A stretch of 64,000 bases of DNA, taken from a virus. Its lineage: Duplodnaviria; Heunggongvirae; Uroviricota; Caudoviricetes. How positions within the stretch are numbered: the first letter of the stretch is position 1; the number at the start of each line of letters is the position of its first letter. The notes under the pieces were generated by a model. It had not been told where the DNA came from and did no database searches. It saw nothing but the letters and a program-made list of their open reading frames with translations. The stretch lies in the IMG/VR virus record IMGVR_UViG_2541047959_000009. The stretch is one strand, 5' to 3'. The translations under genes were made by a program, and so were the position numbers. Positions 1-64,000 of this stretch are shown here, in pieces.

Positions 1-422
1 ACAAACTCACTGGTTTTCAGGGTGATATTGTCGGCAGCCTCAATAACCATGGATTTGATGCCCCTGACATACCAGCGCCCGGTGGCGGGTTCGTATTCAA
101 ACCAGCCACCGTCAGGATGTTCTGTCACGCAGGCGTCCGCCGACGTCGACGGTGGTGCGAACTGATTCGAATAGACAGCGGGCAGCGCAAAGGCGGTCTC
201 CAGATTGCCGCCCAGACTCAGCAGCACCACCTGCTCACCTTCCGATGGTCGCCACCATGTCCGGGCATTCCCGGCACGCAGGGTCAGCCAGCTGATCCAG
301 TTGGTTTCTAAGTCGCCTGTTTTCACCCGACAAAGCCAGTTTTCCCGGTCCACTTCGGTGACTACCCCAGTGCGGATCAGGTTGGTGATAAGGCGCATGA
401 TTTCGGTTAGTTGTGTGTTCAT
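1..422 (-). CDS. V: P2-like baseplate assembly protein V (N-terminal part; gene runs off window start)
   Basis: Minus-strand ORF starting ATG at 420-422; translation MNTQLTEIMRLITNLIRTGVV...WWRPSEGEQV resembles P2 gpV; synteny downstream of S and R. Confidence 0.8.
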   Translation of the reverse strand, partial: MNTQLTEIMRLITNLIRTGVVTEVDRENWLCRVKTGDLETNWISWLTLRAGNARTWWRPSEGEQVVLLSLGGNLETAFALPAVYSNQFAPPSTSADACVTEHPDGGWFEYEPATGRWYVRGIKSMVIEAADNITLKTSEF

Positions 423-560
423 GAAAATAGACTGCTATATCTCAAAATTGAGAAGTAGCTTTGATAGTTGTATCACGGCTGTCACAAACAACTGGCAAAA
501 AACGACTACTATCTATAAATTATTGAGAGTTATCTCATTAACAAAAAAGAAGCTTGGTAA

Positions 561-2261
561 ATGGAACACTTAAGACAACTGCAAAATAAAACTTCCCTGT
601 TAGAAAAGTACGGGACTAGTAACGCACATCTTTTATGGTCATTAGGTCTTTACTTAGATGAATCCGATTTTGATAAGCTAGCATCTGATGGACTTACTGA
701 TGGTGGAAACGATAAGAAAATAGACTTCATTACCGTAATTAATTCAACGTTATTTATTGCTCAGGGTTACTACTGCAATCAGCAAGCACTTAAAATAGTT
801 GCGCCTGCAAATAAAGCTTCTGACTTAAACACTGCTTTAGCGTGGATTATGGCAGGCTCAGGAGAGTCTCCAAATGCAAAATTAAGAGCAAAAATTTCTG
901 AGGTTAGAAAATTAATTGATGATAACGAAATTGAAGCTGTTGAATTATTATATATCCATAATTGTGCCGAATCTGAGCAGGTTAAAACTGAGCTTGAAAC
1001 TTGTCGTGACTATCTAGCAGGTAGATTTGCAGACAAAGAAATTGAGGTAACTTACAGAGAACTTGGTGTTAATAGTCTTGAAAAATTGTATATTGCGCTA
1101 TCACAACAAATTGTTGTGACTGACAATATAAAGTTCAATGGCGAACTTATAAATTCTGTACAAGGTGATGGCTGGACTTCACATGTTGGCTTTGCAAACG
1201 GCACTTGGCTAAATTATTTATACAAAAATTATGGAGCAGAATTATTTTCTGCTAATTATAGGGGGTTCATGGGATTAAATAAGAGAAGAAAAATAAACTC
1301 ATCAATTAAGAATACCGCAGAAACATCCCCAAAAGACTTCTTTGTCTTTAACAATGGTGTATCAATCCTAACAACAAAATTCAACAAAGAAAAAGGGTTG
1401 TTGGAAGGAGTTTCAATCATAAATGGAGCTCAAACCACTGGTTCTATTGGTTCAGTTCAAGATATACAAAAATTAGATGGCCTAAAAGTCCTTTGTAAGG
1501 TTATTGAATGTAATGATGCGGACAAAGTAAAAAAAATAGTCCAGTATAATAATACTCAGAATCATATTACAACCTGGGATCACTACTCTAACAGCACAGA
1601 ACAAAAACAGGTGGCAGAAGAATTTTCCACTCTTGGTTATACATATTCACTGAAACGCGGCTTCGAAAATACTGGTTCTTTATTTGGCATTGAGTCTGTT
1701 GCTCAACCGCTGATAGCGTTACATGGGGATTATGTTAGCGCCAATAGAGGTAAAAACTACGTTTTCGATACAAAATCAGCCTATGACAATGCCTTTCATG
1801 ATTCGAAAGCCCAGCATATTTTATGTGCTTACACTATTTCAAAAGCTATAGAAAAAGTAAAATCTCAAATCCGTGCAAAAGAGAATAAAATTAAAGTAGA
1901 TGAGGATAACTTATTATTCCTCCAAAATTTAAAGTCTCGATTCTTTTTAATATCCGTCATCGGAGAAATACTTGAAGAATTAACAGATAAACCTTTGAAC
2001 AAGAAGAAAATAAAATATAAATATGATACAGCATTATCTAAAAATAACTCTCTGGATGATTTAATCGACCTTTGGACACCAGTTATAACTGCGATATTAC
2101 CACATGTTATCCGTGTTTCAGGTCAAGATTTAACCACCTACTTATCTGTAACAGACAACCCGTTATCTATCGTATCAAAGGAAGTTAAAAACATATTAAC
2201 ATCCTTAAAAGCGTTCCAACCGATTGAGCCATTAATTACTCTTTCAAATCACCTTGAATAA
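561..2261 (+). CDS. AIPR-family abortive infection protein (putative), AT-rich cargo in S-V gap
   Basis: 566-aa ORF opposite to flanking late genes; motif FNNGVSIL...NGAQTT typical of AIPR (PF10592) as I recall; AT-rich versus GC-rich phage flanks. Confidence 0.55.
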   Translation: MEHLRQLQNKTSLLEKYGTSNAHLLWSLGLYLDESDFDKLASDGLTDGGNDKKIDFITVINSTLFIAQGYYCNQQALKIVAPANKASDLNTALAWIMAGSGESPNAKLRAKISEVRKLIDDNEIEAVELLYIHNCAESEQVKTELETCRDYLAGRFADKEIEVTYRELGVNSLEKLYIALSQQIVVTDNIKFNGELINSVQGDGWTSHVGFANGTWLNYLYKNYGAELFSANYRGFMGLNKRRKINSSIKNTAETSPKDFFVFNNGVSILTTKFNKEKGLLEGVSIINGAQTTGSIGSVQDIQKLDGLKVLCKVIECNDADKVKKIVQYNNTQNHITTWDHYSNSTEQKQVAEEFSTLGYTYSLKRGFENTGSLFGIESVAQPLIALHGDYVSANRGKNYVFDTKSAYDNAFHDSKAQHILCAYTISKAIEKVKSQIRAKENKIKVDEDNLLFLQNLKSRFFLISVIGEILEELTDKPLNKKKIKYKYDTALSKNNSLDDLIDLWTPVITAILPHVIRVSGQDLTTYLSVTDNPLSIVSKEVKNILTSLKAFQPIEPLITLSNHLE

Positions 2262-2264
2262 ATA

Positions 2265-2293
2265 ACGGGTGGCCTCCTAGGCCACCCGTTCAT
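2265..2293. terminator. Hairpin between convergent AIPR-like gene and gene S
   Basis: Inverted repeat acgggtggcc/ggccacccgt with 5-nt loop directly after the stop codon. Confidence 0.45.
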
Positions 2294-2316
2294 AACTTAT
2301 TTTTAATCTAAAATTT

Positions 2317-2775
2317 TTACGGCTTATTGTTATTAATTAACCATTGATAAAAAACATTCTTAACGTTGTTCTCAATATCATTGTTAATACCCAACAAACG
2401 CCGCTCTGCATACCGTACGTCCGGTCCTTTGCGACTGACGCGATCACGCAGACCGTAATGGTGAACACGGGCAATGCGCTGTACCTTACCTTCAAACTGC
2501 ACGCTGGCAGAGTCGGCGCTGGCGGCAGTTTTCAGGTATTTTGTGGTGCGCAGCTTTGCAAACATCTGACGTTTGATACGGCCTTTTTTACTGCGTGCTG
2601 TTACCCGTCGCGGTTCATAGCTGCTGCCGTCAGGGTTGCGCTGCATCCTGATATTCTGCTGCTGTGTCCGGCGAAGTTCCTGCGCCAGCTGGCGCATCAT
2701 GCGGCTTCTCGAGGCTGGTTCCAGATTCGCCAGCAAGGCACTCAGCCAGTCGTCCACCTTCTGCAGTTCAGCCAC
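2317..2775 (-). CDS. S: P2-like tail completion / virion morphogenesis protein S
   Basis: 152-aa ORF, MAELQKVDDWLSALL..., position between R and V as in P2. Confidence 0.8.
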   Translation of the reverse strand: MAELQKVDDWLSALLANLEPASRSRMMRQLAQELRRTQQQNIRMQRNPDGSSYEPRRVTARSKKGRIKRQMFAKLRTTKYLKTAASADSASVQFEGKVQRIARVHHYGLRDRVSRKGPDVRYAERRLLGINNDIENNVKNVFYQWLINNNKP

Positions 2776-3220
2776 ATTTCACCGTCCACATTTCTTCAGG
2801 TGCATCAGGTTCCGCTATAGCTTCAACGCTCGACACACTGCCGTCAGTGCTGACCAGCACACGTTCCGTCAGTTGCAGGTTCAGGCTGATATCACAGACA
2901 TCGTTGCGCAGAATATCCACCTCAAAGGTGAATAGCTTTTCCCGTAACGCCGGGTTATTGATGGCATCGGGCTGGTTATCCCTCAGCCACAGCAAAACCG
3001 GGGCCATCAGCAGATTCTGGTCGCCGCTGAAATCCTCAATCACCGCGTTCAGTGTGTAACGGTACTCCCACGACATGGAGCTGGCCCCCGTGGCAACCAG
3101 CGAACCGTTATCCACAAACAGATGCAGTTTGTCCGGGTTATTGCGGACATAAGGCACCGCTTTATTGAGGGCGTGGCGCAGGGATTGTGGTTTGTTCACT
3201 GTTTCGCTCCTGACACGCAA
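2768..3220 (-). CDS. R: P2-like tail completion protein R
   Basis: 150-aa ORF overlapping S start; P2 late-operon synteny. Confidence 0.8.
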   Translation of the reverse strand: MRVRSETVNKPQSLRHALNKAVPYVRNNPDKLHLFVDNGSLVATGASSMSWEYRYTLNAVIEDFSGDQNLLMAPVLLWLRDNQPDAINNPALREKLFTFEVDILRNDVCDISLNLQLTERVLVSTDGSVSSVEAIAEPDAPEEMWTVKCG

Positions 3221-3452
3221 TAATCATGTCCACTTTGTCTGCACAGACCGCCCAGGCGGCCTCCGTTTCATCCAGCAACGCGTTCAGATCACCGTTAGTG
3301 CGCGGCGTTGCCTGATCCAGCCGACACGGCGTCACTCGCGGACAACCACTGACGGTAAGCCATACCTCCGGTGAGTGCCGGACGTTTCCGCAGCCGGATA
3401 ATGTCAGCAGGCAAAGGAGTATCAGCCCAGCGGCGTAAATCCTCGTTCTCAC
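3162..3452 (-). CDS. lysC: LysC-like o-spanin (Rz1 analogue), overlapping lysB in another frame
   Basis: ORF embedded in and extending past lysB; lipobox-like LTLSGC; proline-rich. Confidence 0.5.
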   Translation of the reverse strand: MRTRIYAAGLILLCLLTLSGCGNVRHSPEVWLTVSGCPRVTPCRLDQATPRTNGDLNALLDETEAAWAVCADKVDMIIACQERNSEQTTIPAPRPQ

Positions 3453-3723
3453 GTTTCAGTTCCTCGATCCGGTGTTGTCGTTGTCTCAGCAGCGTGCTGG
3501 TCTGTTCTGCTTCGGCATAGAGCCGCGCCTGCTCCCGGTTATTGGTTTCAGTCAGAATGGACAGGCTGATAAGCTGGCTATTGCTCTTTGCCAGTGCCTG
3601 GCTTTTGCTCTGCAGCTCGTCTGCCTGCGTGCTGATGGTCTGGCTGGCATCAGCCAGCCGCCACGTCTGCCAGCCCAGCGCCGCCAGTAATAACGTCAGC
3701 ACAACCAGCAGCAACCGGTTCAT
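3295..3723 (-). CDS. lysB: LysB-like i-spanin (Rz analogue)
   Basis: 142-aa ORF, N-terminal TM segment then coiled-coil-like region; position after lysA. Confidence 0.7.
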   Translation of the reverse strand: MNRLLLVVLTLLLAALGWQTWRLADASQTISTQADELQSKSQALAKSNSQLISLSILTETNNREQARLYAEAEQTSTLLRQRQHRIEELKRENEDLRRWADTPLPADIIRLRKRPALTGGMAYRQWLSASDAVSAGSGNAAH

Positions 3724-4097
3724 GCTGCTACCTGTTGCGCCATCTGATTACGGGTGATCCAGAAGGCAATAACGGTCAGTAGATAAAAGACCAGGGTAAT
3801 AGCCCACCCCGTCCAGGCGAGACTTACAACAATCAGCAATCGCATCACCCAACTGGTAAATACGTTTTCTTTTCGAGTAATTGTCTTCAGCAAAGATGCC
3901 CTTAACTCCTGCCAGAGCGGGCCATTCTTAATTAACGCAGCCAGTGCTACCGGAATTACCGCCCATGTCAGCAAACAGGCTACCCAAACGCCGGACGCTG
4001 CCAGTACCGGAAAAATCCCCTGCGGATACACCATTGCTGCGATTAACAGCGCCATCCATAACATCAGAAACAGTCCGCTGATTAATTTCTTTTTCAT
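3720..4097 (-). CDS. lysA: LysA-like lysis timing membrane protein
   Basis: Multi-TM small protein; likely start MKKKLISG at 4097 with upstream GGAG; position after K. Confidence 0.65.
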   Translation of the reverse strand: MKKKLISGLFLMLWMALLIAAMVYPQGIFPVLAASGVWVACLLTWAVIPVALAALIKNGPLWQELRASLLKTITRKENVFTSWVMRLLIVVSLAWTGWAITLVFYLLTVIAFWITRNQMAQQVAA

Positions 4098-4098
4098 T

Positions 4099-4611
4099 TC
4101 AGTTTGCTCCCTGTAAACACCAGGCCATCTCCCGCGCACGGCGGTTATCCAGCCCCTGATTAAAAACACCTTTCACATAAACCCAGCGCGGCAACTGTCG
4201 GCATGCATCCGCCCAGCGCCGCTGATTGAGCAATTTCACCAGCGTGGAACTACAGGCATTGCCCGTCCCCACGTTGAAGGCAAACGACACCGTAGCGTCA
4301 TACACCTTCTGCGGCGGCTGTTGCTTCACACACCTTTCCAACGCCCGCTCCACTCGTAGCACGTTGGAGATCAGCCCTTCAGCTGCCTGTCGTTCCGTAA
4401 TAATTTTGCCGGGAATGACGCCCGACGTATTACCAATGCCGTCGGTCCAGACACCCGCGCTGCACTGATACGGCTGCAGACGACAGCCTTCATAATCAGC
4501 GATCAGTTTCAGTCCCTCCTCGGAGGTGTGAAGCTGCTGAAACCCCGGCAGCGTGGCAGCAATAGCCAGCACGGCCCCGACAAGGCAGCGTTTAACGATT
4601 GATGGATTCAT
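4099..4611 (-). CDS. K: P2 K-like endolysin (lysozyme)
   Basis: 170-aa ORF MNPSIVKRCLVGAVLAIAA...; lysis cassette synteny Y-K-lysA-lysB. Confidence 0.85.
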   Translation of the reverse strand: MNPSIVKRCLVGAVLAIAATLPGFQQLHTSEEGLKLIADYEGCRLQPYQCSAGVWTDGIGNTSGVIPGKIITERQAAEGLISNVLRVERALERCVKQQPPQKVYDATVSFAFNVGTGNACSSTLVKLLNQRRWADACRQLPRWVYVKGVFNQGLDNRRAREMAWCLQGAN

Positions 4612-4807
4612 AGTCCTCCCGCGAGATCTGCCCGTCGCGCAGAAGCTGGTAGGCTTTGTGTTTGTAGTACCAGTTGATAGCCAGCATCAGCACACCGATC
4701 ATCAGGCCGCCCAGCGTTGAGGCATCCTTGATGGACAAATCGCCCAGCCAGGCCAGCACGACGGCGATGCAATACGTGATAAAGGCGCTGATTCGCTCAA
4801 GCGTCAT
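4592..4807 (-). CDS. Y: P2 Y-like holin
   Basis: 71-aa protein with two TM helices immediately upstream of the endolysin. Confidence 0.8.
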   Translation of the reverse strand: MTLERISAFITYCIAVVLAWLGDLSIKDASTLGGLMIGVLMLAINWYYKHKAYQLLRDGQISREDYESINR

Positions 4808-4810
4808 AAT

Positions 4811-5014
4811 TCAGTCCCATAGCTGGACGGTCTGCACGGTGGTGGTGGTCGGAATGTCCGGCAGCTCCACCTGCAGCCCGTGAGGTAAAAAGGGGCCGTA
4901 TTCGGCAAGCCCCGGATTTGCCTTCAGTACCTGCTCCGTGACACCCTGCGTGCGCCCGTAATGACGCCAGCAAAGTGCGTCCACCGTGTCATACTGATGC
5001 GCACGCACTTTCAT
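4811..5014 (-). CDS. X: P2 X-like tail protein
   Basis: 67-aa ORF between L and Y as in P2. Confidence 0.8.
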   Translation of the reverse strand: MKVRAHQYDTVDALCWRHYGRTQGVTEQVLKANPGLAEYGPFLPHGLQVELPDIPTTTTVQTVQLWD

Positions 5015-5478
5015 CAGATAAGCTCCACTGTGCAGTGCGGCGCATCCTGCACCCGGCTGATGGCCCAGCGGGCGTCACGCCATAAATCACCGCTTGCTTC
5101 CGCCAGTTCCTCGCCTCGCTTCGCACCGGATGCCGTGGCGTCATAGTCCTGGTAACGTTCGTTGAGCATGGCGCGTGCCCAGCAGTAAACCGCGTTGAAA
5201 TAGTGCTGAATGCGCTCGCTTTTGCCGTCCAGTTGTTCCGCCGGGACTTCTGCCAGCGAGGCATACCCCAGCATCTGCTGGCGTCTGCGAAACTCATACA
5301 GCTCTGCGTTGACCTCCGAAATTGCCGACAGGGCAACCTGTTTTAAACGCGGCTGCGTCACCGTGCCGTCAGTGCGCATCACACTGCGAAACTCCGACAG
5401 GTCCACATCAGGCCAGAACGGCGTATTCCTGATGATTTCCGCCTGTTCCGGTGCCTGTTCTGGCGCAACAAACTTCAT
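5014..5478 (-). CDS. L: P2 L-like head completion protein
   Basis: ORF to 5541, but GGAGA RBS precedes the ATG at 5476-5478 (MKFVAPEQ...); synteny. Confidence 0.75.
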   Translation of the reverse strand: MKFVAPEQAPEQAEIIRNTPFWPDVDLSEFRSVMRTDGTVTQPRLKQVALSAISEVNAELYEFRRRQQMLGYASLAEVPAEQLDGKSERIQHYFNAVYCWARAMLNERYQDYDATASGAKRGEELAEASGDLWRDARWAISRVQDAPHCTVELI

Positions 5479-5573
5479 GCTGCTTTCTCCTGAAATAGAG
5501 GGCGGTGGACGGGGTTTTGATGTGGCAGTGCCTTTCGCCACCCCGTGCCGCCCGTGCGCGGGGGCACGTTCTG

Positions 5574-6224
5574 TCAGCGGCTGTCATTGCGCAGTCTGCG
5601 CTCTAGCTGCTGTTTGTCTTTTTTCACGCCACAGCGGGGATCGAGCTGTAACGCATGGTTGAGATGATTAAGGGCAGACGCCGGATTTCTTTCACTCAGG
5701 ACAGCGCCAATCGCTTTATGCAGACGCGCCCGTGACTGGTCCGGCATATCCATACCGTCTGTCAGCTCCAGGGTCTTCAGCAACAGATCGGTATCAAAGC
5801 CGGTGGCGGCAAGCATTGCGCTCTGGGCTGCATCTGCCATTTCCTCTGCCAGCACGGTCTGCACGTTGCGGTTACCTAACGGCATCACCCAGCCATGACG
5901 CAGGGCGTGACGCCCGATCTCCAGCGCCCCGGCATAATCTCCGGCATCAATGCGCCACAGCATCACGTACATCAGCACGTCATCCTGTTGAGCGCCTCCG
6001 GCAGCCAGGACACCCTCCGCCCAGGCGGCGTACTTCGGCAGCAGCTCCACCTTGATTTCCGCTTTTTTGACCGTGGACTGAACGCCCTTGAGACGGCGGC
6101 GGTCTTCCGCCAGTTGCAGCAGCATCAGGTCATAGCCCGACGCGTGGCGAACGCTGCCGCCCTCGCGGGCGGCCTGTTCAGCCTGAACGCGCAGGCGATG
6201 CTGCCGTGCGGGACTCAGGCTCAT
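5574..6224 (-). CDS. M: P2 M-like terminase small (endonuclease) subunit
   Basis: 216-aa ORF; position between N and L. Confidence 0.8.
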   Translation of the reverse strand: MSLSPARQHRLRVQAEQAAREGGSVRHASGYDLMLLQLAEDRRRLKGVQSTVKKAEIKVELLPKYAAWAEGVLAAGGAQQDDVLMYVMLWRIDAGDYAGALEIGRHALRHGWVMPLGNRNVQTVLAEEMADAAQSAMLAATGFDTDLLLKTLELTDGMDMPDQSRARLHKAIGAVLSERNPASALNHLNHALQLDPRCGVKKDKQQLERRLRNDSR

Positions 6225-6227
6225 GAA

Positions 6228-7286
6228 TTACGCTCCGGTTTCTGCTGCTGCGGCGCTGAAGTCGCCAATCTGGATGTTTTCCACCAGTGCGGCGCAGCGG
6301 TAGTCCTCAACCACATAGGCTTCGTTAACGGATTCAAAGTTTTCAATCCGGTCACGTTTCGGGTTGTCGATAACTGAGCGGCGGCGGGTGTCTTCCTGCC
6401 AGTAGATGGACAGGTTATCCAGACGGGTGATCAGCAGTGCATTCGGCGGGAAGAACGGCGCACGCACGGCCTGCAGGCCACCCATGCGTTTCTGACTGAT
6501 GATCATATCAGCAGCCAGTTTTTCACTGTTTTCCTGCTCTTTGTTGACCAGCGGGAAATACTTGTCAGACAGCAGTTCACGACCGCAAATCACCACCAGA
6601 TCGTCATCGTCCTGGTAGACCACATCGATAAGCTCATTGACGGCATCCATCACCACGGCGTCCAGGTTGGCATATTCGCCACCTTTCCCGACTTTCACCG
6701 CACCCGGTGTGGTTTCACCGCCCGTGGTGGTGCTGCCCATGACGTGATCCGGTGCATCTTCACGGATTTTCTGCAGCCAGCCTTTGTTCACATCCTGCAG
6801 CAGCGGGTTTTCGCTACGGTTGGAGGTTTTCGCACGCTTCACGCCGTTAAAGCCGATCATGATGCGGTCCAGAGCCTGACGTTTCACGATGGCGTCACGG
6901 ATGCGCACCTGGAAATCCTGAAACTTCGCCCACAGGTCCAGCTTCGCGTAGGTCAGCACCGTGTCAAAGTTGGTCTGCTCGCATTTATATTCCACATCGA
7001 CCATCAGCGTCGGATCGACAGGTTCACGCTCTTTCGCGGTGGTGTCAGTGGTTCCGGCAATGGTGCTGCCAACTCCCAGCCCCAGCAGCTGACCGGACTG
7101 CTCAGTCACTGGCGTGACGTTAATCAGCGTCAGGAAAGCGGCGGACTGCTGGATCTGGTCTTCCAGCGTCTGCTGCACAGACGGCTCCACGGTGAACTTG
7201 CTGGACAGTTCTTCAACTGCCACACCGTTCAGACGCGCCAGCTGCTGCAGGTAAGCGTTAAAAGCAAAGCGGGTATTCTTCTTCAT
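6228..7286 (-). CDS. N: P2 N-like major capsid protein
   Basis: 352-aa ORF MKKNTRFAFNAYLQQLARLNG...; synteny O-N-M. Confidence 0.9.
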   Translation of the reverse strand: MKKNTRFAFNAYLQQLARLNGVAVEELSSKFTVEPSVQQTLEDQIQQSAAFLTLINVTPVTEQSGQLLGLGVGSTIAGTTDTTAKEREPVDPTLMVDVEYKCEQTNFDTVLTYAKLDLWAKFQDFQVRIRDAIVKRQALDRIMIGFNGVKRAKTSNRSENPLLQDVNKGWLQKIREDAPDHVMGSTTTGGETTPGAVKVGKGGEYANLDAVVMDAVNELIDVVYQDDDDLVVICGRELLSDKYFPLVNKEQENSEKLAADMIISQKRMGGLQAVRAPFFPPNALLITRLDNLSIYWQEDTRRRSVIDNPKRDRIENFESVNEAYVVEDYRCAALVENIQIGDFSAAAAETGA

Positions 7287-7302
7287 CGGGTTTTGTGCTC
7301 CA

Positions 7303-8136
7303 TCAGCAATTGGTCAGAGTGTCAGCGGGGGCGTTACCGCCTGTTGCACGCTGGCGGTAGTCCTGGCGACTGTCTTCATGACTCAGCTTGTCCACCAGTT
7401 CGTTAAAGGCGGTTTGCTGTGCCTGCAGGGCAGTCTCCAGCTCAGACAGGCGTTCTTCCTGCTCAGACAGGGATTTTTCGGTGCGTGCGCTCAGGTTCTG
7501 CTGCTCAGTGGCGACCAGCTCCACGGCCTTATGCACATCAGAGAACCGGGCGTCATCGGACTGCTCTTTTTTGGTAAACAGCGCCGTGACGCGGGCAAAC
7601 AGGGACGGTTTGTCGTCCTGGATTTCTTCCAGTTCGATCACCGTTTCCTCTGCAGCGGTAAAGAGATTGGCAGGATTCTGCTTGCGGTTTGCCAGCAGGT
7701 TATGGGCTGCACTGGCGCTGAATGTCAGCATTTCCGTACCCAGACTGGCAGGGTCATCAGTGGCAGCCAGGCCGACCAGATAGGCTTTGCCCGTATCAGC
7801 GAACTTCGGGCTGACTTCCATAGAGGTGAATAATTTCTGGCCTTTTTTCACCAGTTCCACCAGGGACTCCGTTGGCTCAACGTCGGCATACAGCGCCATC
7901 TTGCCTGCCAGCGGACCTTCCGTGATTTCTTCAGCAAACAGCGCCGTCACCTTGCCGTAGCGGTTAAAGGTGCTGTCCGGCAGATAAGACTTGATGTGCT
8001 CAAGGTTAATCAGCGCGGTATACACCGCCGGGTTGTAGCTGGCTGCCATCTGTTCCAGCCATTCACGCTGGATTTCGCGTCCGTCGGTGGTGGCACCTTC
8101 CACCCCGATGCGAAAACGCTTTGCTTTCACTGTCAT
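7303..8136 (-). CDS. O: P2 O-like capsid scaffolding protein
   Basis: 277-aa ORF divergent from P; acidic coiled-coil C-terminal half. Confidence 0.85.
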   Translation of the reverse strand: MTVKAKRFRIGVEGATTDGREIQREWLEQMAASYNPAVYTALINLEHIKSYLPDSTFNRYGKVTALFAEEITEGPLAGKMALYADVEPTESLVELVKKGQKLFTSMEVSPKFADTGKAYLVGLAATDDPASLGTEMLTFSASAAHNLLANRKQNPANLFTAAEETVIELEEIQDDKPSLFARVTALFTKKEQSDDARFSDVHKAVELVATEQQNLSARTEKSLSEQEERLSELETALQAQQTAFNELVDKLSHEDSRQDYRQRATGGNAPADTLTNC

Positions 8137-8214
8137 GAGCCGTGCTCCGTTAGAAAAAACTTACTGGAGCCTTATGGTTGCGGTGATGGGGGCAGTGAAA
8201 CAATGCGCGGTATT

Positions 8215-8232
8215 TGTACCGACAACCACACA
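8215..8232. promoter_or_regulatory. TGT-N12-ACA dyad in the O/P divergent intergenic region (candidate Ogr/B-type late activator site)
   Basis: tgtaccgacaaccacaca read directly; P2-family late promoters carry this dyad. Confidence 0.35.
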
Positions 8233-8278
8233 AACCGCAGGCGGGGAAAGCCTTCATTCAAGGCTGTAGGTTTGTGCC

Positions 8279-18535: not shown

Positions 18536-18567
18536 GGTGCCCCCTTAGAAAGTTCCCATAATTGAAC

Positions 18568-18810
18568 TTACTTACCAACAATGACGCGGAAGTTGGAATG
18601 ACCGAGGGATTCACGGACCTGATCAGTTTTGTACATCAGATAACGAAGGCTTACGCGGCCTTTATTTTTTTCTTTCTTGACCATGTACTTAGCAAGTTGA
18701 CCATGGTGAATTTTTTGGTAAACAGAGCCACGGGAAATGCCCTCCCACTCTGCGAACTCTGCAGGCGTAGCCATCTCTTTTGGTACACGAATTGAAATAT
18801 CAGTACTCAT
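18568..18810 (-). CDS. apl: 186 Apl-like excisionase/repressor (HTH)
   Basis: 80-aa ORF first in rightward operon, divergent from cI. Confidence 0.65.
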   Translation of the reverse strand: MSTDISIRVPKEMATPAEFAEWEGISRGSVYQKIHHGQLAKYMVKKEKNKGRVSLRYLMYKTDQVRESLGHSNFRVIVGK

Positions 18811-18931
18811 AGTGCAGTATCTCTTACTTTGTGTGCGTGTTAGTTCGTTTTAGCTCGTCTCTTTAACTCTCACATCAAGAGACACGAAGACATTACGATC
18901 TTGATTCAAGATTGTCAAATGGAGATTACCA
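18811..18931. promoter_or_regulatory. Divergent apl/cI switch region (pR/pL-type promoters and operators)
   Basis: 121-bp gap between divergent apl and cI, as in 186. Confidence 0.5.
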
Positions 18932-19564
18932 ATGTTAAACATCAGAATGGGTTCCGATACGGGAGGTAAGGCAGCTATTGAGAGGCTGCTTGAGGCTTAT
19001 GGATTCACAACTAAGCAGGCATTAAGCGAGCACCTGAATGTCTCAAAAAGTACTATGGCAAACAGAGTGTTACGTGACAGTTTTCCTGCTGACTGGATAA
19101 TTCAGTGTGCACTAGAAACCGGTGTTTCGTTACTTTGGTTAGCCACTGGACAGGGAAGCATGAAAGAAGGATACGAGTCTGAGAAAAGATCTCATAACGA
19201 GAACAAACAAGCAATTAAACCGTTATCCAAACTCATAACTCCATCTATTCCTAAAGGAACCTTGGAAAATGGACAACTCAGTATTGATGAAGAGATTTTC
19301 CTAGACCACAGCATATTACCTGCAGATTATGAAGAATCGATGTTCTTAGAAACCCCTACTGATTGTTATCTCATCGATAAATCAGTTAAACAAGTCAGCA
19401 ATGGATTCTGGCTTATCAATATTGATGGAATGATTATTATTGCAAAAATCATGCGGATTCCCGGCAATAAGATTGTAGTAAATCAAGATGAAGCGTCTTT
19501 CGAGTGCTCTGCCGATGATGTGGAAGTTATTGGGCGTGCAGTCAAAGTAATAAAGAGTATCTAA
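18932..19564 (+). CDS. cI: 186 CI-like immunity repressor
   Basis: 210-aa ORF upstream of and co-oriented with int (cI-int operon as in 186). Confidence 0.8.
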   Translation: MLNIRMGSDTGGKAAIERLLEAYGFTTKQALSEHLNVSKSTMANRVLRDSFPADWIIQCALETGVSLLWLATGQGSMKEGYESEKRSHNENKQAIKPLSKLITPSIPKGTLENGQLSIDEEIFLDHSILPADYEESMFLETPTDCYLIDKSVKQVSNGFWLINIDGMIIIAKIMRIPGNKIVVNQDEASFECSADDVEVIGRAVKVIKSI

Positions 19565-19566
19565 AC

Positions 19567-20586
19567 ATGACTGTCAGAAAACAGCCAAACGGTAAATGGT
19601 TGTGCGAGTGCTATCCCAATGGACGCAATGGCAAGCGCGTGCGTAAGCAATTTGCTACGAAAGGCGAAGCCATTGCTTTTGAAAGCTTCACAATGGAAGA
19701 AGTGAACAAAAAACCATGGCTGGGGGAAAAGGAAGATCGGCGACACCTATCAGAATTAATTGAGCAGTGGTATTCCCTGTATGGTCAAACACTCGCAGAC
19801 CCCAAGCGCCTCATAGCGAAACTTAGAATTATCTGTAATGGTCTAGGCGATCCCATCGCTTCAGAACTGACAGCCGGTGACTTTACGAAATACCGCGAAG
19901 CACGGTTAAAAGGTGAAGTACGAAATGAAGATGGCACGTTTATGTCGCCCGTTAAGCCCCGCACGGTAAACCTTGAACAGCGCAATCTATCATCTGTTTT
20001 TGGTACACTGAAAAAGCTGGGCCACTGGTCAGCCCCCAACCCGCTTGCTGGGCTGCCAACATTTAAAATTGCTGAGAGTGAATTGGCGTTCCTGACCCCG
20101 GAAGAAATTAAACGTCTGCTGGATGCCTGCGCCGATTCTCAAAGCTCCAGCCTGCTTTTGATTGCAAAAATATGCCTGGCCACCGGCGCACGCTGGAGCG
20201 AAGCCGAAAACCTGCAGAGTCATCAGGTATCAAAATACCGTATCACTTATACCAAGACCAAAGGCAAGAAAAACCGAACTGTGCCTATTTCTAAGGATTT
20301 ATATGAAGAACTGCCTAAGAATAGGGGGAAGTTATTCACCCCATGCAGAAAAGCCTTTGAGCGTGCAGTAAAGCGAGCCGGTTTAGAACTACCAGAAGGC
20401 CAATGTACCCATGTTCTGCGCCATACATTTGCCAGTCATTTTATGATGAACGGTGGAAATATACTGGTACTGCGCGATATTCTTGGACATGCCGATATAA
20501 AAATGACGATGATTTACGCTCATTTTTCCCCAGATCATCTTGAAGATGCAGTAACTAAAAACCCATTAGCAACCTTGATGGATTAA
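19567..20586 (+). CDS. int: Tyrosine integrase (P2/186 family)
   Basis: 339-aa ORF; C-terminal R...HxLRHT...Y catalytic pattern (VLRHTFAS, IYAHF). Confidence 0.85.
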   Translation: MTVRKQPNGKWLCECYPNGRNGKRVRKQFATKGEAIAFESFTMEEVNKKPWLGEKEDRRHLSELIEQWYSLYGQTLADPKRLIAKLRIICNGLGDPIASELTAGDFTKYREARLKGEVRNEDGTFMSPVKPRTVNLEQRNLSSVFGTLKKLGHWSAPNPLAGLPTFKIAESELAFLTPEEIKRLLDACADSQSSSLLLIAKICLATGARWSEAENLQSHQVSKYRITYTKTKGKKNRTVPISKDLYEELPKNRGKLFTPCRKAFERAVKRAGLELPEGQCTHVLRHTFASHFMMNGGNILVLRDILGHADIKMTMIYAHFSPDHLEDAVTKNPLATLMD

Positions 20587-20590
20587 GCAC

Positions 20591-21814
20591 ATGCGCAACA
20601 TTATCGAATTAGAACAGATATCGGAAGAACTAAAAAAACATGAACTATTGCAACCCCCATTCATTGCCGAGGGAAAACTAATTTCTGACTTTTCTAAGAG
20701 AGTCGAGTGCTATTTAGAATTAATTGACTCCATTAGAAATAAATATCCTGACAACGAGATAATTAAACAAGTAAAGATTCGCACAAAATCAATAATATAT
20801 TTATCTGATAAAATAATAGAAACTCTTAAGCTATTTTTAATAGGAAATGTTAAAGAAGCTTATAAAAAATTCGATTTGGCAATTACCAAGTCATCAATGC
20901 ATACTCATCTTTATAAGATGACTGTTCCTCTAACTAAATTATGCAACCCACACACCCCTTTATTTCGCGTAAGGAAAAGTGAGTGCATCCTAAAACAAAG
21001 AGAAGAATTATTTCATATACCATTTAAAAATAGACATTTAGTTAGCGCACAAAGATTTTCTGTATCCGGTCTTCCATGTTTATATCTTGGAACATCAATA
21101 TTTGTATGTTGGCAAGAAATGGGAAAACCTGACTTTGATAAACTTTACATATCTTCCTTCATATCCGATAAAGAAAATTCAAATATAAGAATTTTAGATC
21201 TTGGGTACAATTTAACATCTGCACTTCGTACAAAACCGGGAGATCTTTGGTATTCATTCGAACAAGGTTCAGATGATGATTACGATCTAAATAATGATAA
21301 TTTCATGGATCAAATTAATGATAAAATTTCAAAGTTGATTGCATGGCCTTTAGTCCTTGCATGTAACTATACAAAAGATAATGAAAACGCAAGTTTTAAT
21401 AAAGAATACATAATACCAAACCTATTAATGCAATGGATTAGTAGTGACAGAAACAAAAATATATCAGGGATATCGTATCGATCAACAAAGATATTAAACC
21501 AAAAAGATAGCGATATTGGGATTAATGTAATTATCCCCCCAAAAATAGAAAACATAGTTGAAACCAATGATACCCACTGTCCTGTTTTAAAAAAAATATT
21601 TAGAGTTACAAACCCTGTTTCCTGGACTGTGTTTAGTACACTAGAAGCCACCCCCTATCTATACAAAAATAATTTTAATTTTTCGACCTATAATCCCGCA
21701 AAAGGATGGATTGAAGACTTTGATGAATCCCTTGTTGAACATTATGAAAATACCACTTTTAGAAAAGTTGAACTCCTTATTCATCAAATGATGAAGTATG
21801 AATATTTAAAATAA
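20591..21814 (+). CDS. RES-domain-like protein (putative NAD-targeting toxin fold), AT-rich cargo after int
   Basis: 407-aa ORF 4 bp after int stop; segment SAQRFSVSGLPCLYLGTSIFVCWQEMG matches the RES Arg/Ser/Glu signature as I recall. Confidence 0.5.
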   Translation: MRNIIELEQISEELKKHELLQPPFIAEGKLISDFSKRVECYLELIDSIRNKYPDNEIIKQVKIRTKSIIYLSDKIIETLKLFLIGNVKEAYKKFDLAITKSSMHTHLYKMTVPLTKLCNPHTPLFRVRKSECILKQREELFHIPFKNRHLVSAQRFSVSGLPCLYLGTSIFVCWQEMGKPDFDKLYISSFISDKENSNIRILDLGYNLTSALRTKPGDLWYSFEQGSDDDYDLNNDNFMDQINDKISKLIAWPLVLACNYTKDNENASFNKEYIIPNLLMQWISSDRNKNISGISYRSTKILNQKDSDIGINVIIPPKIENIVETNDTHCPVLKKIFRVTNPVSWTVFSTLEATPYLYKNNFNFSTYNPAKGWIEDFDESLVEHYENTTFRKVELLIHQMMKYEYLK

Positions 21815-21930
21815 GAGTGGCGGCATAATGGCGGCAAAGAGTTAAAAACACATAAAACAAGGTAATACATCGTAAACTTAAGTGATTGAAAATTAACATA
21901 AATAGTTGTTTTGCAACATGTTATAATGGT

Positions 21931-21975
21931 ATGTAGGAATTTCGGACGCGGGTTCAACTCCCGCCAGCTCCACCA
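21931..21975 (+). other. 45-nt copy of the ssrA (tmRNA) 3-prime end: prophage attachment core
   Basis: atgtaggaatttcggacgcgggttcaactcccgccagctccacca matches the remembered E. coli ssrA 3-prime end; upstream is unrelated AT-rich DNA. Confidence 0.7.
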
Positions 21976-22104
21976 ATCATGATTGGACGGTGTAAGGACA
22001 ACACCAACAAAAACAGGAAGTTAGAAGTCTCAGCAGGACACCGACCAGACGGTGAGGAGACATAAAAGGATACGCAAAGGAGCCGCGGCTCCGAAGTGAA
22101 ATGA

Positions 22105-22129
22105 AAGCCCGCTGATGCGGGCTTTTTTG
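22105..22129 (+). terminator. Rho-independent terminator
   Basis: agcccgc tgat gcgggct followed by tttttt. Confidence 0.6.
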
Positions 22130-22360
22130 CTTCTTCTCTTTAGCCTGATTCGACACTCTCAATGCGGCCATAAACAACAACCCACTTTTCTTATACCGTA
22201 GCCTGTCCCCCTCTTCCTGCTTTCTAACCATAACAGATGTGAGCGTTTGCTATGAGCGATATATAGTCATTCGTACCCTCCGATACTAATCATCACAGAA
22301 ATTAATATATTCATTCCTTACTGAAAAGCTATGAAGTAGATATATAGGATTGGGGCGCGT

Positions 22361-22558
22361 ATGGCACTGGACAGTTATGCATCTCCGAATATTATTCCGG
22401 AGCTAAGACAACCGAATGCCGCAGCAGGTAAGATCACGCTAGGGGGGCTGGACAGAATGGCTGTTACGCCCAGTGTGAAGAAAAGAAGGCTAAGTATGGT
22501 AGAATTTCCATACGCACAGACCTTGTTATCCGACTATACAGCCTGGAAGGCACTATGA
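22361..22558 (+). CDS. Small ORF upstream of and overlapping the nuclease-like gene (uncertain)
   Basis: 65-aa ORF with ATGA stop-start overlap with the next gene. Confidence 0.3.
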   Translation: MALDSYASPNIIPELRQPNAAAGKITLGGLDRMAVTPSVKKRRLSMVEFPYAQTLLSDYTAWKAL

Positions 22559-23343
22559 CAAATCTACAACTGGAAGAAAGATTTAGGGCGCTTGAGAAAG
22601 ATTACGATGCGCTCATTTCCACAAAATATACTGCGCAGAACGTTCTCACTCACACTATGGAAACCTATGTTGATTCTGGTAAATATAAAAACTGGATCGC
22701 CAGAGTGAAAAAGTTAATAGAGGACAGCTACGGAAAAGAGTCTGATTATTACAATGACTTCAATACTGTAAACAGCAGGTGGTCTTCTAATTACAATACA
22801 CTGATCAAAAGTTATAAACCGTTGTTTGATGCGGCGAGAGATGATCTTGCGCACTCTGCTGTCAGTACTAATACTCCTCAAGAAGGTTCGCCGCTGAGCC
22901 TCGTACTTAATATTCTTAACAGGTTTCCGACCTTTGTTCGCCAGTTAAAGAGGCGGTACAACGGCCGTGCGCCGCTTGAAGTTAATGATGAGTATGACGT
23001 ACAGGATTTGATTTATGCACTGCTGACGCTTCATTTTAATGATATTAGGGCGGAAGAGTATACCCCCAGCTTTGCGGGCGCGGCCTCAAGACAGGACTTT
23101 CTTTTGAAAAAAGAGAAAATTGTGATAGAGGTGAAGAAAACCCGTGAATCTCTGGGAGCGGGTAAAGTTGGTGGAGAGTTGCTTATTGATATGGCGCGCT
23201 ACCGCGCTCACCAAGACTGCGATACGTTGATCTTGTTTGTATATGACCCGGATTGCTACATAAATAATCCTTTGGGCGTGAAAACCGATCTGGAATCTAA
23301 AGACGCGGAAGGAAAAGTGAAGGTTGTTATTGCGCAGTTCTGA
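22555..23343 (+). CDS. PD-(D/E)xK nuclease-like protein (putative restriction-endonuclease fold)
   Basis: 262-aa ORF; C-terminal EYDVQD...RQDFLLKKEKIVIEVKK fits D...D/E-x-K; helical N-terminal domain. Confidence 0.55.
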   Translation: MTNLQLEERFRALEKDYDALISTKYTAQNVLTHTMETYVDSGKYKNWIARVKKLIEDSYGKESDYYNDFNTVNSRWSSNYNTLIKSYKPLFDAARDDLAHSAVSTNTPQEGSPLSLVLNILNRFPTFVRQLKRRYNGRAPLEVNDEYDVQDLIYALLTLHFNDIRAEEYTPSFAGAASRQDFLLKKEKIVIEVKKTRESLGAGKVGGELLIDMARYRAHQDCDTLILFVYDPDCYINNPLGVKTDLESKDAEGKVKVVIAQF

Positions 23344-23378
23344 CACGCTTAAGTGTCACCTTACAGGATTAGGTTTGC

Positions 23379-23423
23379 GGCCGTGCCAGCAGGACGAGCA
23401 TGAAAAAGGCCGCTGGCACGGCC
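23379..23423. terminator. Hairpin between convergent genes
   Basis: ggccgtgccagc ... gctggcacggcc 12-bp stem. Confidence 0.4.
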
Positions 23424-23430
23424 GGATTTG

Positions 23431-23724
23431 TCATCTTTGCCAGGTCAAATCAAAATCTACGTGAAAATCCGCAGGCTTAAGCTCGCAACTGCCACCACGC
23501 CCAATTAACGACGTTATGTTTACAACGTTTGAACCTGTTGAGATGGCAAGTTGAGTGTCATCTGTAAACGTGATGATTAGCATTTCAGTCTGATGAACCT
23601 GTACTCCAGTTTTCTGAAAACCAATCTGGACAGATTTCACCGTTTTCCCAACCATTTCACGGGCTTGATTGATAGAGTAATTAGCTTCAACTTGTAGGTC
23701 ATTCCTGAACTTGGGTAGTGTCAT
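23431..23724 (-). CDS. Hypothetical 97-aa protein
   Basis: ORF with AAGAGGATG RBS. Confidence 0.45.
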   Translation of the reverse strand: MTLPKFRNDLQVEANYSINQAREMVGKTVKSVQIGFQKTGVQVHQTEMLIITFTDDTQLAISTGSNVVNITSLIGRGGSCELKPADFHVDFDLTWQR

Positions 23725-23934
23725 TTTACATCCTCTTTAGTGAAGTTTTCGCTATTTAAATCAGCAGCATTCCTTTTAAATCACTGGCATGTCAGCAGTG
23801 GATAGTCTGAGTGTAACGTCCAGTGAGGGGAATAAATATTGGTCAGACTTTGCACAAAAGAGCCAACTATCGCGGGCTCTCTCTCATCATGTGCGAAAAT
23901 TGACCACAATATGAAATCCAGTTCCATTCCGAAA

Positions 23935-24759
<825 letters not shown>

Positions 24760-24865
24760 TCAATTGACAACTTATAATCCCTACTAGTTAGCATTATGAT
24801 TTCCAGAGTGAGGAATATAAAAATCTCTGTTTCTGGCACATAACAGCCCTTAAGATCGTAGCTCG

Positions 24866-24915
24866 CCATCATGGGGTGTCGGGGGGCGGAGGTTCAAATC
24901 CTCTCGTGCCGACCA
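24866..24915 (+). other. 3-prime fragment of a tRNA-Pro(UGG)-like gene (att-like remnant), not an intact tRNA
   Basis: catggggtgtcggggggcggaggttcaaatcctctcgtgccgacca matches remembered proM 3-prime half; no complementary 5-prime acceptor strand upstream. Confidence 0.55.
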
Positions 24916-24928
24916 AAAATCCCTTAAG

Positions 24929-24955
24929 AACCAGCCTATTATGGCTGGTTTTTTT
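24929..24955 (+). terminator. Rho-independent terminator after the tRNA-Pro fragment
   Basis: aaccagcc tattat ggctggtt then ttttt. Confidence 0.6.
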
Positions 24956-25156
24956 ATGATTGTTTTTTATGCGGAGAAATACCGGGGAATAATTGGGGTA
25001 AAACACCTTTAGGCTATTCACTTAGCCTACCACCATCAAAATCTTTCCGAATGTATCCATCTCTTTTTTCTTATGCAGCTAAAACGAAGTCTTGATACTG
25101 TTTATTTACACAGATAAGAATAATACTGTCTACAAACGCAGTACAAAAGAAGTGTT

Positions 25157-25335
25157 ATGCGTATTGAGATCTCCATAGCCAAAGACAAAATGACCAAATG
25201 CCAAACGGCGCTGTGGACGCGTTAAAGGAAGAATTAACCCAACACATTGGCAAGCGTTATGACGATGTGGAGATGATCGTAAAAGCCACCAGCAACGATA
25301 GTTTTTCAGTTAGACATACTGCAGATAAAGATTGA
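25157..25335 (+). pseudogene. dinI-like gene disrupted by a frameshift
   Basis: [11 protein letters not shown]... stops after 22 codons; the DinI-like remainder ...[37 protein letters not shown] is in another frame. Confidence 0.45.
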
Positions 25336-25759
25336 GCTAAAACTTTCGTTCAGGAAACTCTGAATGATACCTGAGAGTCTACTGAAGAGTTGTTTGTTCA
25401 CTAGTTAGCACGTAGGAAATCATTCAATACTCGCACTATCGGAAGTTCACCAGCCAGTCGTAGCACGTCCTTGCAAACGACGTGCCTACGGTTTCAATCA
25501 CCTCTCACCATCAATTCTATCAATAATAATTAAACAGCGCCTAGACAAAATAAATAACAACAAGTCAACAACCTCGACAGGATGCCGATGGGATGATGAA
25601 GAGATAAGAAAGAATAACCAGTAAAGCCCTAAAACGTCAGCGTTCAGACGCGTTTTTTACTTAATCGGTAACAAATACGTTGTATCATAGCAAAATAAAA
25701 TGATTGTTCTAAATCAGATTAACTCCTCACTTTTGTACAATGTCGCTTACAGGTATACC

Positions 25760-27649
25760 ATGAAATCCGAGACGCTAACTGTCCAACAACTTTTTCAAGA
25801 CCGCCGACAATACTGTGTTCCATTCTATCAACGTGCCTATGTATGGACTCAGCAAGACCAGTGGTCAGCTCTACTGGAGGATATCCTAGAGAAAGTACAA
25901 TCCCGGCTCTCGGGTACAAAACCAACTCCCCATTTCCTTGGTGCGGTTGTACTGGAACCTCAATCAAAAAAAGGATTATTAGGTGTAGATTCCATACATA
26001 TTATTGATGGTCAGCAACGATTGACCACTCTTCAATATGTTCTGGCATCCATCCGATTAGCATTACGTGCTACGGATCTTTCCAGCTTAGAGGCTCTCAT
26101 TTCGCCTTGCCTGAAAAACTCAAACGAAGACACAATGCGAAATAAAGAAGTAGAACGCTTCAAACTGTGGCCAACTTTTCGGGATCAAACTCATTTTATT
26201 CAAAGTTTTAATGTTGAAAATATTGACGATCTCCGGGACGTATTCTCTGATAGTTTCACGCAGCATGGTACGTTGCGTAAGCATTTTAATCACCCGCCAT
26301 CACTAGAAGCATTATGTTTTTTTACTGAAGCCTTTATAAAATGGATTAAAATAGAAAACCACTCACCACAAGAAAATGCTGTAGCTCTAATTGAGGCTGT
26401 CTTAACAGATCTGAAACTGGTAAGCATATTTCTCGAAGCTGAAGATGATGCCCAAATAATTTTTGAAACATTAAATGGGCGAGGGGCGGAACTTCATGCT
26501 ACGGATCTTATTCGCAACTATATCTTTATGTGCGCTGAGCATGAAAATATTAATGCTATTGAATTATATGAAAATGAGTGGAAGAGCTTTGAAGATAAAT
26601 ACTGGTCGGAAAAACAACGCCGTGGACGTATTAATAAACCACGCATGGAGTGGCTAGTACATGCGACATTGCAATCAGAAAGGCAACGTGAAATTGATCT
26701 GTCTCGCCTTTACAATGAGTATCGTGATTATGTAAGTAAGGACTTGTCTTCACAACGAGCAGATCTGCAAGTAAAGCGCCTCAAACAATATGCATCACAA
26801 TATAAAGAATTGGTTGATGGTTTTGGCACAACCCCCATCTCACACTTTGGATATCGCATCGCAGACTATGATGTGACGACACTTTATCCGCTTGCTTTGT
26901 TCATTTCGATAGCTAACATCGCTGATGATGAGAAAGCAGCCATGTATAATGATCTTGTCTCCTACGTAGTACGAAGAGCCGTATGTGGCCTGACGCCAAA
27001 GAATTACAACAATGTATTTATGAATGTATTGCGGCACTTGGCTAAAACGGAAATTTCCAGTGTTGAGTTACGTAATATCCTCAATAACTTAAATGGCGAA
27101 GCCTCACGTTGGCCTGGTGACTCAGAATTTCTCAACGCTTGCATCAATGCTCCACTTTATCCTGGCAGGCTCGACGCACCGAAAATGCGCTCAATGTTAA
27201 CGGAACTTGAAAGAGAACTTTGTCGCCAAGTAAAGACAGAAAAGCCTGATGTTCCAAATCTTTCTAATCTCGATATCGATCATCTTATGCCTCAAAGTTG
27301 GTATTCCTGTTGGCCTCTCGAAAATGGTCGTATGGTGACAAATTCAGATGCTACGGTATTGAACCAAATTGTTCTGTCTGGAACCGATCTTACCCCTGAA
27401 CAGCTACTGGTAAGGAAACGGCAACAAGCGATATCTACTTTGGGAAATCTAACTTTGCTTAACCTTAGCGTAAACCGTTCTGTTCAGAATGCTGTATTTC
27501 TGAAAAAACGTGATGCTCTCATCGTCCACACCAATCTACGACTGAACATTCCACTTATAGTTAAGGATAAATGGGATGAGGATGAAATCCTGGAGCGGGG
27601 TAAAAAGTTGGGGGAAATTGCATTGAAAGTATGGCCAAAACACGATTAA
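25760..27649 (+). CDS. GmrSD-family type IV restriction endonuclease-like protein (DUF262 + DUF1524)
   Basis: N-terminal QRAYVW and IIDGQQRLTTL; C-terminal DIDHLMPQS...GNLTLLN His-Me finger; ORF opens at 25700 but AGGT RBS favours ATG 25760. Confidence 0.75.
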   Translation: MKSETLTVQQLFQDRRQYCVPFYQRAYVWTQQDQWSALLEDILEKVQSRLSGTKPTPHFLGAVVLEPQSKKGLLGVDSIHIIDGQQRLTTLQYVLASIRLALRATDLSSLEALISPCLKNSNEDTMRNKEVERFKLWPTFRDQTHFIQSFNVENIDDLRDVFSDSFTQHGTLRKHFNHPPSLEALCFFTEAFIKWIKIENHSPQENAVALIEAVLTDLKLVSIFLEAEDDAQIIFETLNGRGAELHATDLIRNYIFMCAEHENINAIELYENEWKSFEDKYWSEKQRRGRINKPRMEWLVHATLQSERQREIDLSRLYNEYRDYVSKDLSSQRADLQVKRLKQYASQYKELVDGFGTTPISHFGYRIADYDVTTLYPLALFISIANIADDEKAAMYNDLVSYVVRRAVCGLTPKNYNNVFMNVLRHLAKTEISSVELRNILNNLNGEASRWPGDSEFLNACINAPLYPGRLDAPKMRSMLTELERELCRQVKTEKPDVPNLSNLDIDHLMPQSWYSCWPLENGRMVTNSDATVLNQIVLSGTDLTPEQLLVRKRQQAISTLGNLTLLNLSVNRSVQNAVFLKKRDALIVHTNLRLNIPLIVKDKWDEDEILERGKKLGEIALKVWPKHD

Positions 27650-27899
27650 TGCAATTAATAAAATGATTATAGTGGCCTTACATTAGTAAGGCCGCTACTC
27701 ACTATTAAATACTTTAATTTGCATCAAGAACAGCAGTGTCAGCCCTAGGTCTCGGACTTTGTACCGCTTATCTTGTCTTCAAAAATCAGCTCGCATCCTG
27801 CACAGTTCAGCGCATTACGTTGTAGATCTGTGTTCTGGTCATTTGTTGACACACGTACATAGCCAATAAGCATGGTAGATCTCCCTGACAAAAGCAGGA

Positions 27900-28196
27900 A
27901 TGATGCCATTTGCTCGTTATTTCTGCATTTTCATAAACGTTGGTTTGGGAGAAGGCGCTGCATGGCCTGTGGGCGTCGCTGATAAACAGACCCCAGACAC
28001 ATCGCTCAGGACGGGTCTGAGATGCAACGGAACGGCTGTGATTGGTGAACCTTACCGGGAAATCATTCAGACTGATCCGGTAAGTATAAGGCGCGAATTG
28101 CCTATGAATGGAATGACTGACAGTGCTGATGGGCGCGGAGGTGATAATAGGCGTTCTGTGGTCTCAGCACCATTGCCAACTGTATTTACTATTTAG
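27900..28196 (+). pseudogene. 5-prime-truncated copy of the tail-fibre constant-region 3-prime end (left arm of mirrored cassette)
   Basis: ...GLGEGAAWPVGVADKQTPD...LRCNG...VVSAPLPTVFTI parallels the C-terminus of the fibre gene at 29612-30157; in-frame stop at 27876. Confidence 0.5.
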
Positions 28197-28200
28197 GTGC
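28176..28200. repeat. Left copy of 25-bp inverted repeat at the fibre junction
   Basis: ccaactgtatttactatttaggtgc; 24/25 identical to the reverse complement of 29608-29632. Confidence 0.6.
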
Positions 28201-28394
28201 TGGTAGCTATCCTCTTGGGATCTTCGAGAGGTTCAGGTGCTATATTCAGTAATATAGTAGGGTCAGGCGCAACCGGGGTTAGCATTACCGTCGCCGTCAG
28301 TAGGAATAATACCGTTGTGGGCACAGTGGCCGTACCACTGATTGCAACCTGTCCTTCCAATACCAGAGTCTCCGCTATAGTGATAGCACGGTAA
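28197..28394 (+). CDS. Short glycine-rich tail-fibre distal segment (Sv-prime-like), GTG start after in-frame TAG
   Basis: 65 codons in frame with upstream fragment; GSGAIFSNIVGSGATGV...RNNTVVGT homologous to the minus-strand counterpart. Confidence 0.4.
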   Translation: MLVAILLGSSRGSGAIFSNIVGSGATGVSITVAVSRNNTVVGTVAVPLIATCPSNTRVSAIVIAR

Positions 28395-28738
28395 TGATGA
28401 AAGCAGTATTCTATACAGGACGAAGTGCAACAAATGATCGGCAAGATATGGTTCAAGAATATGATGGTGAGAGAACGCTACCTGATGACACTTTAGAAAT
28501 TTACATTGACATAGGTGAGCGAATCCCTGGACAGTCCTCACAAGGTAAAGCAAGTGTAGCTGAGGCTGCAGAAGCGCCCGGTTGTATTGAGTATTCACAT
28601 CCATCGGAAGAGGTTCAGGAGCTGCCGGGTGAAATCGACAAAATATCTTTGACTTCAGAATTAAATCAAAACACAGCAACCCATGATTGGCCCGGAAATG
28701 CTACTACTGGTCGTCTAATAGGCCCGTACCATGCGTAA
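28394..28738 (+). CDS. Tail-fibre assembly/adhesin-like protein (U-prime-like)
   Basis: 114-aa ORF, TAATG overlap with previous ORF; C-terminal ...HDWPGNA; paralogous to 29088-29414. Confidence 0.5.
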   Translation: MMKAVFYTGRSATNDRQDMVQEYDGERTLPDDTLEIYIDIGERIPGQSSQGKASVAEAAEAPGCIEYSHPSEEVQELPGEIDKISLTSELNQNTATHDWPGNATTGRLIGPYHA

Positions 28739-29087
28739 GATGATTCGTGGCGGGAGTACCATAACGAGCTGGAGCTGGGCGACGCTTCATACGCGGCAGA
28801 TGCTCAGTGTCAGACACCTACGGATGTTGAGACCGGTTGCCACGGGGCGCTTTAGCTGAAATTGCAGCCCGCACCGAATCTAAGGAATGCAGCAAAAACC
28901 CAACCTGAGGCGTTGCTGGCTGAATTAGATTCGGTCCGGGCTACAATTACCACCAAATCGCACGATTTCAAGTCGTCTGAGCTGCCATCGGCGTCGGACG
29001 TTGTATTTCTGCCGCGTAGAATGTGTCGCCCTGTTCCAGTGCGGTCACGGTCTCCAACCTCGCACTATACTACTTCACTTCCTCGGT

Positions 29088-29414
29088 TTATAGGCCAATA
29101 ATAGCTGTTTTTTCGGGCCAATGACGCGGATTGGTGTTGGTATTGGCTTCTCCAGTTAAGGATATTTTGATGATTTCAGCCCTCAACTCCTGAACCTCTT
29201 CCCATGGGTTTGGGTACTTAGACCAACATGTCGCTCCACACGCGTCAGCTCTACCTGCTTCATCTTGACGGGGAAGTGCCGGGATTCCATCATAAATGTC
29301 TCTATATACACTTGTAACAGAAACAGATACCCTAGCTTCACCATCATATTTTTGAACCGAATTATCCCGTGACATAGTATTAATAACGGGACTAATTAAT
29401 ATTGAGTTATTCAT
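29088..29414 (-). CDS. Tail-fibre assembly/adhesin-like protein (U-like)
   Basis: Start MNNSILISP at 29414 with AGGA RBS; C-terminal ...PRHWPEKTA; paralogous to 28394-28738. Confidence 0.5.
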   Translation of the reverse strand: MNNSILISPVINTMSRDNSVQKYDGEARVSVSVTSVYRDIYDGIPALPRQDEAGRADACGATCWSKYPNPWEEVQELRAEIIKISLTGEANTNTNPRHWPEKTAIIGL

Positions 29415-29434
29415 TACGGTCCTATCATGAAATA

Positions 29435-29611
29435 TTAAACTCTGATATCGCATGGACAGGTATCGATCGGTGTTTCGTCGACTGTGAACGAAACCGTATT
29501 ATTCTTCCTGTCAGCGACAAAAGAATTAACCGCGGTCGCGTATGAACCTGCAATATCAGTAAATTCACCACCTGAGGCTCTCGTAGATACCGGGGGGATA
29601 ACTCGCTGCAC
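29435..29611 (-). CDS. Short tail-fibre distal segment (Sv-like), GTG start right after the TAG of the fibre gene
   Basis: 58 codons VQRVIPPVSTRASGGEFTDIAGS...KNNTVSF...TCPCDIRV, homologous to 28197-28394. Confidence 0.4.
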   Translation of the reverse strand: MQRVIPPVSTRASGGEFTDIAGSYATAVNSFVADRKNNTVSFTVDETPIDTCPCDIRV

Positions 29612-29632
29612 CTAAAAAGTAAATACAGTTGG
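29608..29632. repeat. Right copy of 25-bp inverted repeat at the fibre junction
   Basis: Reverse complement ccaactgtatttactttttaggtgc. Confidence 0.6.
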
Positions 29633-30157
29633 CTCTTGGGCTGAGACAACCTCAGGCTTTTTATAACCGGTGAGGCCATCAGCCTTGCCAGTAATACCCT
29701 TACCAGCCACTGGGGCGATTTTACTTGCCGGAACAACCTTTGTCATTTCCCGGTAATGTTCAGCAAACAAAAACGCTCCATTGCAACTAATCAAGGTTGA
29801 GGGAGGTATATCAGAAGGTTGGGTATCAGGGACGCCCACAGTTCGTGCAGAGCCTTCTCCCAAACCAAGGTTTTCGAGAGCCGTTTTCACCGTGCCGTCC
29901 GATTTGATATCGCTAAACGGATTCTTGCGGCTTAACAGCAGCGCACGAAGCGCGGTAAGCAGCTGGTCGTGCCGCGCCTTCTCCAGACTGGCACCGGATG
30001 CCTCCACCACGCTGCAGAGTTCTTCCTGCAACATGTCAAAGTAGTCATCATCCAGATCGGTGGCAGGCGTGCCTGTCTGGGGGTTACCACGGGTAAAACC
30101 GTTCTTACCCGCGCCGAACTTATCCTTCTGCGCGGTTTTCGTGTCTATACGATGCAT
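29612..30157 (-). CDS. Tail fibre protein, conserved N-terminal (constant) part
   Basis: 181-aa [32 protein letters not shown]..., the N-terminus I associate with Mu-type tail fibres; ends at TAG inside the repeat. Confidence 0.65.
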
Positions 30158-30160
30158 GGA

Positions 30161-30745
30161 TTACTCCGGATATTTAAAAATTACGTAGGTATGCGAAGGG
30201 CAGAGTTTGTTAAGCACACATTCGACGACGGTGTCGCCCCAGATACGCAGCGCGGAATCACAGGGATCGCCACATGTCATCCAGGTGCTGTTGGTGGCGG
30301 CTGGCATGTTGACCTGCCAGTAATACCGCCATTCCGGCGCATTCACCGCGTCAGTACAGGCCGATGAGCAGGTGAACGTGCTTTTGTCGTATCGCGTGAT
30401 GGTGGCGTCTGGTCTGCCCAGGGCAGCAAGCTGTGCAAGGTAAAAATCCTCATTGATGCCGCCCGCCAGGTTAACCTTCGCATCCAGTCGTTGCTGACGC
30501 TGGCGAAGGGTCTGTGTTCCTGCGGGAATACATTCATCCGGCAGGCCGCACAGACGCTCCCAGCGATTTATCAGTTCGGTGGTGGTGCGCGGATCCAGCT
30601 CCCGCATCAGGGCATCCGCACGCTGATGAACGCGGGTTAATGACTGTGCCGCACCGGCAATCGCCGGATCGCTGGCTGACCACGCCGGACCGGGCGGCAG
30701 CAGTGCCGACAACAGACGGATGTAATCATCGTTTGTCACGCCCAT
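30161..30745 (-). CDS. Mu gp48 / YmfQ-like tail protein (DUF2313)
   Basis: 194-aa ORF between baseplate J-like gene and tail fibre. Confidence 0.65.
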
Positions 30746-31794
30746 GAAATCGTCCCCAGAACCGCCAGTTCATTTTTTGCAATGGAGATATTTTCCGCCG
30801 GTGCAAGCAATTGATGGCTGTATTCCCCGTTCGCACCGGAAATCGCTTCACTGATACGCGACACCTTCAGTTCTCCCTGCGGATAACCATCACGCAGCAG
30901 GAACGAACGCAACTCCGCGGTGATGGCAGCCCGTATTTCCGGTGTATCCGGCGTCACACGGATATGAAAATCCACCGTATGCGCCACCGGCCTGAACACA
31001 TACAAATCAGAGCCTGCCACCGGGGCCAGTGGCCCGATATGTTGTCTTGCCGCCGTTTCCGTTGATTCTTCCGGAATGGGATTAATCAGGTCACTGCTGG
31101 CAATCATCACACCGACAGTCCCCGTTCCCATCCAGTGACGGTATGCCCATGCGCGGGTAATGCCGGGCAATTCTTTAGCCCAGACAACATAGTCCCCGTC
31201 AGCCCCGCCCTGAGGCGTCCAGTAATACCGCTCAATGACGCGGGCGCGCCACGTTTCCAGCTCTTCAGTATCAAATCCACCTGTCAGAGTGTCTGCCACG
31301 CCGGAAGACGGCAGACCATTAACCGGCGTGACCAGGATTAATGACGTACCGTCGTCAGCGTTACCGACCGCGCCTGCACTTGAGCAGGCGATCGGCACGC
31401 GCAGGACACCACCGGCGCTGGTTGCATCGGCAGTTGCCGTGTACTGAATCAGGTCATCGCGCTGAATAACACTCCCGGCGGTCACCTTCAGGCCATCGCT
31501 GACGCCTTCCCAGCGCATATACCCGCTGGCAGTCGTGGCCCCCTTGCGCGGACACCGTTTCATCGCAGCATGTCGCGCCAGCCAGGACTCATCGCACAGG
31601 TCAGGCAGCATGTTCATTGCCAGATAATCGATGTACCCGTAAACCGTATGCAGCGCCGCCGCATACACCTTTGCCCGCACGTCTTCATCCATGCGCCGGA
31701 GCGTGTCGCTGACGTCCAGCCTGGCGAATAAATCGTTACGGAGCATACTGATATTTTCTGCCAGCGTCGGGCGCTGAAATTCACTGTCCGCCAT
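30736..31794 (-). CDS. Baseplate J-like protein (Mu gp47-like)
   Basis: 352-aa ORF in Mu-like baseplate order. Confidence 0.8.
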
Positions 31795-32209
31795 GCGTTA
31801 TCGCACTCCACAGATCATCTAAAGAAATCATTACCGGTCCGTCACGACGCCAGAGAGTGATACTGTTACCCAGTTCATTAATCCCGGTGCGGAGGATATC
31901 CAGATCAATACGGGACACCACGCCGTCATCAATCATCCATTGCAGGCATTCGCGGATATACCCCCTTACCGTCTGCACCAGCTGATTGGTCAGTTTGCTG
32001 CGCTGAAGCAGCCACAGTCGGGAGCCGTAACGGTCATTCTGTACCGCAGGCCAGGTATCCCCCCACCATCCCATCGGGACGTCGGCGTTGTCATCAGGCT
32101 CCGCCCGCCGCCAGGTAAACAGGGAAATCACCACGGCGCGGGTCAGCGGATCCAGCGGTGCGCTGGCGCAGGTGCGTTTACCGTTCACCGTCAGCCACAG
32201 TTCCATCAT
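31781..32209 (-). CDS. Baseplate protein (Mu gp46 / gpW-like)
   Basis: 142-aa ORF; synteny. Confidence 0.7.
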   Translation of the reverse strand: MMELWLTVNGKRTCASAPLDPLTRAVVISLFTWRRAEPDDNADVPMGWWGDTWPAVQNDRYGSRLWLLQRSKLTNQLVQTVRGYIRECLQWMIDDGVVSRIDLDILRTGINELGNSITLWRRDGPVMISLDDLWSAITHGGQ

Positions 32210-32754
32210 GCCTCCATCGCTTTATCAGGTTTGTCGGTGTTACTGCCCTGACCGTTCTCTCTGTGACGATGCCCGTTATAGGCAAGCCGCATCGCTGACA
32301 TGGTGGTGCCGCTGGAGTCGCACAGGTCTTTCACCTGTCCTGTCACTTCCAGGTCCATTTCAAAACGTGCTTCAGGTGCATTGCGAAACGTGATCGTTTT
32401 ACCTGCACCGTCCACCACGATCCCCTCCCGGGTCAGCGTCACAGACTGCCCCTGATCGTCATAGACCGCCACCTCACCCGTCTGCAGCCCTTTCAGGCGG
32501 TAGCGCCGGTCCGACACCGTAACAACCACCGCATGAGAACGGTCACCATCCGGAAACAACACCACCGCTTCCGCACCGCTGTTTGCCCTTGCGGTAAAAC
32601 CGTAGGGTTCAAGATGTTCAACCCCGGCTTTGGGTTCACCGGCAATCAGGGACACATCCACGGTCTGACATTTCGTGGCGGCACTGATGCTTTTCACCAC
32701 TGCCCGCCCAATCAGGCCGAGGAGTTGTCGCTGCATGGCTTCAATCGTACTCAT
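32206..32754 (-). CDS. Baseplate assembly protein V-like (spike)
   Basis: 182-aa ORF; synteny. Confidence 0.7.
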   Translation of the reverse strand: MSTIEAMQRQLLGLIGRAVVKSISAATKCQTVDVSLIAGEPKAGVEHLEPYGFTARANSGAEAVVLFPDGDRSHAVVVTVSDRRYRLKGLQTGEVAVYDDQGQSVTLTREGIVVDGAGKTITFRNAPEARFEMDLEVTGQVKDLCDSSGTTMSAMRLAYNGHRHRENGQGSNTDKPDKAMEA

Positions 32755-33833
32755 CAGAACGGGTCCTCCTGTACTCTGGCTTTTTTCTTTTTCCGCGCGC
32801 CGGGGGCTTCGGGTTCAGGCAGATAAGCATCAGGTGGGCCGACACGGATTTCCGTCAGGGTGCCGTTCTGGTCCTGAGTAAACGTGACTTCCGAGACAAG
32901 CAGTTCGGTATTGTCGAAACCACAGACCGGATCGAAGACAATCACCCGCTGGTTGGGCTGCCACAGCGTACCGTTACCCTGTCGCCAGCCCTGCACCACA
33001 TAGGTGGTTTCATCCGTCCGCGCCGCCCGTTGTCGGGCTTCAAAGTCAGCACGCGCAATACAGCCTGCCCCCGTAGCCTGCCCTGTCTGCCTGATATACA
33101 TCGGACGGTAACGGGCAATAAATGCGTCCTCTGTGCGGGCCCGCAGCGCGCTGGTGGTGGCCTCACCGAAATCATCGTCGTTTCCAGCACGCTGCCCCGC
33201 CACCTGGTAAACAGAAAACCGCTCCCGGATACTCTTCTCCGTATCGCAGGAAAGGATGTTTTCCCCGAGTACCAGCGCAGTATGTGCCCGCGTTGAGCCA
33301 ATACCGCCAATCACCAGCCTGCCGTGTGGGTCGTCGTAAGCCAGTGCCTGCTGCTGACCGAGTATTTTGTTGATTACCTCAATCACCGTTTCACCGTGAT
33401 CGGGCTGGACGTCAGGAATAACACCCGACGGCGCACCGTTGTTCACCACCTCAATGCCGAAAGGCGCAGCAAGCGCCTGCGCAATCTGTACCAGCGATCG
33501 TCCGTTAAACTGTGTCGGTTCGGCTGCACAGTCAATCAGGTCAGCGGTCAGACTGCGTCCGGCAATACCGGTGCTGACCGAACGGGCATCGTAACGAACG
33601 GGCGTCGCCTCCACCCAGCCGGTGATCACCAGCTCATCACCAATCAGCACCTCCACTTTTGAACCGTTTTTAATGCGCGGCTGAAGCGTGGTGATACCCT
33701 CATCACCCGGCCACTGGCGGGTGATCTCCACACTGAAATCCCGCGCCAGCCGTTCAATACCGGCACCGATGCGCACCGATGTCCAGCCATTCCACTCCCG
33801 GCCATTTACCCGTAGCGTGACGTTATCGTTCAT
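32754..33833 (-). CDS. Baseplate hub protein (Mu P / gpD-like)
   Basis: 359-aa ORF after DNA circulation protein. Confidence 0.7.
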   Translation of the reverse strand: MNDNVTLRVNGREWNGWTSVRIGAGIERLARDFSVEITRQWPGDEGITTLQPRIKNGSKVEVLIGDELVITGWVEATPVRYDARSVSTGIAGRSLTADLIDCAAEPTQFNGRSLVQIAQALAAPFGIEVVNNGAPSGVIPDVQPDHGETVIEVINKILGQQQALAYDDPHGRLVIGGIGSTRAHTALVLGENILSCDTEKSIRERFSVYQVAGQRAGNDDDFGEATTSALRARTEDAFIARYRPMYIRQTGQATGAGCIARADFEARQRAARTDETTYVVQGWRQGNGTLWQPNQRVIVFDPVCGFDNTELLVSEVTFTQDQNGTLTEIRVGPPDAYLPEPEAPGARKKKKARVQEDPF

Positions 33834-35200
33834 TGCACTGGCACCTTCAGAGGGATCACCGGCACAAAGCCGGGATGCGTAATGGCATTACGCCGGATAA
33901 TGTCCGCGTCACGCGCCGCGTTATCAAACCAGGTCGCCGCCAGCACCAGCGCGGGTAAAACCTCATCCGGTGTGCGCTGAATGATCCGTGCAGACTGTTC
34001 AAGGCGCGTGTTGATATCCGCATTCAGATCTGCTTTCACCCGGCGCAGCGCCAGAAACAGCACATCACTGGTTGTACGGGACAACTCCTTATCAATTGCC
34101 GTATTCAGTGTGTCGCGAATGTCGGTCAGTTCTTCCCACGTTGGCAGGTCAACCGTGTTTTTCACCGCCGGTGCATTGTTCAGTGCCGGATGCGTGACAG
34201 AAGGCCAGCCGGTGCTCTGCGCGGGTGTTGTTGACTGCCCCACTGTGGCATTCTGCATCACCGCGGAAGTTGTGGGCGCAGGCAATCGTGTGACGGCATA
34301 CGCCGCTTCGCTGATTGCGGTCGTACGAAGGGTGCTGGCAACCACGTTACGCTGCTGCGTCGCCGTGGCGGTGGTTTTACTGTCCGTTTTCCAGACGCCG
34401 CGCGGTTGCAGATCGCTGCCGAGGCTGACACCGGAAAGCGTTTTGATCATGGTGACCAGGTCGCTGGCGTTACCATAAAGGCGTTTCCCGGTACGCCACA
34501 TTTTCTGCACCTGCTCAACGAAATTTTTGCCTGACGATGGCGGCGGCAGAAGTACCGAGATATCCCCCTGCAACAGCCTGGCGGCATCCGATACGGCAGA
34601 ATCCACCACTTTCATCGCATCAGAAACATACCCAAGCATTGTGCTGGCATTACCGACGACGTCGTTCTGCACAAAATCTGCCACGCCATCGATACTGAAA
34701 CCACTGAAGCTGTCACTGATGCAGTCATCCAGTGCAGAACAGGATGACATCAGCGTCTGCGCCGTCGCCGCACCTGAAGTGGGGTAAGAGAGTTCTCCCG
34801 CTTCGACAAACTTCAGGTCAAAGCGGACAATACGCCCTTCACTCTTCGATGTGCTGACCCGAACTTCCCCGTCAACACAGACTTTCAGCTCACCGTAAGT
34901 CGGATGGACAAGCGTGCCGGGACCGGGTTTATTCAGCGCGTCAATCAGGCGATCGCGCTGGTCAAAGCAGTCATCTCCCACCACATAAGCTGTGATGGAC
35001 GGGCGGAAAGTGATTTTCCCCAGGTCTTCGGTATAGGGTTTGTCGCGGTTCGGGTATTCGTGCGTTTCCACACGACGACCGGTTCCCGCACTTTCTTCTT
35101 CAACCTTAAACGGCACACCGCGAAATGACGCGTCCTGAAGTCTGTCTTTCCACGTCATATAAACTCCGTACATAAAAAATCCCACCGGAGTGGGACTCAT
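33830..35200 (-). CDS. Mu N-like DNA circulation protein
   Basis: 456-aa ORF downstream of tape measure. Confidence 0.7.
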   Translation of the reverse strand: MSPTPVGFFMYGVYMTWKDRLQDASFRGVPFKVEEESAGTGRRVETHEYPNRDKPYTEDLGKITFRPSITAYVVGDDCFDQRDRLIDALNKPGPGTLVHPTYGELKVCVDGEVRVSTSKSEGRIVRFDLKFVEAGELSYPTSGAATAQTLMSSCSALDDCISDSFSGFSIDGVADFVQNDVVGNASTMLGYVSDAMKVVDSAVSDAARLLQGDISVLLPPPSSGKNFVEQVQKMWRTGKRLYGNASDLVTMIKTLSGVSLGSDLQPRGVWKTDSKTTATATQQRNVVASTLRTTAISEAAYAVTRLPAPTTSAVMQNATVGQSTTPAQSTGWPSVTHPALNNAPAVKNTVDLPTWEELTDIRDTLNTAIDKELSRTTSDVLFLALRRVKADLNADINTRLEQSARIIQRTPDEVLPALVLAATWFDNAARDADIIRRNAITHPGFVPVIPLKVPVQ

Positions 35201-35218
35201 TAACAGATTAATTTTTCA

Positions 35219-37054
35219 TTACCTGCCAAAGCGCGTATAGCCAACATCATGGCTGACATCAAAACCGCTGGATCGCGTTTCCATAACCCGCATACCCGGA
35301 GGTGAATTCACAAAAGAGACCTTGATCTCACCATCAACTTTTGGCGCAGAAGCTTTGTTAATCATGAAGGGATTCGGGCCTGTGGCACCGGAGGCGTTGT
35401 TTGACTGAGCCGGATCCACCGCCTGATAAGGTGTGTATCCCCGTGCCGGTATTCCCGTCCCATAAGCATCATAAGCACCCGCGCCCCACTGCGCAGAGTT
35501 AATGGCATCGACCGTGTCACCGGAACTGTCGGTAAACCACTCAATAATTGGCTTCAGCTTGTCCCACATATCCTGAAACCACTTAACAACCGGTCCCCAG
35601 TTATTGATTACCATCCCCAGCGGCGACCAGGCAAAAACCTTCTTCAGAAGTTCCCGGCCAGCCTCAAAATAAGGACCAATGGTTTCCCAGAGCTTCTTGA
35701 AATAAGGTCCGACAACATCCCAGTTAGTGATAATTAATCCCGCAGCCAGGGCTATCGCCGTCGCAATCATGCCAATCGGCGTCATCGACATGATCCTGCT
35801 GACAATACTGATGGCACCGCCAACGCCCATCAATCCCAGTTTCAGAATCGCAAGACCGGCAGCAAGCCCGACGACGCCGCGAATAACCCGGGGATTTTCA
35901 TCCGCAAACTTCGTGAATTTCTCCCCCAACTCCCCCAGCCATTGCGTGATATTTTTAGCGTCACCAGAAAATGCGCCGCCAATAGCCGCAAGGCCGTTAG
36001 TTGCGGTCCCTGTCATTGCCTCCCACAGGTTGGACAGCGTACCAAGCTGTGCCTGAACACGTTTATTCAGACTGGCCTGTTTATTCATCTTCTGCTGGAT
36101 CTGGTCGTAGCCATCCTTTCCTTTATCGATTAGTGCATTGACCACCTGAAGGGTTTCGGCATCATCACCAAATATTGCCTTAAGTACACCAGTTCGCTTA
36201 ACGTCGGTCAGTTTTCGCAGCTTTGCCAGTTGCCTGAACATGTTATCAAGACCGCCAAAACTCCCTTTGCCGTCAGTAAAATCGAGCTGTACCCCGAGTT
36301 TCTGGCGGGCCATGACTTTATTGACGTCCCTGATTTTCTTAACGCTTAATCCGGACTGGATAACTTTTCGCAGGGCGTTACCTGCCGACTCCCCGTTCAT
36401 CCCCATCTGATCCATCATGACGCTGATGGGGGCAAGGCTCTGTGCAGCCTGAAGACCGTCCTTGTTCACCATCTTCAGAACAGAGCTGGTTTTAGTGAAG
36501 AAGGACAACATGTTGGTATCGTCAACGCCCAGATAAAACGCCTTCTGGATAGTGTCGAACAGCCCCATCATGTCTTCTGACGCCGTTCCGGTAGCATCCT
36601 GCATCTTTGCGGCAAACTCGGCAGCCGCTTCCGGTGTTTTTTTCAGTTGTACCGCAAGATAAGCTGTCGCTTTACCCACACCGCCAAGAATGTTTTCTGC
36701 CGGGATCCCCTGACGCACCAGCATCTGCATCATGTTCTGGAAATCAGCCGTTGTACCGGGTAGCTGGTTACCCAGACCAATAGCCAGTTTATTGATGTCC
36801 TGAAAGCGCTTTCCGACCTCACCGTTCGCATCCATCATGGCAACTTTCAGCCCGGTGGCGGCGTTTTCCTGATCGGCATAAGATTTCAGGGAAAGCGTCA
36901 GACCCGCAGCCAGTCCGCCACCAAGCGCCAGCCCACCCTGTGACGCTTCTTCCGCCTGGCGTTTAAATCCCCGGATTTTCTTTTGCATTTTCGACAGCGC
37001 GGGAGAAAGCCTGTCGACACCGGTGATCAACGCCTTAAGCTCAAATTCAGCCAT
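35219..37054 (-). CDS. Tail tape measure protein
   Basis: 611-aa Ala/Gly-rich helical protein with C-terminal TM-like stretch; follows chaperone. Confidence 0.8.
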   Translation of the reverse strand: MAEFELKALITGVDRLSPALSKMQKKIRGFKRQAEEASQGGLALGGGLAAGLTLSLKSYADQENAATGLKVAMMDANGEVGKRFQDINKLAIGLGNQLPGTTADFQNMMQMLVRQGIPAENILGGVGKATAYLAVQLKKTPEAAAEFAAKMQDATGTASEDMMGLFDTIQKAFYLGVDDTNMLSFFTKTSSVLKMVNKDGLQAAQSLAPISVMMDQMGMNGESAGNALRKVIQSGLSVKKIRDVNKVMARQKLGVQLDFTDGKGSFGGLDNMFRQLAKLRKLTDVKRTGVLKAIFGDDAETLQVVNALIDKGKDGYDQIQQKMNKQASLNKRVQAQLGTLSNLWEAMTGTATNGLAAIGGAFSGDAKNITQWLGELGEKFTKFADENPRVIRGVVGLAAGLAILKLGLMGVGGAISIVSRIMSMTPIGMIATAIALAAGLIITNWDVVGPYFKKLWETIGPYFEAGRELLKKVFAWSPLGMVINNWGPVVKWFQDMWDKLKPIIEWFTDSSGDTVDAINSAQWGAGAYDAYGTGIPARGYTPYQAVDPAQSNNASGATGPNPFMINKASAPKVDGEIKVSFVNSPPGMRVMETRSSGFDVSHDVGYTRFGR

Positions 37055-37195
37055 GTGTGCGTTTCTCCTGCTCTATCCTGTTTGCCTGACTGACCAGCAA
37101 GGGAATTTCACTGATCGGCATATTCAGCAATTCGAAGGGATTAATGCGCCAGTAGCTGGCGCAGTCAAAGAAGCGATCAGTGAGGTATTCAGCCG

Positions 37196-37465
37196 TCAGG
37201 CCTGGAGGAAAAAACCAGCCACAAGCCACGCCGCAGCATTCAGGTCTGCCGGAGACATCTGGTCGACAGAGTTTTGCGGCACTTTCGCCAGCCGCACAAT
37301 GTATTTCGATACCACATGCGCCAGAAGTCTGACGGACTCATCCTGATTCATCTGGTAGGGATACCCCAGCTCGCGGACATCTTTCCCGGTGGGCTCATCA
37401 AACTCCAGTACGGAGAGTGTCTCGCCATGAGCGGTAATCGGTTTCTTTAACTCAAGCTCTTTCAT
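37196..37465 (-). CDS. Tail assembly chaperone (G-like) with -1 frameshift extension to 37047
   Basis: 89-aa ORF ending ...GFFLQA; slippery T_TTT_TTC at 37208-37214; -1 frame continues to 37047. Confidence 0.6.
   Translation of the reverse strand: MKELELKKPITAHGETLSVLEFDEPTGKDVRELGYPYQMNQDESVRLLAHVVSKYIVRLAKVPQNSVDQMSPADLNAAAWLVAGFFLQA
37208..37214 (-). promoter_or_regulatory. Candidate programmed -1 ribosomal frameshift heptamer T_TTT_TTC
   Basis: Read from reverse complement ggttttttc; overlapping ORF in -1 frame. Confidence 0.5.
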
Positions 37466-37821
37466 TACTGGTAATCCCCTTCTTCACCGTGGAACTCAAG
37501 ATCAACCGTCCCTTCTTCGGCATTATGGTTCGCTTCGCCGTGCAGCCAGGCAGACGACAGTACATAGACCTGACCGTTCGCCAGCTCGGCAGTGATGGTC
37601 ATCTCATCAGACGAGGTGATTTTGCTCACCGGAAAATTCTTCGGCACCTTGAAGGTCCCTTTAACATAAGGCGCACGGTGAGTTTCCTTGCGGTCCACTG
37701 AACCGTCCAGGCCGATGATGTCATCATTGACCGTCCTGTTCATGGGCACCTCAATGCCGCCGGTCAGCGATAGCTGCTGACCGTCAATTTTGAAATAACA
37801 GGTTCCCCCGATACGGGCCAT
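37465..37821 (-). CDS. Tail tube protein
   Basis: 118-aa ORF directly after sheath. Confidence 0.8.
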   Translation of the reverse strand: MARIGGTCYFKIDGQQLSLTGGIEVPMNRTVNDDIIGLDGSVDRKETHRAPYVKGTFKVPKNFPVSKITSSDEMTITAELANGQVYVLSSAWLHGEANHNAEEGTVDLEFHGEEGDYQ

Positions 37822-39317
37822 TATGCGGACTCCTCTGAATACTGAAGACGGAACTGGTTAACCACGGCAAAGACACGCAACTGGTTAACATAGTCAGGCG
37901 GGAACAGCGTGTTCAGGCGGTTCGGATCGCTGGCATCACGCTCCACAACCAGGTACTGCTTAAAAAGTTCGTAGTTTTCCACGATCCCCGCACGCTCAAG
38001 CTGACGGTAGGTTGCCAGCAGTTCCCCTTTGATCACCGCCGGGGTGACAATCGCCTGACCGGGACCAAAGCGGGTACCGTCGCTGGCAAGCTTGTGACGC
38101 CCGTACTTACTGGTAATGACGGATTTCAGTTTGCGCAGTACATACGCACTGGTATGCAGCGTCTCGCTGTCGAGGTAGCTGTTATCCGCAACCCCGTAAG
38201 CGTTTTTCCTGTACGTGGTGACATCACGCTGAATGCGCAGTACCCCGCTTTCGACATACGCCGTTGCCACGCCATGAGACAGCAGGGTCTTTTGTTCGGT
38301 CATCGTGAACCGTTTCCCCTTCGGCGCAGGCAGCATACCCACCAGCTCACCGGTCTGCGTGGGACGTGCCGGATCGTTGCGGATAAACACCGCTGCGCGG
38401 GCGGTACGGCTTGCCGCCAGCTCGTCGGCAGGCGTCTGGGTGTCTTTTTCGTACCCCGCCAGGGTAATGTGCTGCTGGTTAAACTGGTCACCTGCGGTCA
38501 CCAGTTCTGACAGCGTGCCGGTCTTTGCCGTATACACATGACCATACAGCTGACGCGCATAGCTCCAGCGACCGCTGGTATCGTTCATCTCGGTCACCAG
38601 CGTGTTAACGGAGGCCGTGTCGTTGAACGGCAGGCCGATATAATCAAACGGCTCATCCGCCATTGCAGCCACAGCGCCGGTGAGAACCGGAGCACCCGTT
38701 CCGGCGGTACCCGTCACCACGGCAATCTGTACGCCCGCTGGCAGCACTTCGCCCCCACCAAAGCCGTAGTAATTGAGGCTGACAGGAATTTCATTCCCGC
38801 AAAGCCCCTTATGACGCGCGGTCAGTGTGACCACGCCTGCCGAAGATGAAGCCGTAAACGGCAGGGTCGGAACGGCATTGATGGCATCCTGGATACTGCT
38901 GGCAATCATCGTAACGTTATCGCCGTTAGTCACCGGTACCTGCACGCGGGTACGTCCCACATACACATTCACCGTGCCGGTTTCGGTTGCCGCCCCGGTC
39001 ACCGTCAGCGTAACCGTTGCCGCCGCGCCTGTGGATTCAGGAACGGCAATCACATACAGCTCGCCAAACGGGTCAGTCTGGCGATAAGCCTCGACCATAC
39101 GCGCCAGCTGACTTCCCGCACCACAAATCTGGCGTGCATAGTCTGCCGACGGCATCAGTACCAGACTGTTGGCAACAATCTCTGCACCGTTATTGGCATG
39201 ACCAATCAGCAGCGATGCTCCGCTGTCCTGTGCAGTATTCGCAGCCTGGTTATCCATTTCCGCATAAAACAGCGGAACCAGCGTATTCGACGGAATGGTG
39301 TTAAAGCTTATCGTCAT
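37821..39317 (-). CDS. Contractile tail sheath protein
   Basis: 498-aa ORF; Mu-like order. Confidence 0.85.
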   Translation of the reverse strand: MTISFNTIPSNTLVPLFYAEMDNQAANTAQDSGASLLIGHANNGAEIVANSLVLMPSADYARQICGAGSQLARMVEAYRQTDPFGELYVIAVPESTGAAATVTLTVTGAATETGTVNVYVGRTRVQVPVTNGDNVTMIASSIQDAINAVPTLPFTASSSAGVVTLTARHKGLCGNEIPVSLNYYGFGGGEVLPAGVQIAVVTGTAGTGAPVLTGAVAAMADEPFDYIGLPFNDTASVNTLVTEMNDTSGRWSYARQLYGHVYTAKTGTLSELVTAGDQFNQQHITLAGYEKDTQTPADELAASRTARAAVFIRNDPARPTQTGELVGMLPAPKGKRFTMTEQKTLLSHGVATAYVESGVLRIQRDVTTYRKNAYGVADNSYLDSETLHTSAYVLRKLKSVITSKYGRHKLASDGTRFGPGQAIVTPAVIKGELLATYRQLERAGIVENYELFKQYLVVERDASDPNRLNTLFPPDYVNQLRVFAVVNQFRLQYSEESA

Positions 39318-39471
39318 CGGTGTTCACCTTTTTATTCACGCGCCGGATATCACCCGCTGCTTCACGGCGCAGCCAGTAGTTGTTCTCATCAACATTTCGC
39401 CCTTCGGCGGGCAAAAGGTCGCCGCGGGCAGGGTCAGGCACTGACCGCCCTTTAACAGGTTTCACAAACAT
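39301..39471 (-). CDS. Small 56-aa protein upstream of sheath (below ORF-track cutoff)
   Basis: ATG at 39471 with GAGGA RBS; stop overlaps sheath start. Confidence 0.35.
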   Translation of the reverse strand: MFVKPVKGRSVPDPARGDLLPAEGRNVDENNYWLRREAAGDIRRVNKKVNTDDDKL

Positions 39472-39479
39472 GATGATCC

Positions 39480-40040
39480 TCAGGAAGGAAGGGGTATTTC
39501 GGTGTGATGTTCGATATCGCCGTCAGACCCGTTACCGGGATCGAGATAATCAACATCAATCGCCAGCGTTCGCAGTTCATCCAGACTGTTCAGGTCATCC
39601 TGCTGGCGGGTATCGTCTTCGGTCAGCTCTCTGATGACCGAAAAATCGAACTGATAAATCAGCTCATGACGATTCAGATCCAGCAGCGTGCCGCCGTCAT
39701 AGGTAATCGGGTTACCGCACGCTTCCGGGTTCCAGCCCAGCAGGGCCTTAAAGAGCATCTGCCGGACATCGTCCACCACATCATACGAGGCAAACTGACC
39801 GCGCTCATCACGTCCGTTACTCAGTATGACAACCACGGAGAAGCCCTCTTTCAGCTCCTGCCAGTAGTCGGTCTGGCTTTTGTTTTCTCCCGGAGAGTCA
39901 TCACCCGGTACCACATATGCCGCCGGGAGTCTCAGCTTTCCGACCTCCGGCAGATTTTTGAACTGTGCCGCGCCTGCCACCCGGTTTTCAAAATACGGGC
40001 AGCGGGCACGCAGCGCAGCAATAACAGGCGTCAGTTTCAT
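39480..40040 (-). CDS. Virion protein (Mu gp37-like)
   Basis: 186-aa ORF in head-tail joining region. Confidence 0.5.
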   Translation of the reverse strand: MKLTPVIAALRARCPYFENRVAGAAQFKNLPEVGKLRLPAAYVVPGDDSPGENKSQTDYWQELKEGFSVVVILSNGRDERGQFASYDVVDDVRQMLFKALLGWNPEACGNPITYDGGTLLDLNRHELIYQFDFSVIRELTEDDTRQQDDLNSLDELRTLAIDVDYLDPGNGSDGDIEHHTEIPLPS

Positions 40041-40543
40041 CTGCGTCGTCGCTCCGGCTTCAGTGATTTACGTAATTCCCGCGCCAGAAAATAGCGTGTC
40101 CAGCTGCGGTTCTTTTCAAGCGTTTCCACCATAAAGTTATTACGTGGAGCCAGTCGCCAGCCGCTGCCACCGGATGCACCACGATGATGGCTGCGACGAC
40201 GCTTTGCCCCTCGCCTCACGCCATAGAACAAAAAAGCCGGATAAAAATCACCGGTGATACGGCGGTTTCCCTCTCCATTACGCTGGTTAGGGGCTATACG
40301 TGCCATAAAACCAGGGCGATGTTTACTGGCTCTGGGTACCATGTAACCAATCGAACGAGCCAGGCGTCCGGTCTGATAACCGGGGTTTTCACCCGGTGCC
40401 GACCGCGCACGGCGCATCACCAGCCGACGGGCATCACGCATATGACGCTGACCAATCGTGACAAACGCCCGCCGGACACGGGCGCGGTTAAAGCGCATCT
40501 CCGCGGGCTGCTGAAAATCAACGTGCAAAAAGGAAGTCGTCAT
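40037..40543 (-). CDS. Virion morphogenesis / tail component protein
   Basis: 168-aa basic ORF; synteny. Confidence 0.45.
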   Translation of the reverse strand: MTTSFLHVDFQQPAEMRFNRARVRRAFVTIGQRHMRDARRLVMRRARSAPGENPGYQTGRLARSIGYMVPRASKHRPGFMARIAPNQRNGEGNRRITGDFYPAFLFYGVRRGAKRRRSHHRGASGGSGWRLAPRNNFMVETLEKNRSWTRYFLARELRKSLKPERRRR

Positions 40544-40928
40544 TGTTGCCTCCGTGACTCTGCCTACATTCGCCCAGCTCCGTACACTCCAGCAGCAGAA
40601 AGCGCCGCGCCCCGTTCAGATCGCGCTGACGTTTCACCCGGTACACACTGTCACCGCAGACCACCTCATAATCAGCGGTAATCCCCCGGCGGTAACGAAT
40701 GGTGATGTAATGGGTGATGGCGTCCCCGGTCTGCGCGGTTTCCTGCCAGGTGGTGGCACTGGTCTGGATAACCTTCGCCCATGTCCGGAACGTAATCAGG
40801 TATTGAGGCTCCACGCCAAAGTTATCCGCGGGCATATCCACCCGCAGGCGGATCAGGACGCGTTTATTCAGTTCACCGGGGTCCGGCAGAATGTAGGTTG
40901 CGCTGGTCTGCGCCTGACGAATTTTCAT
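40518..40928 (-). CDS. Head closure / head-tail adaptor protein
   Basis: 136-aa ORF; synteny. Confidence 0.5.
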   Translation of the reverse strand: MKIRQAQTSATYILPDPGELNKRVLIRLRVDMPADNFGVEPQYLITFRTWAKVIQTSATTWQETAQTGDAITHYITIRYRRGITADYEVVCGDSVYRVKRQRDLNGARRFLLLECTELGECRQSHGGNNDDFLFAR

Positions 40929-41248
40929 TGCGGAAAGTACCTGTACGGGCCGACAAGCCAGCCAAAACTCTGCGGCATGTCGAGTTTCTCCACTTCCGTA
41001 ACCGACGAGCGGTTTTCGTAAAAATGGCTGATAAGCATCAGCATCCCCAGACGAATATCATCCGGCAGGTGCAGCCCGTCCGGATCGCTGTCCGGAATGG
41101 TTTCATCCGGTGCATAGAGCTTCCGGTTCAGATACGTTTCCGTCCGCTTTTGTGCCGCACAGGCCAGCAGTTGCAGATGGCGGTCATCAGCATCGAAATC
41201 CTCATCCAGCCGGAGTTGGGCTTTAATCTCTTCCATTGTCAGAAGCAT
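40925..41248 (-). CDS. gp6-like head-tail connector protein
   Basis: 107-aa ORF after capsid module. Confidence 0.55.
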   Translation of the reverse strand: MLLTMEEIKAQLRLDEDFDADDRHLQLLACAAQKRTETYLNRKLYAPDETIPDSDPDGLHLPDDIRLGMLMLISHFYENRSSVTEVEKLDMPQSFGWLVGPYRYFPQ

Positions 41249-41250
41249 AC

Positions 41251-41451
41251 TCAGCCCTCTTTACTGGTCGTGGCTTTTTTCTCTTTTGCCGCTTTACTGC
41301 TTTTTGCACTGATTCCGCGCTCTGCTAACCCGGCCTGAAGTGCAATCTCCTGCACCCGGGCAGGAAGCGCCCCATCGTCATACTCACCGGCCCGAATGAC
41401 CTCAACACGCATACCGTCCGGTGACCATTTCAGATCTTGTTTCAGGATCAT
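41251..41451 (-). CDS. Small head-associated protein
   Basis: 66-aa ORF after the major capsid gene. Confidence 0.4.
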   Translation of the reverse strand: MILKQDLKWSPDGMRVEVIRAGEYDDGALPARVQEIALQAGLAERGISAKSSKAAKEKKATTSKEG

Positions 41452-41500
41452 GATTCTTCACCCGTCAGAACAGGGGGCGCGGTTCCGCGCCCCTGAGTGA

Positions 41501-42706
41501 TTACGCCGCTGCAATCTTCAGCAGTTTGATGGCCTGCGAATCGACCAGCATCCCGCCGGTGCGCTTGGTGGTATAAAAACCGACAAACGGTTTATTGGTG
41601 TACGGGTCACGCAGAATGCGGGTGCCGATACGGTCAACGATGGTGTAACCCCGTTTGAAGTTACCAAATGCAATGGCTTTCGCATCAGCGGCGATATCCG
41701 GCATCTGTTCGTTTTCAGCGATACCGTAACCCGCCAGAGAGGACGGCTGCCCCAGTTCCAGCCCCGGACGCCACAGATAGTTACCCTCGCTGTCTTTAAG
41801 CAGACGGATGGCAAACAGGCTGTTGTTGTTCATCATGAACTTCGCGCCAGTGCGGTGTGCCTTACGCAGCGTGTAAATCAGTTTGATAATGGCGTCTGCG
41901 GTCACCGCCGTCGCTTCGCCGGATACAATATGCTGAAGTTTGCCGAACGCCCGGACCTTATCGGTTTCATCAGTGGATTCATACGCCAGGAACCCTTTCG
42001 GCTTCTTGGTACCATCGCCGGTGGTAAAGGCAATTTCTTCCTGTTCGGCAAATTCGGTTGCCAGCTCGCTGTTGATCCATGCTTCCACGTTGAAAAAGGC
42101 ATCATCCAGCATTTTCTGGGTGGCCTGCGGGTTACCGTAGATTTCCCCCATGAAAGGTTCAATCAGGCCCAGTTTTGAGGTGGCAGTCTGGGAGCGCGCG
42201 TCAGTCTCGCCAACCCATCCGGAAGCCGTGCCGCCCAGATTCACCAGTTTTTTGTAGTCGGAACCACCAACGGTGATCACCGTGGCTTCCTGGCGCATCA
42301 CCACTTCATCTTTCAGCAGGGTGAGAATGTTGCGATCCAGTGCTTCCGGCACGGCATAGCCGCCGTCTTCATCGGTGCCCACCTGCAATGCCTTGCGCTC
42401 CAGATCGCGCAGACCATCTTCACGGCCTTTACGCAGGAAGCCCACAAACGCTTCTTTATGCTCGGTGGCCAGTTTATTTTGCGCACCACCTGCCGGACGT
42501 TTCAGCTCAAGCAGCTCTTTTTCAAGATCGCTTTTGAGGTTTTCCAGCTCGCTGAGTTTCCCGTTCAGGGTTTCCACCTGCCCGGCAAGTTTGCCTTTTT
42601 CCTGCTCAATCGCATCCACGCGCTTGTCGTTCTTTGCTTTGAAGTCGTCAAACTTCTGCTGCAGCTCCTGCGCGACCTGTTCGACATCTTTAATATCAAC
42701 CGCCAT
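41501..42706 (-). CDS. Major capsid protein (HK97 fold)
   Basis: 401-aa ORF with N-terminal coiled-coil delta domain. Confidence 0.9.
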   Translation of the reverse strand: MAVDIKDVEQVAQELQQKFDDFKAKNDKRVDAIEQEKGKLAGQVETLNGKLSELENLKSDLEKELLELKRPAGGAQNKLATEHKEAFVGFLRKGREDGLRDLERKALQVGTDEDGGYAVPEALDRNILTLLKDEVVMRQEATVITVGGSDYKKLVNLGGTASGWVGETDARSQTATSKLGLIEPFMGEIYGNPQATQKMLDDAFFNVEAWINSELATEFAEQEEIAFTTGDGTKKPKGFLAYESTDETDKVRAFGKLQHIVSGEATAVTADAIIKLIYTLRKAHRTGAKFMMNNNSLFAIRLLKDSEGNYLWRPGLELGQPSSLAGYGIAENEQMPDIAADAKAIAFGNFKRGYTIVDRIGTRILRDPYTNKPFVGFYTTKRTGGMLVDSQAIKLLKIAAA

Positions 42707-42720
42707 CGTATTTCTCCTGA

Positions 42721-43407
42721 TTAGAAGTTCAGATTTTTCAGTGCATTCAGTGCAGAGCCCACATCCTCAGCGTCGCGCAGGGACAGTGCGCCATAGCCCC
42801 CGGCCATGAATGCTTTGGCCTGGGTACGGGAGAGTCCGACATCACGCAGGACTCTTTCGATTTTTTTCTGTTCGGGGATTTCCCCGCGGGCCAGTGCGTT
42901 CTTGACGTCGCTGATCCGCGCCTCGTCGTTAGACGGGAACGTCACCAGGCTGACTTCCCAGAGGTCGATTTCTTTCAGCAGAAAGGCTTCTTTGCTCCGG
43001 TCGTATTCCCAGTCTTTCAGGACGTACCCAATAGAAAGGCCGGTTAACGAACCGGCCTTCATGTGTGCATGTGCGCGTTTTGCGAGGGGATCATCATCAA
43101 TAAGCAACCGTCCCCTGACGTAAAGCCCGACATCGTCTTCCTTCATTTCGGTGTAAACACCGATGGGTTCATCCATGCGGTGCTGCCAGAGCAGCGCAGG
43201 TAACGCTTTTCTGTCACTCCACGCCCGCAGGGAAGCAGCAAATGCCCCGGACATCACCACATCATCGTGGCTGTCCTTTACACCAAAGACGGAGCCATAC
43301 CCTTCAAACTCACCGGAGTCACTGACAGATTTCAGACTCAGCGGTACATCAAGACGTTGTTTCGTCTGCATTGGCGTTATCCTTCTGCTTACCGGCTTTA
43401 CTGCCAT
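42721..43407 (-). CDS. Prohead protease (HK97 family)
   Basis: 228-aa ORF between portal and capsid. Confidence 0.85.
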   Translation of the reverse strand: MAVKPVSRRITPMQTKQRLDVPLSLKSVSDSGEFEGYGSVFGVKDSHDDVVMSGAFAASLRAWSDRKALPALLWQHRMDEPIGVYTEMKEDDVGLYVRGRLLIDDDPLAKRAHAHMKAGSLTGLSIGYVLKDWEYDRSKEAFLLKEIDLWEVSLVTFPSNDEARISDVKNALARGEIPEQKKIERVLRDVGLSRTQAKAFMAGGYGALSLRDAEDVGSALNALKNLNF

Positions 43408-44590
43408 CGGAGGGTTTCGTGGTCATGTTCATCGGTGTGAGATAGACATCCCCACCGGGACGGGGATTCATATCTTCCAGGTCGCGGCAGTCATTGGGAG
43501 AGTAAATTCCCCAGTTAATCCCGGTGGCGTAGGCTTCAAAACGGGACTTCATATCCCCGCGCAGTAACGCCCCGGCGTTAAATTTGGCGTAATAAACGCC
43601 CTGCTTACTTTTTCGAACCAGTCCGGTGTTGATCCGCTGCTCGATGCGGGTCAGATACGGCACCAGTGAATAGTTGATAAATCCCAGCCCCAGCTCTTCA
43701 ATATTGTTGAAGGTGGCGCGATCGGTGTTCTGCACCATGTGCAACGGCACCCGGAACAGACGACAGATTTCTTCAAGCTGAAACTTGCGGGTTTCCAGGA
43801 ACTGGCTGTCCTCGGCGTTCAGCGCCATCGACTTCCAGTCCAGCCCCATCTCAAGGATCATCGGGCGGTGAGCATTACCAAGCCCGGTGTGACGCTCCTC
43901 AAAATCTTTCTTCAGGCGCTCGTAAGCCTGATCTGACAGCGTCTGCTCTGTACGCAACACACCCGACGTCACCGCACCATTGCTGAACAGTCTGGCCCCG
44001 TGCTCTTCGGTCGCAGCTGCCAGCGATATTGCCTCGCGGGCATAGGCGATGGGATTCAGCCCCACCAGACCGTCCAGCGTCAGCGTGCGCACATGCCAGA
44101 TATCTTCCTGGCTCAGCACATCCGTGGAGCCGTCCGAGAATGTGACCTGATAGACCGGCTCCCAGCTACTGTTAAGCTTCGGTACCACACAGCCAGGATC
44201 GACGGGCAGCAGTTCAGCCACTTCGCCAAATGCTTTCACTTTGTAGGCGTAAAAGTTTCCCCGCAGGCACAGACAGGTGACCACCAGCTCCCAGAACTCC
44301 TGCGGCGTCATATAGCCATTGGGATGCGTGGAGATCAGCTTATGCAGACGTTCGCCGGTGGCCCTCTGTTTCAGGCTGCCGTTCAGGTGATACAGATTGC
44401 AGGGCAACATCCCGACCGACTCTGCCAGCACCCTGACGCAGGAAAAAACCGCCGTCAGTCGCATGGCCCGCTGGCTGCTGATCTGCTTTCCGGTATAGGT
44501 GTCGTATGACAGCCCGATAGCCTCCGCCAGCTCTGCTGGCGTGGTCACCGGCGCGTCACTTTTTCGTTGAAATAATCCCGAAAAGAACAC
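43349..44590 (-). CDS. Portal protein (HK97 family)
   Basis: 413-aa ORF after terminase large subunit. Confidence 0.85.
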   Translation of the reverse strand: MFFSGLFQRKSDAPVTTPAELAEAIGLSYDTYTGKQISSQRAMRLTAVFSCVRVLAESVGMLPCNLYHLNGSLKQRATGERLHKLISTHPNGYMTPQEFWELVVTCLCLRGNFYAYKVKAFGEVAELLPVDPGCVVPKLNSSWEPVYQVTFSDGSTDVLSQEDIWHVRTLTLDGLVGLNPIAYAREAISLAAATEEHGARLFSNGAVTSGVLRTEQTLSDQAYERLKKDFEERHTGLGNAHRPMILEMGLDWKSMALNAEDSQFLETRKFQLEEICRLFRVPLHMVQNTDRATFNNIEELGLGFINYSLVPYLTRIEQRINTGLVRKSKQGVYYAKFNAGALLRGDMKSRFEAYATGINWGIYSPNDCRDLEDMNPRPGGDVYLTPMNMTTKPSDGSKAGKQKDNANADETTS

Positions 44591-44772
44591 TATTTACCTC
44601 CGCCGACAGACAGCTGTGTACGATCGAGATATCGCGCCACCAGCCACGACCAGAACAGGCACAGCGCCCCGGCAACAACAAAACCCGCCGGGGGATAAAT
44701 CAGCCAGGCACCATATGCCAGCAAAAGCGCACCCAGCACGCCCACCAGAGGCGCGAGAATCAGCATGATCAT
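44590..44772 (-). CDS. Small membrane protein
   Basis: 60-aa hydrophobic ORF between terminase and portal. Confidence 0.4.
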
Positions 44773-44783
44773 AATTACCTCAG

Positions 44784-46517
44784 TTAAAGCGAGCGGATCC
44801 CGTAGGACTCAATGTGGTCAGACAGCGTGTCTTCTTTCTCGTACAACATGGCTCTGCCAACCGCCATAATCAGCGCAACTGCACCATCGATTTTGTTTTC
44901 CGCCTGCTCTTTGACGGGTTTCACCACATCATCGTTACCCGGAATGGTTTTGCCGACCACGTTGCCGATACACCAGGTCATGATGGGATTGCCATCATGA
45001 TGAAAGCGCCCCGATTCAATTGCCGCTTCCAGCTCTTTCATCGGGTCGGACATGTTGGTGTAGTTCTGAATGATAGTGATGGGGTTCAGGTCTTCATCAG
45101 CAAGGTCATGTGACAACCCGGTCGCCCCGAAGGGGTCGATGGGTGACTCACTGACCGGGCTGATTTTGTTCGCCGCTTTGGCCTCCTCGAGGATGTAGCG
45201 ATAATCCACCTCCGCACCATCGGTAACGGTCAGAACGCCCATTTCCACCCATTTCTGAAAGCGTTCGGCTGTCCGTCGATCTTCATTTTTCTCGACGCTG
45301 TACACCGTGTCATACGGTACCCAGAAACGCGGGGCCACACTGTAGTAATGCGTTTTACCGTCAATCTCGCGGGTATAAAGTCGCGCCATGCTGTTCATAT
45401 CCAGCTTACGCGCCAGGTCAAAGGCCAGAATGCACGGCTGCCCCTCGAACTGCTCAAGGGTCAGTGATTTATCCTCGCAGCTCTGCCAGCTCACCAGGTT
45501 GAAATACGCCGAACGCGCCGACACCCAGATATTGAGGTGTTTTGTTTTAAAGACGTTTGCCAGACGGGCGTTATTTTTCGCACGCTGCTGCTGACTTAAC
45601 AAAAATTCGCGATAAACCGACACGCCAATATTTGGATTGGCTTTTTCCAGCACCTGCGGGTCGGTCCAGTCGTCACCTTCATCAACGGTATAGATGATCC
45701 CGAACAGTTCATCGTTAGGCACCGAGCCATTGAGCATCTCGATGACTTCCCGCCGCTTGTCGTAGCACGGCCCCTCAATGTTGTACCCGGCGGTGGTGAT
45801 AGCCCACATCAGTGGCTGACGTCGCGCCCCCATCCCGGTAAGCATCGTGGTGTAAAGCGCATCGGTGGCGTGCTCGTGATATTCATCCACCACCGCACAG
45901 TGGGGTGATGAACCATCACCGGGGTTACCGATCAGCGGTTCAAACCGCGCGCCATCCTCCGGACGGTTCATGTTTGAGGCGTTAACCTCAATCCCGAACG
46001 CTTCCGTCAGCATGGGTGTGCGTTTACACATCAGTCGAGCCGGGCGAAAGACTTCCCACGCCTGTTTCTCTGTCGTGGCACCGGAATACACTTCCGCGCC
46101 AAACTCGTTATCACAGGCAAAACAATACAGGGCAACACCGGCAGAGATTGCCGATTTGCCGTTCTTACGGGGGATTTCGGTATACACCTCCCGGAAGCGG
46201 CGCAGCCGGGAGCCTTTATTGACCCAGCCAAACGCGCAGCAGATCACAAAGAGCTGCCACGGCTCCAGCGTGATGGGCATCCTCTTAAATGCCCACTCAC
46301 CCTTGGTGTGCGGCAACAGCTGAATAAATTTGGCGGCCCGTTCAGCCAGGTCCTTGTCGAAGCGGTAACGAAACGACTTACTTTTTTCCGCCATCAGGTC
46401 ATCAAGATGGCGCTGGCAGGCCTGAATCACAAACTGGCAGGCCACAATCTTTCCGCGCACGACATCCCGGGCATACTGATTGGCAGCATTTACGTTGGGG
46501 TAAGATTTCCGGCTCAT
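44784..46517 (-). CDS. Terminase large subunit
   Basis: 577-aa ORF; position after small subunit. Confidence 0.9.
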
Positions 46518-47017
46518 GATTCGATGATTTTCAGAAACGGGTTAGTGGCTTTCTTCTGCCCCGCCAGGCCAATCAGACGCTGACGGCTGCTGGGGTCGAG
46601 TCCGAGCATTGCCCCCGTGCTGCTCATCTCGGACTCCTGTTCTTTTTTGGCTGTCAGCTCCGGATTTTTGACCCTGCCGCCCATTGCGCCGGTGATGGTA
46701 TTGCCCTGTATGGCAATATTTTTCACAGCACGTCGCCAGAACTCATAGGCCACGCACCACCGCTCAAGCACCGCGAGGTCAGTCACGCACAGCAGGCCCT
46801 GACCGCAGAGTTCTTTGGTTGTCAGTTGCCACATGATCGTGGCGAGAGGGAGATCTTCTTCAGCGAACCACTCCGGTGGCTCAACACCTTTGATGGGCGT
46901 AAAAACAGGTTCATCTTTGTTCAGGGCTCGCTTGCCGGGGTTTCCGGCCAGCGCCTTGCGCGCCGTTGGCTTGGGGCGACGCCCGGAACGCCCCGCCGTT
47001 CCAGCCATATGCGGCAC
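46514..47017 (-). CDS. Terminase small subunit (P27-like)
   Basis: 167-aa ORF overlapping terminase large start. Confidence 0.8.
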
Positions 47018-47133
47018 TCCTGGTTAAATTTCATTTTTCGCGGGTATAAAAAAACGATGGGGCGGGCAGTCCGGAAGACGTCAGGTCACAGGGATTTGAC
47101 CCGCCCCTCCCCTCAGAAAGTTGAGAATTATTA

Positions 47134-47484
47134 TCACTTCAGTCGTTCACGGGCCGTCTTCGCCTTATGACACGGCCAGCACAGGCTCTGCAGATTGCAG
47201 TCTGCATCAGTGCCGCCATGCGCTTTAGGGATGATGTGGTCAACGGTTTTCGCCTCACGCACCACACCGACATGCAGGCACAACTGACACAGGCCTTTGT
47301 CACGCTTCAGCACGCGCGCGCGGATAACATCCCACTTCGAACCGTAGCCGCGCTGGTGACGGGATTGTCCTGGCTTGTATTGTTTCCAGCCTTCGCTTTT
47401 GTGGCTTTCACAATAGCCTGACGGATCAGTGGTGGTTTGGCGGCAGCCGCGAACGCGGCAGGCTTTTGGGGTTCGTGGGGGCAT
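47134..47484 (-). CDS. HNH endonuclease (terminase-associated)
   Basis: 116-aa ORF with cysteine pairs and DHIIP...H...CH motif; precedes terminase as in HK97-like phages. Confidence 0.85.
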   Translation of the reverse strand: MPPRTPKACRVRGCRQTTTDPSGYCESHKSEGWKQYKPGQSRHQRGYGSKWDVIRARVLKRDKGLCQLCLHVGVVREAKTVDHIIPKAHGGTDADCNLQSLCWPCHKAKTARERLK

Positions 47485-47586
47485 TTAAAGTGGGATCTAA
47501 CTCTAATAATTTAAAAAATTTAATTGGGTCTTGATATTAATCACATAGACTCAATGCTCTTTAGTTCTTACATAGGTGGTTGTATT

Positions 47587-48027
47587 ATGAGTATCCCCAG
47601 TTTAGATGTTCATAAAGTTGTTAAGTGCGCAGAGCATAAAAAGGCTTTAGATGCAATATCTCTCAAACTTAAGAATAACATTATTGACTCAAGCTCTGAA
47701 TACGATTTTCTTGGCGACACAATAATTTTCAATAAAGATAAAAAAAATAGGTTAACCCTCAAACTTTCAACATATGAACTAGAACTTATTTTCAAAGAAA
47801 CACTGCTAGTCATTGATGAAGCTCCTGTATTGAAGTTTGCTGCCATTGACCCAACCGATGAAAATAACAACGAGCTGATTGATTTATTTTTATCCAAAGG
47901 TGGATTTATTTATATTAGAGAATACAAATCCGAGCCACATTATGAGTATGGCGACACTTCTCTATTTTTACATATACTTGACGCTACTCTTAAAGAGCTT
48001 AAATCTGCAAACAAAATATCCTATTAA
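47587..48027 (+). CDS. Hypothetical AT-rich moron protein (146 aa)
   Basis: Plus-strand ORF opposite to the late operon; AGGTGG RBS before ATG 47587. Confidence 0.45.
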   Translation: MSIPSLDVHKVVKCAEHKKALDAISLKLKNNIIDSSSEYDFLGDTIIFNKDKKNRLTLKLSTYELELIFKETLLVIDEAPVLKFAAIDPTDENNNELIDLFLSKGGFIYIREYKSEPHYEYGDTSLFLHILDATLKELKSANKISY

Positions 48028-48133
48028 ATAAATTTTTGCTAACATAGCCCCGCGCCATGACAAGATTTTCTGTTCTAGATGCAAGGGCTATGTGTGAATA
48101 TCTATAAACAAAAACCCCATCCGGTGATTTTTG

Positions 48134-48385
48134 TCATTTTTTAGCCATCTCAATTGCGGCATCAAAAAGTCGTTCAAGAATAAAATCAGGGTACTGTAAT
48201 TTTTCTTGCTCGATATGAAGCTCATAAATTTTCCCTTCCCACTCCCATTTAAAATTAAATCCAGAAGCAGAAGGTGCGAAATGTGTTTTAGCTTTAGGGT
48301 TAGCGTAACCAGCAACAGTCAACACATCAAACTTAAAATCTTGAGGTTTAATACGCATAATCATATCCTTTGCCAAGTTCATCAT
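48134..48385 (-). CDS. Hypothetical AT-rich small protein (83 aa)
   Basis: Convergent with 47587-48027; start uncertain. Confidence 0.4.
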   Translation of the reverse strand: MMNLAKDMIMRIKPQDFKFDVLTVAGYANPKAKTHFAPSASGFNFKWEWEGKIYELHIEQEKLQYPDFILERLFDAAIEMAKK

Positions 48386-48455
48386 TATTCTTCTCGATTA
48401 TAAAACAATGAATAAAATCATTAAAGCATAGACGTTAAATATCCTCAAAATGTGA

Positions 48456-48893
48456 TTAGTTGGGACATTGCGTCCTGATATACTCCTGCAAGTAATTGAC
48501 CTGTGAGGTTATCTTGTCGATTCCACTTCGGAGACGGTAATAATGGAGTTCAGCATCTGCTGTAAGTCTAGGGCTTTCTCCATCGCCCATGCCGCTGGCT
48601 CCGGTCGTTGACTTTGTACAGGTGGCGGCGACTTGCAGGCGCTTATGCCCAGCAGAAACATCAGCACGAAGACTTTCGATAGTCGCATTAGCATCAGCAA
48701 GCTCCTTTGTATATCTGGCATCGAGTTCAGCTACATTACGTTGACGCTTCTGCATATCAGCGATGATGGATGTGGCTTTATCGCGCTGTACTTTGTAGAC
48801 GATGGCGTCATCACGGTAATTATCAACAGCCCATGACAAGCAGACGATGATGCAGATAACCAGAGCGGATATAATCACCGTTACTCTGCTCAT
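48456..48893 (-). CDS. Rz-like i-spanin
   Basis: 145-aa ORF, N-terminal TM, after endolysin. Confidence 0.7.
48509..48721 (-). CDS. Rz1-like o-spanin lipoprotein embedded in Rz
   Basis: Embedded alternate-frame ORF with lipobox LLGISAC and proline-rich region. Confidence 0.5.
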
Positions 48894-49366
48894 ACCTGAA
48901 TCTCTTTGACCGTTCCGCCGGCTTCTTTGAATTTTGCAATCAGGCTGTCAGCCTTATGCTCAAACTGACCATAACCAGCTCCCGGCAGTGAAGCCCAGAT
49001 ATTGCTGCAACGGTCGATAGCCTGACGAATATCACCGCGATCAATCATCGGTAAAGCACCACGCTCTTTAATCTGCTGCAGTGCAACAGCATCCTGGCTT
49101 TTTGGAGAGAAGTCTTTCAGTCCAAGCTGTTTACGGTATGCATCCCACCAGCGGGAAAGAAGCTGGTAGCGCCCGGCAGCCGTTGATTTGAGTTTTGGGT
49201 TTAGCGTGACAAGTCTGCGAGGGTGATCGGAGTAATCAGTGAATATTTCTCCGCCCACAATGACGTCATAACCATGATTACGTGTCGGTTGTAGCCCATT
49301 ATCCGTTCCTTCTGACCAGGCCACCATATCGAGGAAAGCTTTACGCTGAGGATTAAGATTTTGCAT
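48890..49366 (-). CDS. Endolysin (lambda R-like lytic transglycosylase)
   Basis: 158-aa [27 protein letters not shown]... Confidence 0.85.
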
Positions 49367-49757
49367 TTTTCACCCCTGTCAGTCGTTCCCAGAAGTACGT
49401 CAGTGCAACCGAACCCATCGCACCACTAATCCCCGCAGTTGCGAGAATCATGTAAATACTGAATCCACTTTCGATACTGATTAGGCCACCAATAACACCG
49501 GTGAATCCTGATACAACTATCTGAGCGAGGGCATTTATCCAGCTCCACGTTGCTTTACTCTGCTTCACATCAATCAGGTAACGGACAAGCCCCCCCCAAC
49601 CTGCGATGATCAGCAAAACAAGCCAGAACGCTCCGGCAAGATTCTCTTTTTCGTGCATATGAATAGCCGCAGTTTCGCCTCCGACAGAAAATCGGAGCGT
49701 GAAATGATATGTTGATTTATTATTAATTCGAAAATTACATTCTAATTCATCAGGCAT
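49353..49757 (-). CDS. Holin
   Basis: TM-rich ORF overlapping endolysin start; likely start at internal MHEK at 49658. Confidence 0.6.
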   Translation of the reverse strand: MPDELECNFRINNKSTYHFTLRFSVGGETAAIHMHEKENLAGAFWLVLLIIAGWGGLVRYLIDVKQSKATWSWINALAQIVVSGFTGVIGGLISIESGFSIYMILATAGISGAMGSVALTYFWERLTGVKNAKS

Positions 49758-49809
49758 TGATGATTTTATAATAATAAAGGCCGTTCGTTACGGCCTTTAT
49801 TATTGATAT

Positions 49810-50145
49810 TTATTTTACATCCCAAGGTAGTTCCTCAAGAGAGAAGACTAATTCATTATCAATAATTTCGTATTCTGCATAACCTTCAACCTCTCCTGAG
49901 AAGTTATTGTCAACGCATCCTTCATAATAGCTATATGGTGCTATAAAGTGAAACCCATATTCATCTATCTCTGTGATTTCAAAATTGTAGTAATCGTAAG
50001 AATATCGAATATCATCATCAGAAATAGAACTAAGTACATAGTTATTAAATTTATCGGAATGCTTAACGATAAGTTCTGACAACGCGTCAAGATTCTCTGG
50101 AGAGATATTTCCTAACGGTAATCTGTACTCAACGGCATTAATCAT
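49810..50145 (-). CDS. Hypothetical acidic AT-rich moron protein (111 aa) between antiterminator and lysis genes
   Basis: ORF downstream of the tR-prime-like terminator and upstream of holin. Confidence 0.5.
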   Translation of the reverse strand: MINAVEYRLPLGNISPENLDALSELIVKHSDKFNNYVLSSISDDDIRYSYDYYNFEITEIDEYGFHFIAPYSYYEGCVDNNFSGEVEGYAEYEIIDNELVFSLEELPWDVK

Positions 50146-50201
50146 ACAACCTCCTTTTTAACTGATATGAGGTTATATAATGTGTTTCAGTACAAGTAAA
50201 T

Positions 50202-50222
50202 AAAAACCCGCTCAACAGCGGG
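50202..50222 (-). terminator. tR-prime-like intrinsic terminator downstream of the Q-like gene
   Basis: On minus strand CCCGC tgttga GCGGG followed by TTTTT. Confidence 0.55.
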
Positions 50223-50330
50223 TTCGTGAAAATTATCAACGGCAGACATACAAAGCCCATCGTTGAGAAAATCTTATCCATATTTTTTGAAAAATGCAAG
50301 CTTCATGTCACTATCTTCGGCGAAAATCAC

Positions 50331-51083
50331 TTATCTCGTCACCTTTCTCAATTGTGTTTCAGCATATGCTTCTTCCTGCCAGCACTTTGTTACTAGTTTA
50401 TCAATTACGTCTGCATATCCTTTGTACCACTGATAATCAGTCAGGTCTGGAACCAGCTTCTGGACATGACGTCGTGCCAGTGTAGTCGGTAAACGGCTAA
50501 ACCGGTTTCCATTGCAACGCCCACAAGTCTTATAAACAGGCGTGCCATGAAGCCGGGTTCTTTTTTCATCCAGGACAATACCTTTACCCTTACACCCTCT
50601 GCACGCCGTGCTGACTTCTCCCTTGCCATGACAATGCTGACACAGTTCCTTCACCCACTCTTCTTTGATAACGGATTCCCCGCTTCTGGAATGTTTCACC
50701 ACTTCGCGCAATACATTATGAAATCCAGTACCAGTACAATGCTCACAGCGAGCCTTACTTGCCGCAGACCTGGAATAATCAGCAAAGGCAAAATTCACAA
50801 GGTAAGGGATGATCTGTAACCGGGTTTCTTCACTCAATTTGTTCAATGTCGGGTTATCCAGTGCCATCGCGTAATTGAGCAGGCCTTCAATCGCAAACTG
50901 AGGATCCTGAACACCAACTTTTGCCAGGAATAAGGCAAACCCAAGCGGTGCTTTCGACTGCACCATCCCCTGCGCAGCCATTACATCCGTAATTGTTAAA
51001 CCACCCGAGCCTGTCGCCGATGCGTCATCGCTCAATTTTGGAGATTTTGGGGAGTAATATTTCGGTAAGGCTTCAAGGTTCAT
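50331..51083 (-). CDS. Late antiterminator Q-like protein (multi-CxxC zinc finger)
   Basis: Position just upstream of terminator and lysis genes; CEHCTGTG/CQHCHGKG/CRGCKGKG/CGRCNGN motifs; start taken at MNLEAL. Confidence 0.5.
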   Translation of the reverse strand: MNLEALPKYYSPKSPKLSDDASATGSGGLTITDVMAAQGMVQSKAPLGFALFLAKVGVQDPQFAIEGLLNYAMALDNPTLNKLSEETRLQIIPYLVNFAFADYSRSAASKARCEHCTGTGFHNVLREVVKHSRSGESVIKEEWVKELCQHCHGKGEVSTACRGCKGKGIVLDEKRTRLHGTPVYKTCGRCNGNRFSRLPTTLARRHVQKLVPDLTDYQWYKGYADVIDKLVTKCWQEEAYAETQLRKVTR

Positions 51084-51096
51084 GCTCGTTCTCCAC

Positions 51097-52092
51097 TTAC
51101 ACCAGTACGCCAATTGCCAGCGCACGATCGATAAAACGAAATATCAGCTCCAGCTGGGAGCCATACATCTCTTCAAATGCCACGGTATCCGCATGCAGCT
51201 CGTCGTGATGCTTTCTGCACAAAGGCAACACAAAAAGGTCATGCGCTTTTGTACCCATTCCACCCTGTCCGTGGCCTATCAGGTGGTGGGGATCATCAGC
51301 GGGCTTTCCACAACATGCACACGACTGTGTCTTAACCCAGCGCGTGTACTTTTCATTAACCCAGCGGCGACGTTTTGGGCGTAACATAAAAGACTCCGGC
51401 GACTCCGGATCCACTTTCAGCGCCAGCACCTTTTTCGCCTTATCCTGGATGATGCTGGTGGCAGGAACCGAAGGCACAAGGTCACTTTCCCGGGTGACAG
51501 ACGGCACAACAGGCTTCGGTAATCTCAGTGCCTTACGGGCTGCACTTTCCGGTAAGGCATCCGCCAGATCATTACGAACCAGCCACCAGCACAGTTCCGG
51601 CATTGTCACAACGTGACTGTCATCAAAACCGAGATCCCGACGCACAACAGACAACACCCAGCGGGCACAGTTATCCGTTGCCATTGATTCCAGCCGTTCC
51701 GTGAACTGATCGCGAAGCAGGTTATCGCAGTGCCAGCACAGACGGATTGCGCCCGGCGCGTGTCGCATTGTGGTCATGTTCTCGCTGTGCCATCCGGAAT
51801 GAGGCCACTGACAGCCCTTTTCACGAAGTAACCAGCTTTCAAGACATTCCACACCCCCCGCACGACGAATAACTGCCTCATTGCGGAACACGGCCCGAAT
51901 GGCAGGATCATCCGCCAGCGGTTGTGATGCCGCCGGAACGGCACCACTGGCAAAAGATGAATAACGTTCCGGCTCAGGCTCCAGCAGGACACGCCCCTGC
52001 ATAAACAGGGGCATCAGCTCTGAACCGGGCCTGAACAATACGATCCCCATACGCGGGGCAATTTCAGGGGTCAGTAGTGCTCTCACGGTCAC
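51097..52092 (-). CDS. Phage protein, DUF968/NinG-like with C-terminal HNH-like motif
   Basis: 331-aa ORF; C-terminal CACCGKP...HHL...H...HH..LH. Confidence 0.45.
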   Translation of the reverse strand: MTVRALLTPEIAPRMGIVLFRPGSELMPLFMQGRVLLEPEPERYSSFASGAVPAASQPLADDPAIRAVFRNEAVIRRAGGVECLESWLLREKGCQWPHSGWHSENMTTMRHAPGAIRLCWHCDNLLRDQFTERLESMATDNCARWVLSVVRRDLGFDDSHVVTMPELCWWLVRNDLADALPESAARKALRLPKPVVPSVTRESDLVPSVPATSIIQDKAKKVLALKVDPESPESFMLRPKRRRWVNEKYTRWVKTQSCACCGKPADDPHHLIGHGQGGMGTKAHDLFVLPLCRKHHDELHADTVAFEEMYGSQLELIFRFIDRALAIGVLV

Positions 52093-52093
52093 C

Positions 52094-52891
52094 TCAATGA
52101 ACGGTATCGAGCAGCTTTAACAGCTCAGGGAATCGGGATTCGAAGAAATGCGGCTGCGTCTCGCGCGGATTTGCAGGACTGGTGATGTTCTTGCCGAACA
52201 TGCAGCCTTTCGCCGTCAGCGACCAGAATTTTTTGATGTTGTTAATCGCTGTACGGCTGTATCGTTCGCGCTGTTCGACGATCCCCAGCTTCGCCATCTG
52301 GTGATATGCCTGATTAGCCGTAAGGCGGATACCATACTGTTTCAGCAGTGCACTCAGCGACAGTGTCGGGCGACTTGAGCCATCAGGCGCGTCAGCAGGA
52401 GCATCAATGGCATAGCGCGGTGCCAGATTCGGTAAGCCAACAGCCTCCTGAAGCTTCTGACAGGCTCCAAGCACTGATGAGTTAGACAGGTTTAATTCCC
52501 GGCGCATAAAGTCCAGCAGGATCACGCCAGCCTGCATCTTGTCAGCAGCCTGCCCGGATAATTTTTCCGGTGTGCTGGTTACCATATCGAAAGTACGGAT
52601 CACCTTCAGATGGAATGACGGGCTTATCCACATTGCATAGGCATACACCAGTTCTTTGCAGACATACGTCCCCTGGTTATTTCCGCCACGAATAACGTTA
52701 ACTGGCTCTATATTGACCGAGTTGCAAATCTGCAACTCGCTTATTAAACGTTCAGTTTGCTCATTGCGGAGCCAGAATGCAGGCTTATGCTTATCCAGAG
52801 AACCGGCAGCCCTGTGCAGATCGTTCAGGCTGTAACGCCCATAAGCATCACGACGAACTTCAATACCATCAATAACCATCAGATTATTCAT
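52094..52891 (-). CDS. KilA-N / antirepressor-like domain protein
   Basis: 265-aa ORF; N-terminal domain reminiscent of KilA-N; nin-region position. Confidence 0.45.
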   Translation of the reverse strand: MNNLMVIDGIEVRRDAYGRYSLNDLHRAAGSLDKHKPAFWLRNEQTERLISELQICNSVNIEPVNVIRGGNNQGTYVCKELVYAYAMWISPSFHLKVIRTFDMVTSTPEKLSGQAADKMQAGVILLDFMRRELNLSNSSVLGACQKLQEAVGLPNLAPRYAIDAPADAPDGSSRPTLSLSALLKQYGIRLTANQAYHQMAKLGIVEQRERYSRTAINNIKKFWSLTAKGCMFGKNITSPANPRETQPHFFESRFPELLKLLDTVH

Positions 52892-52910
52892 ACTTCGTTT
52901 CTCCTCTTAA

Positions 52911-53300
52911 TCAGGCAGCTGCACCCGCCGTTTTCTCGTACTTACTGATAGTGATCTCGACCTTCCCTTCCGGGATAACCGGTCCCCACTCCACCAGCAT
53001 TCTTTTCACCTGACTGTCGTCTTCCCACACACCCGCGTGGGTCAGGGCGTCAAACAGCGCCTTGTTATAGTTGTCCAGATCGCGGATCCGGTTATCCGGA
53101 GGAAACAACACGATCTCCACTGAAGCAGGTGCCGACGTTGGTTTTGGCAGACGACGTAACTGCTCAACTATTGCTGCACACGCCGCGCTCTGGAATTTGC
53201 GCCCCGCCGCGCTTATCAGGCTCTTACCAGCAAACGCCCCTTTGTTGGGGTGTCGCCAGTACGTGTTCACGCTGGGCGGAAACGGCAGAATCAGCTTCAT
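52911..53300 (-). CDS. rusA: RusA-like Holliday junction resolvase
   Basis: 129-aa ORF MKLILPFPPSVNTYWR...DLDN. Confidence 0.8.
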   Translation of the reverse strand: MKLILPFPPSVNTYWRHPNKGAFAGKSLISAAGRKFQSAACAAIVEQLRRLPKPTSAPASVEIVLFPPDNRIRDLDNYNKALFDALTHAGVWEDDSQVKRMLVEWGPVIPEGKVEITISKYEKTAGAAA

Positions 53301-53623
53301 ACTTTCAGGCCCCTCTCATGTAACCAGTGGGCTGCACGCAGCCTGGCGTTTTCCTTACCGGCAAGCAGTGAGCGGATAATCCCGACCGCCTCGCTGTCGT
53401 CGTCCTTCACCGCGGTATGAAGAGTGATACCCCGGGCCACGCCACGCTTTATCGTGATGACGCCTTTTTTCTCCAGTGCTCGAAGATGCTCCACCGCTGC
53501 ATTCACTGAACGGTATCCCAGCATGGTTGCCACCTCCTGATTGGTTGGCGGGAAGCCACGTTCTTTCTGATAAGAAATCAGCATATCCAGCACCTGCTGC
53601 TGGCATTGAGTTAACGTCGTCAT
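53297..53623 (-). CDS. LexA-type DNA-binding domain protein
   Basis: 108-aa ORF with winged-HTH resembling LexA N-terminus. Confidence 0.5.
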   Translation of the reverse strand: MTTLTQCQQQVLDMLISYQKERGFPPTNQEVATMLGYRSVNAAVEHLRALEKKGVITIKRGVARGITLHTAVKDDDSEAVGIIRSLLAGKENARLRAAHWLHERGLKV

Positions 53624-54306
53624 GCCGCCATCTCCCTGAGCAGTTTTTCCGCCTGCTGGCGAACCTGCGCCAGAAACGCCTCACCACATGCCTCAAGTTC
53701 ATCGCGCCCGATGTAGCTGATTGCCGGTCCCTTCCAGGTCTTGTCAAAAACAGCAATAGCACCAGCGAAGAAAGCTCCTGTCGGCACCTGCTTCTCGTCT
53801 TTCGGGATAAACCAGACAGGCAGTTCAAAACCAATACGCCCGCGAATAAAAGCAATATGATCTGCATCTTCCGGCCACCACACTTCGCTGGTGGCAGCTT
53901 TGATCAGGAAAACATAGCGCCCGCCTTTATCACGCATGGCACTGGCATGCTTCATGATGTAACGCATGCCGGTGATGTATTGCCCCTCATGCTGACTGGC
54001 GCGGCTGTATGGGGGATTACCAAAGGCAGCACCTTTAAGCTCCGCAAGACGTTCTGACCAGTCATGCGCCAGCGCATTGTCTTCCGCCGTGTAATACGCG
54101 GCACATTTGGCGTTACCACCGTCGGTGAACAGATCCAGAACAAACGGGCCAAACAGGGTGTTAATTCCCCAGAAAATGTTGTCCGGCGTGCGCCACTGAT
54201 CGCCCACTTCCTTCAGTTCATGGGCTGGTTTGTTCCGCAGCTCCACCAGCGCCTGGCAATATTTATTACTCATTAAGCCCCCACGTAATTCCCTGACAGA
54301 TACCAC
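53620..54306 (-). CDS. Phage N6-adenine DNA methyltransferase (NPPY motif)
   Basis: FGNPPY motif; start may be internal at 54273. Confidence 0.75.
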   Translation of the reverse strand: MVSVRELRGGLMSNKYCQALVELRNKPAHELKEVGDQWRTPDNIFWGINTLFGPFVLDLFTDGGNAKCAAYYTAEDNALAHDWSERLAELKGAAFGNPPYSRASQHEGQYITGMRYIMKHASAMRDKGGRYVFLIKAATSEVWWPEDADHIAFIRGRIGFELPVWFIPKDEKQVPTGAFFAGAIAVFDKTWKGPAISYIGRDELEACGEAFLAQVRQQAEKLLREMAA

Positions 54307-54767
54307 TCTTCACCCGATGCAGCGCGCTTGCTGCTTTTCCGTAAGCACCGCTCACGACGCGCCAGAAAATTGTTTCGTTCTGGCTGGGAGTGGCTTTCAC
54401 GGAATGCCGCCATCCACACGGTTGCAGCACGACGGTATAAACCCCTGGACTCCAGTTCTTCAGCCTGGCGGGTCAGGCACAAAATCACCCGTGGATCGTT
54501 AGTGCCGACATAGAAATTGCGCACAGGTCTGGTTTCTCGAACTGGTTGTGGTTCCGGTTCCTGCGCTCTCTCAGTCAGGCGCGGGAAATGTCTGCGTGTA
54601 TCTCCTTCACAACGGTGAGCCACACGCCCACTCTGACGTAACTTGCTTGCTGACTGCAGAACGCGCTGTCGTGAGTAACCTGCAAAAGCATCCGCAATGT
54701 CACCGGAAGTACACCCCGGATGGGCTTCAATGAATTTCTGAACGTCATTTAACAGACTCATGATCAC
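54273..54767 (-). CDS. Hypothetical phage protein
   Basis: 164-aa ORF between replication gene and methyltransferase. Confidence 0.4.
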   Translation of the reverse strand: MIMSLLNDVQKFIEAHPGCTSGDIADAFAGYSRQRVLQSASKLRQSGRVAHRCEGDTRRHFPRLTERAQEPEPQPVRETRPVRNFYVGTNDPRVILCLTRQAEELESRGLYRRAATVWMAAFRESHSQPERNNFLARRERCLRKSSKRAASGEEWYLSGNYVGA

Positions 54768-55705
54768 CCCCTGAATCCTGCCGGGATCTGGCTGTAGTCC
54801 ACGTTGTCGTAACTGGCTTTGAAGTACGGGTCCTCGCGTTTTTCGGTGTACGTACTTACGGACGGCGATAAGCGCAGGGAAAGCTCATCCCATTTTTCCC
54901 GCAGCTTCGACGGGCTGAGCACGTTACGGCACCAGAACGGATCGCGGCTGACGCGGCTGTACATCTCGCAGATTTGTTTGTGAGTACGACCATCCTGCAC
55001 ACACATCAGGCGAATTTCGTTTGCCCAGGCTGTCCAGTTCGGTTCTTTGGGACGAACCACCTCGCCGTCACATTCGGCAGCCTGCTCGTACAGGGCGATG
55101 ATTTTTTTCCAGAGCCACTGTGCGCAGGTCAAATCATCCTGCGTTCCCCACTGGCGCTTTTTAGGGCTGAATACAACAGCATCAGGATGGCGAGTTAAAA
55201 ACTCCTGTTCAGCCGTCTGCGTGTCCGGTTGCGAAGCGTCCGGACGAGAAGTTTTTTTATCTGACGGATCATGTTTTGATTTTACTGACGGATCCCCGCC
55301 AGATTCTGACGGGTGAAAACCCGCTTTTTTGCCAGATTTCGACGCATCAAATTTTGACGGGGCAGATTTTGATGCGTCAGATTTTGACGGGTCAGAATCT
55401 GACAGTTGAGAAAATGCCGCTGCCTGAAGCTTCGCAACGTTAAGCTGATAAACATTCGACGCATTGCGGTTACCCTGGCGACGCGCCTTACGCGTTAACC
55501 AGCCTTCTGCTTCCAGCCGTGCGATAGCCGTTCTGACGGTACTCATCCCCGCGCCAATCTGGCGGGCAATGGTTTCAATTGATGGCCAGCACACACCTTC
55601 GTCATTACTGAAATCAGCCAGGCGGGCCATAATTGCCACGCTGGATAACTTCATGCCTGACGCAGCGCAACCATCCCATACATAGCCGGTTAATTTAGTG
55701 CTCAT
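54764..55705 (-). CDS. Replication initiation protein (O-like, N-terminal HTH, internal iterons)
   Basis: 313-aa ORF; iteron repeats inside the coding region as in lambda O. Confidence 0.6.
   Translation of the reverse strand: MSTKLTGYVWDGCAASGMKLSSVAIMARLADFSNDEGVCWPSIETIARQIGAGMSTVRTAIARLEAEGWLTRKARRQGNRNASNVYQLNVAKLQAAAFSQLSDSDPSKSDASKSAPSKFDASKSGKKAGFHPSESGGDPSVKSKHDPSDKKTSRPDASQPDTQTAEQEFLTRHPDAVVFSPKKRQWGTQDDLTCAQWLWKKIIALYEQAAECDGEVVRPKEPNWTAWANEIRLMCVQDGRTHKQICEMYSRVSRDPFWCRNVLSPSKLREKWDELSLRLSPSVSTYTEKREDPYFKASYDNVDYSQIPAGFRG
55255..55405. repeat. Iteron-like direct repeats (candidate replication origin) inside the O-like gene
   Basis: About eight copies of AGATTYTGACGG-like motif read directly. 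Confidence 0.5.
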
Positions 55706-55714
55706 GACCGACCT

Positions 55715-56053
55715 CTATTTCCCTGAATTTACGACGAAACTGTTCGAGCGGACTGAAGCATTCATGCTCATAGCCTTCGCGGAGGTAGATAACCCGTTGT
55801 GTTTCCGGTTCCCAACGAATGACTCTGACGGGCACTCCGTAGTGATCTTTGAACCAGCGGTTAACTTGTCGCAAAGGACTGTCTCCTTCTGCCGGTTGAA
55901 ATCACCCACAGCCCACTCAGCAAAGCTGTGGGTTACAATTTCCCTGTCACCTGGTACATTTACTGCATAGCAATACTCCACCTTCGCTTTTCCACCCGGT
56001 ACAGGAAGCGCAATCAGTTGCGAGCGACGGTAGTGTGTTGTTAAACTGTTCAT
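55715..56053 (-). CDS. Hypothetical early protein
   Basis: 112-aa ORF between YdaT-like and O-like genes. Confidence 0.35.
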
Positions 56054-56613
56054 GCGTTAGTTTCTCCACAGTCACGACACGCCACGGCGCCCGGAGCTGC
56101 ACACTCGCGGGCGTCACTACTTTCTGAAACGCAAAAGATTTTGTAGACCAGTGCTGCATGCTCCTGCAGCTTCGAAATTGAGAGGTACAGCTCATCGTTA
56201 ATTGCTGTCTTCTCATGCGGTTCCACTACACCGTCTTCAATTGCTGAACGAATCTGTTTTGAATAACTGCCGATCTGTTCAATGACCTCCAGCAGGCGTT
56301 GGTTGATATCGGCGTTGTCCACATCCTCGACGTCAGGAAGAGACACAAAGACGCCATTTGCAGACTGCGCCACAGCATCAGCAATGAAGTGAGTGCCACC
56401 AGCACGCTGTAAAACCATTGCCCATCCCAGCGGGAAAATCTGATCGCCATCTGCACGAAGGCGGTTGAATAAAGCGTTTTCTGTTACATCGAGCCAGTCA
56501 GCCGCTTCAGCGTAACCACCCGGCAACGCCGCGATCGTTTTTCTGACAGCTTTCACGTACCACTCAGGCTGTTTTTCTATTTTCCAGTGATGCTTACCCA
56601 CGATTAGCCTCAT
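56050..56613 (-). CDS. YdaT-like / CII-like regulatory protein
   Basis: 187-aa ORF directly after the cro-like gene. Confidence 0.45.
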
Positions 56614-56644
56614 CGTTCTGTGGTTAAAAATTGAAAGTGTTCTG

Positions 56645-56845
56645 CTAATCTTTCGGATAGATATCCGGTCTTAAGTCAGATTTCGTAATTGCACCTGACG
56701 TGCATTGCTCAAGTTTTTTAGCCAGCACAAAACTGGCTTTTTTATAGCCATTGAAAACCAGCCGTAAGTAGCCAGGTGTTGAGCCAACTTTTCCGGCCAA
56801 CTCGCCCTGCTGTTCTTTGGTTAAAGAGTCCCAATACGCTTTCAT
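56645..56845 (-). CDS. Cro/YdaS-like HTH repressor
   Basis: 66-aa ORF from ATG 56845 with GGAGG RBS; divergent from cI. Confidence 0.6.
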   Translation of the reverse strand: MKAYWDSLTKEQQGELAGKVGSTPGYLRLVFNGYKKASFVLAKKLEQCTSGAITKSDLRPDIYPKD

Positions 56846-56935
56846 ACAATGTGTACCTCCGGTGTACATATTACATGATTGAAATGAACCTTCAAGATAC
56901 TTGTACCTTAACGGTACAAGGGTTTTAATTTCGTT
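56846..56935. promoter_or_regulatory. cI/cro divergent promoter-operator region
   Basis: Perfect palindrome cttgtacc ttaac ggtacaag plus tgtacctccggtgtaca. Confidence 0.5.
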
Positions 56936-57610
56936 ATGAAAACAATCCATGACATCCGGCGGTCTAACGCCAGAAAACTGAGAGATGGTGTTGGCGGGAA
57001 TTCTTCCTTTGCCACTATGATTGATCGCGAGCCAACCCAGACCAGCAGGTTTATGGGAGATGGTGCTACTAAAAATATCGGTGACAGCATGGCACGACAC
57101 ATCGAAAAATGTTTCGACCTGCCTGTCGGATGGCTCGATCAAGAACACCAGACAACGAACATCACAAAAAAACCTGATGTTTCAATCACTAATAAACAAA
57201 TCACATTAGTCCCTGTCATATCATGGGTACAGGCCGGAGCATGGAAAGAAGTTGGATATTCTGAGGTTGATTTGAGCACAGCAGAAACGTATCCCTGCCC
57301 TGTACCCTGTGGGGAAATGACTTATATCTTGCGGGTGATAGGTGATTCAATGATTGATGAGTACCGCCCGGGAGACATGATTTTTGTCGATCCTGAAGTA
57401 CCTGCCTGCCACGGTGACGACGTTATTGCATTGATGCACGATACAGGTGAAACCACCTTCAAAAGGTTGATAGAAGATGGGACACAGCGTTATCTCAAAG
57501 CGTTAAACCCAAACTGGCCTGAGCCTTACATTAAGATCAACGGTAATTGCTCTATAATTGGTACTGTGATTTTCTCAGGAAAACCAAGAAGATACAAAAT
57601 CAAAGCCTAA
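56936..57610 (+). CDS. cI: CI-like repressor (HTH plus S24 LexA-type peptidase domain)
   Basis: 224-aa ORF; C-terminal domain with Ser/Lys autocleavage-type features (GDSM...K). Confidence 0.8.
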   Translation: MKTIHDIRRSNARKLRDGVGGNSSFATMIDREPTQTSRFMGDGATKNIGDSMARHIEKCFDLPVGWLDQEHQTTNITKKPDVSITNKQITLVPVISWVQAGAWKEVGYSEVDLSTAETYPCPVPCGEMTYILRVIGDSMIDEYRPGDMIFVDPEVPACHGDDVIALMHDTGETTFKRLIEDGTQRYLKALNPNWPEPYIKINGNCSIIGTVIFSGKPRRYKIKA

Positions 57611-57639
57611 TCAATGTTTATGAACCTGCTTCGGCAGGT

Positions 57640-57690
57640 TTTTTTATACTTGACAATGTACCTTTGGGATACATAATGTACCCAAGAGAA
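57640..57690 (+). promoter_or_regulatory. Candidate pL-type promoter with operator half-sites
   Basis: TTGACA, 17-nt spacer, ATAATG; TGTACC half-sites like those in the cI/cro region. Confidence 0.35.
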
Positions 57691-57812
57691 ACAACAAACA
57701 GGCAGGACGCCCACGAAGTAGCCGCCTGGGGCATATGAAGTCCAGGATGATTCGTTAGCAACAAAAAAGCGCCCTATAGGACGCTTCGCTCTTTAACAAT
57801 CTGGATGACTTA

Positions 57813-58325
57813 TTACTCAGATTTGAACTTTGGTTCTGGCAAAAGAGGAGGAGTTGAGTCCTCGAATCGTAGCCAGTGCTCCCAGATATCGTGGGATTGT
57901 AATTCCAGAAGACCAATTTGACGTGATGCAACTGCAGTGCCAGCTATAGTTCCTCCTGCATAATCAACCTGGACGGACTTTGACGCTTTCTCAATTAATT
58001 CTGTCCAAGCTTCACTTTCCGCGTTAAAAGAAGCAGTTAATTCCTGCAGACGCTGTGGATCATCCTTGTTGTCTTGTTTCAAACGATTCAGGGCGGCCAC
58101 CGAATACTTATTCTTAACCCAACTAACCTGAGCTAACTGAACTCTCTGACAAGCGTCCATATCAGTAGTTGTTTCCTGAGGCATATCAAAGCAGGAAATA
58201 AAAAAAGTCTCAACACCATCATTTAGACTACTGCTCGGCTGGTTCAAAGCATCAGAAGCATTGGATGCTATCGGTATTATCAGTGCTACCGACAGAATCA
58301 AACGTTTAACATAAATCGCTCCCAT
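57813..58325 (-). CDS. Secreted DUF1311/LprI-like protein (moron)
   Basis: 170-aa ORF with N-terminal signal peptide; antisense to the early-left operon. Confidence 0.45.
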   Translation of the reverse strand: MGAIYVKRLILSVALIIPIASNASDALNQPSSSLNDGVETFFISCFDMPQETTTDMDACQRVQLAQVSWVKNKYSVAALNRLKQDNKDDPQRLQELTASFNAESEAWTELIEKASKSVQVDYAGGTIAGTAVASRQIGLLELQSHDIWEHWLRFEDSTPPLLPEPKFKSE

Positions 58326-58609
58326 TTAATTATCCCCTCTAAGAACAGAGTCATCCAGATTAGCCGAATCCTTGTTGTTGGGGAATAACCAGGCCCACCT
58401 CGCCTGATGTGGCTAAAAGCAGGCACATAACAGCTAAGTATTTTCAACCAGAGAGAATCCTTAGCGTTGTGGTGAATGCGGCTCAGCGCACGCGGGTTAA
58501 GGTTGAGGCTGACAGTCGACCTTCTGTGGATACCCACCCGCCTGGTGTGCAACCTTCGCCAGGCACCGGGAGGCACCCGGCACCACAACTTTATGCTGTG
58601 TGTAGTCCT

Positions 58610-58656
58610 GGCGGTACCAGCTTGTACCCTTGCTTCCGGCTGGTACCGCTCTTTTT
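58610..58656 (+). terminator. Strong intrinsic terminator upstream of early-left genes
   Basis: ggcggtaccagc ... gctggtaccgc 11-bp stem then tcttttt. Confidence 0.6.
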
Positions 58657-58793
58657 ACAAAACAGAGAAGAGCATCACCGGACGACGGGCTCATAACCCA
58701 ATCCACCCGGGCGGCTGCCACCGCAGGTGTTCTTCTCTGTTTTGTGGAGAAACCAACCGACCTTGCAGGGTCGATATGATGAGGAGCAGCAAA

Positions 58794-64000: not shown

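What the first reader, a model, noticed from the sequence alone, without database searches (positions are those of the whole stretch)
561..2261. AIPR-like abortive-infection gene in the S-V gap (P2 orf30 slot)
The late-operon genes S and V are normally nearly adjacent (P2 has only small orf30 there, as I recall). Here a 1.7-kb AT-rich gene in the opposite orientation, followed by a hairpin, carries the FNNG...NGAQTT signature I associate with AIPR abortive-infection proteins. It suggests a third cargo locus inside the tail operon.
Basis: partly seen in the sequence, partly recalled or inferred. Interest (0 to 1): 0.55.

Follow-up and report, generated by a model that had tools for sequence, protein, structure and literature searches.

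The report
AIPR defence gene in P2-like prophage

Summary
Window 561-2261 (+) is an intact 566-aa ORF at 33-37% GC between genes V and S (55-60% GC), which lie on the other strand. A 12-bp hairpin follows it.

It matches Pfam AIPR (E 1.6e-25), PADLOC AbiU (1.7e-24) and PHROG 1841 over its full length (4e-146). RefSeq already names it "AIPR family protein" (E. coli S88).

The layout equals the P2 orf30 slot: S, terminator, antisense cargo, PV activator box, V. The slot is therefore a gap between the O and V operons, not the inside of one operon.

Most related E. coli prophages have an empty slot. About a third of a sample carry other cargo there, including PARIS, SIR2, GmrSD-like, FRG and ATPase genes. 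This AIPR gene is in only 9 of 5,426 genomes, as two alleles under strong purifying selection.

Structure prediction suggests an N-terminal PD-(D/E)xK nuclease, a central ParB/Srx-like domain and a helical C-terminus. There is no conserved partner gene.

The best reading is a single-gene, nuclease-based anti-phage cargo gene; its activity is untested. The family, the variable slot and AbiU in P2-like prophages are all in the literature. Novelty is low.

The parts
1..422 (-). 5' part of baseplate assembly gene V (start codon is the complement of 420-422); first gene of the late V operon
   Evidence: RefSeq annotation of the identical S88 sequence. High identity with other prophages ends at the ATG.
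423..486 (-). PV late-promoter region, with the activator (Ogr/Delta-type) box TGT-N12-ACA at 469-486
   Evidence: The box sits at the same position, 46 nt from the V ATG, in all 7 E. coli cassettes compared, while the surrounding sequence differs. P2 annotates an activator site and a V-operon start site at the V start codon in the same place. Function here is inferred.
492..521 (+). Weak candidate sigma-70 promoter for the AIPR gene (-35 CTGGCA at 492-497, 18-nt spacer, -10 TAAATT at 516-521)
   Evidence: Only 8 of 12 consensus matches, but a candidate of equal strength lies at the same relative position upstream of the second AIPR allele. The standard scan found none at 9 of 12. Tentative.
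561..2261 (+). AIPR/AbiU-family gene, 566 aa. Predicted domains: aa ~40-190 PD-(D/E)xK-like nuclease, aa ~212-425 ParB/Srx-like (Pfam AIPR core), aa ~425-566 helical
2264..2290 (.). G+C-rich hairpin between the convergent AIPR and S genes; probable bidirectional terminator. It corresponds to the O-operon terminator annotated in P2
   Evidence: P2 annotation. Prophages with an empty slot have no such hairpin; there the S stop codon is 2 nt from the activator box.
2317..2395 (-). AT-rich 3' end of S (about the last 22 codons), which belongs to the swapped cassette rather than to the conserved S gene
   Evidence: S is 88-90% identical overall between prophages, and nearly all the differences fall in the last ~22 residues. 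S length varies from 147 to 154 aa with the cargo.
2396..2775 (-). Conserved part of tail-completion gene S, last gene of the late O operon
   Evidence: Pfam Phage_tail_S E 7.6e-41; alignment.

Best explanation
This is a horizontally acquired cargo gene ('moron') of a P2/186-like prophage that most likely acts as a single-gene anti-phage defence protein. It lies antisense to the late genes in the gap between the O operon and the PV promoter. It probably has its own weak promoter, and a hairpin shields it from late transcription, so it can be expressed in the lysogen (inferred). The protein joins three parts: an N-terminal restriction-endonuclease-fold domain as effector, a ParB/Srx-like domain of the kind that binds nucleotides or DNA in ParB, DndB and GmrSD as sensor or switch, and a helical C-terminal domain. 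The proposed mechanism is that the ParB/Srx-like and helical core recognises a feature of incoming phage DNA or of infection, then licenses the nuclease to cut nucleic acid, which blocks phage gene expression. Shown: family membership, intactness, purifying selection, cargo status, slot architecture and fold similarities. Inferred: expression, nuclease activity, the trigger, and whether the cell survives.
For: Family: PF10592 at 90.9 bits; PADLOC AbiU E 1.7e-24 over aa 115-511; PHROG 1841 'Abi alpha-like', category moron, E 4.3e-146 over its full length.

Literature agrees. AbiUi resembles FokI and delays phage transcription (PMC13064643). AbiU-1 is placed in the PD-(D/E)xK superfamily (PMC13099982). 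[quoted passage not shown]

Stand-alone unit: among 80 loci from different species, no neighbouring gene family recurs in more than 4.

Selection: between the two E. coli alleles pN is 0.10 while pS is 0.77 (saturated); no stop codons in 5 homologues.

Defence context: the same slot in sister prophages holds PARIS (AriA/AriB), a SIR2 protein, a GmrSD_N protein, an FRG/PDC-S15 protein and an ApeA-like protein. Relatives sit in other P2-like hotspots: beside the portal gene (63% identity), between gpA and Q in Klebsiella phages (31%), and in the same S-V slot in Salmonella (85%). AbiU is reported in both P2-like prophages and P4 satellites (PMC13586616).
Against: No experiment exists for this protein or its subfamily. 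Rousset et al. cloned a P4-borne AIPR gene (pFR77), and it is not among the seven systems that protected against their 8 phages. That protein shares only 30% identity over 158 aa with this one.

Lactococcal AbiU gave only 10- to 100-fold protection (PMC13064643).

The canonical nuclease lysine is missing. The motif reads D55...Q68-G-Y70 where the P4-type AIPR has D...Q-S-K, so nuclease activity is not assured.

Confidence: 0.62

Rival explanations
1. Classical abortive infection in the AbiU sense. On infection the protein attacks host and phage nucleic acids or transcription without discrimination, so the infected cell dies or stalls and the clone is protected, rather than the infected cell being rescued.
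For: The family name and the only studied member: AbiUi delays phage transcription in Lactococcus (PMC13064643). PADLOC AbiU hit. No methylase or immunity partner next to the gene in 80 loci, so self/non-self discrimination by modification is not evident.
Against: The AbiU HMM does not cover the N-terminal 114 residues, which hold the nuclease motif. Cell death was never tested for this subfamily. The ParB/Srx-plus-nuclease architecture parallels GmrSD/BrxU, which restrict directly (analogy only).
Confidence: 0.25
2. A catalytically inactive, DndB-like DNA-binding or regulatory protein with a role other than defence, such as prophage maintenance, regulation or competition with P4-type satellites.
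For: The canonical Lys of the (E/Q)xK motif is replaced by Tyr in 40 of 41 homologues (Phe in the other). The central domain is ParB/Srx-like, and DndB is a regulator (PMC3506569). A P4-borne AIPR showed no defence in one panel.
Against: D47, D51, D55, Q68, H133, N134, E137 and E144 are invariant. K85 is invariant exactly in the clades that lack the QxK lysine, and is Gly in the clade that has it, which fits migration of the lysine rather than its loss. The slot's other cargo is overwhelmingly of defence type.
Confidence: 0.1
3. A structural or otherwise essential phage gene of the tail module.
For: Position between tail-completion and baseplate genes only.
Against: It is absent from about 1,040 of about 1,050 E. 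coli genomes that carry the same S and V genes, and in 32 of the 60 sampled rows S and V are adjacent. It lies on the opposite strand, has about 34% GC, and has homologues in non-phage chromosomal sites across Bacteria and Archaea.
Confidence: 0.01

Closest known systems
AbiU (AbiUi/AbiU1) of Lactococcus lactis, and the DefenseFinder/PADLOC 'AbiU' type
   Same: HMM match E 1.7e-24 over aa 115-511. Single protein of about 570-590 aa. Predicted FokI-like nuclease (PMC13064643). AbiU-type genes are already recorded in P2-like prophages and P4 satellites (PMC13586616).
   Different: The match leaves out the N-terminal 114 residues. This is a different clade from a Gram-negative prophage. No phenotype is known here, and there is no AbiUii/HEPN partner.
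Pfam PF10592 AIPR / PHROG 1841 ('Abi alpha-like abortive infection mechanism')
   Same: Clear member: 90.9 bits against a cut-off of 25, and a full-length PHROG hit at E 4.3e-146. RefSeq product name 'AIPR family protein'.
   Different: None at family level. Within the family this clade has Q-G-Y instead of Q-x-K, plus an invariant K85.
MzaE of the MZA system
   Same: Shares the AIPR core: NCBIfam NF041935 E 1.3e-13 and PADLOC MzaE 5e-9, both over aa ~213-349 only.
GmrSD / BrxU / SspE (DUF262 ParB-like NTPase plus nuclease; type IV restriction)
   Same: Same logic of a ParB/Srx-like domain joined to a nuclease in one polypeptide. BrxU appears among the fold matches of the central domain. A GmrSD_N protein occupies the same S-V slot in another prophage.
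   Different: Different nuclease fold (PD-(D/E)xK, not HNH/DUF1524) and reversed domain order. No detectable sequence homology. The motif is NGAQTT, not DGQQR.
P2 orf30 locus (the third variable region of P2-like phages, beside the tin-old and Z/fun regions)
   Same: Identical position and architecture: S, terminator, antisense AT-rich ORF, PV activator site, V. The literature already treats it as a site of horizontally acquired genes (PMC3091744, PMC6823313).
   Different: P2 Orf30 (261 aa) is unrelated to AIPR and matches no Pfam or PADLOC model.

Membership tests
AIPR (Pfam PF10592) | Score above the curated gathering threshold of the family HMM | tested here: met
   90.9 bits against 25, E 1.6e-25, aa 229-498 on profile positions 1-289 of 308.
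AIPR (Pfam PF10592) | Conserved core motifs (NYRGF, NNG, NGAQTT, NNTQN) | tested here: met
   All are present and invariant across 41 homologues. NNG and NGAQT are also shared with the P4-type and Klebsiella-phage AIPR proteins.
AbiU (PADLOC/DefenseFinder type; L. lactis AbiUi) | Match to the AbiU profile over most of its length | tested here: met
   E 1.7e-24, profile positions 138-513 of 537. No curated cut-off is available in this library.
AbiU (PADLOC/DefenseFinder type; L. lactis AbiUi) | Phage resistance with delayed phage transcription | not testable with these tools
   Needs a phage challenge and RNA time course. The only related E. coli test (P4 AIPR, pFR77) is not among the validated systems.
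Abortive infection (cell suicide or dormancy) | Infected cell dies or arrests; protection only at low multiplicity of infection | not testable with these tools
   No experimental data for this subfamily.
MZA system (MzaE) | Score above the NCBIfam equivalog cut-off, and presence of the partner genes MzaA-D | tested here: not met
   50.3 bits against 1050. Neighbours are phage genes V and S, and there are no conserved neighbours in 80 loci.
PD-(D/E)xK nuclease superfamily (N-terminal domain) | Restriction-endonuclease fold | tested here: met
PD-(D/E)xK nuclease superfamily (N-terminal domain) | Catalytic D...(D/E/Q)xK motif | tested here: inconclusive
   D55 and Q68 are invariant, but position 70 is Tyr, not Lys. 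An invariant K85 may substitute for it. The positions of these residues in the model could not be inspected.
ParB/Srx superfamily (central domain) | ParB/Srx fold | tested here: inconclusive
P2 orf30-slot cargo (variable region between S and V) | Located between the end of the O operon (S) and the PV activator site/V, and variable among otherwise similar phages | tested here: met

The most novel reading that the evidence does not exclude
AIPR proteins are not suicide factors. They are nucleotide-gated restriction-like enzymes: a ParB/Srx-type switch (NGAQTT motif) controls a PD-(D/E)xK nuclease whose catalytic lysine has moved from the QxK strand to the following helix (K85). In addition, the S-V gap of P2-like phages is a full defence hotspot in which the exchanged unit carries its own copy of the PV late promoter and the last ~22 codons of the essential gene S.
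Probability: 0.3. Interest if true: 0.5.

Novelty: already known. Interest (0 to 1): 0.25.

Why it matters
As a gene call it adds nothing. RefSeq, Pfam and PHROGs already name it, and recent censuses list AbiU-type genes in P2-like prophages.

Two points keep some value. First, no AIPR protein has a demonstrated biochemical mechanism, and this compact stand-alone member with a confident model would be a convenient one to study. Second, the S-V (orf30) slot is barely treated in the defence-hotspot papers I could read, yet it carries PARIS, SIR2, GmrSD-like and several unannotated genes in roughly a third of sampled E. coli P2-like prophages. It is therefore a cheap place to look for new defence genes.

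Tried and rejected
- **Foldseek against the PDB:** the full-length model gave nothing significant; the best hit had E 0.24.
- **Sequence searches of solved structures:** neither phmmer nor a profile of 41 homologues found anything.
- **Pfam scans of the separated halves:** the N-terminal half gave no nuclease family and the central part gave no ParB family.
- **hhalign against GmrSD:** the central-domain alignment against the GmrSD_N protein from the same slot gave probability 0.2%.
- **Conserved partner genes:** none found.
- **P2 Orf30:** not homologous to AIPR and has no Pfam or PADLOC hit.
- **Standard promoter scan:** no + strand promoter upstream of the gene; only a relaxed scan gave a candidate.
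- **IMG/VR survey with the S protein:** the kept set was the 80 best-scoring S matches (71 of 80 empty), so I did not use it for frequencies.
- **MzaE membership and a structural role:** both considered and rejected.

Full report
**1. What is there**

Window 561-2261 (+) is an intact 566-aa ORF with an ATG start. Its GC content is 0.29-0.37, against 0.55-0.60 on both sides.

The window is 100% identical to E. coli S88 (NC_011742.1), starting at record position 2,810,406. Strains MS7163 and N53 are identical over this region, and BEN5202 is nearly so. RefSeq already annotates the ORF as 'AIPR family protein' WP_000400690.1.

To the left is baseplate gene V on the - strand, with its start codon at 420-422.

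A 12-bp, G+C-rich hairpin lies at 2264-2290, between the convergent AIPR and S genes. It is far more stable than shuffled sequence on either strand.

**2. Family**

- Pfam PF10592 AIPR: 90.9 bits against a cut-off of 25.
- PADLOC AbiU: E 1.7e-24 over aa 115-511; MzaE matches only weakly.
- NCBIfam MzaE: 50 bits against a cut-off of 1050, so the protein is not MzaE.
- PHROG 1841 ('Abi alpha-like abortive infection mechanism', category moron): full-length match, E 4.3e-146.

More than 1,000 homologues were found. Many are full-length (~570 aa) at 43-45% identity and come from very different bacterial groups; a separate genome scan also found relatives in Archaea. An alignment of 41 of them has 74 invariant columns.

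**3. The locus is the P2 orf30 slot, and it lies between two operons**

In P2 (NC_001895) the order is S, 'putative rho-independent terminator for O operon', orf30 on the opposite strand (nonessential), 'activator binding site; activation of pV promoter', then V. The V-operon transcription start is annotated at the V start codon.

The window has the same order. The box TGT-N12-ACA lies at 469-486, 46 nt from the V ATG. That puts its centre about 55 nt from the ATG, as in P2.

In E. coli prophages with an empty slot, V and S are 68 bp apart. There the S stop codon is 2 nt from the box and there is no hairpin.

I compared seven E. coli cassettes: two AIPR alleles, the empty form, PARIS, SIR2, GmrSD-like and an Sll1717-type ATPase.
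- The box is always at the same position.
- The sequence between the V ATG and the box differs from cassette to cassette.
- The last ~22 codons of S also differ (S is 147-154 aa long).

**4. How common it is**

DNA related to this gene occurs in 9 of 5,426 complete E. coli genomes. Four carry this allele. Five carry a second allele in the same slot, with 76% DNA identity and 83% protein identity.

Between the two alleles, synonymous sites are saturated (pS 0.77) while pN is 0.10. This indicates old divergence under strong purifying selection. All five homologues tested are intact and have about 34% GC.

I took an evenly spaced sample of 60 of the 1,099 E. coli records that match the region.
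- 32 have an empty slot.
- About 20 hold other cargo.

The cargo I verified by annotation comprises:
- PARIS (AriA/AriB);
- a SIR2 protein (PDC-S25/ThsA-like);
- a GmrSD_N-SLFN protein (NsnA/PD-T4-2_A-like);
- an Sll1717-type P-loop ATPase;
- an FRG protein (PDC-S15);
- an ApeA-like protein next to a hypothetical one;
- a 384-aa hypothetical protein.

DUF6216 proteins are named among the features under several other matches, but I did not check their position.

IMG/VR contigs add an HNH-like protein, a P-loop protein and small membrane proteins, judged only from their N-terminal sequences. All lie antisense to S and V and have 31-36% GC.

**5. Where relatives of this AIPR live**

- Salmonella, 85% identity: the same S-V slot.
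- Pantoea, 80%: at the edge of P2-like prophages, near gpA or near ogr/D.
- A metagenomic P2-like phage, 63%: beside the portal gene.
- Klebsiella Peduoviridae phages, 31%: between gpA and the portal gene.
- Aeromonas, 58%: a chromosomal site with no phage genes nearby.

Across 80 loci from different species, no neighbouring gene family recurs in more than 4 loci. The gene is therefore a self-contained unit that moves between variable loci.

**6. Structure and likely mechanism**

The AlphaFold2 model built on 41 homologues has a mean pLDDT of 83.

I therefore assign the nuclease fold to roughly aa 40-190, a ParB/Srx-like fold to the Pfam AIPR core, and a helical domain to the C-terminus.

This agrees with published statements. 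AbiUi resembles FokI (PMC13064643). AbiU-1 is placed in the PD-(D/E)xK superfamily (PMC13099982). [quoted passage not shown]

No support exists at sequence level.

In the nuclease motif, D47, D51, D55 and Q68 are invariant, but the usual lysine is Tyr70. K85 in the next helix is invariant. The Klebsiella-phage clade shows the same pattern (Q-C-Y with PANK). The P4-type AIPR has Q-S-K with Gly at the K85 position. This fits a migrated catalytic lysine, but it rests on three clades and I could not check it in three dimensions.

My best mechanism: the ParB/Srx-like and helical core senses infection or foreign DNA, then licenses the nuclease. The outcome could be abortive infection or direct restriction. 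This is inference.

**7. Evidence against a defence role**

There is no experiment for this subfamily. Rousset et al. cloned a P4-borne AIPR (pFR77), and it is not among the seven systems that protected against their eight phages. That protein shares only 30% identity over 158 aa with this one. Lactococcal AbiU protects weakly, reducing plating efficiency 10- to 100-fold (PMC13064643). Promoter evidence is weak.

**8. Novelty**

- The orf30 region has long been listed with the tin-old and Z/fun regions as a place where P2-like phages carry horizontally acquired genes (PMC3091744, PMC6823313).
- The recent defence-hotspot papers concentrate on the gpA-Q locus (PMC9122126), on Z/fun (PMC9519451), and on a locus between a tail protein and CI (10.1101/2024.10.15.618418).
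- A 2026 census reports AbiU in both P2 and P4, and a hotspot 'downstream of GpL' within the tail genes that holds 16% of P2 systems. That hotspot may include this slot (PMC13586616).

The gene, its family, its cargo status and the variability of the slot are thus already known. What this analysis adds is a description of the cassette boundaries and the domain reading. These are modest additions and the finding is ordinary.

Noticed in passing
window 13444-15884 (- strand): The replication endonuclease gene (gpA) of this prophage is annotated as frameshifted in RefSeq. In the window the open frame covers only 13797-15884 (695 aa), so the prophage may be unable to replicate while its cargo genes remain intact.
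   Followed up: partly
window 11127-12536 (- strand): A second AT-rich cargo gene (469 aa, GC 0.32-0.37) lies between portal gene Q and gpA, which is the classical P2 hotspot. Rousset et al. cloned a gene from this locus of strain S88 as pFR103, 'Putative HEPN'. I did not check that it is this same ORF, nor whether it protected.
   Followed up: partly
window 20591-21814 (+ strand): A third AT-rich gene (407 aa, hypothetical, GC about 0.30-0.34) follows the integrase directly. It matches the 'integrase to att site' hotspot described in PMC13586616.
   Followed up: no
window 22555-25374: Beyond the prophage end lie a PD-(D/E)XK nuclease-domain gene, a LEM-3-like GIY-YIG gene and a DinI-like pseudogene. 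DinI-like genes are typical of the P2 gpA-Q hotspot, so this may be a remnant of an earlier element or a small defence island.
   Followed up: no
window 423-486, and L002, L003, L005-L008 at the same offset: The PV promoter region travels with each cargo cassette. TGT-N12-ACA is kept at a fixed distance from the V ATG, while the 46 nt in between and the inside of the box differ from cassette to cassette.
   Followed up: yes
window 2317-2395; S genes of L002, L003, L005-L008: The C-terminal ~22 residues of the essential tail-completion protein S differ with the cargo cassette, and S is 147-154 aa long. Recombination junctions therefore lie inside S, and this tail of S tolerates replacement.
   Followed up: partly
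L008 549-2060: The Sll1717-type P-loop ATPase cargo is the one exception to the antisense rule. It lies on the same strand as S and V, and a terminator-like hairpin sits right next to the activator box.
   Followed up: no
window 15881-16738 (- strand): The prophage encodes a DNA adenine methylase next to gpA. Whether this modification relates to the prophage's own nuclease-type cargo was not examined.
   Followed up: no
L098 3409-3891 (S88 record 2798408-2798890, left of the window): A BRCT-domain gene sits between ssrA (the attachment site) and ogr, at the other end of the same prophage. It is another likely cargo position. The Z/fun slot between the tail fibre assembly and sheath genes is empty in this prophage.
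   Followed up: no

Follow-up and report, generated by a model that had tools for sequence, protein, structure and literature searches.

What is encoded by the gene that directly follows the integrase gene of a 186/P2-like prophage, and what might it do for the cell that carries it? The question is raised by a locus in the window, by which we mean the whole stretch of 64,000 nucleotides of viral DNA (IMG/VR record IMGVR_UViG_2541047959_000009) analysed in this work. An initial annotation, made from the letters of the DNA alone, had proposed that this gene belongs to the lysogenic operon and specifies a RES-domain protein targeting NAD+, with no antitoxin beside it. The reading that we favour, and that we consider rather probable by analogy with characterised relatives, is that the gene product is an autoinhibited, infection-triggered, single-chain RES NAD+ phosphorylase which would be expressed in the lysogen and act against phages. 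Within it, expression from the lysogenic promoter is an inference, and so is what we propose on autoinhibition, on the trigger, on the chemistry with NAD+ and on a phenotype in defence. Four other explanations are weighed below where the evidence on them arises, and all of them appear less likely than this reading.

The gene lies between int and the attachment site of an ssrA-integrated prophage

The window is 100% identical to the genome of E. coli S88 (NC_011742.1), in which the protein (WP_001244285.1) is annotated as 'hypothetical protein'; the same sequence in UniRef (B7MJK4) carries the name 'RES domain-containing protein'. The open reading frame (ORF) is located on the plus strand at 20591-21814, stop codon included, starts with ATG and encodes 407 amino acids. 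On the same strand it is preceded by the gene for the cI repressor (18932-19564), which is the first gene of the lysogenic operon and was recognised from its ORF and from the S88 annotation 'phage repressor protein CI', and by the tyrosine integrase gene int (19567-20586), cI lying directly 5' of int. The homologues of cI bear the domains Phage_CI_repr/Phage_CI_C. Between the stop codon of int and the ORF there are exactly 4 nt (gcac, 20587-20590), and the ORF coordinates bear out the initial claim of a 407-residue gene on the strand of int, four nucleotides past its stop. The gene is as AT-rich as had been noted, with a GC content of 0.30-0.32, whereas int has 0.47-0.49 and the late genes have about 0.52-0.54. 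Nearby S88 genes encode Rha/apl-like, CII and Fil proteins, a Dam methylase, a frameshifted replication endonuclease (gene A) and the portal protein. The host element is a 186/P2-like (Peduoviridae) prophage integrated in ssrA.

Downstream of the ORF stop codon there is no gene before the attachment site: a non-coding phage arm of 110 nt is followed by the att core, and together the conserved arm and the core occupy 21816-21975 (plus strand). The core at 21925-21975 is the displaced 3' end of ssrA (attR). It was spotted by eye as such and then confirmed with the S88 annotation; scanning this region for Rfam families and tRNAs gave no matches. Since the ssrA 3' end GGTTCAACTCCCGCCAGCTCCACCA at 21951-21975 occurs as a single copy in the window, the 52 bp at 21925-21976 match the free phage Cartapus at 100%, and intact ssrA is found in S88 about 34 kb upstream, abutting the opposite end of the prophage, the RES gene is placed between int and attR, which is where the initial annotation had put it with respect to an att core.

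The int-att interval is a swappable cassette

In other E. coli prophages the same slot is filled differently: by a 222-aa hypothetical gene, by a dCTP deaminase-like gene together with thyX in another prophage, and by a 419-aa allele of the same RES family in a further one. Homology to phages with other cargo stops at about 20564-20570 (the break being placed at about 20568), inside the 3' end of int, whose last approximately 18 nt mark the left border of the variable cassette, and restarts at 21816-21818, that is, 2 nt past the stop codon of the ORF. The slot is fixed in position and its contents vary among close phages. When the best 80 loci in IMG/VR were inspected, the RES gene stood directly behind an integrase gene in 74; nearly all of these integrases are 90-96% identical to S88 int, and the RES proteins range from 38 to 100%.

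The interval between integrase and att has been described as a minor defence hotspot, holding about 3% of the defence systems of P2-like phages (10.64898/2026.02.27.708500). Since the alternative cargo genes of the slot showed no significant matches to PADLOC models, its defensive character is taken from the literature only. The arrangement resembles that of the P2-like exclusion genes and hotspots (old, tin, fun), where an AT-rich accessory cassette likewise occupies a fixed, swappable site, but the main published P2-like hotspots lie elsewhere, between the replication gene (A/primase) and portal and within the tail genes. RES domains are mentioned neither in Rousset et al. 2022 (PMC9122126) nor in 10.64898/2026.02.27.708500.

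The gene probably shares a transcript with cI and int

No terminator-like site was predicted on the plus strand from 18663 to 22103, and the first predicted terminator downstream (22103-22126, plus strand) is situated on the host side, where a cI-int-RES transcript would likely end. Promoter-like sites were found at chance level only. With a left edge at most 18 nt before the end of int, the cassette cannot accommodate a separate promoter. Given the 4-nt gap, the lack of a predicted terminator and the lack of room for a promoter, the simplest reading of the sequence is that the gene is transcribed together with cI and int in the lysogen, which is plausible and probably the case. A point against the favoured reading is that AT-rich genes may be silenced by H-NS in E. 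coli.

The protein has a RES fold and a conserved RES active site

Against the Pfam family PF08808, the window protein itself scored 12.2 bits (E 0.19; residues 141-205 on profile positions 11-75), which is below the gathering threshold of 23.2 bits. Nevertheless, PF08808 was the recurrent Pfam match of the family, in 15 of 25 close relatives and in 23 of 58 diverse relatives at E<=0.01. Four proteins found as relatives at E 1e-45 to 1e-56 exceed the cut-off (P0447, 35.2 bits; P0437, 26.4; P0489, 25.8; P0218, 25.5), the SPbeta homologue YopC reaches 22.4 bits, and some relatives, including one phage record, have already been named 'RES domain-containing' by NCBI or UniRef. The PF08808 assignment that had been anticipated does not come from the protein's own, sub-threshold score; it is through relatives and profiles that the RES identity is shown.

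The motif RFSVSGLPCLYLGTSIFVCWQE comprises residues 155-176. The conservation of the candidate active-site residues was counted over the 366 members of the family that are at least 300 aa long. R155 and Y165 are present in all 366, R128 and E176 in 365; position 126 is R in 341 and K in 25, and S298 is kept in 335 and replaced by T in 29. The Arg/Ser/Glu signature of RES domains, at first suspected in residues about 150-175, is near-invariant across the 366 relatives in the stretch R155-E176 and at S298. Judged by the order of the motifs and the distances between them, the MbcT counterparts of R128, R155, Y165 and E176 are R27, R47, Y58 and E69, and of these MbcT residues the first three are known from the literature to be needed for toxicity.

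An AlphaFold model built from 25 homologues was confident overall (pLDDT 78, pTM 0.80), with pLDDT <50 at the catalytic loop around R155. It shows the RES fold, and structure prediction, one of the checks put forward at the outset, spoke in favour of RES. The protein has both RES fold and RES homology. Several other searches returned little. When the model was compared with PDB and BFVD by Foldseek, no match reached E<=0.001 and no RES chain appeared, and HMMER family profiles (from 25 and from 58 sequences) run against all PDB sequences gave noise from the N-terminal helical bundle and no RES chain. The hhalign comparison of the family with a 20-sequence alignment of the MbcT clade was not significant (7.6%, 21 columns), its register being correct, with Y165/E176 on Y58/E69, and local hmmsearch between the family and the MbcT clade was weak in both directions. 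The window protein had no match among PADLOC and NCBIfam models, and its PHROGs match is phrog_7835, a family of unknown function.

At E<=0.001 the family comprises 2724 representatives (50% identity clusters), distributed over Gammaproteobacteria, Bacteroidota, Bacillota, Planctomycetota and other groups. This bears on the explanation that the ORF is a decaying or non-functional passenger in an AT-rich insert. The NCBI name 'hypothetical', the low GC content and the scarcity of the E. coli allele, found in 3 of 5426 complete E. coli genomes, would suit a passenger. However, the frame is intact over its full length, the identical protein sequence is present on 164 contigs, the 2724 representatives share the same length and invariant catalytic residues, and the structure prediction is confident; the Salmonella allele alone occurs in more than 6000 indexed blocks of the assembly collection. 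A passenger ORF is already contradicted by the conservation of the family, and we give this explanation almost no credence.

Variable modules surround the conserved RES core

The protein can be divided into five regions, for which mean pairwise identities were calculated over 25 enterobacterial homologues. Residues 1-119 (20591-20947) form an all-helical N-terminal domain with 32% identity, whose helices span residues 2-109 with pLDDT of about 85-96. This domain is free of Cys, and it had no Pfam match and no Xre/MbcA-like domain. It is followed by the first half of the RES core, residues 120-192 (20948-21166), with 71% identity and with R126, R128, H142, R155, Y165 and E176. The core is then interrupted by a hypervariable acidic insert, residues 193-250 (21167-21340), which has 21% identity and many indels, and in which residues 216-235 were modelled with pLDDT <50. 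The second half of the core, residues 251-345 (21341-21625), shows 56% identity and contains the EYIIPN helix and the GISYRS(298)TK strand. Residues 346-407 (21626-21811) constitute a variable, partly helical tail (helices at 377-400) with 33% identity; many distant relatives stop near profile position 335-345. All five regions lie on the plus strand. The long C-terminal region of unknown function described initially is in this way reduced to a tail of about 60 residues (346-407), and the rest of it is mostly the second RES half (251-345).

H142, W174 and E272 are invariant in the family and could possibly alter chemistry or substrate. The variable N-terminal domain is proposed to be a sensor or an autoinhibitory module.

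The RES core is related to that of the anti-phage aRES proteins

Recently, standalone anti-phage RES proteins termed aRES have been reported from E. coli UC5, K. pneumoniae and E. chengduensis (Osterman et al., January 2026, bioRxiv 10.64898/2026.01.28.702374). They convert NAD+ to nicotinamide and ADPR-1''-phosphate and cause growth arrest, they are defined by hhsearch matches to RES and PF18870 and have 300-600 aa, and defence was lost upon mutation of R182, R184, R215, Y225, E236 or S334 (bioRxiv 10.64898/2026.01.28.702374). With the aRES sequences of Table S4 of that preprint, BLASTP aligned the window protein (residues 124-327) colinearly with aRES UC5 (residues 180-364), 25% of 212 residues being identical (E 2e-7 when three sequences were searched). 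The six residues R182/R184/R215/Y225/E236/S334 align to the identical R126/R128/R155/Y165/E176/S298, and the second RES half, with EYIIPN and GISYRS(298)TK, aligns with 'DYLITQ...GVSFKS(334)TQ' of aRES. In hhalign, the family matched aRES over the full length with a probability of 94.3% (E 9.7e-8), and the RES halves alone gave 94.4% (E 9e-8).

The N-terminal domains compared alone gave 1.7% and E 0.03, cross-domain controls giving E 0.11 and 0.58. Since the full-length hhalign alignment ran into this part, we considered that the N-terminal domain might be a zinc-less version of the aRES N-terminus; with a domain-only score at control level, this candidate was not retained. An hmmscan of residues 1-123 did not detect PF18870, for which the positive control aRES UC5 scored 21.3 bits, hhsearch being the criterion used in the preprint. 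Because its N-terminal domain lacks likeness to PF18870, we do not file the window protein as an aRES. By sequence, it is best described as an aRES relative that has the same predicted catalytic module and a different front end.

The relationship bears also on the chemistry. Alternatively, the RES core could be a target-specific ADP-ribosyltransferase, like ParT acting on Prs, which would modify some macromolecule of the host or of a phage, would not deplete NAD+ and could be either defensive or host-modulating. We regard this as unlikely, for the nearest relative of known chemistry, aRES, is an NAD+ phosphorylase, all six tested active-site residues of aRES are kept, and MbcT and NatT, which are also top structural matches, are phosphorylases as well.

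A literature search that covered this protein, yopC and further systems of RES-based defence found the aRES preprint only, and no paper was found that names the present family. Table S2 of the preprint lists no S88, Bacillus subtilis (the host of yopC) or Cronobacter, and the 38,149 genomes analysed there may not have included them.

No partner gene accompanies the RES gene

It had also been claimed that no Xre-type antitoxin is adjacent, and this holds in the window, where int lies upstream and the non-coding arm and att downstream; nor is such a partner conserved across the 74 non-redundant diverse loci of the family. Among the 144 flanking genes at these loci, integrase was the sole recurrent family (9 of 144), and neither Xre nor DUF2384 was found among the recurrent families. 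A 94-aa antisense ORF at 21367-21651 was considered as a hidden partner and rejected, since it is not conserved at four homologous loci. In SPbeta, a 75-aa HTH gene, yopB, precedes yopC. This is not general, but at least one lineage thus has the gene as part of a pair. The RES gene of the window encodes a standalone protein without a partner gene.

Since most RES proteins are type II toxin-antitoxin toxins of persistence or plasmid stability, the protein might instead be a toxin for prophage maintenance or persistence, that is, a fused, self-inhibited module similar to a toxin-antitoxin system and unresponsive to phage, which would stabilise the prophage or bring about dormancy under stress. 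NatT, which showed no phage phenotype, would be a precedent, and both the place of the gene in the lysogenic operon and the frameshift in replication gene A, which suggests a retained and possibly domesticated prophage, are in line with it. This explanation is decidedly improbable in our view, because no antitoxin gene is present at the locus or conserved elsewhere, the N-terminal domain has no detected Xre/MbcA-like domain, and the closest characterised relative, aRES, is anti-phage. Moreover, the turnover of alleles beside a near-constant integrase and the variable surfaces around a conserved core suit an arms race better than maintenance.

Among the neighbours of the family, taken as a plain listing, are Avs2, Dpd, DISARM, BREX, type IV restriction and TIR genes. 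One relative is fused to an LlaMI restriction endonuclease and lies beside Gabija-like genes. Relatives are also common outside prophages, near defence genes in chromosomes of Bacteroidota and Bacillota. On the other hand, the RES gene occurs on the functional phages Cartapus, RE2010, SopEPhi and SPbeta, and phages encode many counter-defence enzymes that process NAD or ADPr, so that the protein might be an enzyme of the phage life cycle or of counter-defence which consumes NAD+-derived immune signals or tunes host NAD+ at induction and does not serve to exclude other phages. A gene situated behind cI-int would be expected to be expressed in the lysogen and not in the lytic cycle, however, and the chromosomal relatives near defence genes as well as the fusion to a restriction endonuclease also argue against it; we find this explanation very improbable.

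A proposed model for the RES gene in the lysogen

Under the favoured reading of an anti-phage RES NAD+ phosphorylase, the enzyme would be held inactive in cis in the uninfected lysogen; it has no antitoxin gene. A superinfecting phage would be sensed via the variable parts of the RES protein, and sensing would free the conserved core, which would then deplete NAD+. Loss of NAD+ would arrest the cell and block the superinfecting phage, an abortive infection that would favour the lysogen population.

A more far-reaching proposal is that the family represents a second, independent standalone RES immune family, in which a new helical sensor replaces PF18870 and which is wired into the cI-int operon of the very common ssrA-integrating 186-like prophages found in E. 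coli and Salmonella. To this we would give slightly less than an even chance. If it is true, immunity has drawn on RES NAD+ phosphorylases at least twice, and the second family would respond to other phage triggers and might escape aRES-specific inhibitors.

The novelty of these findings is limited, since the name 'RES' already stands in UniRef and in one phage record, and standalone defence by aRES has been reported; standalone RES defence has not been a new principle since January 2026. What the sequence comparisons add is a distinct and very widespread putative family, whose N-terminal module is different and whose place in the lysogenic operon is fixed. Should the anti-phage function hold, one of the commonest prophage lineages of E. 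coli and Salmonella carries an NAD+-destroying immunity gene, expressed in the lysogen, that current tools for annotating defence genes have missed, there being no PADLOC model for it, NCBI calling it 'hypothetical' and the protein falling outside the aRES definition. The RES branch of NAD+-centred immunity would then extend beyond aRES, and the naturally occurring alleles, in which the catalytic core is constant and the sensing parts differ, would be useful for mapping recognition. This would also bear on the host range of phages in therapy and on counter-defences such as NARP1-AP and aRad1.

Comparison with known RES proteins and NAD+-depleting systems

The closest known system is aRES. Both aRES and the window protein have about 400 aa with a C-terminal RES domain, are enterobacterial, lack an operonic partner and are found among mobile-element and defence genes. 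As in aRES, the expected action would be infection-triggered phosphorolysis of NAD+ followed by growth arrest. They differ at the N-terminus, which in aRES is a Cys-rich HEPN/RES N-terminal domain 1 (PF18870) with CxxC...CxxC and in the window protein a helical domain of about 120 aa that contains no Cys. Invariant H142, W174 and E272 and the hypervariable insert are features of the present family only, and aRES has not been described as occupying a constant site in the lysogenic operon of a prophage, as the present family does.

[quoted passage not shown] The sequence similarity of this toxin clade to the window protein is not significant. Finally, the proposed logic matches that of DSR1/DSR2 (SIR2), TIR and Avs-type NADases, which combine a sensing region and an NAD+-destroying domain in one polypeptide, are likewise inactive until infection and are likewise carried on mobile elements. 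The fold is different, RES/ART here and SIR2 or TIR there, and by analogy the product would be ADPR-1''-phosphate instead of ADPR, a difference from the SIR2/TIR NADases that matters for phage counter-defences which reconstitute NAD+.

Candidate defence genes within and beside the prophage

The prophage that harbours the RES gene also carries a 469-aa gene annotated as a 'hypothetical protein' (11130-12536, minus strand), which has the portal gene on one side and the DinI-like/replication region on the other. Its product matched the PADLOC model PD-T7-1 with an E value of 1.3e-196; it is a known defence gene, placed in the main P2 hotspot. In addition, an AIPR-family protein encoded amid the baseplate and tail genes (561-2258, plus strand) was matched by PADLOC to AbiU (E 1.7e-24). 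Together with the other cargos, this match therefore gives the prophage at least three candidate defence cargos in three positions. The replication endonuclease (gpA) gene, at about 13444-15884 on the minus strand, is frameshifted according to the S88 annotation, so this prophage is perhaps a defective one that keeps an intact lysogenic operon and intact cargo genes.

Directly past attR, a second island was found at 22555-27646 of the window, followed by e14-like tail-fibre remnants. In PADLOC searches, its PD-(D/E)XK nuclease (22555-23340) resembled the C-terminal part of 'Aga_Helical-REase' (E 1e-26), its GIY-YIG protein (23938-24741, minus strand) corresponded to PD-T4-3 (E 1e-135), and its DUF262 protein (25700-27646) was identified as a type IV methyl-directed restriction enzyme (E 0). 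The whole looks like a tandem defence island associated with ssrA.

As for the slot between int and att, the RES gene is replaced in the sister prophage of E. coli WL297 by a dCTP-deaminase-domain gene followed by thyX (locus L097, 2208-3763). Neither gene was matched by the PADLOC models, and they may serve either nucleotide-pool defence or phage metabolism.

Relatives of the RES gene and the conserved His142

In Bacillus phage SPbeta (region 3348-5011 of L094), the homologue yopC encodes 442 aa with a RES domain scoring 22.4 bits, and 108 nt upstream of it lies yopB, a 75-aa helix-turn-helix gene that may be a regulator or an antitoxin-like partner limited to the SPbeta lineage. In a 611-aa metagenomic relative (L009, 3522-5357), the N-terminal domain and the RES module are joined to an LlaMI/MvaI-type restriction endonuclease domain; the neighbours of this fusion gene are arranged much as in Gabija, one encoding an OLD-TOPRIM ATPase and the other a UvrD-like helicase.

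In the family alignment, His142 (codon 21014-21016) was invariant, being present in 366 of 366 relatives. It belongs to the FHIPF motif, which is itself conserved and separates the two regions of the catalytic arginines, and it may take part, specifically in this family, in catalysis or phosphate binding. In the anti-phage protein aRES, by contrast, the segment aligned to FHIPF reads NFGPPP and lacks a histidine.

What the first reader, a model, noticed from the sequence alone, without database searches (positions are those of the whole stretch)
21931..21975. ssrA 3-prime core marks the prophage-1 boundary; second prophage may be in tandem
Only the last 45 nt of tmRNA are present, preceded by AT-rich cargo, so this is an att core copy rather than ssrA itself. 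The int gene points toward it, as in 186-type phages. Finding a further accessory island and a second prophage right after this core suggests a tandem or composite island at the ssrA hotspot.
Basis: partly seen in the sequence, partly recalled or inferred. Interest (0 to 1): 0.4.

Follow-up and report, generated by a model that had tools for sequence, protein, structure and literature searches.

The report
Two prophages in tandem at ssrA
The 45-base piece of the tmRNA gene is the junction scar between two different prophages inserted one after the other into the same E. coli gene (ssrA), a well-known kind of arrangement and therefore ordinary.

Summary
Window 21931-21975 is an exact copy of the last 45 nt of E. 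coli ssrA, and the repeat is 46 bp counting A21976. It occurs once in the window and none is expected by chance.

The window is an ST95-type E. coli chromosome almost identical to strain S88. In S88 the intact ssrA lies 12.1 kb upstream of the window start. A 34-kb 186/Fels-2-type P2-like prophage fills the gap up to the fragment. UTI89 lacks exactly this prophage, and the free phage Cartapus carries the matching attP.

Right after the fragment starts a second element of about 43 kb, a PhiNP/LLS-type prophage. The "accessory island" is its own defence-gene cargo, not a separate island. It ends 1.07 kb beyond the window at a degenerate third ssrA fragment (25 nt, one mismatch, then a 5-nt deletion) followed by about 155 bp of ssrA-downstream sequence.

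709 of 5426 complete E. coli genomes have ssrA joined directly to glaH with nothing inserted. Both phage families are already known to target ssrA, so novelty is low.

Side finds: a conserved structured "trailer" after ssrA that these phages copy in attP, and an assembly artefact in the invertible tail-fibre segment.

The parts
1..21930 (.). Distal two thirds of element 1, a 186/Fels-2-type P2-like (Peduoviridae) prophage. Its first 12.1 kb and the intact ssrA lie upstream of the window.
   Evidence: S88 annotation shows P2-type tail, baseplate, head, terminase and lysis genes plus cI/apl/cII/fil. int-cI DNA is 91% identical to phages Cartapus and RE-2010.
18568..18810 (-). Apl/Cox-like excisionase-repressor of element 1
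   Evidence: Same position and size as the 'Cox-like excisionase and repressor' of phage Cartapus and as apl of 186.
18932..19564 (+). 186-type CI repressor of element 1
   Evidence: Annotated as phage repressor CI. 32% identical to 186 CI over the full length, E 2e-36.
19567..20586 (+). Tyrosine integrase Int1, transcribed toward the core
   Evidence: Pfam Int_N and Phage_integrase. 54% identical to 186 Int. Homologues lie 0.2-3.3 kb upstream of an ssrA fragment in at least 25 viral contigs.
20591..21814 (+). AT-rich 407-aa cargo gene between int and attP, function unknown
   Evidence: phrog_7835, E 5e-180; no Pfam, NCBIfam or PADLOC match. 42% identical to the Cartapus gene at the same position. 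The slot holds other genes in related prophages, such as GapS1.
21818..21836 (+). Pair of putative Int1 arm-type binding sites (TGGCGGCA-N3-TGGCGGCA) in the P arm of attR1
   Evidence: Unique in the window, with 0 expected. The same pair lies at the same distance left of the core in Cartapus attP, and a second pair lies 49-67 nt right of the core in both Cartapus attP and S88 attL. It is the reverse complement of the 186 arm-site consensus YAYCGCCAYTY.
21931..21976 (+). 46-bp copy of the ssrA 3' end. It is the attR core of element 1, and its last 25 nt (21951-21975) are also the attL core of element 2.
   Evidence: The 25-bp PhiNP attB/attP sequence is given in PMC6456863.
21976..22128 (+). 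About 153-nt 'trailer' ending in a terminator (stem 22107-22122, T-run 22123-22128). It is the element-2 attP-derived copy of the native ssrA downstream region.
   Evidence: About 93% identical to the copy beyond prophage 2 and 91% to phage LLS attP. Alleles such as GGAGCCGCGGCTCC match the phage copy, not the chromosomal one. Folding z-score is -4.2 and there is covariation.
22555..24708 (.). Defence cargo block 1 of element 2: a DpnII/MboI-like PD-(D/E)XK nuclease (22555-23343 +), a 97-aa ORF (23431-23724 -) and the PD-T4-3 GIY-YIG nuclease (23935-24708 -).
   Evidence: Pfam and PADLOC. The block sits between the att arm and dinI, which are adjacent in phages PhiR12_1 and PhiNP.
25157..25374 (+). 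dinI-like pseudogene, a backbone gene of the PhiNP/PhiR12-type phage next to attP
   Evidence: S88 annotation. 72% nt identity to PhiR12_1 dinI and a tblastn hit to PhiNP DinI.
25700..27649 (+). GmrSD-family type IV restriction enzyme (defence cargo block 2)
   Evidence: Pfam GmrSD_N and GmrSD_C; PADLOC mREase_IV over the full length.
27751..27873 (-). Remnant of a Pin-type invertase gene
   Evidence: S88 annotation: 'recombinase family protein, incomplete'.
27935..29873 (.). Invertible tail-fibre segment of element 2, flanked by 50-nt inverted repeats. In this window it is a base-by-base mixture of both orientations.
   Evidence: 578 positions fit both orientations, 699 only the forward one, 662 only the inverted one, and 0 fit neither.
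29874..61700 (.). Body of element 2: Mu-like contractile tail, HK97-type head, terminase, lysis, Q antiterminator, replication and immunity genes.
   Evidence: S88 annotation; identical in UTI89.
61715..61921 (+). Probable excisionase of element 2, overlapping the int start
   Evidence: Same position as the annotated xis of PhiNP and LLS.
61882..63054 (+). Tyrosine integrase Int2, unrelated in sequence to Int1 outside the catalytic motif
   Evidence: Pfam Arm-DNA-bind_2 and Phage_integrase. 91% aa identity to PhiNP Int and 86% to LLS Int. Int1 versus Int2 shares only a 60-aa motif.
63046..64000 (-). Cargo ORFs between int2 and attR2 (a 199-aa ORF and a STAS-like ORF cut by the window end). attR2 lies at window-equivalent 65068.
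   Evidence: S88 annotation. PHROG families of unknown function. Third ssrA fragment.

Best explanation
The 45-nt stretch is the displaced 3' end of ssrA, sitting at the junction of a two-member tandem array of prophages, both integrated by site-specific recombination into the tmRNA gene.

The likely history has two steps. First, a PhiNP/LLS-type phage (element 2, about 43 kb) integrated. Its integrase Int2 recombined a 25-bp core at the ssrA 3' end. Its attP supplied a new 3' end plus a trailer and terminator of about 155 bp. The original end was pushed to the glaH side, where it has since lost 5 nt.

Second, in the S88 lineage, a 186/Fels-2-type P2-like phage (element 1, 34 kb) integrated into the rebuilt ssrA through a 46-bp core, using the unrelated integrase Int1. 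This left the previous 3' end at window 21931-21976.

That fragment is therefore attR of element 1 and, through its last 25 nt plus the trailer, attL of element 2. The 'accessory island' after it is defence-gene cargo carried inside element 2.

Shown here: the three direct repeats, the precise empty sites, the matching attP sequences of free phages, and the two integrases. Inferred: the order of the two events, the crossover positions, and whether either element can still excise.
For: - Exact 46-bp direct repeat with intact ssrA. There are only three ssrA-derived stretches in 90 kb of S88, all in direct orientation.
- The UTI89 attB arms are 100% identical to the attL-left and attR-right arms. 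The right arm of Cartapus attP is 97.7% identical to the attL right arm.
- Conserved arm-type site pairs lie at equal distances from the core in attP, attL and attR, and they match the 186 consensus.
- The third fragment plus trailer is about 93% identical to window 21946-22130.
- A synthetic empty site (ssrA joined to the far-copy right arm and glaH) matches 709 of 5426 complete genomes over its full length at 99.8%.
- The attR2 junction is present in 116 genomes.
- Int2 is 91% identical to PhiNP Int. PhiNP's 25-bp ssrA attachment site was determined experimentally (PMC6456863).
- Free phage LLS carries the ssrA 3' end plus the same trailer next to its int, annotated by its depositors as a tmRNA pseudogene and attP.
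- Fels-2 and SopEPhi are reported to integrate into ssrA (PMC3448106).
- The array meets the Islander rule for a tandem: each member has its own integrase and its own tDNA fragment (PMC4383910).
Against: - Everything outside the window (the intact ssrA and the third fragment) is read from S88, UTI89 and other genomes, not from the window's own assembly. That assembly differs from S88 by 2 SNPs and one artefactual segment.
- The third fragment is imperfect: one mismatch and a 5-nt deletion. A simple 26-nt search missed it.
- Crossover points were not mapped.
- The replication gene A of element 1 is frameshifted in S88, so that element may no longer be a viable phage.
Confidence: 0.93

Rival explanations
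1. The accessory island (window 21976-27900) is a third, independent integrative island between the two prophages, making a three-member array.
For: It is a compact block of defence genes with lower GC than the prophage structural genes. It directly follows an att core.
Against: It has no integrase of its own. No ssrA fragment lies between it and the tail-fibre genes; only three fragments exist in the whole interval. It contains the dinI backbone gene that sits next to attP in PhiNP and PhiR12_1, so the defence genes are insertions on either side of dinI. Its first 153 nt are the phage-type attP arm. It is present, and identical, in UTI89 together with prophage 2.
Confidence: 0.04
2. The whole 77-kb interval is one composite element that moved as a unit, not two separate integrations.
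For: The outermost repeats (ssrA and the far fragment) share the 25-bp Int2 core, so Int2 could in principle excise both elements together.
Against: 116 genomes carry the attR2 junction, and those inspected (UTI89 in full; the ST95 strains listed) have element 2 without element 1. The tandem is seen in only about 3-5 genomes. Element 1's ends match a free phage attP. The two integrases are unrelated.
Confidence: 0.02
3. The 45-nt stretch is a remnant of a decayed or duplicated ssrA gene, or a chance tRNA-like match, unrelated to site-specific integration.
For: No tmRNA gene is detectable in the window itself.
Against: It is an exact 45-nt match with none expected by chance. Its boundary coincides to the base with the phage attP core in Cartapus and RE-2010. 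Conserved arm-site pairs flank it.
Confidence: 0.01

Closest known systems
Fels-2 / SopEPhi / RE-2010 / Cartapus group of P2-like phages (Peduoviridae) that integrate into ssrA
   Same: P2-type structural genes and a 186-type cI-apl-cII-fil switch. The order cI, int, cargo gene, attP is the same. attP contains the identical 45-nt ssrA 3' end. int-cI DNA is 91% identical to Cartapus and RE-2010. ssrA integration of Fels-2 and SopEPhi is reported in PMC3448106.
   Different: The cargo gene between int and attP is a diverged allele (42% aa identity to Cartapus). The prophage also carries PD-T7-1 and an AIPR/AbiU-like gene. Replication gene A is frameshifted.
Coliphage 186 (Eganvirus)
   Same: Same switch architecture, with int transcribed toward attP and one ORF in between. 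Int is 54% and CI 32% identical. The arm-type site consensus is similar.
   Different: 186 uses the 3' end of tRNA-Ile ileY, not ssrA. Its tDNA fragment faces int with its 3' end, whereas here the 5' end of the fragment faces int. From the 186 record I infer that int abuts the intact gene in a 186 lysogen, whereas here it abuts the displaced fragment.
Citrobacter phage PhiNP and Escherichia phage LLS (ssrA-integrating temperate myoviruses)
   Same: Int2 is 91% and 86% identical to their integrases, and xis overlaps the int start. The 25-bp ssrA 3'-terminal core is shared. attP carries the type-A trailer. dinI lies next to attP.
   Different: Here the arm-to-tail-fibre interval is filled with different defence cargo (a DpnII-like nuclease, PD-T4-3, GmrSD). 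The pin invertase is a remnant. The attR fragment has a 5-nt deletion.
CP4-57 of E. coli K-12 and tandem islands at tmRNA genes (Islander database; Williams 2003, 'Traffic at the tmRNA gene', cited in PMC4383910 but not readable here)
   Same: Same hotspot. K-12 has ssrA, then CP4-57, then a 14-nt pseudo-ssrA ('psaA'), followed by the same type-A trailer. Islander reports the tmRNA gene as the most enriched integration target and records 125 tandem arrays.
   Different: CP4-57 uses a P4-type integrase placed next to the intact gene, and it supplies a different trailer of about 80 nt.

Membership tests
Tandem array of integrative elements at a tRNA/tmRNA gene (Islander criteria, PMC4383910) | Intact target gene at one end, in the same orientation as the fragments | tested here: met
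   ARAGORN finds a tmRNA with tag ANDENYALAA at S88 2797922-2798284. It lies outside the window and is read from the near-identical genome S88.
Tandem array of integrative elements at a tRNA/tmRNA gene (Islander criteria, PMC4383910) | Each member has its own displaced tDNA fragment in direct orientation | tested here: met
   A 45-nt fragment at window 21931 and a 25-nt fragment at S88 2875473, both on the plus strand, with no others.
Tandem array of integrative elements at a tRNA/tmRNA gene (Islander criteria, PMC4383910) | Each member has its own integrase gene | tested here: met
   Int1 at 19567-20586 and Int2 at 61882-63054, both with the Pfam Phage_integrase domain and unrelated to each other.
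Tandem array of integrative elements at a tRNA/tmRNA gene (Islander criteria, PMC4383910) | Precise absence of each element in related genomes | tested here: met
   UTI89 lacks element 1 exactly. 709 genomes lack both elements, with ssrA joined to glaH.
ssrA-integrating P2-like phages (Fels-2 / RE-2010 / Cartapus) | attP of free phage genomes equals the attR left arm plus core plus the attL right arm | tested here: met
   Cartapus has the identical 45-nt core. Its right arm is 97.7% identical to attL. Its left arm is conserved only near the core and at the arm sites, because the cargo differs.
ssrA-integrating P2-like phages (Fels-2 / RE-2010 / Cartapus) | P2-type late gene synteny and a 186-type lysogeny switch | tested here: met
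   RefSeq annotation of S88 compared with the 186 and Cartapus records.
ssrA-integrating P2-like phages (Fels-2 / RE-2010 / Cartapus) | Inducible, replication-competent phage | not testable with these tools
   Gene A is annotated as frameshifted in S88, and the window shows it split into ORFs 13444-13800 and 13797-15884. This suggests a defective prophage.
PhiNP/LLS-type ssrA-integrating phages | Integrase closely related to one with an experimentally mapped 25-bp ssrA attB | tested here: met
   91% aa identity to PhiNP Int. The attB mapping is in PMC6456863.
PhiNP/LLS-type ssrA-integrating phages | The 25-bp core GGTTCAACTCCCGCCAGCTCCACCA is present at both ends | tested here: inconclusive
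   It is intact at attL2 (window 21951-21975). At attR2, 19 nt are identical and are followed by a 5-nt deletion. That may or may not still support excision.
CsrB/RsmZ-type protein-sequestering sRNA (considered for the trailer only) | Matches the Rfam model above its gathering score, with multiple GGA motifs in hairpin loops | tested here: not met
   PrrB_RsmZ scores 20.4 bits against a gathering score of 44. Only one of seven GGA motifs sits in a hairpin loop. GGA enrichment is weak, P 0.08.

The most novel reading that the evidence does not exclude
The stretch of about 150 nt that follows the ssrA CCA end (window 21976-22128) may be a functional module in its own right. It is conserved in two sequence types across Enterobacterales. 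The Int2-family phages copy it into attP. It keeps three hairpins by compensatory change, and it carries AGGA/RGAC motifs spaced at multiples of about 10.4 nt. It could be an undescribed structured RNA co-transcribed with tmRNA (a 3' trailer or sRNA). Alternatively it could be a helically phased protein-binding array, such as integrase arm sites, that has also become fixed at 'empty' chromosomal sites.
Probability: 0.25. Interest if true: 0.45.

Novelty: already known. Interest (0 to 1): 0.2.

Why it matters
This is a clean worked example of how the tmRNA gene collects mobile DNA. Each incoming phage rebuilds the gene's 3' end and pushes the previous end outward, so the fragments record the order of arrival.

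In practice it fixes the exact prophage boundaries in ST95 ExPEC strains such as S88 and UTI89. It shows that several known defence genes (PD-T4-3, GmrSD, PD-T7-1, an AbiU-like AIPR protein) ride on these two prophages. It does not reveal a new mechanism.

Tried and rejected
- ARAGORN, and Rfam at gathering threshold, found nothing in the window. The fragment is too short for them; Rfam's E-value mode was needed.
- A 26-nt core search with up to 3 mismatches found no third copy in S88. That was a false negative caused by a 5-nt deletion. An exact-word comparison and blastn-short found the copy.
- I first took the difference from S88 at 27955-29845 for a simple inversion. Reverse-complement tests and blastn rejected this. 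A per-position test showed a mixture of both orientations.
- A 28-aa ORF starts 5 nt after the CCA in the trailer. I rejected it as coding because it stops early in the chromosomal and LLS copies.
- A strand test on the trailer hairpins was uninformative: 22 G-U pairs against 24 A-C pairs.
- tblastn for Int1, Int2 and IntA in the 42 genome loci found almost nothing within 8 kb. An earlier run was spoiled by a clash between alignment and locus names.
- Williams 2003 (PMC142792) is not held in the library.
- A literature search for a known sRNA or trailer downstream of ssrA found nothing relevant.

Full report
**The observation**

Window 21931-21975 reads ATGTAGGAATTTCGGACGCGGGTTCAACTCCCGCCAGCTCCACCA. 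This is the only match in the window even with 3 mismatches allowed, and none occurred in 100 shuffles. ARAGORN and Rfam at gathering threshold find no tmRNA gene in the window. In E-value mode Rfam reports a 5'-truncated tmRNA match in which only about the last 45 positions align with confidence. The DNA just before it is AT-rich (GC 0.32). An integrase gene on the same strand (19567-20586) is transcribed toward it.

**Where the window comes from**

Window 19000-25000 is 100% identical to E. coli S88, MS7163 and N53. Over its whole length the window differs from S88 by two SNPs and one odd segment, discussed under side observations. The conversion is: window position = S88 position minus 2810405. 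Everything said below about DNA outside the window is read from S88 and its relatives, and is to that extent an inference.

**Element 1**

- In S88 the intact ssrA (tag ANDENYALAA) lies at 2797922-2798284, which is 12.1 kb upstream of the window start.
- Its 3' end and the window fragment form an exact 46-bp direct repeat.
- Between the two lies a 34.1-kb P2-like prophage. It has a 186-type switch (cI, apl, cII, fil) and the gene order cI, int, 407-aa ORF, core.
- UTI89 and many other ST95 genomes lack exactly this prophage. There, ssrA runs straight into window 21976 onward.
- The four att sites fit the classical scheme. The UTI89 attB arms are 100% identical to the left arm of attL and the right arm of attR. 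The attP of the free phage Cartapus has the same 45-nt core, and its right arm is 97.7% identical to the attL right arm.
- A pair of TGGCGRCA repeats, spaced 11 bp apart, lies 95-113 nt left of the core in the window (21818-21836) and in Cartapus attP. A second pair lies 49-67 nt right of the core in Cartapus attP and in S88 attL. None is expected by chance. These repeats are the reverse complement of the Int arm-site consensus annotated in phage 186.
- Int1 is 54% identical to 186 Int, and CI is 32% identical to 186 CI.
- 186 itself uses ileY, and its tDNA fragment has the opposite orientation relative to int.
- The closest phages are Cartapus, RE-2010 and Fels-2. Fels-2 and SopEPhi are reported to integrate into ssrA (PMC3448106).

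**Element 2 and the third copy**

A search for a 26-nt core allowing mismatches but no gaps found no further copy. An exact-word comparison of the two ends of the UTI89 interval did find one. Just before glaH lies GGACTCGGGTTCAACTCCCGCCAG, then a 5-nt gap, then CCAATCATGATTGG and about 155 bp more. The whole stretch is about 93% identical to window 21946-22130 and includes the terminator. In S88 it starts at 2875473, which would be window position 65068, or 1.07 kb past the window end.

blastn-short with the whole ssrA gene finds only three significant stretches in 90 kb, all in direct orientation: the gene itself, the 45-nt fragment and this 25-nt fragment.

I then built a synthetic empty site by joining ssrA to the right arm of the far copy and continuing into glaH. 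It matches 709 of 5426 complete E. coli genomes over all 1100 nt at 99.8% identity. The whole 77 kb between ssrA and glaH is therefore inserted DNA, and the far copy is the original chromosomal end.

The near copy (window 21976-22128) carries phage-type alleles. For example it has GGAGCCGCGGCTCC, as in phage LLS, where the chromosome has GGAGTCGCGACTCC.

Element 2 has its own integrase (61882-63054), which carries an arm-binding domain. Apart from the catalytic motif it is unrelated to Int1. It is 91% identical to the integrase of Citrobacter phage PhiNP and 86% identical to that of phage LLS. PhiNP's attachment site was mapped experimentally to the last 25 bp of ssrA (PMC6456863). The LLS depositors annotate a tmRNA pseudogene and attP next to int. 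The attR2 junction is present in 116 genomes, including the E. coli type strain. The full tandem is seen in only about 3-5 genomes.

**The 'accessory island'**

Window 22130-27900 has no integrase, and no ssrA fragment separates it from the tail-fibre genes. In PhiNP and PhiR12_1 a dinI gene lies about 100 nt from the att arm. In the window the same dinI, here a pseudogene at 25157-25374, lies 3 kb from the arm. The space between arm and dinI is filled by a DpnII/MboI-like nuclease, a small ORF and PD-T4-3. After dinI comes a GmrSD type IV restriction enzyme, and then a remnant of the pin invertase gene. The island is therefore the cargo end of prophage 2, not a separate element.

**Mechanism and history (inferred)**

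- The PhiNP-type phage integrated first. It rebuilt the ssrA 3' end and terminator from its own attP.
- The P2-like phage then integrated into the rebuilt gene in the S88 lineage.
- The window fragment is therefore attR of element 1 and, through its last 25 nt plus the trailer, attL of element 2.
- The array meets the Islander definition of a tandem: each member has its own integrase and its own fragment. The same paper notes that the tmRNA gene is the most enriched integration target (PMC4383910).
- The arrangement is of a known kind and lies in a sequenced, annotated genome. I rate it as already known.

**Side observations**

1. *The trailer.* The roughly 150 nt after the CCA end give a sub-threshold hit to RsmZ in Rfam (20.4 bits against a gathering score of 44). 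They fold well (z-score -4.2).
   - The same block, in two sequence types, follows the ssrA 3' end in 42 genome loci across Enterobacterales and in at least 120 viral contigs. It also follows the displaced 'psaA' fragment of K-12.
   - In an alignment of 25 type-A copies, three hairpins are kept by compensatory changes. 92.8% of cells are paired, against 33-53% in shifted controls. Eight pairs show changes on both sides, and none of 500 shuffles reached the observed score.
   - Against a purely RNA reading: AGGA motifs sit at positions 10, 21, 41, 61, 81, 93 and 104, which is a period of 10.4 nt. The G-U versus A-C strand test shows no strand preference. P2-like phages and CP4-57 supply quite different short trailers, and PhiNP integrates into K-12, where the trailer differs.
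   - Whether this block is an RNA element, an integrase arm-site array, or both is unresolved.
2. *The invertible segment.* Window 27935-29873 lies between 50-nt inverted repeats. It is a per-base mixture of both orientations of the invertible tail-fibre segment: none of its 1939 positions matches neither orientation. No complete genome contains this sequence. It is a consensus artefact from a culture with mixed orientations, and the ORFs inside it are not real.
3. *Defence genes in prophage 1.* It carries PD-T7-1 (11127-12536) and an AIPR/AbiU-like gene (561-2261). Its replication gene A is frameshifted.
4. *The 5-nt deletion in attR2.* It implies that precise excision of element 2 from UTI89-like strains would leave a damaged ssrA. 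This is an inference.

Noticed in passing
window 21976-22128 (also S88 2875498-2875650, K-12 2777986-2778136, L007:6093-6245): A 'trailer' of about 150 nt follows the ssrA CCA end and finishes in a terminator. It is conserved in two sequence types across Enterobacterales and is copied in the attP of PhiNP/LLS-type phages. Three hairpins are kept by compensatory change, and AGGA/RGAC motifs recur with a period of about 10.4 nt. It is not in Rfam (best hit RsmZ, 20.4 bits, below threshold). Whether it is an RNA element or an integrase arm-site array is unresolved.
   Followed up: partly
window 27935-29873: The invertible tail-fibre segment of prophage 2 is, in this window, a position-by-position mixture of both orientations: 699 positions fit only the forward orientation, 662 only the inverted one, and 0 fit neither. 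No complete E. coli genome contains this sequence. It is an assembly consensus artefact from a culture with mixed orientations, so the ORFs called inside it are not real. It also implies active inversion, although the adjacent pin gene (27751-27873) is only a remnant.
   Followed up: yes
window 11127-12536 (-) and 561-2261 (+): Prophage 1 carries a full-length PD-T7-1 defence gene (E 1e-196) in the slot between the portal gene and the DinI-like ORFs. It also carries an AIPR/AbiU-like gene between baseplate gene V and the virion morphogenesis gene.
   Followed up: partly
window 20591-21814 (+): The slot between int and attP of ssrA-targeting P2-like phages is variable. Here it holds a 407-aa protein of phrog_7835 with no known domain, 42% identical to the Cartapus protein at the same position. 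Related prophages have other genes there, such as GapS1.
   Followed up: partly
window 13444-15884 (-): Replication endonuclease gene A of prophage 1 is split into two ORFs (695 aa and 118 aa) and is annotated as frameshifted in S88. The prophage may be replication-defective.
   Followed up: no
S88 2875473-2875497 (window-equivalent 65068-65092; L002:37474-37498): The displaced ssrA fragment at the far end of prophage 2 has one mismatch and lacks 5 nt (CTCCA) of the acceptor/CCA end. The deletion is identical in UTI89. Precise Int2-mediated excision in strains without prophage 1 would therefore probably leave a non-functional tmRNA gene, which may lock the prophage in place.
   Followed up: partly
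window 63046-64000 and L002:36080-37322: Three minus-strand ORFs lie between int2 and attR2: 199 aa, a STAS-like 108 aa, and 303 aa. They belong to PHROG families of unknown function and match nothing in PADLOC, Pfam (only the 199-aa ORF was scanned there) or NCBIfam. They may be uncharacterised phage cargo at an att-proximal hotspot.
   Followed up: partly
L001:2286-2891 (S88 2798285-2798890, upstream of the window): After integration, the P2-like phage supplies its own short terminator directly after ssrA, followed by a BRCT-domain gene on the same strand. Read-through from the strong ssrA promoter could drive that gene. A comparable ssrA read-through into prophage speA is described for S. 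pyogenes M1UK (PMC9951164, seen only as a search result).
   Followed up: no

What the first reader, a model, noticed from the sequence alone, without database searches (positions are those of the whole stretch)
22361..23343. PD-(D/E)xK nuclease-like gene with a translationally coupled small upstream ORF
The 262-aa protein has a helical N-terminal domain and a C-terminal D...D...ExK nuclease core. A 65-aa ORF overlaps its start by ATGA. The locus lies just outside the prophage-1 att core, flanked by terminators, among other nuclease genes. I could not assign it to a named defence family.
Basis: partly seen in the sequence, partly recalled or inferred. Interest (0 to 1): 0.65.

Follow-up and report, generated by a model that had tools for sequence, protein, structure and literature searches.

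The report
Stand-alone defence-type nuclease; upstream ORF spurious
This E. coli gene encodes a lone DNA-cutting enzyme whose catalytic domain is otherwise known as the killing module of two bacterial anti-virus systems; it sits among defence genes between two prophages, and the small "partner" ORF in front of it is only its promoter and leader read as protein.

Summary
Both ORFs exist as described (65 aa at 22361-22558, 262 aa at 22555-23343, ATGA overlap). The 262-aa protein is a real PD-(D/E)xK nuclease. Its C-terminal domain matches Pfam PF18742 REase_DpnII-MboI (E 9.5e-49), with D181/E192/K194 invariant in 78 of 78 relatives, and it follows a helical N-domain. PF18742 is the effector of long-B Argonaute BPAN systems (bAgaN) and of some Detocs variants. 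Here it stands alone, with no conserved neighbour in 80 loci from many phyla.

The 65-aa ORF is not a gene. Its ATG is ACG in the two closest relatives, its body is deleted in Morganella, and its frame is open for 0-45 codons in 12 relatives. The conserved DNA beneath it is an extended -10 (TGGTAGAAT), a leader and the ribosome-binding site.

A different small gene, the convergent 97-aa ORF (23431-23724), is a real conserved family. It is loosely linked to the nuclease but dispensable.

The gene is AT-rich and patchy (260 of 5,426 E. coli genomes, on chromosomes and plasmids). It lies about 580 bp past the ssrA att core, next to PD-T4-3 and GmrSD.

Best reading: an uncharacterised single-protein defence nuclease, held inactive by its fast-evolving N-domain until triggered. 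No experiment exists. Moderate interest; a new variant of a known kind.

The parts
22555..23343 (+). 262-aa nuclease gene: helical N-domain (aa 1-132, 22555-22950) plus PF18742 PD-(D/E)xK domain (aa ~117-261). Catalytic codons: D181 23095-23097, E192 23128-23130, K194 23134-23136.
   Evidence: ORF. Pfam PF18742 9.5e-49, 165 bits against a cut-off of 27. PADLOC Aga_Helical-REase 1e-26, aa 100-258 only. PDB EcbAgaN 4.6e-6, core only. AF2 pLDDT 82. Catalytic residues invariant in 78/78.
22497..22505 (+). Inferred extended -10 promoter element TGgTAGAAT of the nuclease gene. It lies inside the 65-aa ORF.
   Evidence: Nearly invariant in 13 Enterobacterales upstream regions that are otherwise unrelated; coordinates. 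Promoter function is inferred, not shown. The simple two-hexamer scan did not list it because it has no -35 match.
22506..22554 (+). Leader with ribosome-binding site GGAAGG (22545-22550).
   Evidence: Conserved as DNA, read in different frames in different relatives. No conserved secondary structure.
22361..22558 (+). 65-aa ORF: judged not to be a gene. It is a lineage-specific open frame over the promoter and leader.
   Evidence: ATG is ACG in Serratia and Morganella; deletion in Morganella; frame open 0-45 codons elsewhere. Only an E. coli cluster exists. No family hits.
23408..23425 (.). Hairpin between the convergent nuclease and 97-aa genes (terminator-like on both strands).
23431..23724 (-). 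97-aa conserved small protein, an optional companion of the nuclease. Function unknown.
   Evidence: Family of constant length, 57-99% identity, 33 invariant columns. Beside a nuclease copy or its remnant in 8 of 10 contexts, in three arrangements. Pseudogene in Morganella. No Pfam or PDB match. AF2 pLDDT 58.
22275..23865 (.). Horizontally shared module (89% nt identity with Serratia marcescens), 43.8% GC.
   Evidence: blastn boundaries; GC.
21931..21975 (+). Last 45 nt of ssrA: att core of the P2-like prophage. The native ssrA-downstream DNA and terminator follow, to 22127.
   Evidence: Rfam tmRNA 3' part; sequence; this stretch matches beside ssrA in all 5,426 E. coli genomes.

Best explanation
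The 262-aa gene is a self-contained, horizontally mobile defence (conflict) nuclease.

Shown:
- It is a two-domain protein with an intact PD-(D/E)xK active site of Pfam family PF18742.
- It travels with its own promoter and leader as a roughly 0.9-1.6 kb cassette among chromosomes, prophage edges, ICEs and plasmids.
- It has no obligatory partner gene.

Inferred mechanism, by analogy with the only characterised relative (EcbAgaN): the protein is made constitutively but kept inactive, probably as a dimer whose helical N-domain restrains the C-terminal DNase. A phage- or plasmid-derived cue acting on the fast-evolving N-domain releases or oligomerises the nuclease domains. These then degrade DNA without sequence specificity and stop the infection (abortive infection or dormancy). 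The 97-aa protein, where present, would be a lineage-specific modulator. The 65-aa upstream ORF plays no part.
For: Domain:
- PF18742 at 165 bits. D181/E192/K194 plus more than 25 other residues are invariant across phyla.
- Structural neighbours are Can2, Nt.BspD6I, BstEII and a CdiA-CT PD-(D/E)xK toxin, overlapping the set reported for EcbAgaN.
- PF18742 is an immune effector in BPAN (PADLOC Aga_Helical-REase 1e-26; PDB EcbAgaN) and in Detocs variants.

Autoinhibition analogy:
- The EcbAgaN C-domain alone is toxic, the full-length protein is not, and the N-domain holds an autoinhibited dimer.
- EcbAgaN is a Mn-dependent non-specific DNase.
- Its dimer-interface helix ENEYHVQNLLY aligns with the invariant DEYDVQD helix here.

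Sensor-like N-domain:
- 15.6% median identity, against 55.1% for the C-domain.

Stand-alone:
- No conserved neighbour among 285 flanking ORFs of 80 loci.
- No recurrent methyltransferase.

Mobile and accessory:
- 260 of 5,426 E. coli genomes, 146 chromosomal and 166 plasmid places, identity bimodal; 43.8% GC.
- Contexts include integrases, Abi_C, Abi family genes, a Lit-like Peptidase_U49, DUF4145, Gabija/Old, PD-T4-3 and GmrSD.
Against: - There is no experimental evidence for any member, and no paper mentions the protein.
- Defence association outside Enterobacterales is modest. Most of the 149 immediate neighbours are ordinary or unknown genes.
- The AF2 pTM of 0.55 leaves the domain arrangement uncertain.
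- No hit in 50,697 phage genomes, and no trigger is known.
Confidence: 0.5

Rival explanations
1. It is a solitary restriction-type endonuclease. Either it is modification-dependent (type IV-like, needing no methylase), or it is an orphan type II-like enzyme whose host is protected by a housekeeping methylase such as Dam. In both cases it attacks incoming DNA directly rather than killing the cell.
For: - The Pfam family is named after DpnII/MboI.
- The top Foldseek hit is the type II enzyme BstEII (E 3.8e-3).
- A solitary nuclease without a methylase is the type IV pattern, and a type IV GmrSD lies 2.4 kb away.
- Constitutive expression without an antidote is tolerated in many hosts.
Against: - No match to the true DpnII Pfam family at E up to 0.1.
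- The N-domain is a helical bundle with no resemblance to known modified-base readers.
- Its 16% identity across the family is hard to reconcile with a conserved DNA-recognition module.
- The characterised relative cuts ssDNA, dsDNA and Dam-methylated E. coli DNA non-specifically.
- The family occurs in phyla with different methylation habits and has no recurrent adjacent methylase.
Confidence: 0.2
2. It is the toxin of a toxin-antidote (addiction) pair that stabilises mobile elements, with the 97-aa protein as antidote.
For: - The 97-aa gene is beside the nuclease or its remnant in 8 of 10 contexts, in three different arrangements, and the two co-diverge (91/94, 87/86, 85/84, 57/70, 61/57 % identity).
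- Frequent plasmid carriage.
- The relative's nuclease domain is toxic on its own.
Against: - Only 1 of 80 unbiased nuclease loci has the 97-aa gene.
- It is frameshifted and stop-riddled in Morganella, where the nuclease is intact.
- The plasmid, Pantoea, Pectobacterium and Salmonella copies lack it.
- The 97-aa gene also occurs without the nuclease.
- Convergent orientation is atypical for type II TA operons.
Confidence: 0.1
3. It has a mobile-element housekeeping role (recombination, resolution or plasmid competition) rather than immunity.
For: Next to a resolvase on IncX1 plasmids and next to integrases in several islands. PD-(D/E)xK enzymes include resolvases.
Against: No fixed association with any one element type or recombinase. 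It occurs beside ordinary chromosomal genes too. The domain family is known from immune effectors.
Confidence: 0.08
4. One reading: a two-gene operon in which a 65-aa protein is translationally coupled to the nuclease (for example as antitoxin or regulator).
For: The ORF and the ATGA overlap exist in this E. coli lineage. Some annotations call it a hypothetical protein.
Against: - The start codon is lost in the closest relatives, there is a deletion in Morganella, and the frame is broken elsewhere.
- The conserved bases are a -10 element, leader and SD.
- If transcription starts downstream of the inferred -10 at 22500-22505, most of the ORF is not on the nuclease mRNA.
- No family hits.
Confidence: 0.02

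Closest known systems
bAgaN, the nuclease of long-B prokaryotic Argonaute BPAN systems (EcbAgaN, PDB 23wq)
   Same: Same nuclease sub-family (PADLOC Aga_Helical-REase 1e-26; PDB profile hit 4.6e-6). Same D-x(10)-E-V-K motif and spacing (D298/E309/K311 against D181/E192/K194). Same two-domain plan: an N-terminal helical part followed by a C-terminal REase. The conserved dimer-interface helix aligns.
   Different: No Argonaute gene is nearby. The protein is 262 aa rather than 390. The N-domains are not detectably homologous. Activation by pAgo recruitment cannot apply, so whatever triggers this protein is unknown.
Detocs variants with an REase (PF18742) effector
   Same: Same Pfam effector domain, used as an immune output (bioRxiv 10.1101/2023.01.24.525353, Fig. 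S8 legend).
   Different: No receiver domain, no DtcA/DtcB partners, and no PADLOC Detocs hit.
GAPS1 (single-protein PD-(D/E)xK defence from Vibrio GMT islands)
   Same: One protein with a C-terminal PD-(D/E)xK domain and an N-terminal presumed sensor. Widespread and horizontally moved. Reported to be capsid-triggered and to cause dormancy.
   Different: The GAPS1 active site is D313...K328, so the protein is larger and the motif spacing is 15 rather than 13. Its homologues are concentrated in K. pneumoniae. Sequence relatedness could not be tested here, and our accession is absent from the supplementary files held as text.
Shedu (SduA, DUF4263)
   Same: Single-gene defence in which a variable N-domain restrains a C-terminal PD-(D/E)xK nuclease (from my own knowledge of the published system).
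   Different: Different Pfam family. No DUF4263 or PADLOC Shedu hit.
Type II enzymes DpnII/MboI
   Same: The Pfam family is named after them, and they share the REase fold.
   Different: No hit to the DpnII Pfam family, no adjacent methyltransferase, and no evidence of GATC specificity.

Membership tests
Pfam PF18742 REase_DpnII-MboI domain family | HMM score above the gathering threshold | tested here: met
   165.3 bits against a cut-off of 27, aa 117-261 covering profile positions 3-149 of 150.
Pfam PF18742 REase_DpnII-MboI domain family | Intact PD-(D/E)xK catalytic residues | tested here: met
   D181, E192 and K194 are invariant in 31/31 and 78/78 sequences and align to EcbAgaN D298/E309/K311.
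BPAN (long-B pAgo plus bAgaN) | Adjacent long-B Argonaute gene | tested here: not met
   The neighbours are the 407-aa phrog_7835 protein, the 97-aa protein, PD-T4-3 and GmrSD; there is no Ago hit. No Argonaute appeared among the most frequent families of the 149 flanking ORFs of 80 loci (only the top 25 families were listed).
BPAN (long-B pAgo plus bAgaN) | bAgaN-type N-terminal domain that docks on pAgo | tested here: not met
   The PADLOC and PDB matches cover only aa 100-258 and 141-232.
Detocs | Three-gene DtcABC system, with the effector fused to a receiver domain | tested here: not met
   No receiver domain and no Detocs hit in Pfam or PADLOC.
Shedu | DUF4263 nuclease domain | tested here: not met
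   No Pfam or PADLOC match.
GAPS1 | Sequence homology to WP_005477165.1 | not testable with these tools
   The sequence was not obtainable. The reported motif positions D313/K328 differ in spacing and imply a longer protein. Our accession is not in the supplementary files held as text.
Type II restriction-modification (DpnII/MboI) | Cognate adjacent methyltransferase and DpnII-family REase | tested here: not met
   No MTase next to the gene here or recurrently in 80 loci. No hit to any other REase Pfam family at E up to 0.1.
Type IV (modification-dependent) restriction | Modified-DNA reader domain fused to the nuclease | tested here: inconclusive
Type II toxin-antitoxin operon | Conserved, co-transcribed small antidote gene | tested here: not met
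   The 65-aa ORF is not conserved. The 97-aa gene is convergent, optional, and a pseudogene in Morganella.
Anti-phage defence system (generic) | Protection phenotype that depends on the active site | not testable with these tools
   Needs experiment.

The most novel reading that the evidence does not exclude
The ~260-aa 'helical N-domain + PF18742' proteins are a large, cross-phylum, so far unnamed family of single-protein immune nucleases. They sense invaders through a rapidly diversifying N-domain. In some Enterobacterales they have recruited a 97-aa protein as a modulator. This would be a free-living version of the effector that Argonaute and Detocs systems use.
Probability: 0.4. Interest if true: 0.6.

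Novelty: new variant of a known kind. Interest (0 to 1): 0.42.

Why it matters
If this is confirmed as a defence gene, three things follow.
- It would add a very compact (about 0.9 kb, one gene with its own promoter) immune nuclease to the catalogue. It is present in about 5% of complete E. coli genomes, on many conjugative plasmids, and in many phyla.
- It would show that the PF18742 effector of BPAN and Detocs also works autonomously. That raises the question of what its N-domain senses.
- It would give a clean system for studying autoinhibition of PD-(D/E)xK effectors.

There are also practical corrections. Hundreds of database entries call this protein 'malate dehydrogenase', and the 65-aa 'hypothetical protein' annotated in some E. 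coli records is most likely not a gene.

Tried and rejected
- Conserved leader structure or riboswitch in the 5' region: RNAalifold predicted no pairs, and Rfam found nothing in the locus.
- N-domain as a shared sensor module fused to other effectors: the word-indexed search returned only fragments. Exhaustive phmmer over 1.84 billion representatives gave 17 hits, all from the same family or fragments.
- Viral homologues: tblastn against 50,697 phage genomes gave none, and BFVD had nothing at E up to 0.001. PHROGs phrog_29450 matches the C-domain only.
- The Dam-protected orphan DpnII-like idea: no support from neighbours or from family taxonomy.
- A full tmRNA gene at 21.6-21.98 kb: only the 3' 45 nt is present.
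- Literature: searches for 'AgaN' and 'bAgaN' were unproductive. The accession and 'DpnII-MboI' gave nothing relevant.
- The 97-aa protein has no Pfam or PDB match and only a low-confidence model.

Full report
**Observation**

The window is from a phylogroup B2-type E. coli; it is 100% identical to S88, APEC O1, IHE3034 and ATCC 11775. Both ORFs exist exactly as described: a 65-aa ORF at 22361-22558 and a 262-aa ORF at 22555-23343, sharing ATGA. Terminator-like hairpins lie at 22103-22126 and 23408-23425.

The left flank is a P2-like prophage that ends with cI, int and a 407-aa gene. Its att core is the last 45 nt of ssrA, at 21931-21975. The native ssrA-downstream DNA follows to 22127, and this stretch is found next to ssrA in all 5,426 complete E. 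coli genomes.

To the right lie a convergent 97-aa ORF, PD-T4-3 (GIY-YIG; PADLOC 9.9e-136), a DinI pseudogene, a tRNA-Pro-like att scar (about 24858-24957), GmrSD (type IV), and then a second prophage.

**The 262-aa protein**

- Residues 117-261 match Pfam PF18742 REase_DpnII-MboI at 9.5e-49 (165 bits against a cut-off of 27).
- Three PADLOC 'Aga_Helical-REase' models of Argonaute-associated nucleases match over aa 100-258 (best 1e-26).
- A profile of 31 homologues finds a single solved relative, EcbAgaN, over the nuclease core (4.6e-6).
- D181, E192 and K194 (IEVKK) align with EcbAgaN D298/E309/K311. They are invariant in 78 of 78 family members from many phyla, together with more than 25 other C-domain residues.
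- The AlphaFold model (pLDDT 82) shows a helical N-domain with a small hairpin (aa 1-132) and an alpha/beta REase domain.
- Foldseek neighbours are BstEII, a CdiA-CT PD-(D/E)xK toxin, Can2 and Nt.BspD6I. This overlaps the set reported for EcbAgaN.

**The 65-aa ORF is not a gene**

- Upstream DNA was aligned for 13 Enterobacterales copies. The E. coli ATG at 22361 reads ACG in Serratia (nuclease 91% identical) and Morganella (89%).
- Morganella has also deleted most of the ORF body (window 22374-22447).
- The corresponding frame is open for only 0-45 codons in the 12 relatives.
- No gene caller predicts such an ORF beside any homologue.
- Across 80 loci there is no recurrent upstream coupled ORF.
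- The peptide exists only as a single E. coli cluster at 90% identity or more.
- What is conserved under its 3' third is TGGTAGAAT (22497-22505, an extended -10), a leader of about 45 nt without conserved structure, and the GGAAGG ribosome-binding site (22545-22550).
- The same DNA is in frame with the nuclease in Pantoea and in the +1 frame in E. coli. That is typical of non-coding DNA.
- The ATGA overlap is automatic, because ATG followed by A makes a +1-frame TGA. It is absent in K. pneumoniae, which reads ATAATG.

**A different small gene is linked**

The convergent 97-aa ORF (23431-23724) belongs to a real family of constant length. Identity falls to 57%, and 33 columns are invariant. Its contexts are:

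| Arrangement relative to the nuclease | Where |
|---|---|
| Convergent and adjacent | E. coli, Serratia, Enterobacter kpr-6, Kosakonia |
| Divergent and adjacent | Erwinia |
| Convergent, 2.4 kb away | Citrobacter farmeri |
| Beside a 25-aa nuclease remnant | a Salmonella island |
| Pseudogene, with the nuclease intact | Morganella |
| Without any nuclease | a Pantoea ananatis plasmid and a Pantoea ICE |

Nuclease and 97-aa identities fall together (91/94, 87/86, 85/84, 57/70, 61/57 %). However, only 1 of 80 unbiased nuclease loci has the 97-aa gene. It is therefore an optional companion, not an obligatory antidote. It has no Pfam or PDB match, and its model is poor.

**Distribution**

- More than 2,400 homologues were found, and at least 568 loci in species-representative genomes. 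These cover Proteobacteria, Bacteroidota, Cyanobacteria, Firmicutes, Planctomycetota and an archaeon, nearly all at 250-265 aa.
- Among 285 flanking ORFs of 80 loci, the largest cluster of related neighbours has 3 members. There is no recurrent methyltransferase or any other partner.
- In Enterobacterales the contexts are mobile or defence-like: integrases, an ICE, Abi_C, 'Abi family' genes, a Lit-like U49 peptidase, DUF4145, and IncX1/IncF plasmids.
- In E. coli, 260 of 5,426 genomes carry a copy (146 chromosomal and 166 plasmid places). Identity is bimodal, either at least 99% or 60-80%.
- The B2 arrangement seen here occurs in about 106 genomes.
- The module shared with Serratia is 22275-23865. 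The minimal unit shared with Pantoea and Pectobacterium starts at 22444-22448, just upstream of the promoter. The module has 43.8% GC, against 49.2% for the window.

**Mechanism**

PF18742 is a recognised immune effector in two systems:
- In BPAN it is a Mn-dependent, non-specific ss/dsDNase. Its isolated C-domain is toxic, while the full-length protein is an autoinhibited dimer restrained by its N-domain. It becomes active as an octamer on pAgo recruitment.
- It is also listed as an alternative effector of Detocs.

In the present family the C-domain is very conserved (median 55% identity) while the first 110 residues have drifted to about 16%. The N-domain has only 17 detectable relatives among 1.84 billion representative proteins, all from the same family or fragments. 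A conserved effector joined to a fast-evolving N-domain, constitutive-looking expression without an antidote, and patchy mobile carriage together fit a single-protein sensor-effector nuclease best.

The active site, the family assignment, the autonomy and the mobility are shown. Autoinhibition, trigger sensing, non-specific DNA degradation and a defence phenotype are inferred.

**Rivals**

- A solitary restriction-type enzyme, either type IV-like or protected by a host methylase, is the main alternative (about 0.2).
- A toxin-antidote pair with the 97-aa protein (about 0.1).
- An MGE housekeeping role (below 0.1).

**Comparison and novelty**

The protein is a member of the PF18742 domain family. 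It is not a member of BPAN (no Argonaute, unrelated N-domain), Detocs, Shedu, type II R-M or a TA operon. Its relation to GAPS1, a single-protein PD-(D/E)xK defence, could not be tested. The reported motif spacing and size differ, and our accession does not appear in the supplementary files of that paper held as text. No paper mentions the protein.

I rate it a new variant of a known kind: a free-standing form of a known immune nuclease domain, uncharacterised and often mislabelled 'malate dehydrogenase'. Interest is moderate.

Noticed in passing
window 11127-12536 (-): The cargo gene in the P2-like prophage hotspot between the portal/terminase genes and the DinI-like gene is PD-T7-1 (PADLOC 1.3e-196; also phrog_8571).
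   Followed up: partly
window 20591-21814 (+): A 407-aa gene starts 4 nt after the integrase stop and is still inside the prophage, before the att core. It is very AT-rich (30.6% GC). It matches phrog_7835 (4.8e-180) but has no Pfam, NCBIfam or PADLOC match. It is an unknown prophage moron and a possible defence candidate.
   Followed up: partly
window 21931-22127: The last 45 nt of ssrA (the prophage att core) plus the native ssrA-downstream terminator. ARAGORN reports no tmRNA, and Rfam sees it only when the search stretch truncates the model.
   Followed up: yes
window ~24858-24957 and 25198-25335: A tRNA-Pro-like fragment (86-88% identical to E. coli tRNA-Pro loci) and a DinI-like pseudogene. 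In strain VTB97022v the DNA to the right (GmrSD) sits next to tRNA-Pro. The region between the two prophages is therefore a mosaic of att scars from different elements.
   Followed up: partly
window 23431-23724 (-): The 97-aa ORF belongs to a conserved Enterobacterales protein family of unknown function. It is loosely but repeatedly linked to the nuclease in three gene arrangements, and it is also found alone on a Pantoea plasmid (next to a Dam-like methylase) and in an ICE.
   Followed up: yes
window 22275-22373 and 22448-22473: About 100 nt of non-coding DNA upstream of the promoter is conserved with Serratia, Morganella and Enterobacter. An imperfect inverted repeat (CTGGAC...CCCAG) sits at the left edge of the minimal shared module. 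There is no Rfam match and the function is unknown.
   Followed up: partly
homologues P0004-P0103: Many NCBI and UniRef entries for this nuclease family are named 'malate dehydrogenase', an evident propagated misannotation.
   Followed up: no
E. coli F-type plasmids, e.g. NC_009837.1 139571-140205: Truncated copies (about 80% of the gene) and short N-terminal remnants (aa 1-70, 57% identity) of a paralogue are scattered over a great many large E. coli plasmids, including pAPEC-O1-ColBM in a strain that also has the chromosomal copy.
   Followed up: no
window 23935-24741 (-) and 25700-27649 (+): PD-T4-3 (GIY-YIG; PADLOC 9.9e-136) and a GmrSD-type type IV restriction enzyme (PADLOC mREase_IV, E = 0). 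The nuclease therefore sits in a bona fide defence cluster.
   Followed up: yes

What the first reader, a model, noticed from the sequence alone, without database searches (positions are those of the whole stretch)
24866..24955. Orphan tRNA-Pro 3-prime half with its terminator inside the island
About 50 nt match the 3-prime half of a proM-type tRNA-Pro, including the T-arm and CCA, followed by a clean terminator, but there is no 5-prime acceptor strand. It is typical of an att remnant of a tRNA-targeting element, although its orientation does not fit either prophage as currently bounded.
Basis: partly seen in the sequence, partly recalled or inferred. Interest (0 to 1): 0.4.

Follow-up and report, generated by a model that had tools for sequence, protein, structure and literature searches.

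The report
Leftover proL phage attachment site
The orphan tRNA-Pro half is the leftover attachment-site core and built-in terminator of a phage lineage that once integrated into the proL tRNA gene; this prophage has since swapped in an ssrA-targeting integrase, so it is an ordinary fossil of phage mosaicism.

Summary
Window 24869-24915 matches the last 47 nt of tRNA-Pro(GGG) at 46/47, from anticodon loop to CCA. A strong terminator hairpin follows at 24926-24953. No tRNA is detectable and there is no true 5' acceptor strand.

Two details are wrong. The gene is proL (anticodon GGG), not proM. The terminator is a phage-borne copy, not the chromosomal one.

The window is E. coli S88. Its own proL is intact and empty, 513 kb away. 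In strain EC_J_9 a sibling prophage, 96-99% identical over window 24858-60693, sits at the native proL. There the same block and terminator form the 3' half of an intact tRNA-Pro (attL). In free phages Flotzy and Eeyore the block lies just downstream of a proL-type integrase (attP).

The window's prophage carries an unrelated integrase, 91% identical to that of ssrA-inserting phage PhiNP. It is bracketed by ~190-nt ssrA-type direct repeats.

So the fragment is an orphaned attP core plus right arm, left behind when the integration module was exchanged. It now lies between defence cargo genes (PD-T4-3, GmrSD).

A 28-nt spacer (24841-24868) remains unexplained.

Ordinary; low interest.

The parts
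24869..24915 (+). 3' part of tRNA-Pro(GGG)/proL, tRNA positions 31-77: anticodon loop, variable loop, T-arm, acceptor 3' strand and CCA. One mismatch at 24886.
   Evidence: 46/47 identical to S88 native proL; alignments; unique in the window, 0 expected by chance; intact counterparts called tRNA-Pro(ggg).
24916..24923 (+). Eight trailer bases (AAAATCCC) shared by the native proL locus, EC_J_9 attL and attR. This is the 3' end of the 55-57-bp att identity block.
24924..24962 (+). Phage-borne intrinsic terminator: stem 24926-24953 followed by a T-run. It is the start of the attP right arm.
   Evidence: Terminator scan; fold -19.4 kcal/mol, z -6.5; 44/45 identical to the EC_J_9 attL arm but 33/46 to the S88 native proL terminator; homologous hairpins in Flotzy, Eeyore, Phi06_2987 and Gifsy-2.
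24841..24868 (+). 28-nt spacer of unresolved origin between the GIY-YIG cassette and the Pro block. Its last ~12 nt weakly resemble the tRNA D-stem/anticodon-stem region.
   Evidence: Anchored-match test p~0.004; local alignment not significant; found only in the 113 E. coli genomes with this same junction and in same-arrangement viral and metagenome contigs; absent from GTDB species representatives.
24709..24840 (-). Upstream (promoter) region of the GIY-YIG cassette, including CTGGCACA (24833-24840), which only mimics a tRNA acceptor 5' strand.
   Evidence: 89% homology with the cassette in an unrelated SE11 lambdoid prophage runs through 24840 and then stops.
23935..24708 (-). GIY-YIG (LEM-3-like) defence gene, PD-T4-3 type. 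Cargo associated with the ssrA-proximal end of the prophage.
   Evidence: PADLOC PD-T4-3 E 8.5e-136, full length; Pfam LEM-3_GIY-YIG; S88 annotation.
25157..25374 (+). DinI-like pseudogene, the first gene of the proL-type phage arm.
   Evidence: S88 and EC_J_9 annotations; DinI genes occupy the same position next to attP in Flotzy and Eeyore.
25760..27649 (+). GmrSD-type type IV restriction enzyme (DUF262/DUF1524). Cargo on the proL-type arm, also present in EC_J_9.
   Evidence: Pfam GmrSD_N and GmrSD_C; PADLOC mREase_IV 1415 bits.
24858..60693 (.). Phage backbone (myovirus tail, HK97-type head, lambdoid early genes) collinear with the EC_J_9 prophage that is integrated at the native proL.
   Evidence: BLAST blocks at 96-99% identity from window 24858 to 60693, with no homology beyond either end.
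61882..63054 (+). Current tyrosine integrase of the prophage. It is PhiNP-like and inferred to be ssrA-specific, and it is unrelated to proL-type integrases.
   Evidence: No significant similarity to the EC_J_9 or Flotzy integrases; 91% aa identity to the phiNP integrase; PhiNP inserts into ssrA (PMC3072379); homologues at the same ssrA-glaH locus in ST131.
21931..22128 (+). ssrA 3'-end copy plus ~150 nt of downstream sequence and a terminator. It is the attR of the upstream P2-like prophage and the left att repeat of the prophage that holds the Pro relic.
   Evidence: 46-nt exact ssrA match at 21931-21976; ~190-nt direct repeat with S88 2875470-2875651, just beyond the window's right end.

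Best explanation
The fragment is an orphaned phage attachment site: the core and right (P') arm of the attP of a proL-integrating temperate phage lineage. In that lineage the phage carries a copy of the last ~47 nt of tRNA-Pro(GGG), 8 trailer bases and its own terminator, placed just downstream of a proL-specific tyrosine integrase. On integration, this copy replaces the 3' half of the host proL and keeps the tRNA gene intact and terminated. The prophage in this window descends from such a phage. The segment that carried the proL-type integrase and the left arm of attP has been replaced by a module comprising a PhiNP-like ssrA-type integrase, variable cargo, an ssrA-type attP and more cargo, including the PD-T4-3 GIY-YIG gene. 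The phage now sits at ssrA, between ssrA-type direct repeats and behind a P2-like prophage. The Pro block is stranded about 2.9 kb inside its left end. It has no 5' half, no cognate integrase and no partner repeat, so it is not a tRNA gene and not an active attP. At most its hairpin still terminates rightward transcription.

Shown: the sequence identities, the sibling prophage at proL, attP in free phages, the unrelated integrase, and the ssrA repeats.
Inferred: the direction and mechanism of the exchange, the ssrA specificity of this integrase (by 91% identity to PhiNP and by location), and the present-day inertness of the block.
For: (a) The window is E. coli S88 2810406-2874405.

(b) In EC_J_9, the gene order is yejM - intact tRNA-Pro(ggg) - identical terminator - DinI-like pseudogene - GmrSD - invertase fragment - tail fibres ... 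proL-type int - 239-aa gene - proL 3' fragment with native terminator - yejO.

(c) EC_J_9 is collinear with window 24858-60693 at 96-99% identity. Homology starts at the Pro block and ends at the yfdR stop codon.

(d) The terminator arm is 44/45 identical to the EC_J_9 attL arm but 33/46 to S88's native proL terminator.

(e) Free phages Flotzy, Eeyore and Phi06_2987 have int -> ~136 nt -> the same Pro block and a homologous terminator -> UmuD/DinI/tail fibres. ARAGORN calls no tRNA there.

(f) The window integrase has no significant similarity to the EC_J_9 or Flotzy integrases. It is 91% identical to the phiNP integrase.

(g) PhiNP inserts into ssrA in both C. rodentium and E. coli (PMC3072379). 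The phiNP record ends in an ssrA 3'-end copy after int plus a cargo gene.

(h) A ~190-nt ssrA-type direct repeat brackets the 43-kb unit. An ST131 prophage with the same integrase type sits at the same ssrA-glaH locus, with different cargo and no Pro block.

(i) S88's native proL is intact and unoccupied.

(j) There is only one Pro-block copy in the window and no partner repeat near the integrase.
Against: The 28 nt between the GIY-YIG cassette and the block (24841-24868) match neither the EC_J_9 nor the Flotzy left arm, nor anything outside this same junction. The left recombination joint is therefore not reconstructed.

Homology with the sibling starts within ~11 nt of the left edge of the att core. 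That position would also be expected if the joint had been made by integrase-mediated recombination at a secondary site.

The ssrA specificity of this particular integrase, and excision of the 43-kb unit, have not been demonstrated.

No transcript data bear on whether the block or its terminator is used.
Confidence: 0.85

Rival explanations
1. Secondary-site integration. A proL-type phage used its own integrase to recombine its attP with a proL-like pseudo-site lying next to the GIY-YIG cassette in an element already resident at ssrA. The block would then be a hybrid attL. The phage's integrase end was later lost or replaced by the resident element's ssrA-type integrase.
For: Homology with the proL-integrated sibling begins right at the left edge of the att core. 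The ~12 nt just left of the core weakly resemble the tRNA, as a pseudo-attB might (8/11 matches, anchored p~0.004).
Against: It needs at least two events, and nothing shows the second. No partner att copy exists near the integrase or anywhere else in the 45-kb locus. Genuine attP left arms (Flotzy, EC_J_9 attR) show a similar imperfect extension of tRNA similarity, so that signal does not discriminate. No empty version of the proposed pseudo-site was found in any collection.
Confidence: 0.08
2. Host-derived att remnant. The block is the displaced original 3' end of a chromosomal tRNA-Pro gene with its native terminator, left at the distal end of an element that inserted into that gene.
For: Partial 3' tRNA copies with a terminator are the classic signature of the distal junction of tRNA-integrated islands (established knowledge). 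The block is 54/55 identical to the host sequence.
Against: The locus is ssrA-glaH, not yejM-yejO. S88's proL is intact and empty 513 kb away. The terminator and everything to its right are the phage type, not the chromosomal type. In a distal junction the element would lie to the left of the block and chromosome to the right, which is the opposite of what is seen.
Confidence: 0.03
3. A functional RNA. The region encodes an unusual or degenerate tRNA-Pro, using CTGGCACA as the acceptor 5' strand, or a small RNA made of a tRNA 3' half plus terminator.
For: GGCAC (24835-24839) can pair with GTGCC in the acceptor 3' strand. A promoter-like site (10/12 match) lies on the + strand at 24698-24725, and a strong terminator follows.
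Against: ARAGORN and Rfam detect nothing. The 83-nt candidate folds no better than shuffles (z -0.78). CTGGCACA is part of the GIY-YIG cassette, as shown by SE11. The -10 element of the promoter-like site is not conserved in SE11. Similarity of the upstream segment to the proL 5' half is not significant by local alignment.
Confidence: 0.03

Closest known systems
attP of tRNA-integrating temperate phages with tyrosine integrases. The nearest examples here are Escherichia phages Flotzy and Eeyore, and the EC_J_9 prophage at proL. The general class was described by Williams, NAR 2002
   Same: The same 47-nt proL 3' block starting in the anticodon loop. The same kind of phage-borne terminator that restores the gene's 3' flank. 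The same neighbours on the right (DinI-like gene, tail fibres). The right arm is 98-99% identical to the EC_J_9 attL arm.
   Different: Here there is no cognate integrase and no recognisable left arm next to the block, and no partner repeat. It is therefore a relic, not a working attP, attL or attR.
The proL-block relic in Salmonella phage Gifsy-2 (NC_010393.1, 44256-44334).
   Same: A proL T-arm/acceptor/CCA copy plus a homologous terminator, lying beyond the tail-fibre and effector-cargo end of a prophage. It even shares the G at the variable-loop position that is mismatched in the window.
   Different: The Gifsy-2 copy is shorter, starting in the variable loop, and more diverged. That Gifsy-2 does not integrate at proL is from my own knowledge and was not tested here.
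Integration-module exchange among lambdoid and mosaic phages. The example here is PhiNP-type ssrA integrases with variable cargo between int and attP.
   Same: The window's integrase is 91% identical to PhiNP's. The layout is int -> cargo -> ssrA-type att, and the chromosomal site is the same as in the ST131 prophage.
   Different: The structural and early backbone comes from the proL-type lineage. The ST131 ssrA prophage has a lambda-like tail module and no Pro block.

Membership tests
Functional tRNA gene (tRNA-Pro) | Cloverleaf recognised by tRNA detectors or covariance models | tested here: not met
   ARAGORN found 0 genes in the window. Rfam gave no hit at gathering score and no tRNA hit at E<=10 in 24700-25100.
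Functional tRNA gene (tRNA-Pro) | 5' acceptor strand, D-arm and anticodon-stem 5' strand present | tested here: not met
   The acceptor-like CTGGCACA belongs to the GIY-YIG cassette. Upstream similarity to the proL 5' half is not significant. The 83-nt fold has z = -0.78.
Phage att site derived from a tRNA 3' end (tyrosine-integrase class) | Identity block with the 3' part of the target tRNA gene, beginning in or near the anticodon loop and running through CCA | tested here: met
   46/47 over tRNA positions 31-77, and 54/55 including the trailer.
Phage att site derived from a tRNA 3' end (tyrosine-integrase class) | The same phage-borne sequence forms the 3' half of the intact tRNA at attL when a related phage is integrated in the target gene | tested here: met
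   In EC_J_9, yejM is followed by tRNA-Pro(ggg), then the identical terminator and arm.
Phage att site derived from a tRNA 3' end (tyrosine-integrase class) | In free phage genomes the block lies next to the integrase gene (attP) | tested here: met
   In Flotzy and Eeyore, int is followed ~136 nt later by the block.
Active attP / attL / attR of the resident prophage | Cognate integrase encoded by the same element | tested here: not met
   The window integrase is unrelated to proL-type integrases. It is PhiNP-like.
Active attP / attL / attR of the resident prophage | A matching direct repeat at the other end of the element | tested here: not met
   There is a single copy in the window. No Pro-type repeat exists in the 45-kb locus, whereas ssrA-type repeats do bracket it.
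Intrinsic (Rho-independent) terminator | GC-containing hairpin followed directly by a T-run, more stable than chance | tested here: met
   11-bp stem plus T7, -19.4 kcal/mol, z = -6.5. Actual termination in vivo was not tested.
ssrA-integrating PhiNP-like prophage (the element that now holds the relic) | PhiNP-type integrase, plus ssrA 3'-end direct repeats at both ends, at the ssrA locus | tested here: met
   91% aa identity; repeats; the locus lies between ssrA and glaH. Site-specific activity cannot be tested with these tools.

The most novel reading that the evidence does not exclude
The stranded core is not inert. It keeps a complete 55-bp proL att core with only one mismatch. It could therefore serve as a second landing site (pseudo-attB) for proL-type phages such as Flotzy or the EC_J_9 phage, allowing them to integrate inside another prophage's defence-cargo region. 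Alternatively, its retained terminator could insulate the DinI/GmrSD cargo. Either would explain why such relics persist in unrelated phages, Gifsy-2 included.
Probability: 0.08. Interest if true: 0.35.

Novelty: new member of a known kind. Interest (0 to 1): 0.12.

Why it matters
It matters mainly for annotation. The fragment is neither a damaged host tRNA nor an island boundary, so it should not be used to delimit the prophages here; the true boundaries are the ssrA-type repeats. It gives a clean, datable marker of an integrase-module exchange: a proL-type phage backbone now carrying a PhiNP-like ssrA module, found in the ST95-type B2 lineage (113 of 5,426 complete E. coli genomes). It also shows that tools which predict islands from tRNA fragments can be misled by phage-borne att cores. 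It opens no new mechanism or open question.

Tried and rejected
(1) Full-length degenerate tRNA-Pro pseudogene. The first pairwise alignment suggested a decayed 5' half with an acceptor-like TGGCACA. I rejected this for three reasons: CTGGCACA is part of the GIY-YIG cassette that SE11 carries in a different prophage; local alignment to the proL 5' half is not significant; and the 83-nt fold is no better than shuffles. Only a weak anchored similarity over ~12 nt remains.

(2) Origin of the 28-nt spacer. I searched E. coli complete genomes, GTDB species representatives, IMG/VR and metagenomes. Every hit has the same junction, so there is no independent context and the origin is unresolved.

(3) ST131 GIY-YIG allele as a second comparator for the cassette boundary. 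It is too diverged upstream to be informative.

(4) Permissive Rfam scan of 24700-25100. It returned only sub-threshold noise driven by the hairpin and T-arm.

(5) ssrA-type repeat inside the window near the integrase. None was found. The right repeat lies about 1 kb beyond the window end.

(6) Literature on proL as an E. coli phage site. Nothing specific was found in the papers checked. One search call failed because a term was too short. One fetch of an annotated region failed on the size limit. One script failed on a file-name assumption.

(7) Strains where the GIY-YIG match stops at ~24801. These turned out to be an IS66-family insertion, not an alternative junction.

Full report
**What is in the sequence.** Window 24869-24915 (+) reads TCATGGGGTGTCGGGGGGCGGAGGTTCAAATCCTCTCGTGCCGACCA. 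An 11-bp hairpin at 24926-24953 follows, with a T-run after it. The 28-nt T-arm/acceptor/CCA string occurs once in the window and never in 100 shuffles. The hairpin folds at -19.4 kcal/mol with z = -6.5, and the terminator scan picks it up. ARAGORN finds no tRNA or tmRNA in the 64 kb. Rfam finds nothing at gathering thresholds and only hairpin-driven noise at E<=10.

**Which tRNA.** Megablast of the fragment against 5,426 complete E. coli genomes hits one tRNA-Pro gene per genome. In K-12 this gene lies between yejM and yejO, and ARAGORN calls it tRNA-Pro with anticodon GGG. The fragment itself contains that anticodon. By established nomenclature this is proL, not proM (UGG). Against the window's own genome the tRNA part matches at 46/47, with one T->G mismatch at 24886. 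The block extends 8 nt past CCA, giving 54/55.

**Where the window comes from and how the locus is built.** The window is E. coli S88 NC_011742.1 2810406-2874405 at 100% identity. The S88 annotation gives this order:
- smpB, then an intact ssrA, just left of the window;
- a P2-like prophage ending with int and a 407-aa gene;
- an exact 46-nt ssrA 3'-end copy at window 21931-21976;
- a DpnII/MboI-like REase-domain gene, a 97-aa gene and a GIY-YIG gene;
- the Pro block;
- a DinI-like pseudogene, a DUF262 gene and an invertase fragment;
- a complete myovirus-tailed prophage with lambdoid early genes, whose integrase is at 61882-63054;
- three small minus-strand genes, then glaH.

A ~190-nt direct repeat, 93-95% identical, comprises the ssrA 3' end plus its downstream flank and terminator. 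Its copies lie at window 21941-22128 and at S88 2875470-2875651, about 1 kb beyond the window's right end. It brackets a 43-kb unit, and the Pro block lies about 2.9 kb inside the left end of that unit. UTI89 has the same unit directly after ssrA, without the P2-like prophage. S88's own proL locus (yejM, tRNA-Pro, yejO remnant, narP) is intact and unoccupied at 2322084-2322160.

**The decisive comparison.** The sequence to the right of the block (24916-25700) recurs in about 150 genomes. In some of them it sits at the native proL neighbourhood. In strain EC_J_9 the order is yejM, an intact tRNA-Pro(ggg), then the same terminator, DinI-like pseudogene, DUF262 gene, invertase fragment and tail fibres. 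At the far end of that prophage lie a tyrosine integrase, a 239-aa gene, and a proL 3' fragment followed by the native terminator and yejO. This is a textbook attL/attR pair with a ~57-bp repeat.

BLAST of the whole EC_J_9 prophage against the window gives collinear blocks at 96-99% identity from window 24858 to 60693, and nothing beyond either end. The left edge of the shared backbone is therefore the Pro block itself. The right edge is the end of yfdR, just before the integration genes. The window's terminator arm is 44/45 identical to the EC_J_9 attL arm but only 33/46 to S88's native proL terminator. So the terminator is the phage's copy, not 'its' chromosomal one.

**Free phages confirm the attP reading.** In Escherichia phages Flotzy and Eeyore, and in Phi06_2987, the same Pro block with a homologous terminator lies about 136 nt downstream of an integrase gene. 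UmuD-like, DinI and tail-fibre genes follow. ARAGORN finds no tRNA there. This is the usual design of phages that integrate into tRNA genes: the phage carries the 3' part of the gene, here with a terminator too, so that integration regenerates an intact, terminated tRNA.

**Why the block is orphaned here.** The window's integrase shows no significant similarity to the EC_J_9 or Flotzy integrases. It is 91% identical in protein to the integrase of Citrobacter phage phiNP. Petty et al. 2011 report that PhiNP inserts into the ssrA tmRNA gene in both C. rodentium and an E. coli lysogen (PMC3072379). The phiNP record has int followed by a cargo ATPase, and it ends in an ssrA 3'-end copy.

Close DNA homologues of the window's integrase occur in 412 E. 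coli genomes. In ST131 strain 4433 one sits at the same ssrA-glaH locus with the same chromosomal attR flank. That prophage has a different cargo gene after int, a lambda-like tail module, an R-M system plus another GIY-YIG allele next to ssrA, and no DinI gene or Pro block.

So the integrase, the variable cargo, the ssrA att and the GIY-YIG-type cargo travel together as one module. The Pro block, DinI, GmrSD and tail genes belong to the other lineage. The simplest history is that a proL-type phage exchanged its integrase and attP left arm for the ssrA module. The attP core and right arm were left stranded. The direction of the exchange is inferred: a proL core has no reason to exist in a phage that never used proL.

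**The false 5' half.** A pairwise alignment with proL suggested a decayed 5' half with an acceptor-like TGGCACA. The GIY-YIG cassette also occurs, at 89% identity, inside an unrelated lambdoid prophage of strain SE11. The homology there runs through CTGGCACA (24833-24840) and stops. That motif is therefore cassette DNA, not tRNA.

The remaining 28 nt (24841-24868) are unexplained. Local alignment to the proL 5' half is not significant. The 83-nt candidate folds no better than shuffles. Only the last ~12 nt show a weak anchored resemblance (8/11 matches; 0.4% of window 30-mers do as well). Genuine attP left arms (Flotzy, EC_J_9 attR) show similar imperfect extensions, so the spacer may be a stub of a left arm.

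The spacer occurs only in the 113 E. coli genomes with this same junction. Elsewhere it appears only in same-arrangement IMG/VR and metagenome contigs. It is absent from 185,579 species-representative genomes. I could not reconstruct the left joint. This leaves room for a secondary-site integration scenario, which I rate at about 8%.

**Function now.** The block has no 5' half, no cognate integrase, no left arm and no partner repeat. It is neither a tRNA gene nor an active att site of this prophage. Its divergence from the EC_J_9 arm (about 2%) equals that of the backbone, so nothing suggests selective retention. Its hairpin probably still terminates rightward transcription. A promoter-like site at 24698-24725 is not conserved in SE11 and is probably chance. 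Use of the block as a pseudo-attB by proL-type phages is possible but unsupported. The genomes where the left and right flanks are not contiguous are explained, where I checked, by an IS66-family insertion or by deletions.

**Comparison with what is known, and verdict.** Partial tRNA copies as att sites, phage-borne restoration of the gene's 3' end, and exchange of integration modules between mosaic phages are all established (Williams 2002, cited from my own knowledge; ssrA use by PhiNP from PMC3072379). Gifsy-2 carries a shorter relic of the same proL arm. I found no paper describing this particular relic. It is a new instance of a well-known kind. It is useful for correct prophage delimitation and as a marker of the module swap, but it is not surprising. 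Confidence in the orphaned-attP explanation is about 0.85, and interest is 0.12.

Noticed in passing
window 21931-21976 and 20591-21814: An exact 46-nt copy of the ssrA 3' end marks the attR of the upstream P2-like prophage. Between that prophage's integrase and this attR sits a 407-aa gene with no Pfam or PADLOC match, at a position where such phages often carry defence cargo.
   Followed up: partly
window 21941-22128 and S88 2875470-2875651 (L006 43471-43652, outside the window): The ssrA-type att repeat of the second prophage is unusually long (~190 nt). It includes a phage-borne copy of the ssrA downstream flank and terminator. The right (chromosomal) copy in S88 has a 6-nt deletion in the ssrA end and two mismatches, which might impair excision.
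   Followed up: partly
window 22555-23343, 23935-24708, 25760-27649: The relic lies in a cluster of defence-type cargo. There is a DpnII/MboI-like REase-domain protein with no adjacent methylase, a full-length PD-T4-3 GIY-YIG protein (E 8.5e-136), and a GmrSD-type type IV restriction enzyme (1415 bits).
   Followed up: partly
L009 1507-1585 (Gifsy-2 NC_010393.1 44256-44334): Salmonella phage Gifsy-2 carries a shorter relic of the same proL T-arm/acceptor/CCA block with a homologous terminator, beyond sseI and the tail-fibre genes. It shares the G variant seen at window 24886.
   Followed up: partly
window ~24801 (L012 6902-9960): In strains 729_021014_1_4 and GPEC505-623 an IS66-family element (ISCro1-like, tnpA/tnpB/tnpC) is inserted between the GIY-YIG gene and the Pro block.
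   Followed up: yes
window 55333-55407 (L006 33739-33813): A 15-bp period tandem repeat (reported as 4 overlapping 30-nt copies spaced 15 nt apart), CAGATTTTGACGGGG-like, lies inside the helix-turn-helix replication-initiator-like gene. It looks like lambdoid origin iterons.
   Followed up: no
window 13444-15884 (-) and 561-2261 (+): In the P2-like prophage the replication endonuclease (gpA-like) gene is annotated as frameshifted, so that prophage may be defective. An AIPR-family (abortive-infection-type) gene is inserted among its late genes.
   Followed up: no
window 63046-64000 and beyond (S88 2873451-2875321): Three minus-strand genes (199 aa with no family hit, a STAS-like 108 aa, and 303 aa) occupy the variable cargo slot between the ssrA-type integrase and attR. 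The same slot holds a 259-aa gene in ST131 and an AAA ATPase in phiNP.
   Followed up: partly
window 23900-24299: The listed UTI89-like genomes ('spread' rows, none at 100%) differ from the window by one base in this stretch: 99.9% over 23900-24872, against 100% over 24300-25700. This is a single SNP in or near the GIY-YIG gene.
   Followed up: no

What the first reader, a model, noticed from the sequence alone, without database searches (positions are those of the whole stretch)
25760..27649. GmrSD-like type IV restriction gene where a fibre invertase would be expected
DUF262 (QRxYxW, DGQQR) and DUF1524 (DxDHxxPQS) motifs are both present. The gene abuts the truncated arm of the tail-fibre cassette, the position where G-segment-type phages carry their invertase, and resembles the e14 arrangement where mcrA follows pin. 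This suggests a defence gene replaced or displaced the invertase.
Basis: partly seen in the sequence, partly recalled or inferred. Interest (0 to 1): 0.45.

Follow-up and report, generated by a model that had tools for sequence, protein, structure and literature searches.

The report
Known GmrSD gene replacing prophage invertase

Summary
The ORF at 25760-27649 (+) is a real, intact GmrSD type IV restriction gene. Its 629-aa product is 100% identical to UTI89_C2960, the published "UT" GmrSD enzyme.

The idea that it replaced the invertase holds. Codons 1 to about 49 of a pinE-type serine invertase lie at 27873-27728 (-). The last few pinE codons and the pinE 3' flank lie on the other side of gmrSD, at 25417-25504. 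A 2.2-kb cassette (25505-27727) therefore replaced about 400 bp of pinE interior.

About 300 of 5,426 complete E. coli genomes carry this gene, apparently always with the same stub junction. Related prophages with the same tail module keep pinE intact and carry other defence genes just beyond it: McrA in e14, Ppl, and PD-T4-3.

The "truncated arm" of the fibre cassette is not real. Window 27955-29845 is a base-by-base mix of both orientations of the invertible segment, and the mix is present in the public record. Both orientations also occur in finished genomes, so the segment apparently still flips without a cis invertase.

The enzyme, its prophage location and its invertase-like neighbour are all published. 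Interest is low.

The parts
25760..27649 (+). gmrSD, a single-chain type IV restriction endonuclease of 629 aa. It has an N-terminal DUF262/ParB-like NTPase domain and a C-terminal DUF1524 HNH nuclease domain.
   Evidence: Pfam GmrSD_N E 6.8e-34 and GmrSD_C E 3.5e-20. PADLOC mREase_IV 1415 bits over 1-629/629. 629/629 identical to UTI89 WP_000834402.1. D507, H508 and N522 are present (PMC4437046).
25505..27727 (.). Imported gmrSD cassette of about 2.2 kb and about 40% GC. It takes the place of about 400 bp of pinE interior.
   Evidence: Homology to intact pinE loci stops at 25504 on the left and resumes at 27728/27752 on the right. The homolog in Enterobacteriaceae bacterium B14 shares only 25726-27591 and has no pin nearby.
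27670..27697 (.). Hairpin with a 12-bp stem, 21 nt after the gmrSD stop. It lies between the convergent gmrSD and pinE stub and is a likely bidirectional terminator.
   Evidence: Fold of 27645-27720: -22.8 kcal/mol, z -6.15, and 0 of 200 shuffles fold as well. Its role as a terminator is inferred.
27728..27873 (-). pinE 5' relic (codons 1 to about 49). It still encodes MLIGYVRVSTNDQ... including the catalytic-serine motif, but is broken after codon 41 by a 2-nt deletion and a 1-nt insertion.
   Evidence: tblastn with the pro483 invertase: aa 1-44 match 27873-27742 at 88.6%, E 2e-21. 27752-27954 is 100% identical to the O157 F8492 pinE locus. The alignment to L007 shows the indels. RefSeq labels it 'recombinase family protein, incomplete, missing C-terminus'.
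25417..25504 (-). The last approximately 11 nt of pinE (…GD*) plus the conserved ~80-bp stretch that follows pinE in intact loci.
   Evidence: It aligns to L007 5001-5088 at 89.8%, where pinE is 5078-5632 (-). It also aligns to L006 8490-8568 and L005 8534-8578, each abutting or overlapping the pinE stop.
27928..27953 (.). Crossover site next to the invertase. Reverse complement: TTCTCCCAAACCAACGTTTATGAAAA. Central dinucleotide at 27940-27941.
   Evidence: Inverted repeat I1, 27935-27984 / 29824-29873, 50 nt, 88% complementary. Sequence read directly. The mosaic is symmetric about the midpoint of the two site centres.
29855..29880 (.). Distal crossover site (TTCTCCCAAACCAAGGTTTTCGAGAG) inside the tail-fibre gene. 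Central dinucleotide at 29867-29868.
27941..29867 (.). Invertible tail-fibre segment holding two alternative fibre C-termini and two tail-fibre assembly genes. In this record, 27955-29845 is a base-by-base superposition of the two orientations and is not a real molecule.
   Evidence: Of 1939 positions, 100% equal the forward or the inverted UTI89 base. Of 1361 informative positions, 699 are forward and 662 inverted, in 707 runs. The genes are intact in UTI89 and S88. The same bases are in GenBank KE702650.1.
29881..30157 (-). Constant N-terminal part of the tail-fibre gene ('phage tail protein' in RefSeq). It reads into the invertible segment.
   Evidence: RefSeq annotation of S88 and UTI89. 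Identical to S88 from 29874 onward.
23935..24708 (-). PD-T4-3 (GIY-YIG) defence gene. It is a neighbour in the same prophage-end cargo block.
   Evidence: PADLOC PD-T4-3 E 9.9e-136. Pfam LEM-3_GIY-YIG.
25157..25374 (+). DinI-like pseudogene between PD-T4-3 and the pinE 3' flank.
   Evidence: RefSeq note 'frameshifted; internal stop' in UTI89 and S88, mapped to window coordinates. Related phages carry dinI here.
22555..23343 (+). Solo DpnII/MboI-type PD-(D/E)XK nuclease-domain protein. It is the first gene after the ssrA fragment.
   Evidence: Pfam PF18742 E 9.5e-49.
21931..21975 (+). The 3' 45 nt of ssrA (tmRNA). It is the att duplication that closes the P2-like prophage and marks the start of the cargo block.
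   Evidence: 100% match to ssrA nt 319-363 of UTI89. No full tmRNA gene is found in the window. In S88 the full ssrA lies upstream of the P2-like prophage.

Best explanation
The gene 25760-27649 encodes the UT variant of GmrSD, a single-chain, modification-dependent (type IV) restriction endonuclease. It is carried as cargo at the tail-fibre end of an e14/SfII-like prophage.

How it works (from published work on the identical and 93%-identical proteins): the N-terminal DUF262 domain (ParB/Srx fold, DGQQR motif) binds and hydrolyses NTP. The C-terminal DUF1524 domain is an HNH nuclease with catalytic residues D507-H508-N522. The enzyme cuts DNA that carries glucosyl-hydroxymethylcytosine or hydroxymethylcytosine, so the lysogen excludes T-even phages. 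The UT allele is insensitive to the T4 inhibitor IPI* and restricts T2 and T6 but not T4.

How it got there (inferred from the sequence): a 2.2-kb, low-GC cassette carries gmrSD together with 255 bp of upstream sequence (25505-25759) and a terminator hairpin. It replaced codons ~50-181 of the prophage's pinE invertase gene. This left a 5' stub on one side and the last codons plus the 3' flank on the other. The event happened once, before the CT596, UT and Eco94 alleles diverged. The fused pinE'-gmrSD-'pinE unit has since travelled together with the invertible fibre cassette.
For: Identity and domains. The protein is 629/629 identical to UTI89_C2960.

Published function: PMC4437046 (read) reports that the UT enzyme is IPI*-insensitive and restricts T2/T6 but not T4; that Eco94GmrSD (93% identical) shows ATP-stimulated cleavage of T4 DNA; and that D507A, H508A and N522A are inactive. 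PMC4619093 assigns the ParB/Srx and HNH folds.

pinE relics on both sides of gmrSD.

Same junctions in the most divergent allele examined: strain LP5-1 is 90% identical in DNA, with contiguous homology over 25416-27981.

Linkage counts: 300 genomes carry gmrSD plus the junction, and 306 carry the terminator plus the stub.

Outside origin: a 78%-identical homolog in Enterobacteriaceae bacterium B14 shares only 25726-27591 and has no pin or tail genes nearby.

Intact-pinE relatives with the same tail module carry other defence genes just beyond pinE: McrA, Ppl and PD-T4-3.
Against: No experiment was run here, so activity rests on published work with the identical protein.

No convincing promoter was found upstream of gmrSD. 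The consensus scan found no more sites than shuffled sequence gives.

The recombination event that put the cassette into pinE left no recognisable signature that I could identify, and I made no systematic search for microhomology at the junctions.

The claim that all carriers share the junction rests on counts and on sampled rows, not on inspection of all 300 genomes.
Confidence: 0.88

Rival explanations
1. gmrSD simply occupies the ordinary cargo slot downstream of pin, as mcrA does in e14. The pin truncation is then a separate, later deletion that has nothing to do with gmrSD.
For: Relatives do carry defence genes just beyond an intact pinE. Truncated invertases also occur next to other cargo, for example the 105-aa invertase in vB_EcoM-606R2.
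Against: The pinE stop codon and its conserved 3' flank lie on the far side of gmrSD (25417-25504). gmrSD therefore sits between the two ends of pinE, not beyond it. The junctions are the same in an allele only 90% identical. The counts of gmrSD carriers (300) and stub-junction carriers (306) nearly coincide.
Confidence: 0.07
2. The locus is a decayed, non-functional remnant: gmrSD is silent, and the fibre cassette is frozen and degenerating, as the broken ORFs in the window suggest.
For: The ORFs between 27900 and 29740 are short and broken in the window. The neighbouring dinI and pinE are pseudogenes.
Against: The broken ORFs are an artefact of two superposed orientations, and all four genes are intact in S88 and UTI89. 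gmrSD is full length, identical across many ST95-type genomes, and encodes a protein reported to be active (PMC4437046). Both orientations of the segment occur at 100% identity in finished genomes.
Confidence: 0.03
3. The mixed-orientation sequence and the two orientations seen among genomes do not reflect ongoing inversion. They would reflect an old polymorphism or exchange between prophages, plus an assembler that merged two graph paths from a mixed or contaminated sample.
For: No invertase is found in the window. No pinE-like 3' sequence is found on the S88, PMV-1, APEC O1 or MS7163 chromosomes. The mosaic is an assembler product, so it says nothing about the ratio of the two forms.
Against: The flanks of the mosaic differ from S88 at only 2 positions in about 48 kb, which argues against a mixture of different strains. 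The symmetry axis of the mosaic falls exactly on the midpoint between the two crossover dinucleotides. Near-identical genomes with the same stub differ in orientation.
Confidence: 0.3

Closest known systems
UTI89_C2960 (EcoUTI89GmrSD, the 'UT enzyme')
   Same: Identical protein, 629/629. Same neighbours from ssrA through the prophage tail genes; outside the invertible segment, only 1 mismatch in the ~11 kb compared (21931-27934 and 29874-34800).
   Different: Nothing in the gene itself. In this strain, as in S88, a P2-like prophage is additionally inserted at ssrA upstream of the block.
Eco94GmrSD (E. coli STEC_94C) and CT596 GmrSD, the prototypes of the family
   Same: Same length (629 aa), with 93% identity reported between Eco94 and UT. 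Same D507-H508-N522 site. Same location immediately after the tail-fibre genes of an SfII-like prophage (PMC4437046). [quoted passage not shown]
   Different: Allelic differences change inhibitor sensitivity and phage range. CT596 and Eco94 are blocked by T4 IPI*; UT is not, and it does not restrict T4 (PMC4437046).
e14 element of E. coli K-12 (stfE/tfaE P segment - pinE - mcrA - attR)
   Same: Same ymfQ/baseplate J tail module, the same type of invertible fibre segment and pinE, and a type IV HNH restriction gene as terminal cargo (PADLOC mREase_IV for McrA).
   Different: In e14, pinE is intact and mcrA lies beyond it. Here the restriction gene lies inside pinE and has destroyed it. McrA and GmrSD are unrelated outside the HNH motif.
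Mu G segment/Gin, P1 C segment/Cin and Salmonella Hin inversion systems
   Same: Two 26-bp inverted crossover sites flank alternative fibre C-termini and assembly genes, with the invertase gene starting about 70 bp from one site.
   Different: The cis invertase is reduced to a 49-codon relic, so any inversion must be catalysed in trans.
BrxU and other GmrSD-family enzymes in defence islands
   Same: Same two-domain architecture (DUF262 + DUF1524).
   Different: Only distant sequence similarity. The sole solved-structure match is a DUF262 protein, 9jfl_B, at E 3.5e-8 over the N-terminal domain. The genomic context also differs: BREX islands or immigration control regions rather than a prophage fibre locus.

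Membership tests
GmrSD type IV restriction endonucleases | N-terminal DUF262 (GmrSD_N, ParB/Srx-like) domain with the DGQQR NTP-binding motif | tested here: met
   Pfam PF03235 E 6.8e-34, full-length model match 1-199/199. DGQQR at aa 83-87 and QRAYVW at aa 24-29.
GmrSD type IV restriction endonucleases | C-terminal DUF1524 (GmrSD_C) His-Me/HNH nuclease domain with the D-H...N catalytic residues | tested here: met
   Pfam PF07510 E 3.5e-20. D507, H508, N522, N528 and N535 read from the translation. These are the residues mutated in PMC4437046.
GmrSD type IV restriction endonucleases | Both domains fused in one chain and close sequence identity to a biochemically characterised member | tested here: met
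   629/629 identical to UTI89_C2960. PADLOC mREase_IV 1415 bits over the whole length.
GmrSD type IV restriction endonucleases | NTP-stimulated cleavage of glucosyl-hmC or hmC DNA, and restriction of T-even phages in vivo | not testable with these tools
   Reported for the identical UT protein and for Eco94GmrSD in PMC4437046. Not repeated here.
Gin/Pin/Cin/Hin-type invertible tail-fibre switch | Two ~26-bp crossover sites in inverted orientation that bracket alternative fibre C-termini and assembly genes | tested here: met
   Sites at 27928-27953 and 29855-29880 within a 50-nt, 88% inverted repeat. Four oppositely oriented genes in S88 and UTI89.
Gin/Pin/Cin/Hin-type invertible tail-fibre switch | A functional serine invertase gene adjacent to one crossover site | tested here: not met
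   Only codons 1 to about 49 remain, with frameshifts. No other invertase is found in the 64-kb window.
Gin/Pin/Cin/Hin-type invertible tail-fibre switch | The segment is found in both orientations | tested here: met
   The deposited sequence is a superposition of both orientations. F-junction genomes include UTI89, NU14 and MS7163; R-junction genomes include PMV-1, IHE3034 and APEC O1. All are at 100% identity next to the same gmrSD.
Gin/Pin/Cin/Hin-type invertible tail-fibre switch | A Fis-dependent recombinational enhancer about 100 bp from one crossover site, inside the 5' end of the invertase gene | tested here: inconclusive
   The stub covers the stretch 100-165 bp from the site centre, where the Hin enhancer lies (PMC3798978). 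A Fis-like 15-mer, GTGTCAACAAATGAC, is centred 95.5 bp from the crossover centre. The scan is degenerate and no binding was tested.

The most novel reading that the evidence does not exclude
The tail-fibre switch of this prophage is still flipped although its own invertase was destroyed by the gmrSD cassette. The 5' stub of pinE may persist because it carries the cis-acting enhancer, which would let a recombinase supplied in trans keep switching host range. That recombinase could come from a plasmid prophage, a superinfecting phage, or an invertase too divergent for blastn. In several carrier chromosomes no pinE-like gene is detectable, so its identity is open.
Probability: 0.35. Interest if true: 0.4.

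Novelty: already known. Interest (0 to 1): 0.2.

Why it matters
The gene adds nothing new. It is the published UT GmrSD, its prophage location next to the tail-fibre genes is published, and an invertase-like neighbour was noted for the CT596 prototype.

Three things go modestly beyond the literature that I could search:
- The whole CT596/UT/Eco94 clade of gmrSD sits inside a pinE relic, with the same junctions in about 300 finished E. coli genomes. This dates one cargo-swap event and shows that the pin-distal end of e14-type prophages is a defence hotspot, with McrA, Ppl, PD-T4-3 or GmrSD in the same place.
- The fibre switch seems to keep inverting without its own invertase.
- A public assembly contains 1.9 kb of sequence that belongs to no real molecule. 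This would mislead anyone annotating tail-fibre genes from it.

Tried and rejected
- tRNA/tmRNA scan of the window found nothing. Only the last 45 nt of ssrA are present.
- Search for direct repeats linking 21900-25760 to the region after the far-end integrase (62900-64000) found only 11-mers. The att sites of the second prophage were therefore not located.
- Promoter and terminator consensus scan around gmrSD found no more sites than shuffled sequence gives.
- Solved-structure search gave only a distant DUF262 hit, 9jfl_B.
- NCBIfam gave no family for gmrSD or its neighbours. PHROGs gave only families of unknown function.
- An exact-protein look-up with the mosaic ORF 29088-29453 found nothing. 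The look-up with 29612-30157 found the source record.
- I tried to find a trans-acting invertase by adding pinE codons 51-184 to a gmrSD query. S88, PMV-1, APEC O1 and MS7163 chromosomes show only the gmrSD place, while UTI89 shows a second place that I could not locate. Plasmids of these strains were not examined.
- Rejected: natural divergence as the cause of the 65% identity in 27935-29873. The match has no indels at all, and every base equals the forward or the inverted base.
- Rejected: a simple inversion relative to UTI89. The inverted alignment is also only 64% identical.
Full report
**What is at the coordinates**

The window has one long ORF in this region, 25700-27649 on the + strand. 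This is the length of the RefSeq CDS in UTI89 and S88 and of the PADLOC model that it matches end to end.

Pfam finds GmrSD_N/DUF262 (E 6.8e-34, aa 8-256) and GmrSD_C/DUF1524 (E 3.5e-20, aa 451-619).

**Which GmrSD it is**

The protein is 629/629 identical to WP_000834402.1 of E. coli UTI89 (using the locus fetched). This is UTI89_C2960, the "UT enzyme" of the GmrSD literature.

He et al. 2015 (PMC4437046) report the following:
- UT is a fused single-chain GmrSD that is insensitive to the T4 inhibitor IPI*. It restricts T2, T6 and other T-even phages, but not T4.
- The 93%-identical Eco94GmrSD cleaves T4 DNA in an ATP-stimulated way.
- D507A, H508A and N522A mutants are inactive. All three residues are present here.

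Machnicka et al. 2015 (PMC4619093) assign the ParB/Srx fold to the N-terminal domain and the HNH fold to the C-terminal domain. [quoted passage not shown]

The enzyme, its prophage location and its invertase-like neighbour are therefore all already in print.

**Layout of the region**

Apart from one segment, the window is almost identical to E. coli S88. It differs at 1 of 9,935 positions over 18000-27934, 0 of 1,928 over 29874-31801, and 1 of 32,406 over 31595-64000. It comes from NCBI assembly GCA_000461775.1, scaffold KE702650.1.

From left to right the window contains:
- A P2-like prophage that runs off the left end and closes with CI (18932-19564) and integrase (19567-20586).
- A 407-aa ORF of unknown function (20591-21814).
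- The last 45 nt of ssrA (21931-21975), which is the att duplication.
- A low-GC cargo block: a solo DpnII/MboI-type nuclease-domain protein (22555-23343), a 97-aa ORF, PD-T4-3 (23935-24708, -), a dinI pseudogene and gmrSD.
- The tail-fibre end of a complete e14/SfII-like prophage, with a Mu-type baseplate, an HK97-type head, a ymfK/ymfT/ymfL immunity region and an integrase at 61882-63054.

**The invertase**

A tblastn with the full-length invertase of phage pro483 finds one real match in the 64 kb. Residues 1-44 align to 27873-27742 on the - strand at 88.6% identity (E 2e-21). Nothing else scores better than E 4.

At the DNA level, 27752-27954 is 100% identical to the pinE locus of an O157:H7 prophage and 94.7% identical to e14 pinE of K-12 strains. 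Alignment to another intact pinE (strain VTB97420v) extends the homology to 27728, about codon 49, and shows a 2-nt deletion and a 1-nt insertion after codon 41. RefSeq annotates this stub as an incomplete "recombinase family protein".

The other end of pinE is also present, on the far side of gmrSD. Window 25417-25504 matches the stretch that begins inside the last codons of pinE and continues into its 3' flank. This holds in all three intact-pinE loci examined: L007 5001-5088 at 89.8%, L006 8490-8568, and L005 8534-8578.

So 2.2 kb (25505-27727) stand where about 400 bp of pinE coding sequence should be. This block holds gmrSD, 255 bp of upstream sequence and a strong hairpin at 27670-27697 (-22.8 kcal/mol, z -6.15). 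It is more specific than the e14 analogy, because the gene lies inside the pin relic rather than after pin.

**How old and how common**

About 300 of 5,426 complete E. coli genomes carry this gmrSD with the junction. 306 carry the gmrSD terminator joined to the stub. Every sampled row shows the stub beside the gene.

The most divergent copy I looked at (strain LP5-1, 90% DNA identity, in a differently placed prophage) is colinear across both junctions, 25416-27981. The replacement therefore predates the divergence of the known alleles, and the unit moves together with the fibre cassette.

A 78%-identical homolog in Enterobacteriaceae bacterium B14 shares only 25726-27591. It lies next to mltC, a kinase gene, a ClpB-like gene and an integrase fragment, with no pin or tail genes. 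This fits import of the gene from elsewhere.

**The slot is a defence hotspot**

Prophages with the same ymfQ/baseplate J module and an intact pinE carry different cargo just beyond pinE:
- mcrA followed by attR in e14.
- A 165-aa ORF and a Ppl-type ATPase in FORC_081.
- PD-T4-3 in O157 F8492.
- A 432-aa ORF in VTB97420v.

A 2024 preprint on phage hotspots also notes that invertases, fibre genes and defence genes share hotspots in P2-like phages.

**The "truncated arm" is an artefact**

Between 27935 and 29873 the window is only 66% identical to S88/UTI89, yet the alignment has no indel at all. It is also only 64% identical to the inverted segment.

Position by position, every one of the 1,939 bases equals either the forward base or the inverted base. 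At the 1,361 positions where the two differ, the window takes the forward base 699 times and the inverted base 662 times. The choices fall in 707 runs with a geometric length distribution, which is a coin-flip pattern. The symmetry axis (28904) is exactly the midpoint between the central dinucleotides of the two 26-bp crossover sites (27940-27941 and 29867-29868).

No finished E. coli genome has this sequence, but it is present in the deposited scaffold. It is a superposition of the two orientations produced by the assembler. The short broken ORFs seen there are not real. In S88 and UTI89 the four cassette genes are intact, at 163, 147, 200 and 247 aa.

**The switch seems still to flip**

The superposition implies that both orientations were represented in the sequenced DNA. 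Independently, junction queries built from UTI89 show both states next to identical gmrSD-stub sequence. The forward junction is found at 100% identity in UTI89, NU14 and MS7163, among others. The inverted junction is found at 100% in PMV-1, IHE3034 and APEC O1, among others.

There is no invertase in the window. A blastn query containing pinE codons 51-184 finds no second place on the S88, PMV-1, APEC O1 or MS7163 chromosomes. What catalyses inversion is unexplained.

One inference may bear on this. In Hin-type systems the 65-bp Fis-dependent enhancer lies about 100 bp from one crossover site (PMC3798978), and from general knowledge of Hin and Gin that is inside the 5' end of the invertase gene. 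The surviving stub covers that stretch, and a Fis-like 15-mer is centred 95.5 bp from the crossover centre. This would allow a trans-acting invertase to work, but it was not tested.

**Verdict**

The thing found is already known: the UT GmrSD in its published prophage context.

The details that go beyond what I could find in the searchable literature are the embedding of the gene within a pinE relic, the single origin of that arrangement, the apparent inversion without a cis invertase, and the corrupted stretch in the public record. These are of modest interest.

Noticed in passing
window 27955-29845: The deposited assembly (GCA_000461775.1, KE702650.1) contains a base-by-base superposition of the two orientations of the invertible tail-fibre segment. 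This sequence exists in no real molecule and breaks all four cassette ORFs.
   Followed up: yes
window 27728-29880, plus complete genomes: Both orientations of the fibre segment occur next to the same dead invertase stub. Several carrier chromosomes have no pinE-like gene detectable by blastn, so the recombinase responsible is unknown.
   Followed up: partly
window 23935-24708 (-): PD-T4-3 (GIY-YIG) defence gene, PADLOC E 9.9e-136. The same gene directly follows an intact pinE in O157:H7 strain F8492. The window carries one SNP relative to S88 inside it (24228).
   Followed up: partly
window 22555-23343 (+): A 262-aa protein with a DpnII/MboI-type restriction-endonuclease domain (Pfam E 9.5e-49) and no methyltransferase next to it. 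It is the first gene after the ssrA fragment. It also matches the PADLOC Argonaute-associated 'Helical-REase' models.
   Followed up: no
window 20591-21814 (+): A 407-aa ORF of unknown function (phrog_7835, no Pfam, PADLOC or NCBIfam hit). It is wedged between the P2-like integrase and its attR, an unusual cargo position for a P2-like prophage.
   Followed up: partly
window 11127-12536 (-) and 561-2261 (+): The P2-like prophage carries PD-T7-1 (PADLOC E 1.3e-196) between the portal and replication genes, which is the tin/old-type hotspot. It also carries an AIPR/AbiU-like protein next to baseplate gene V.
   Followed up: no
window 25412-25497: The ~85-bp stretch that follows pinE is found in about 700 further E. 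coli genomes that lack gmrSD. In the three intact-pinE loci examined it directly abuts or overlaps the pinE stop codon. In other genomes it lies under or near features labelled capsid protein or tail fibre assembly protein.
   Followed up: partly
window 63046-64000 (-), continuing in S88 (L014 31452-33322): Three genes beyond the far-end integrase, before the core gene glaH: a 199-aa protein (phrog_30059), a STAS-like DUF4325 protein and a 303-aa protein. They may be further cargo. The att sites of this prophage were not found.
   Followed up: no
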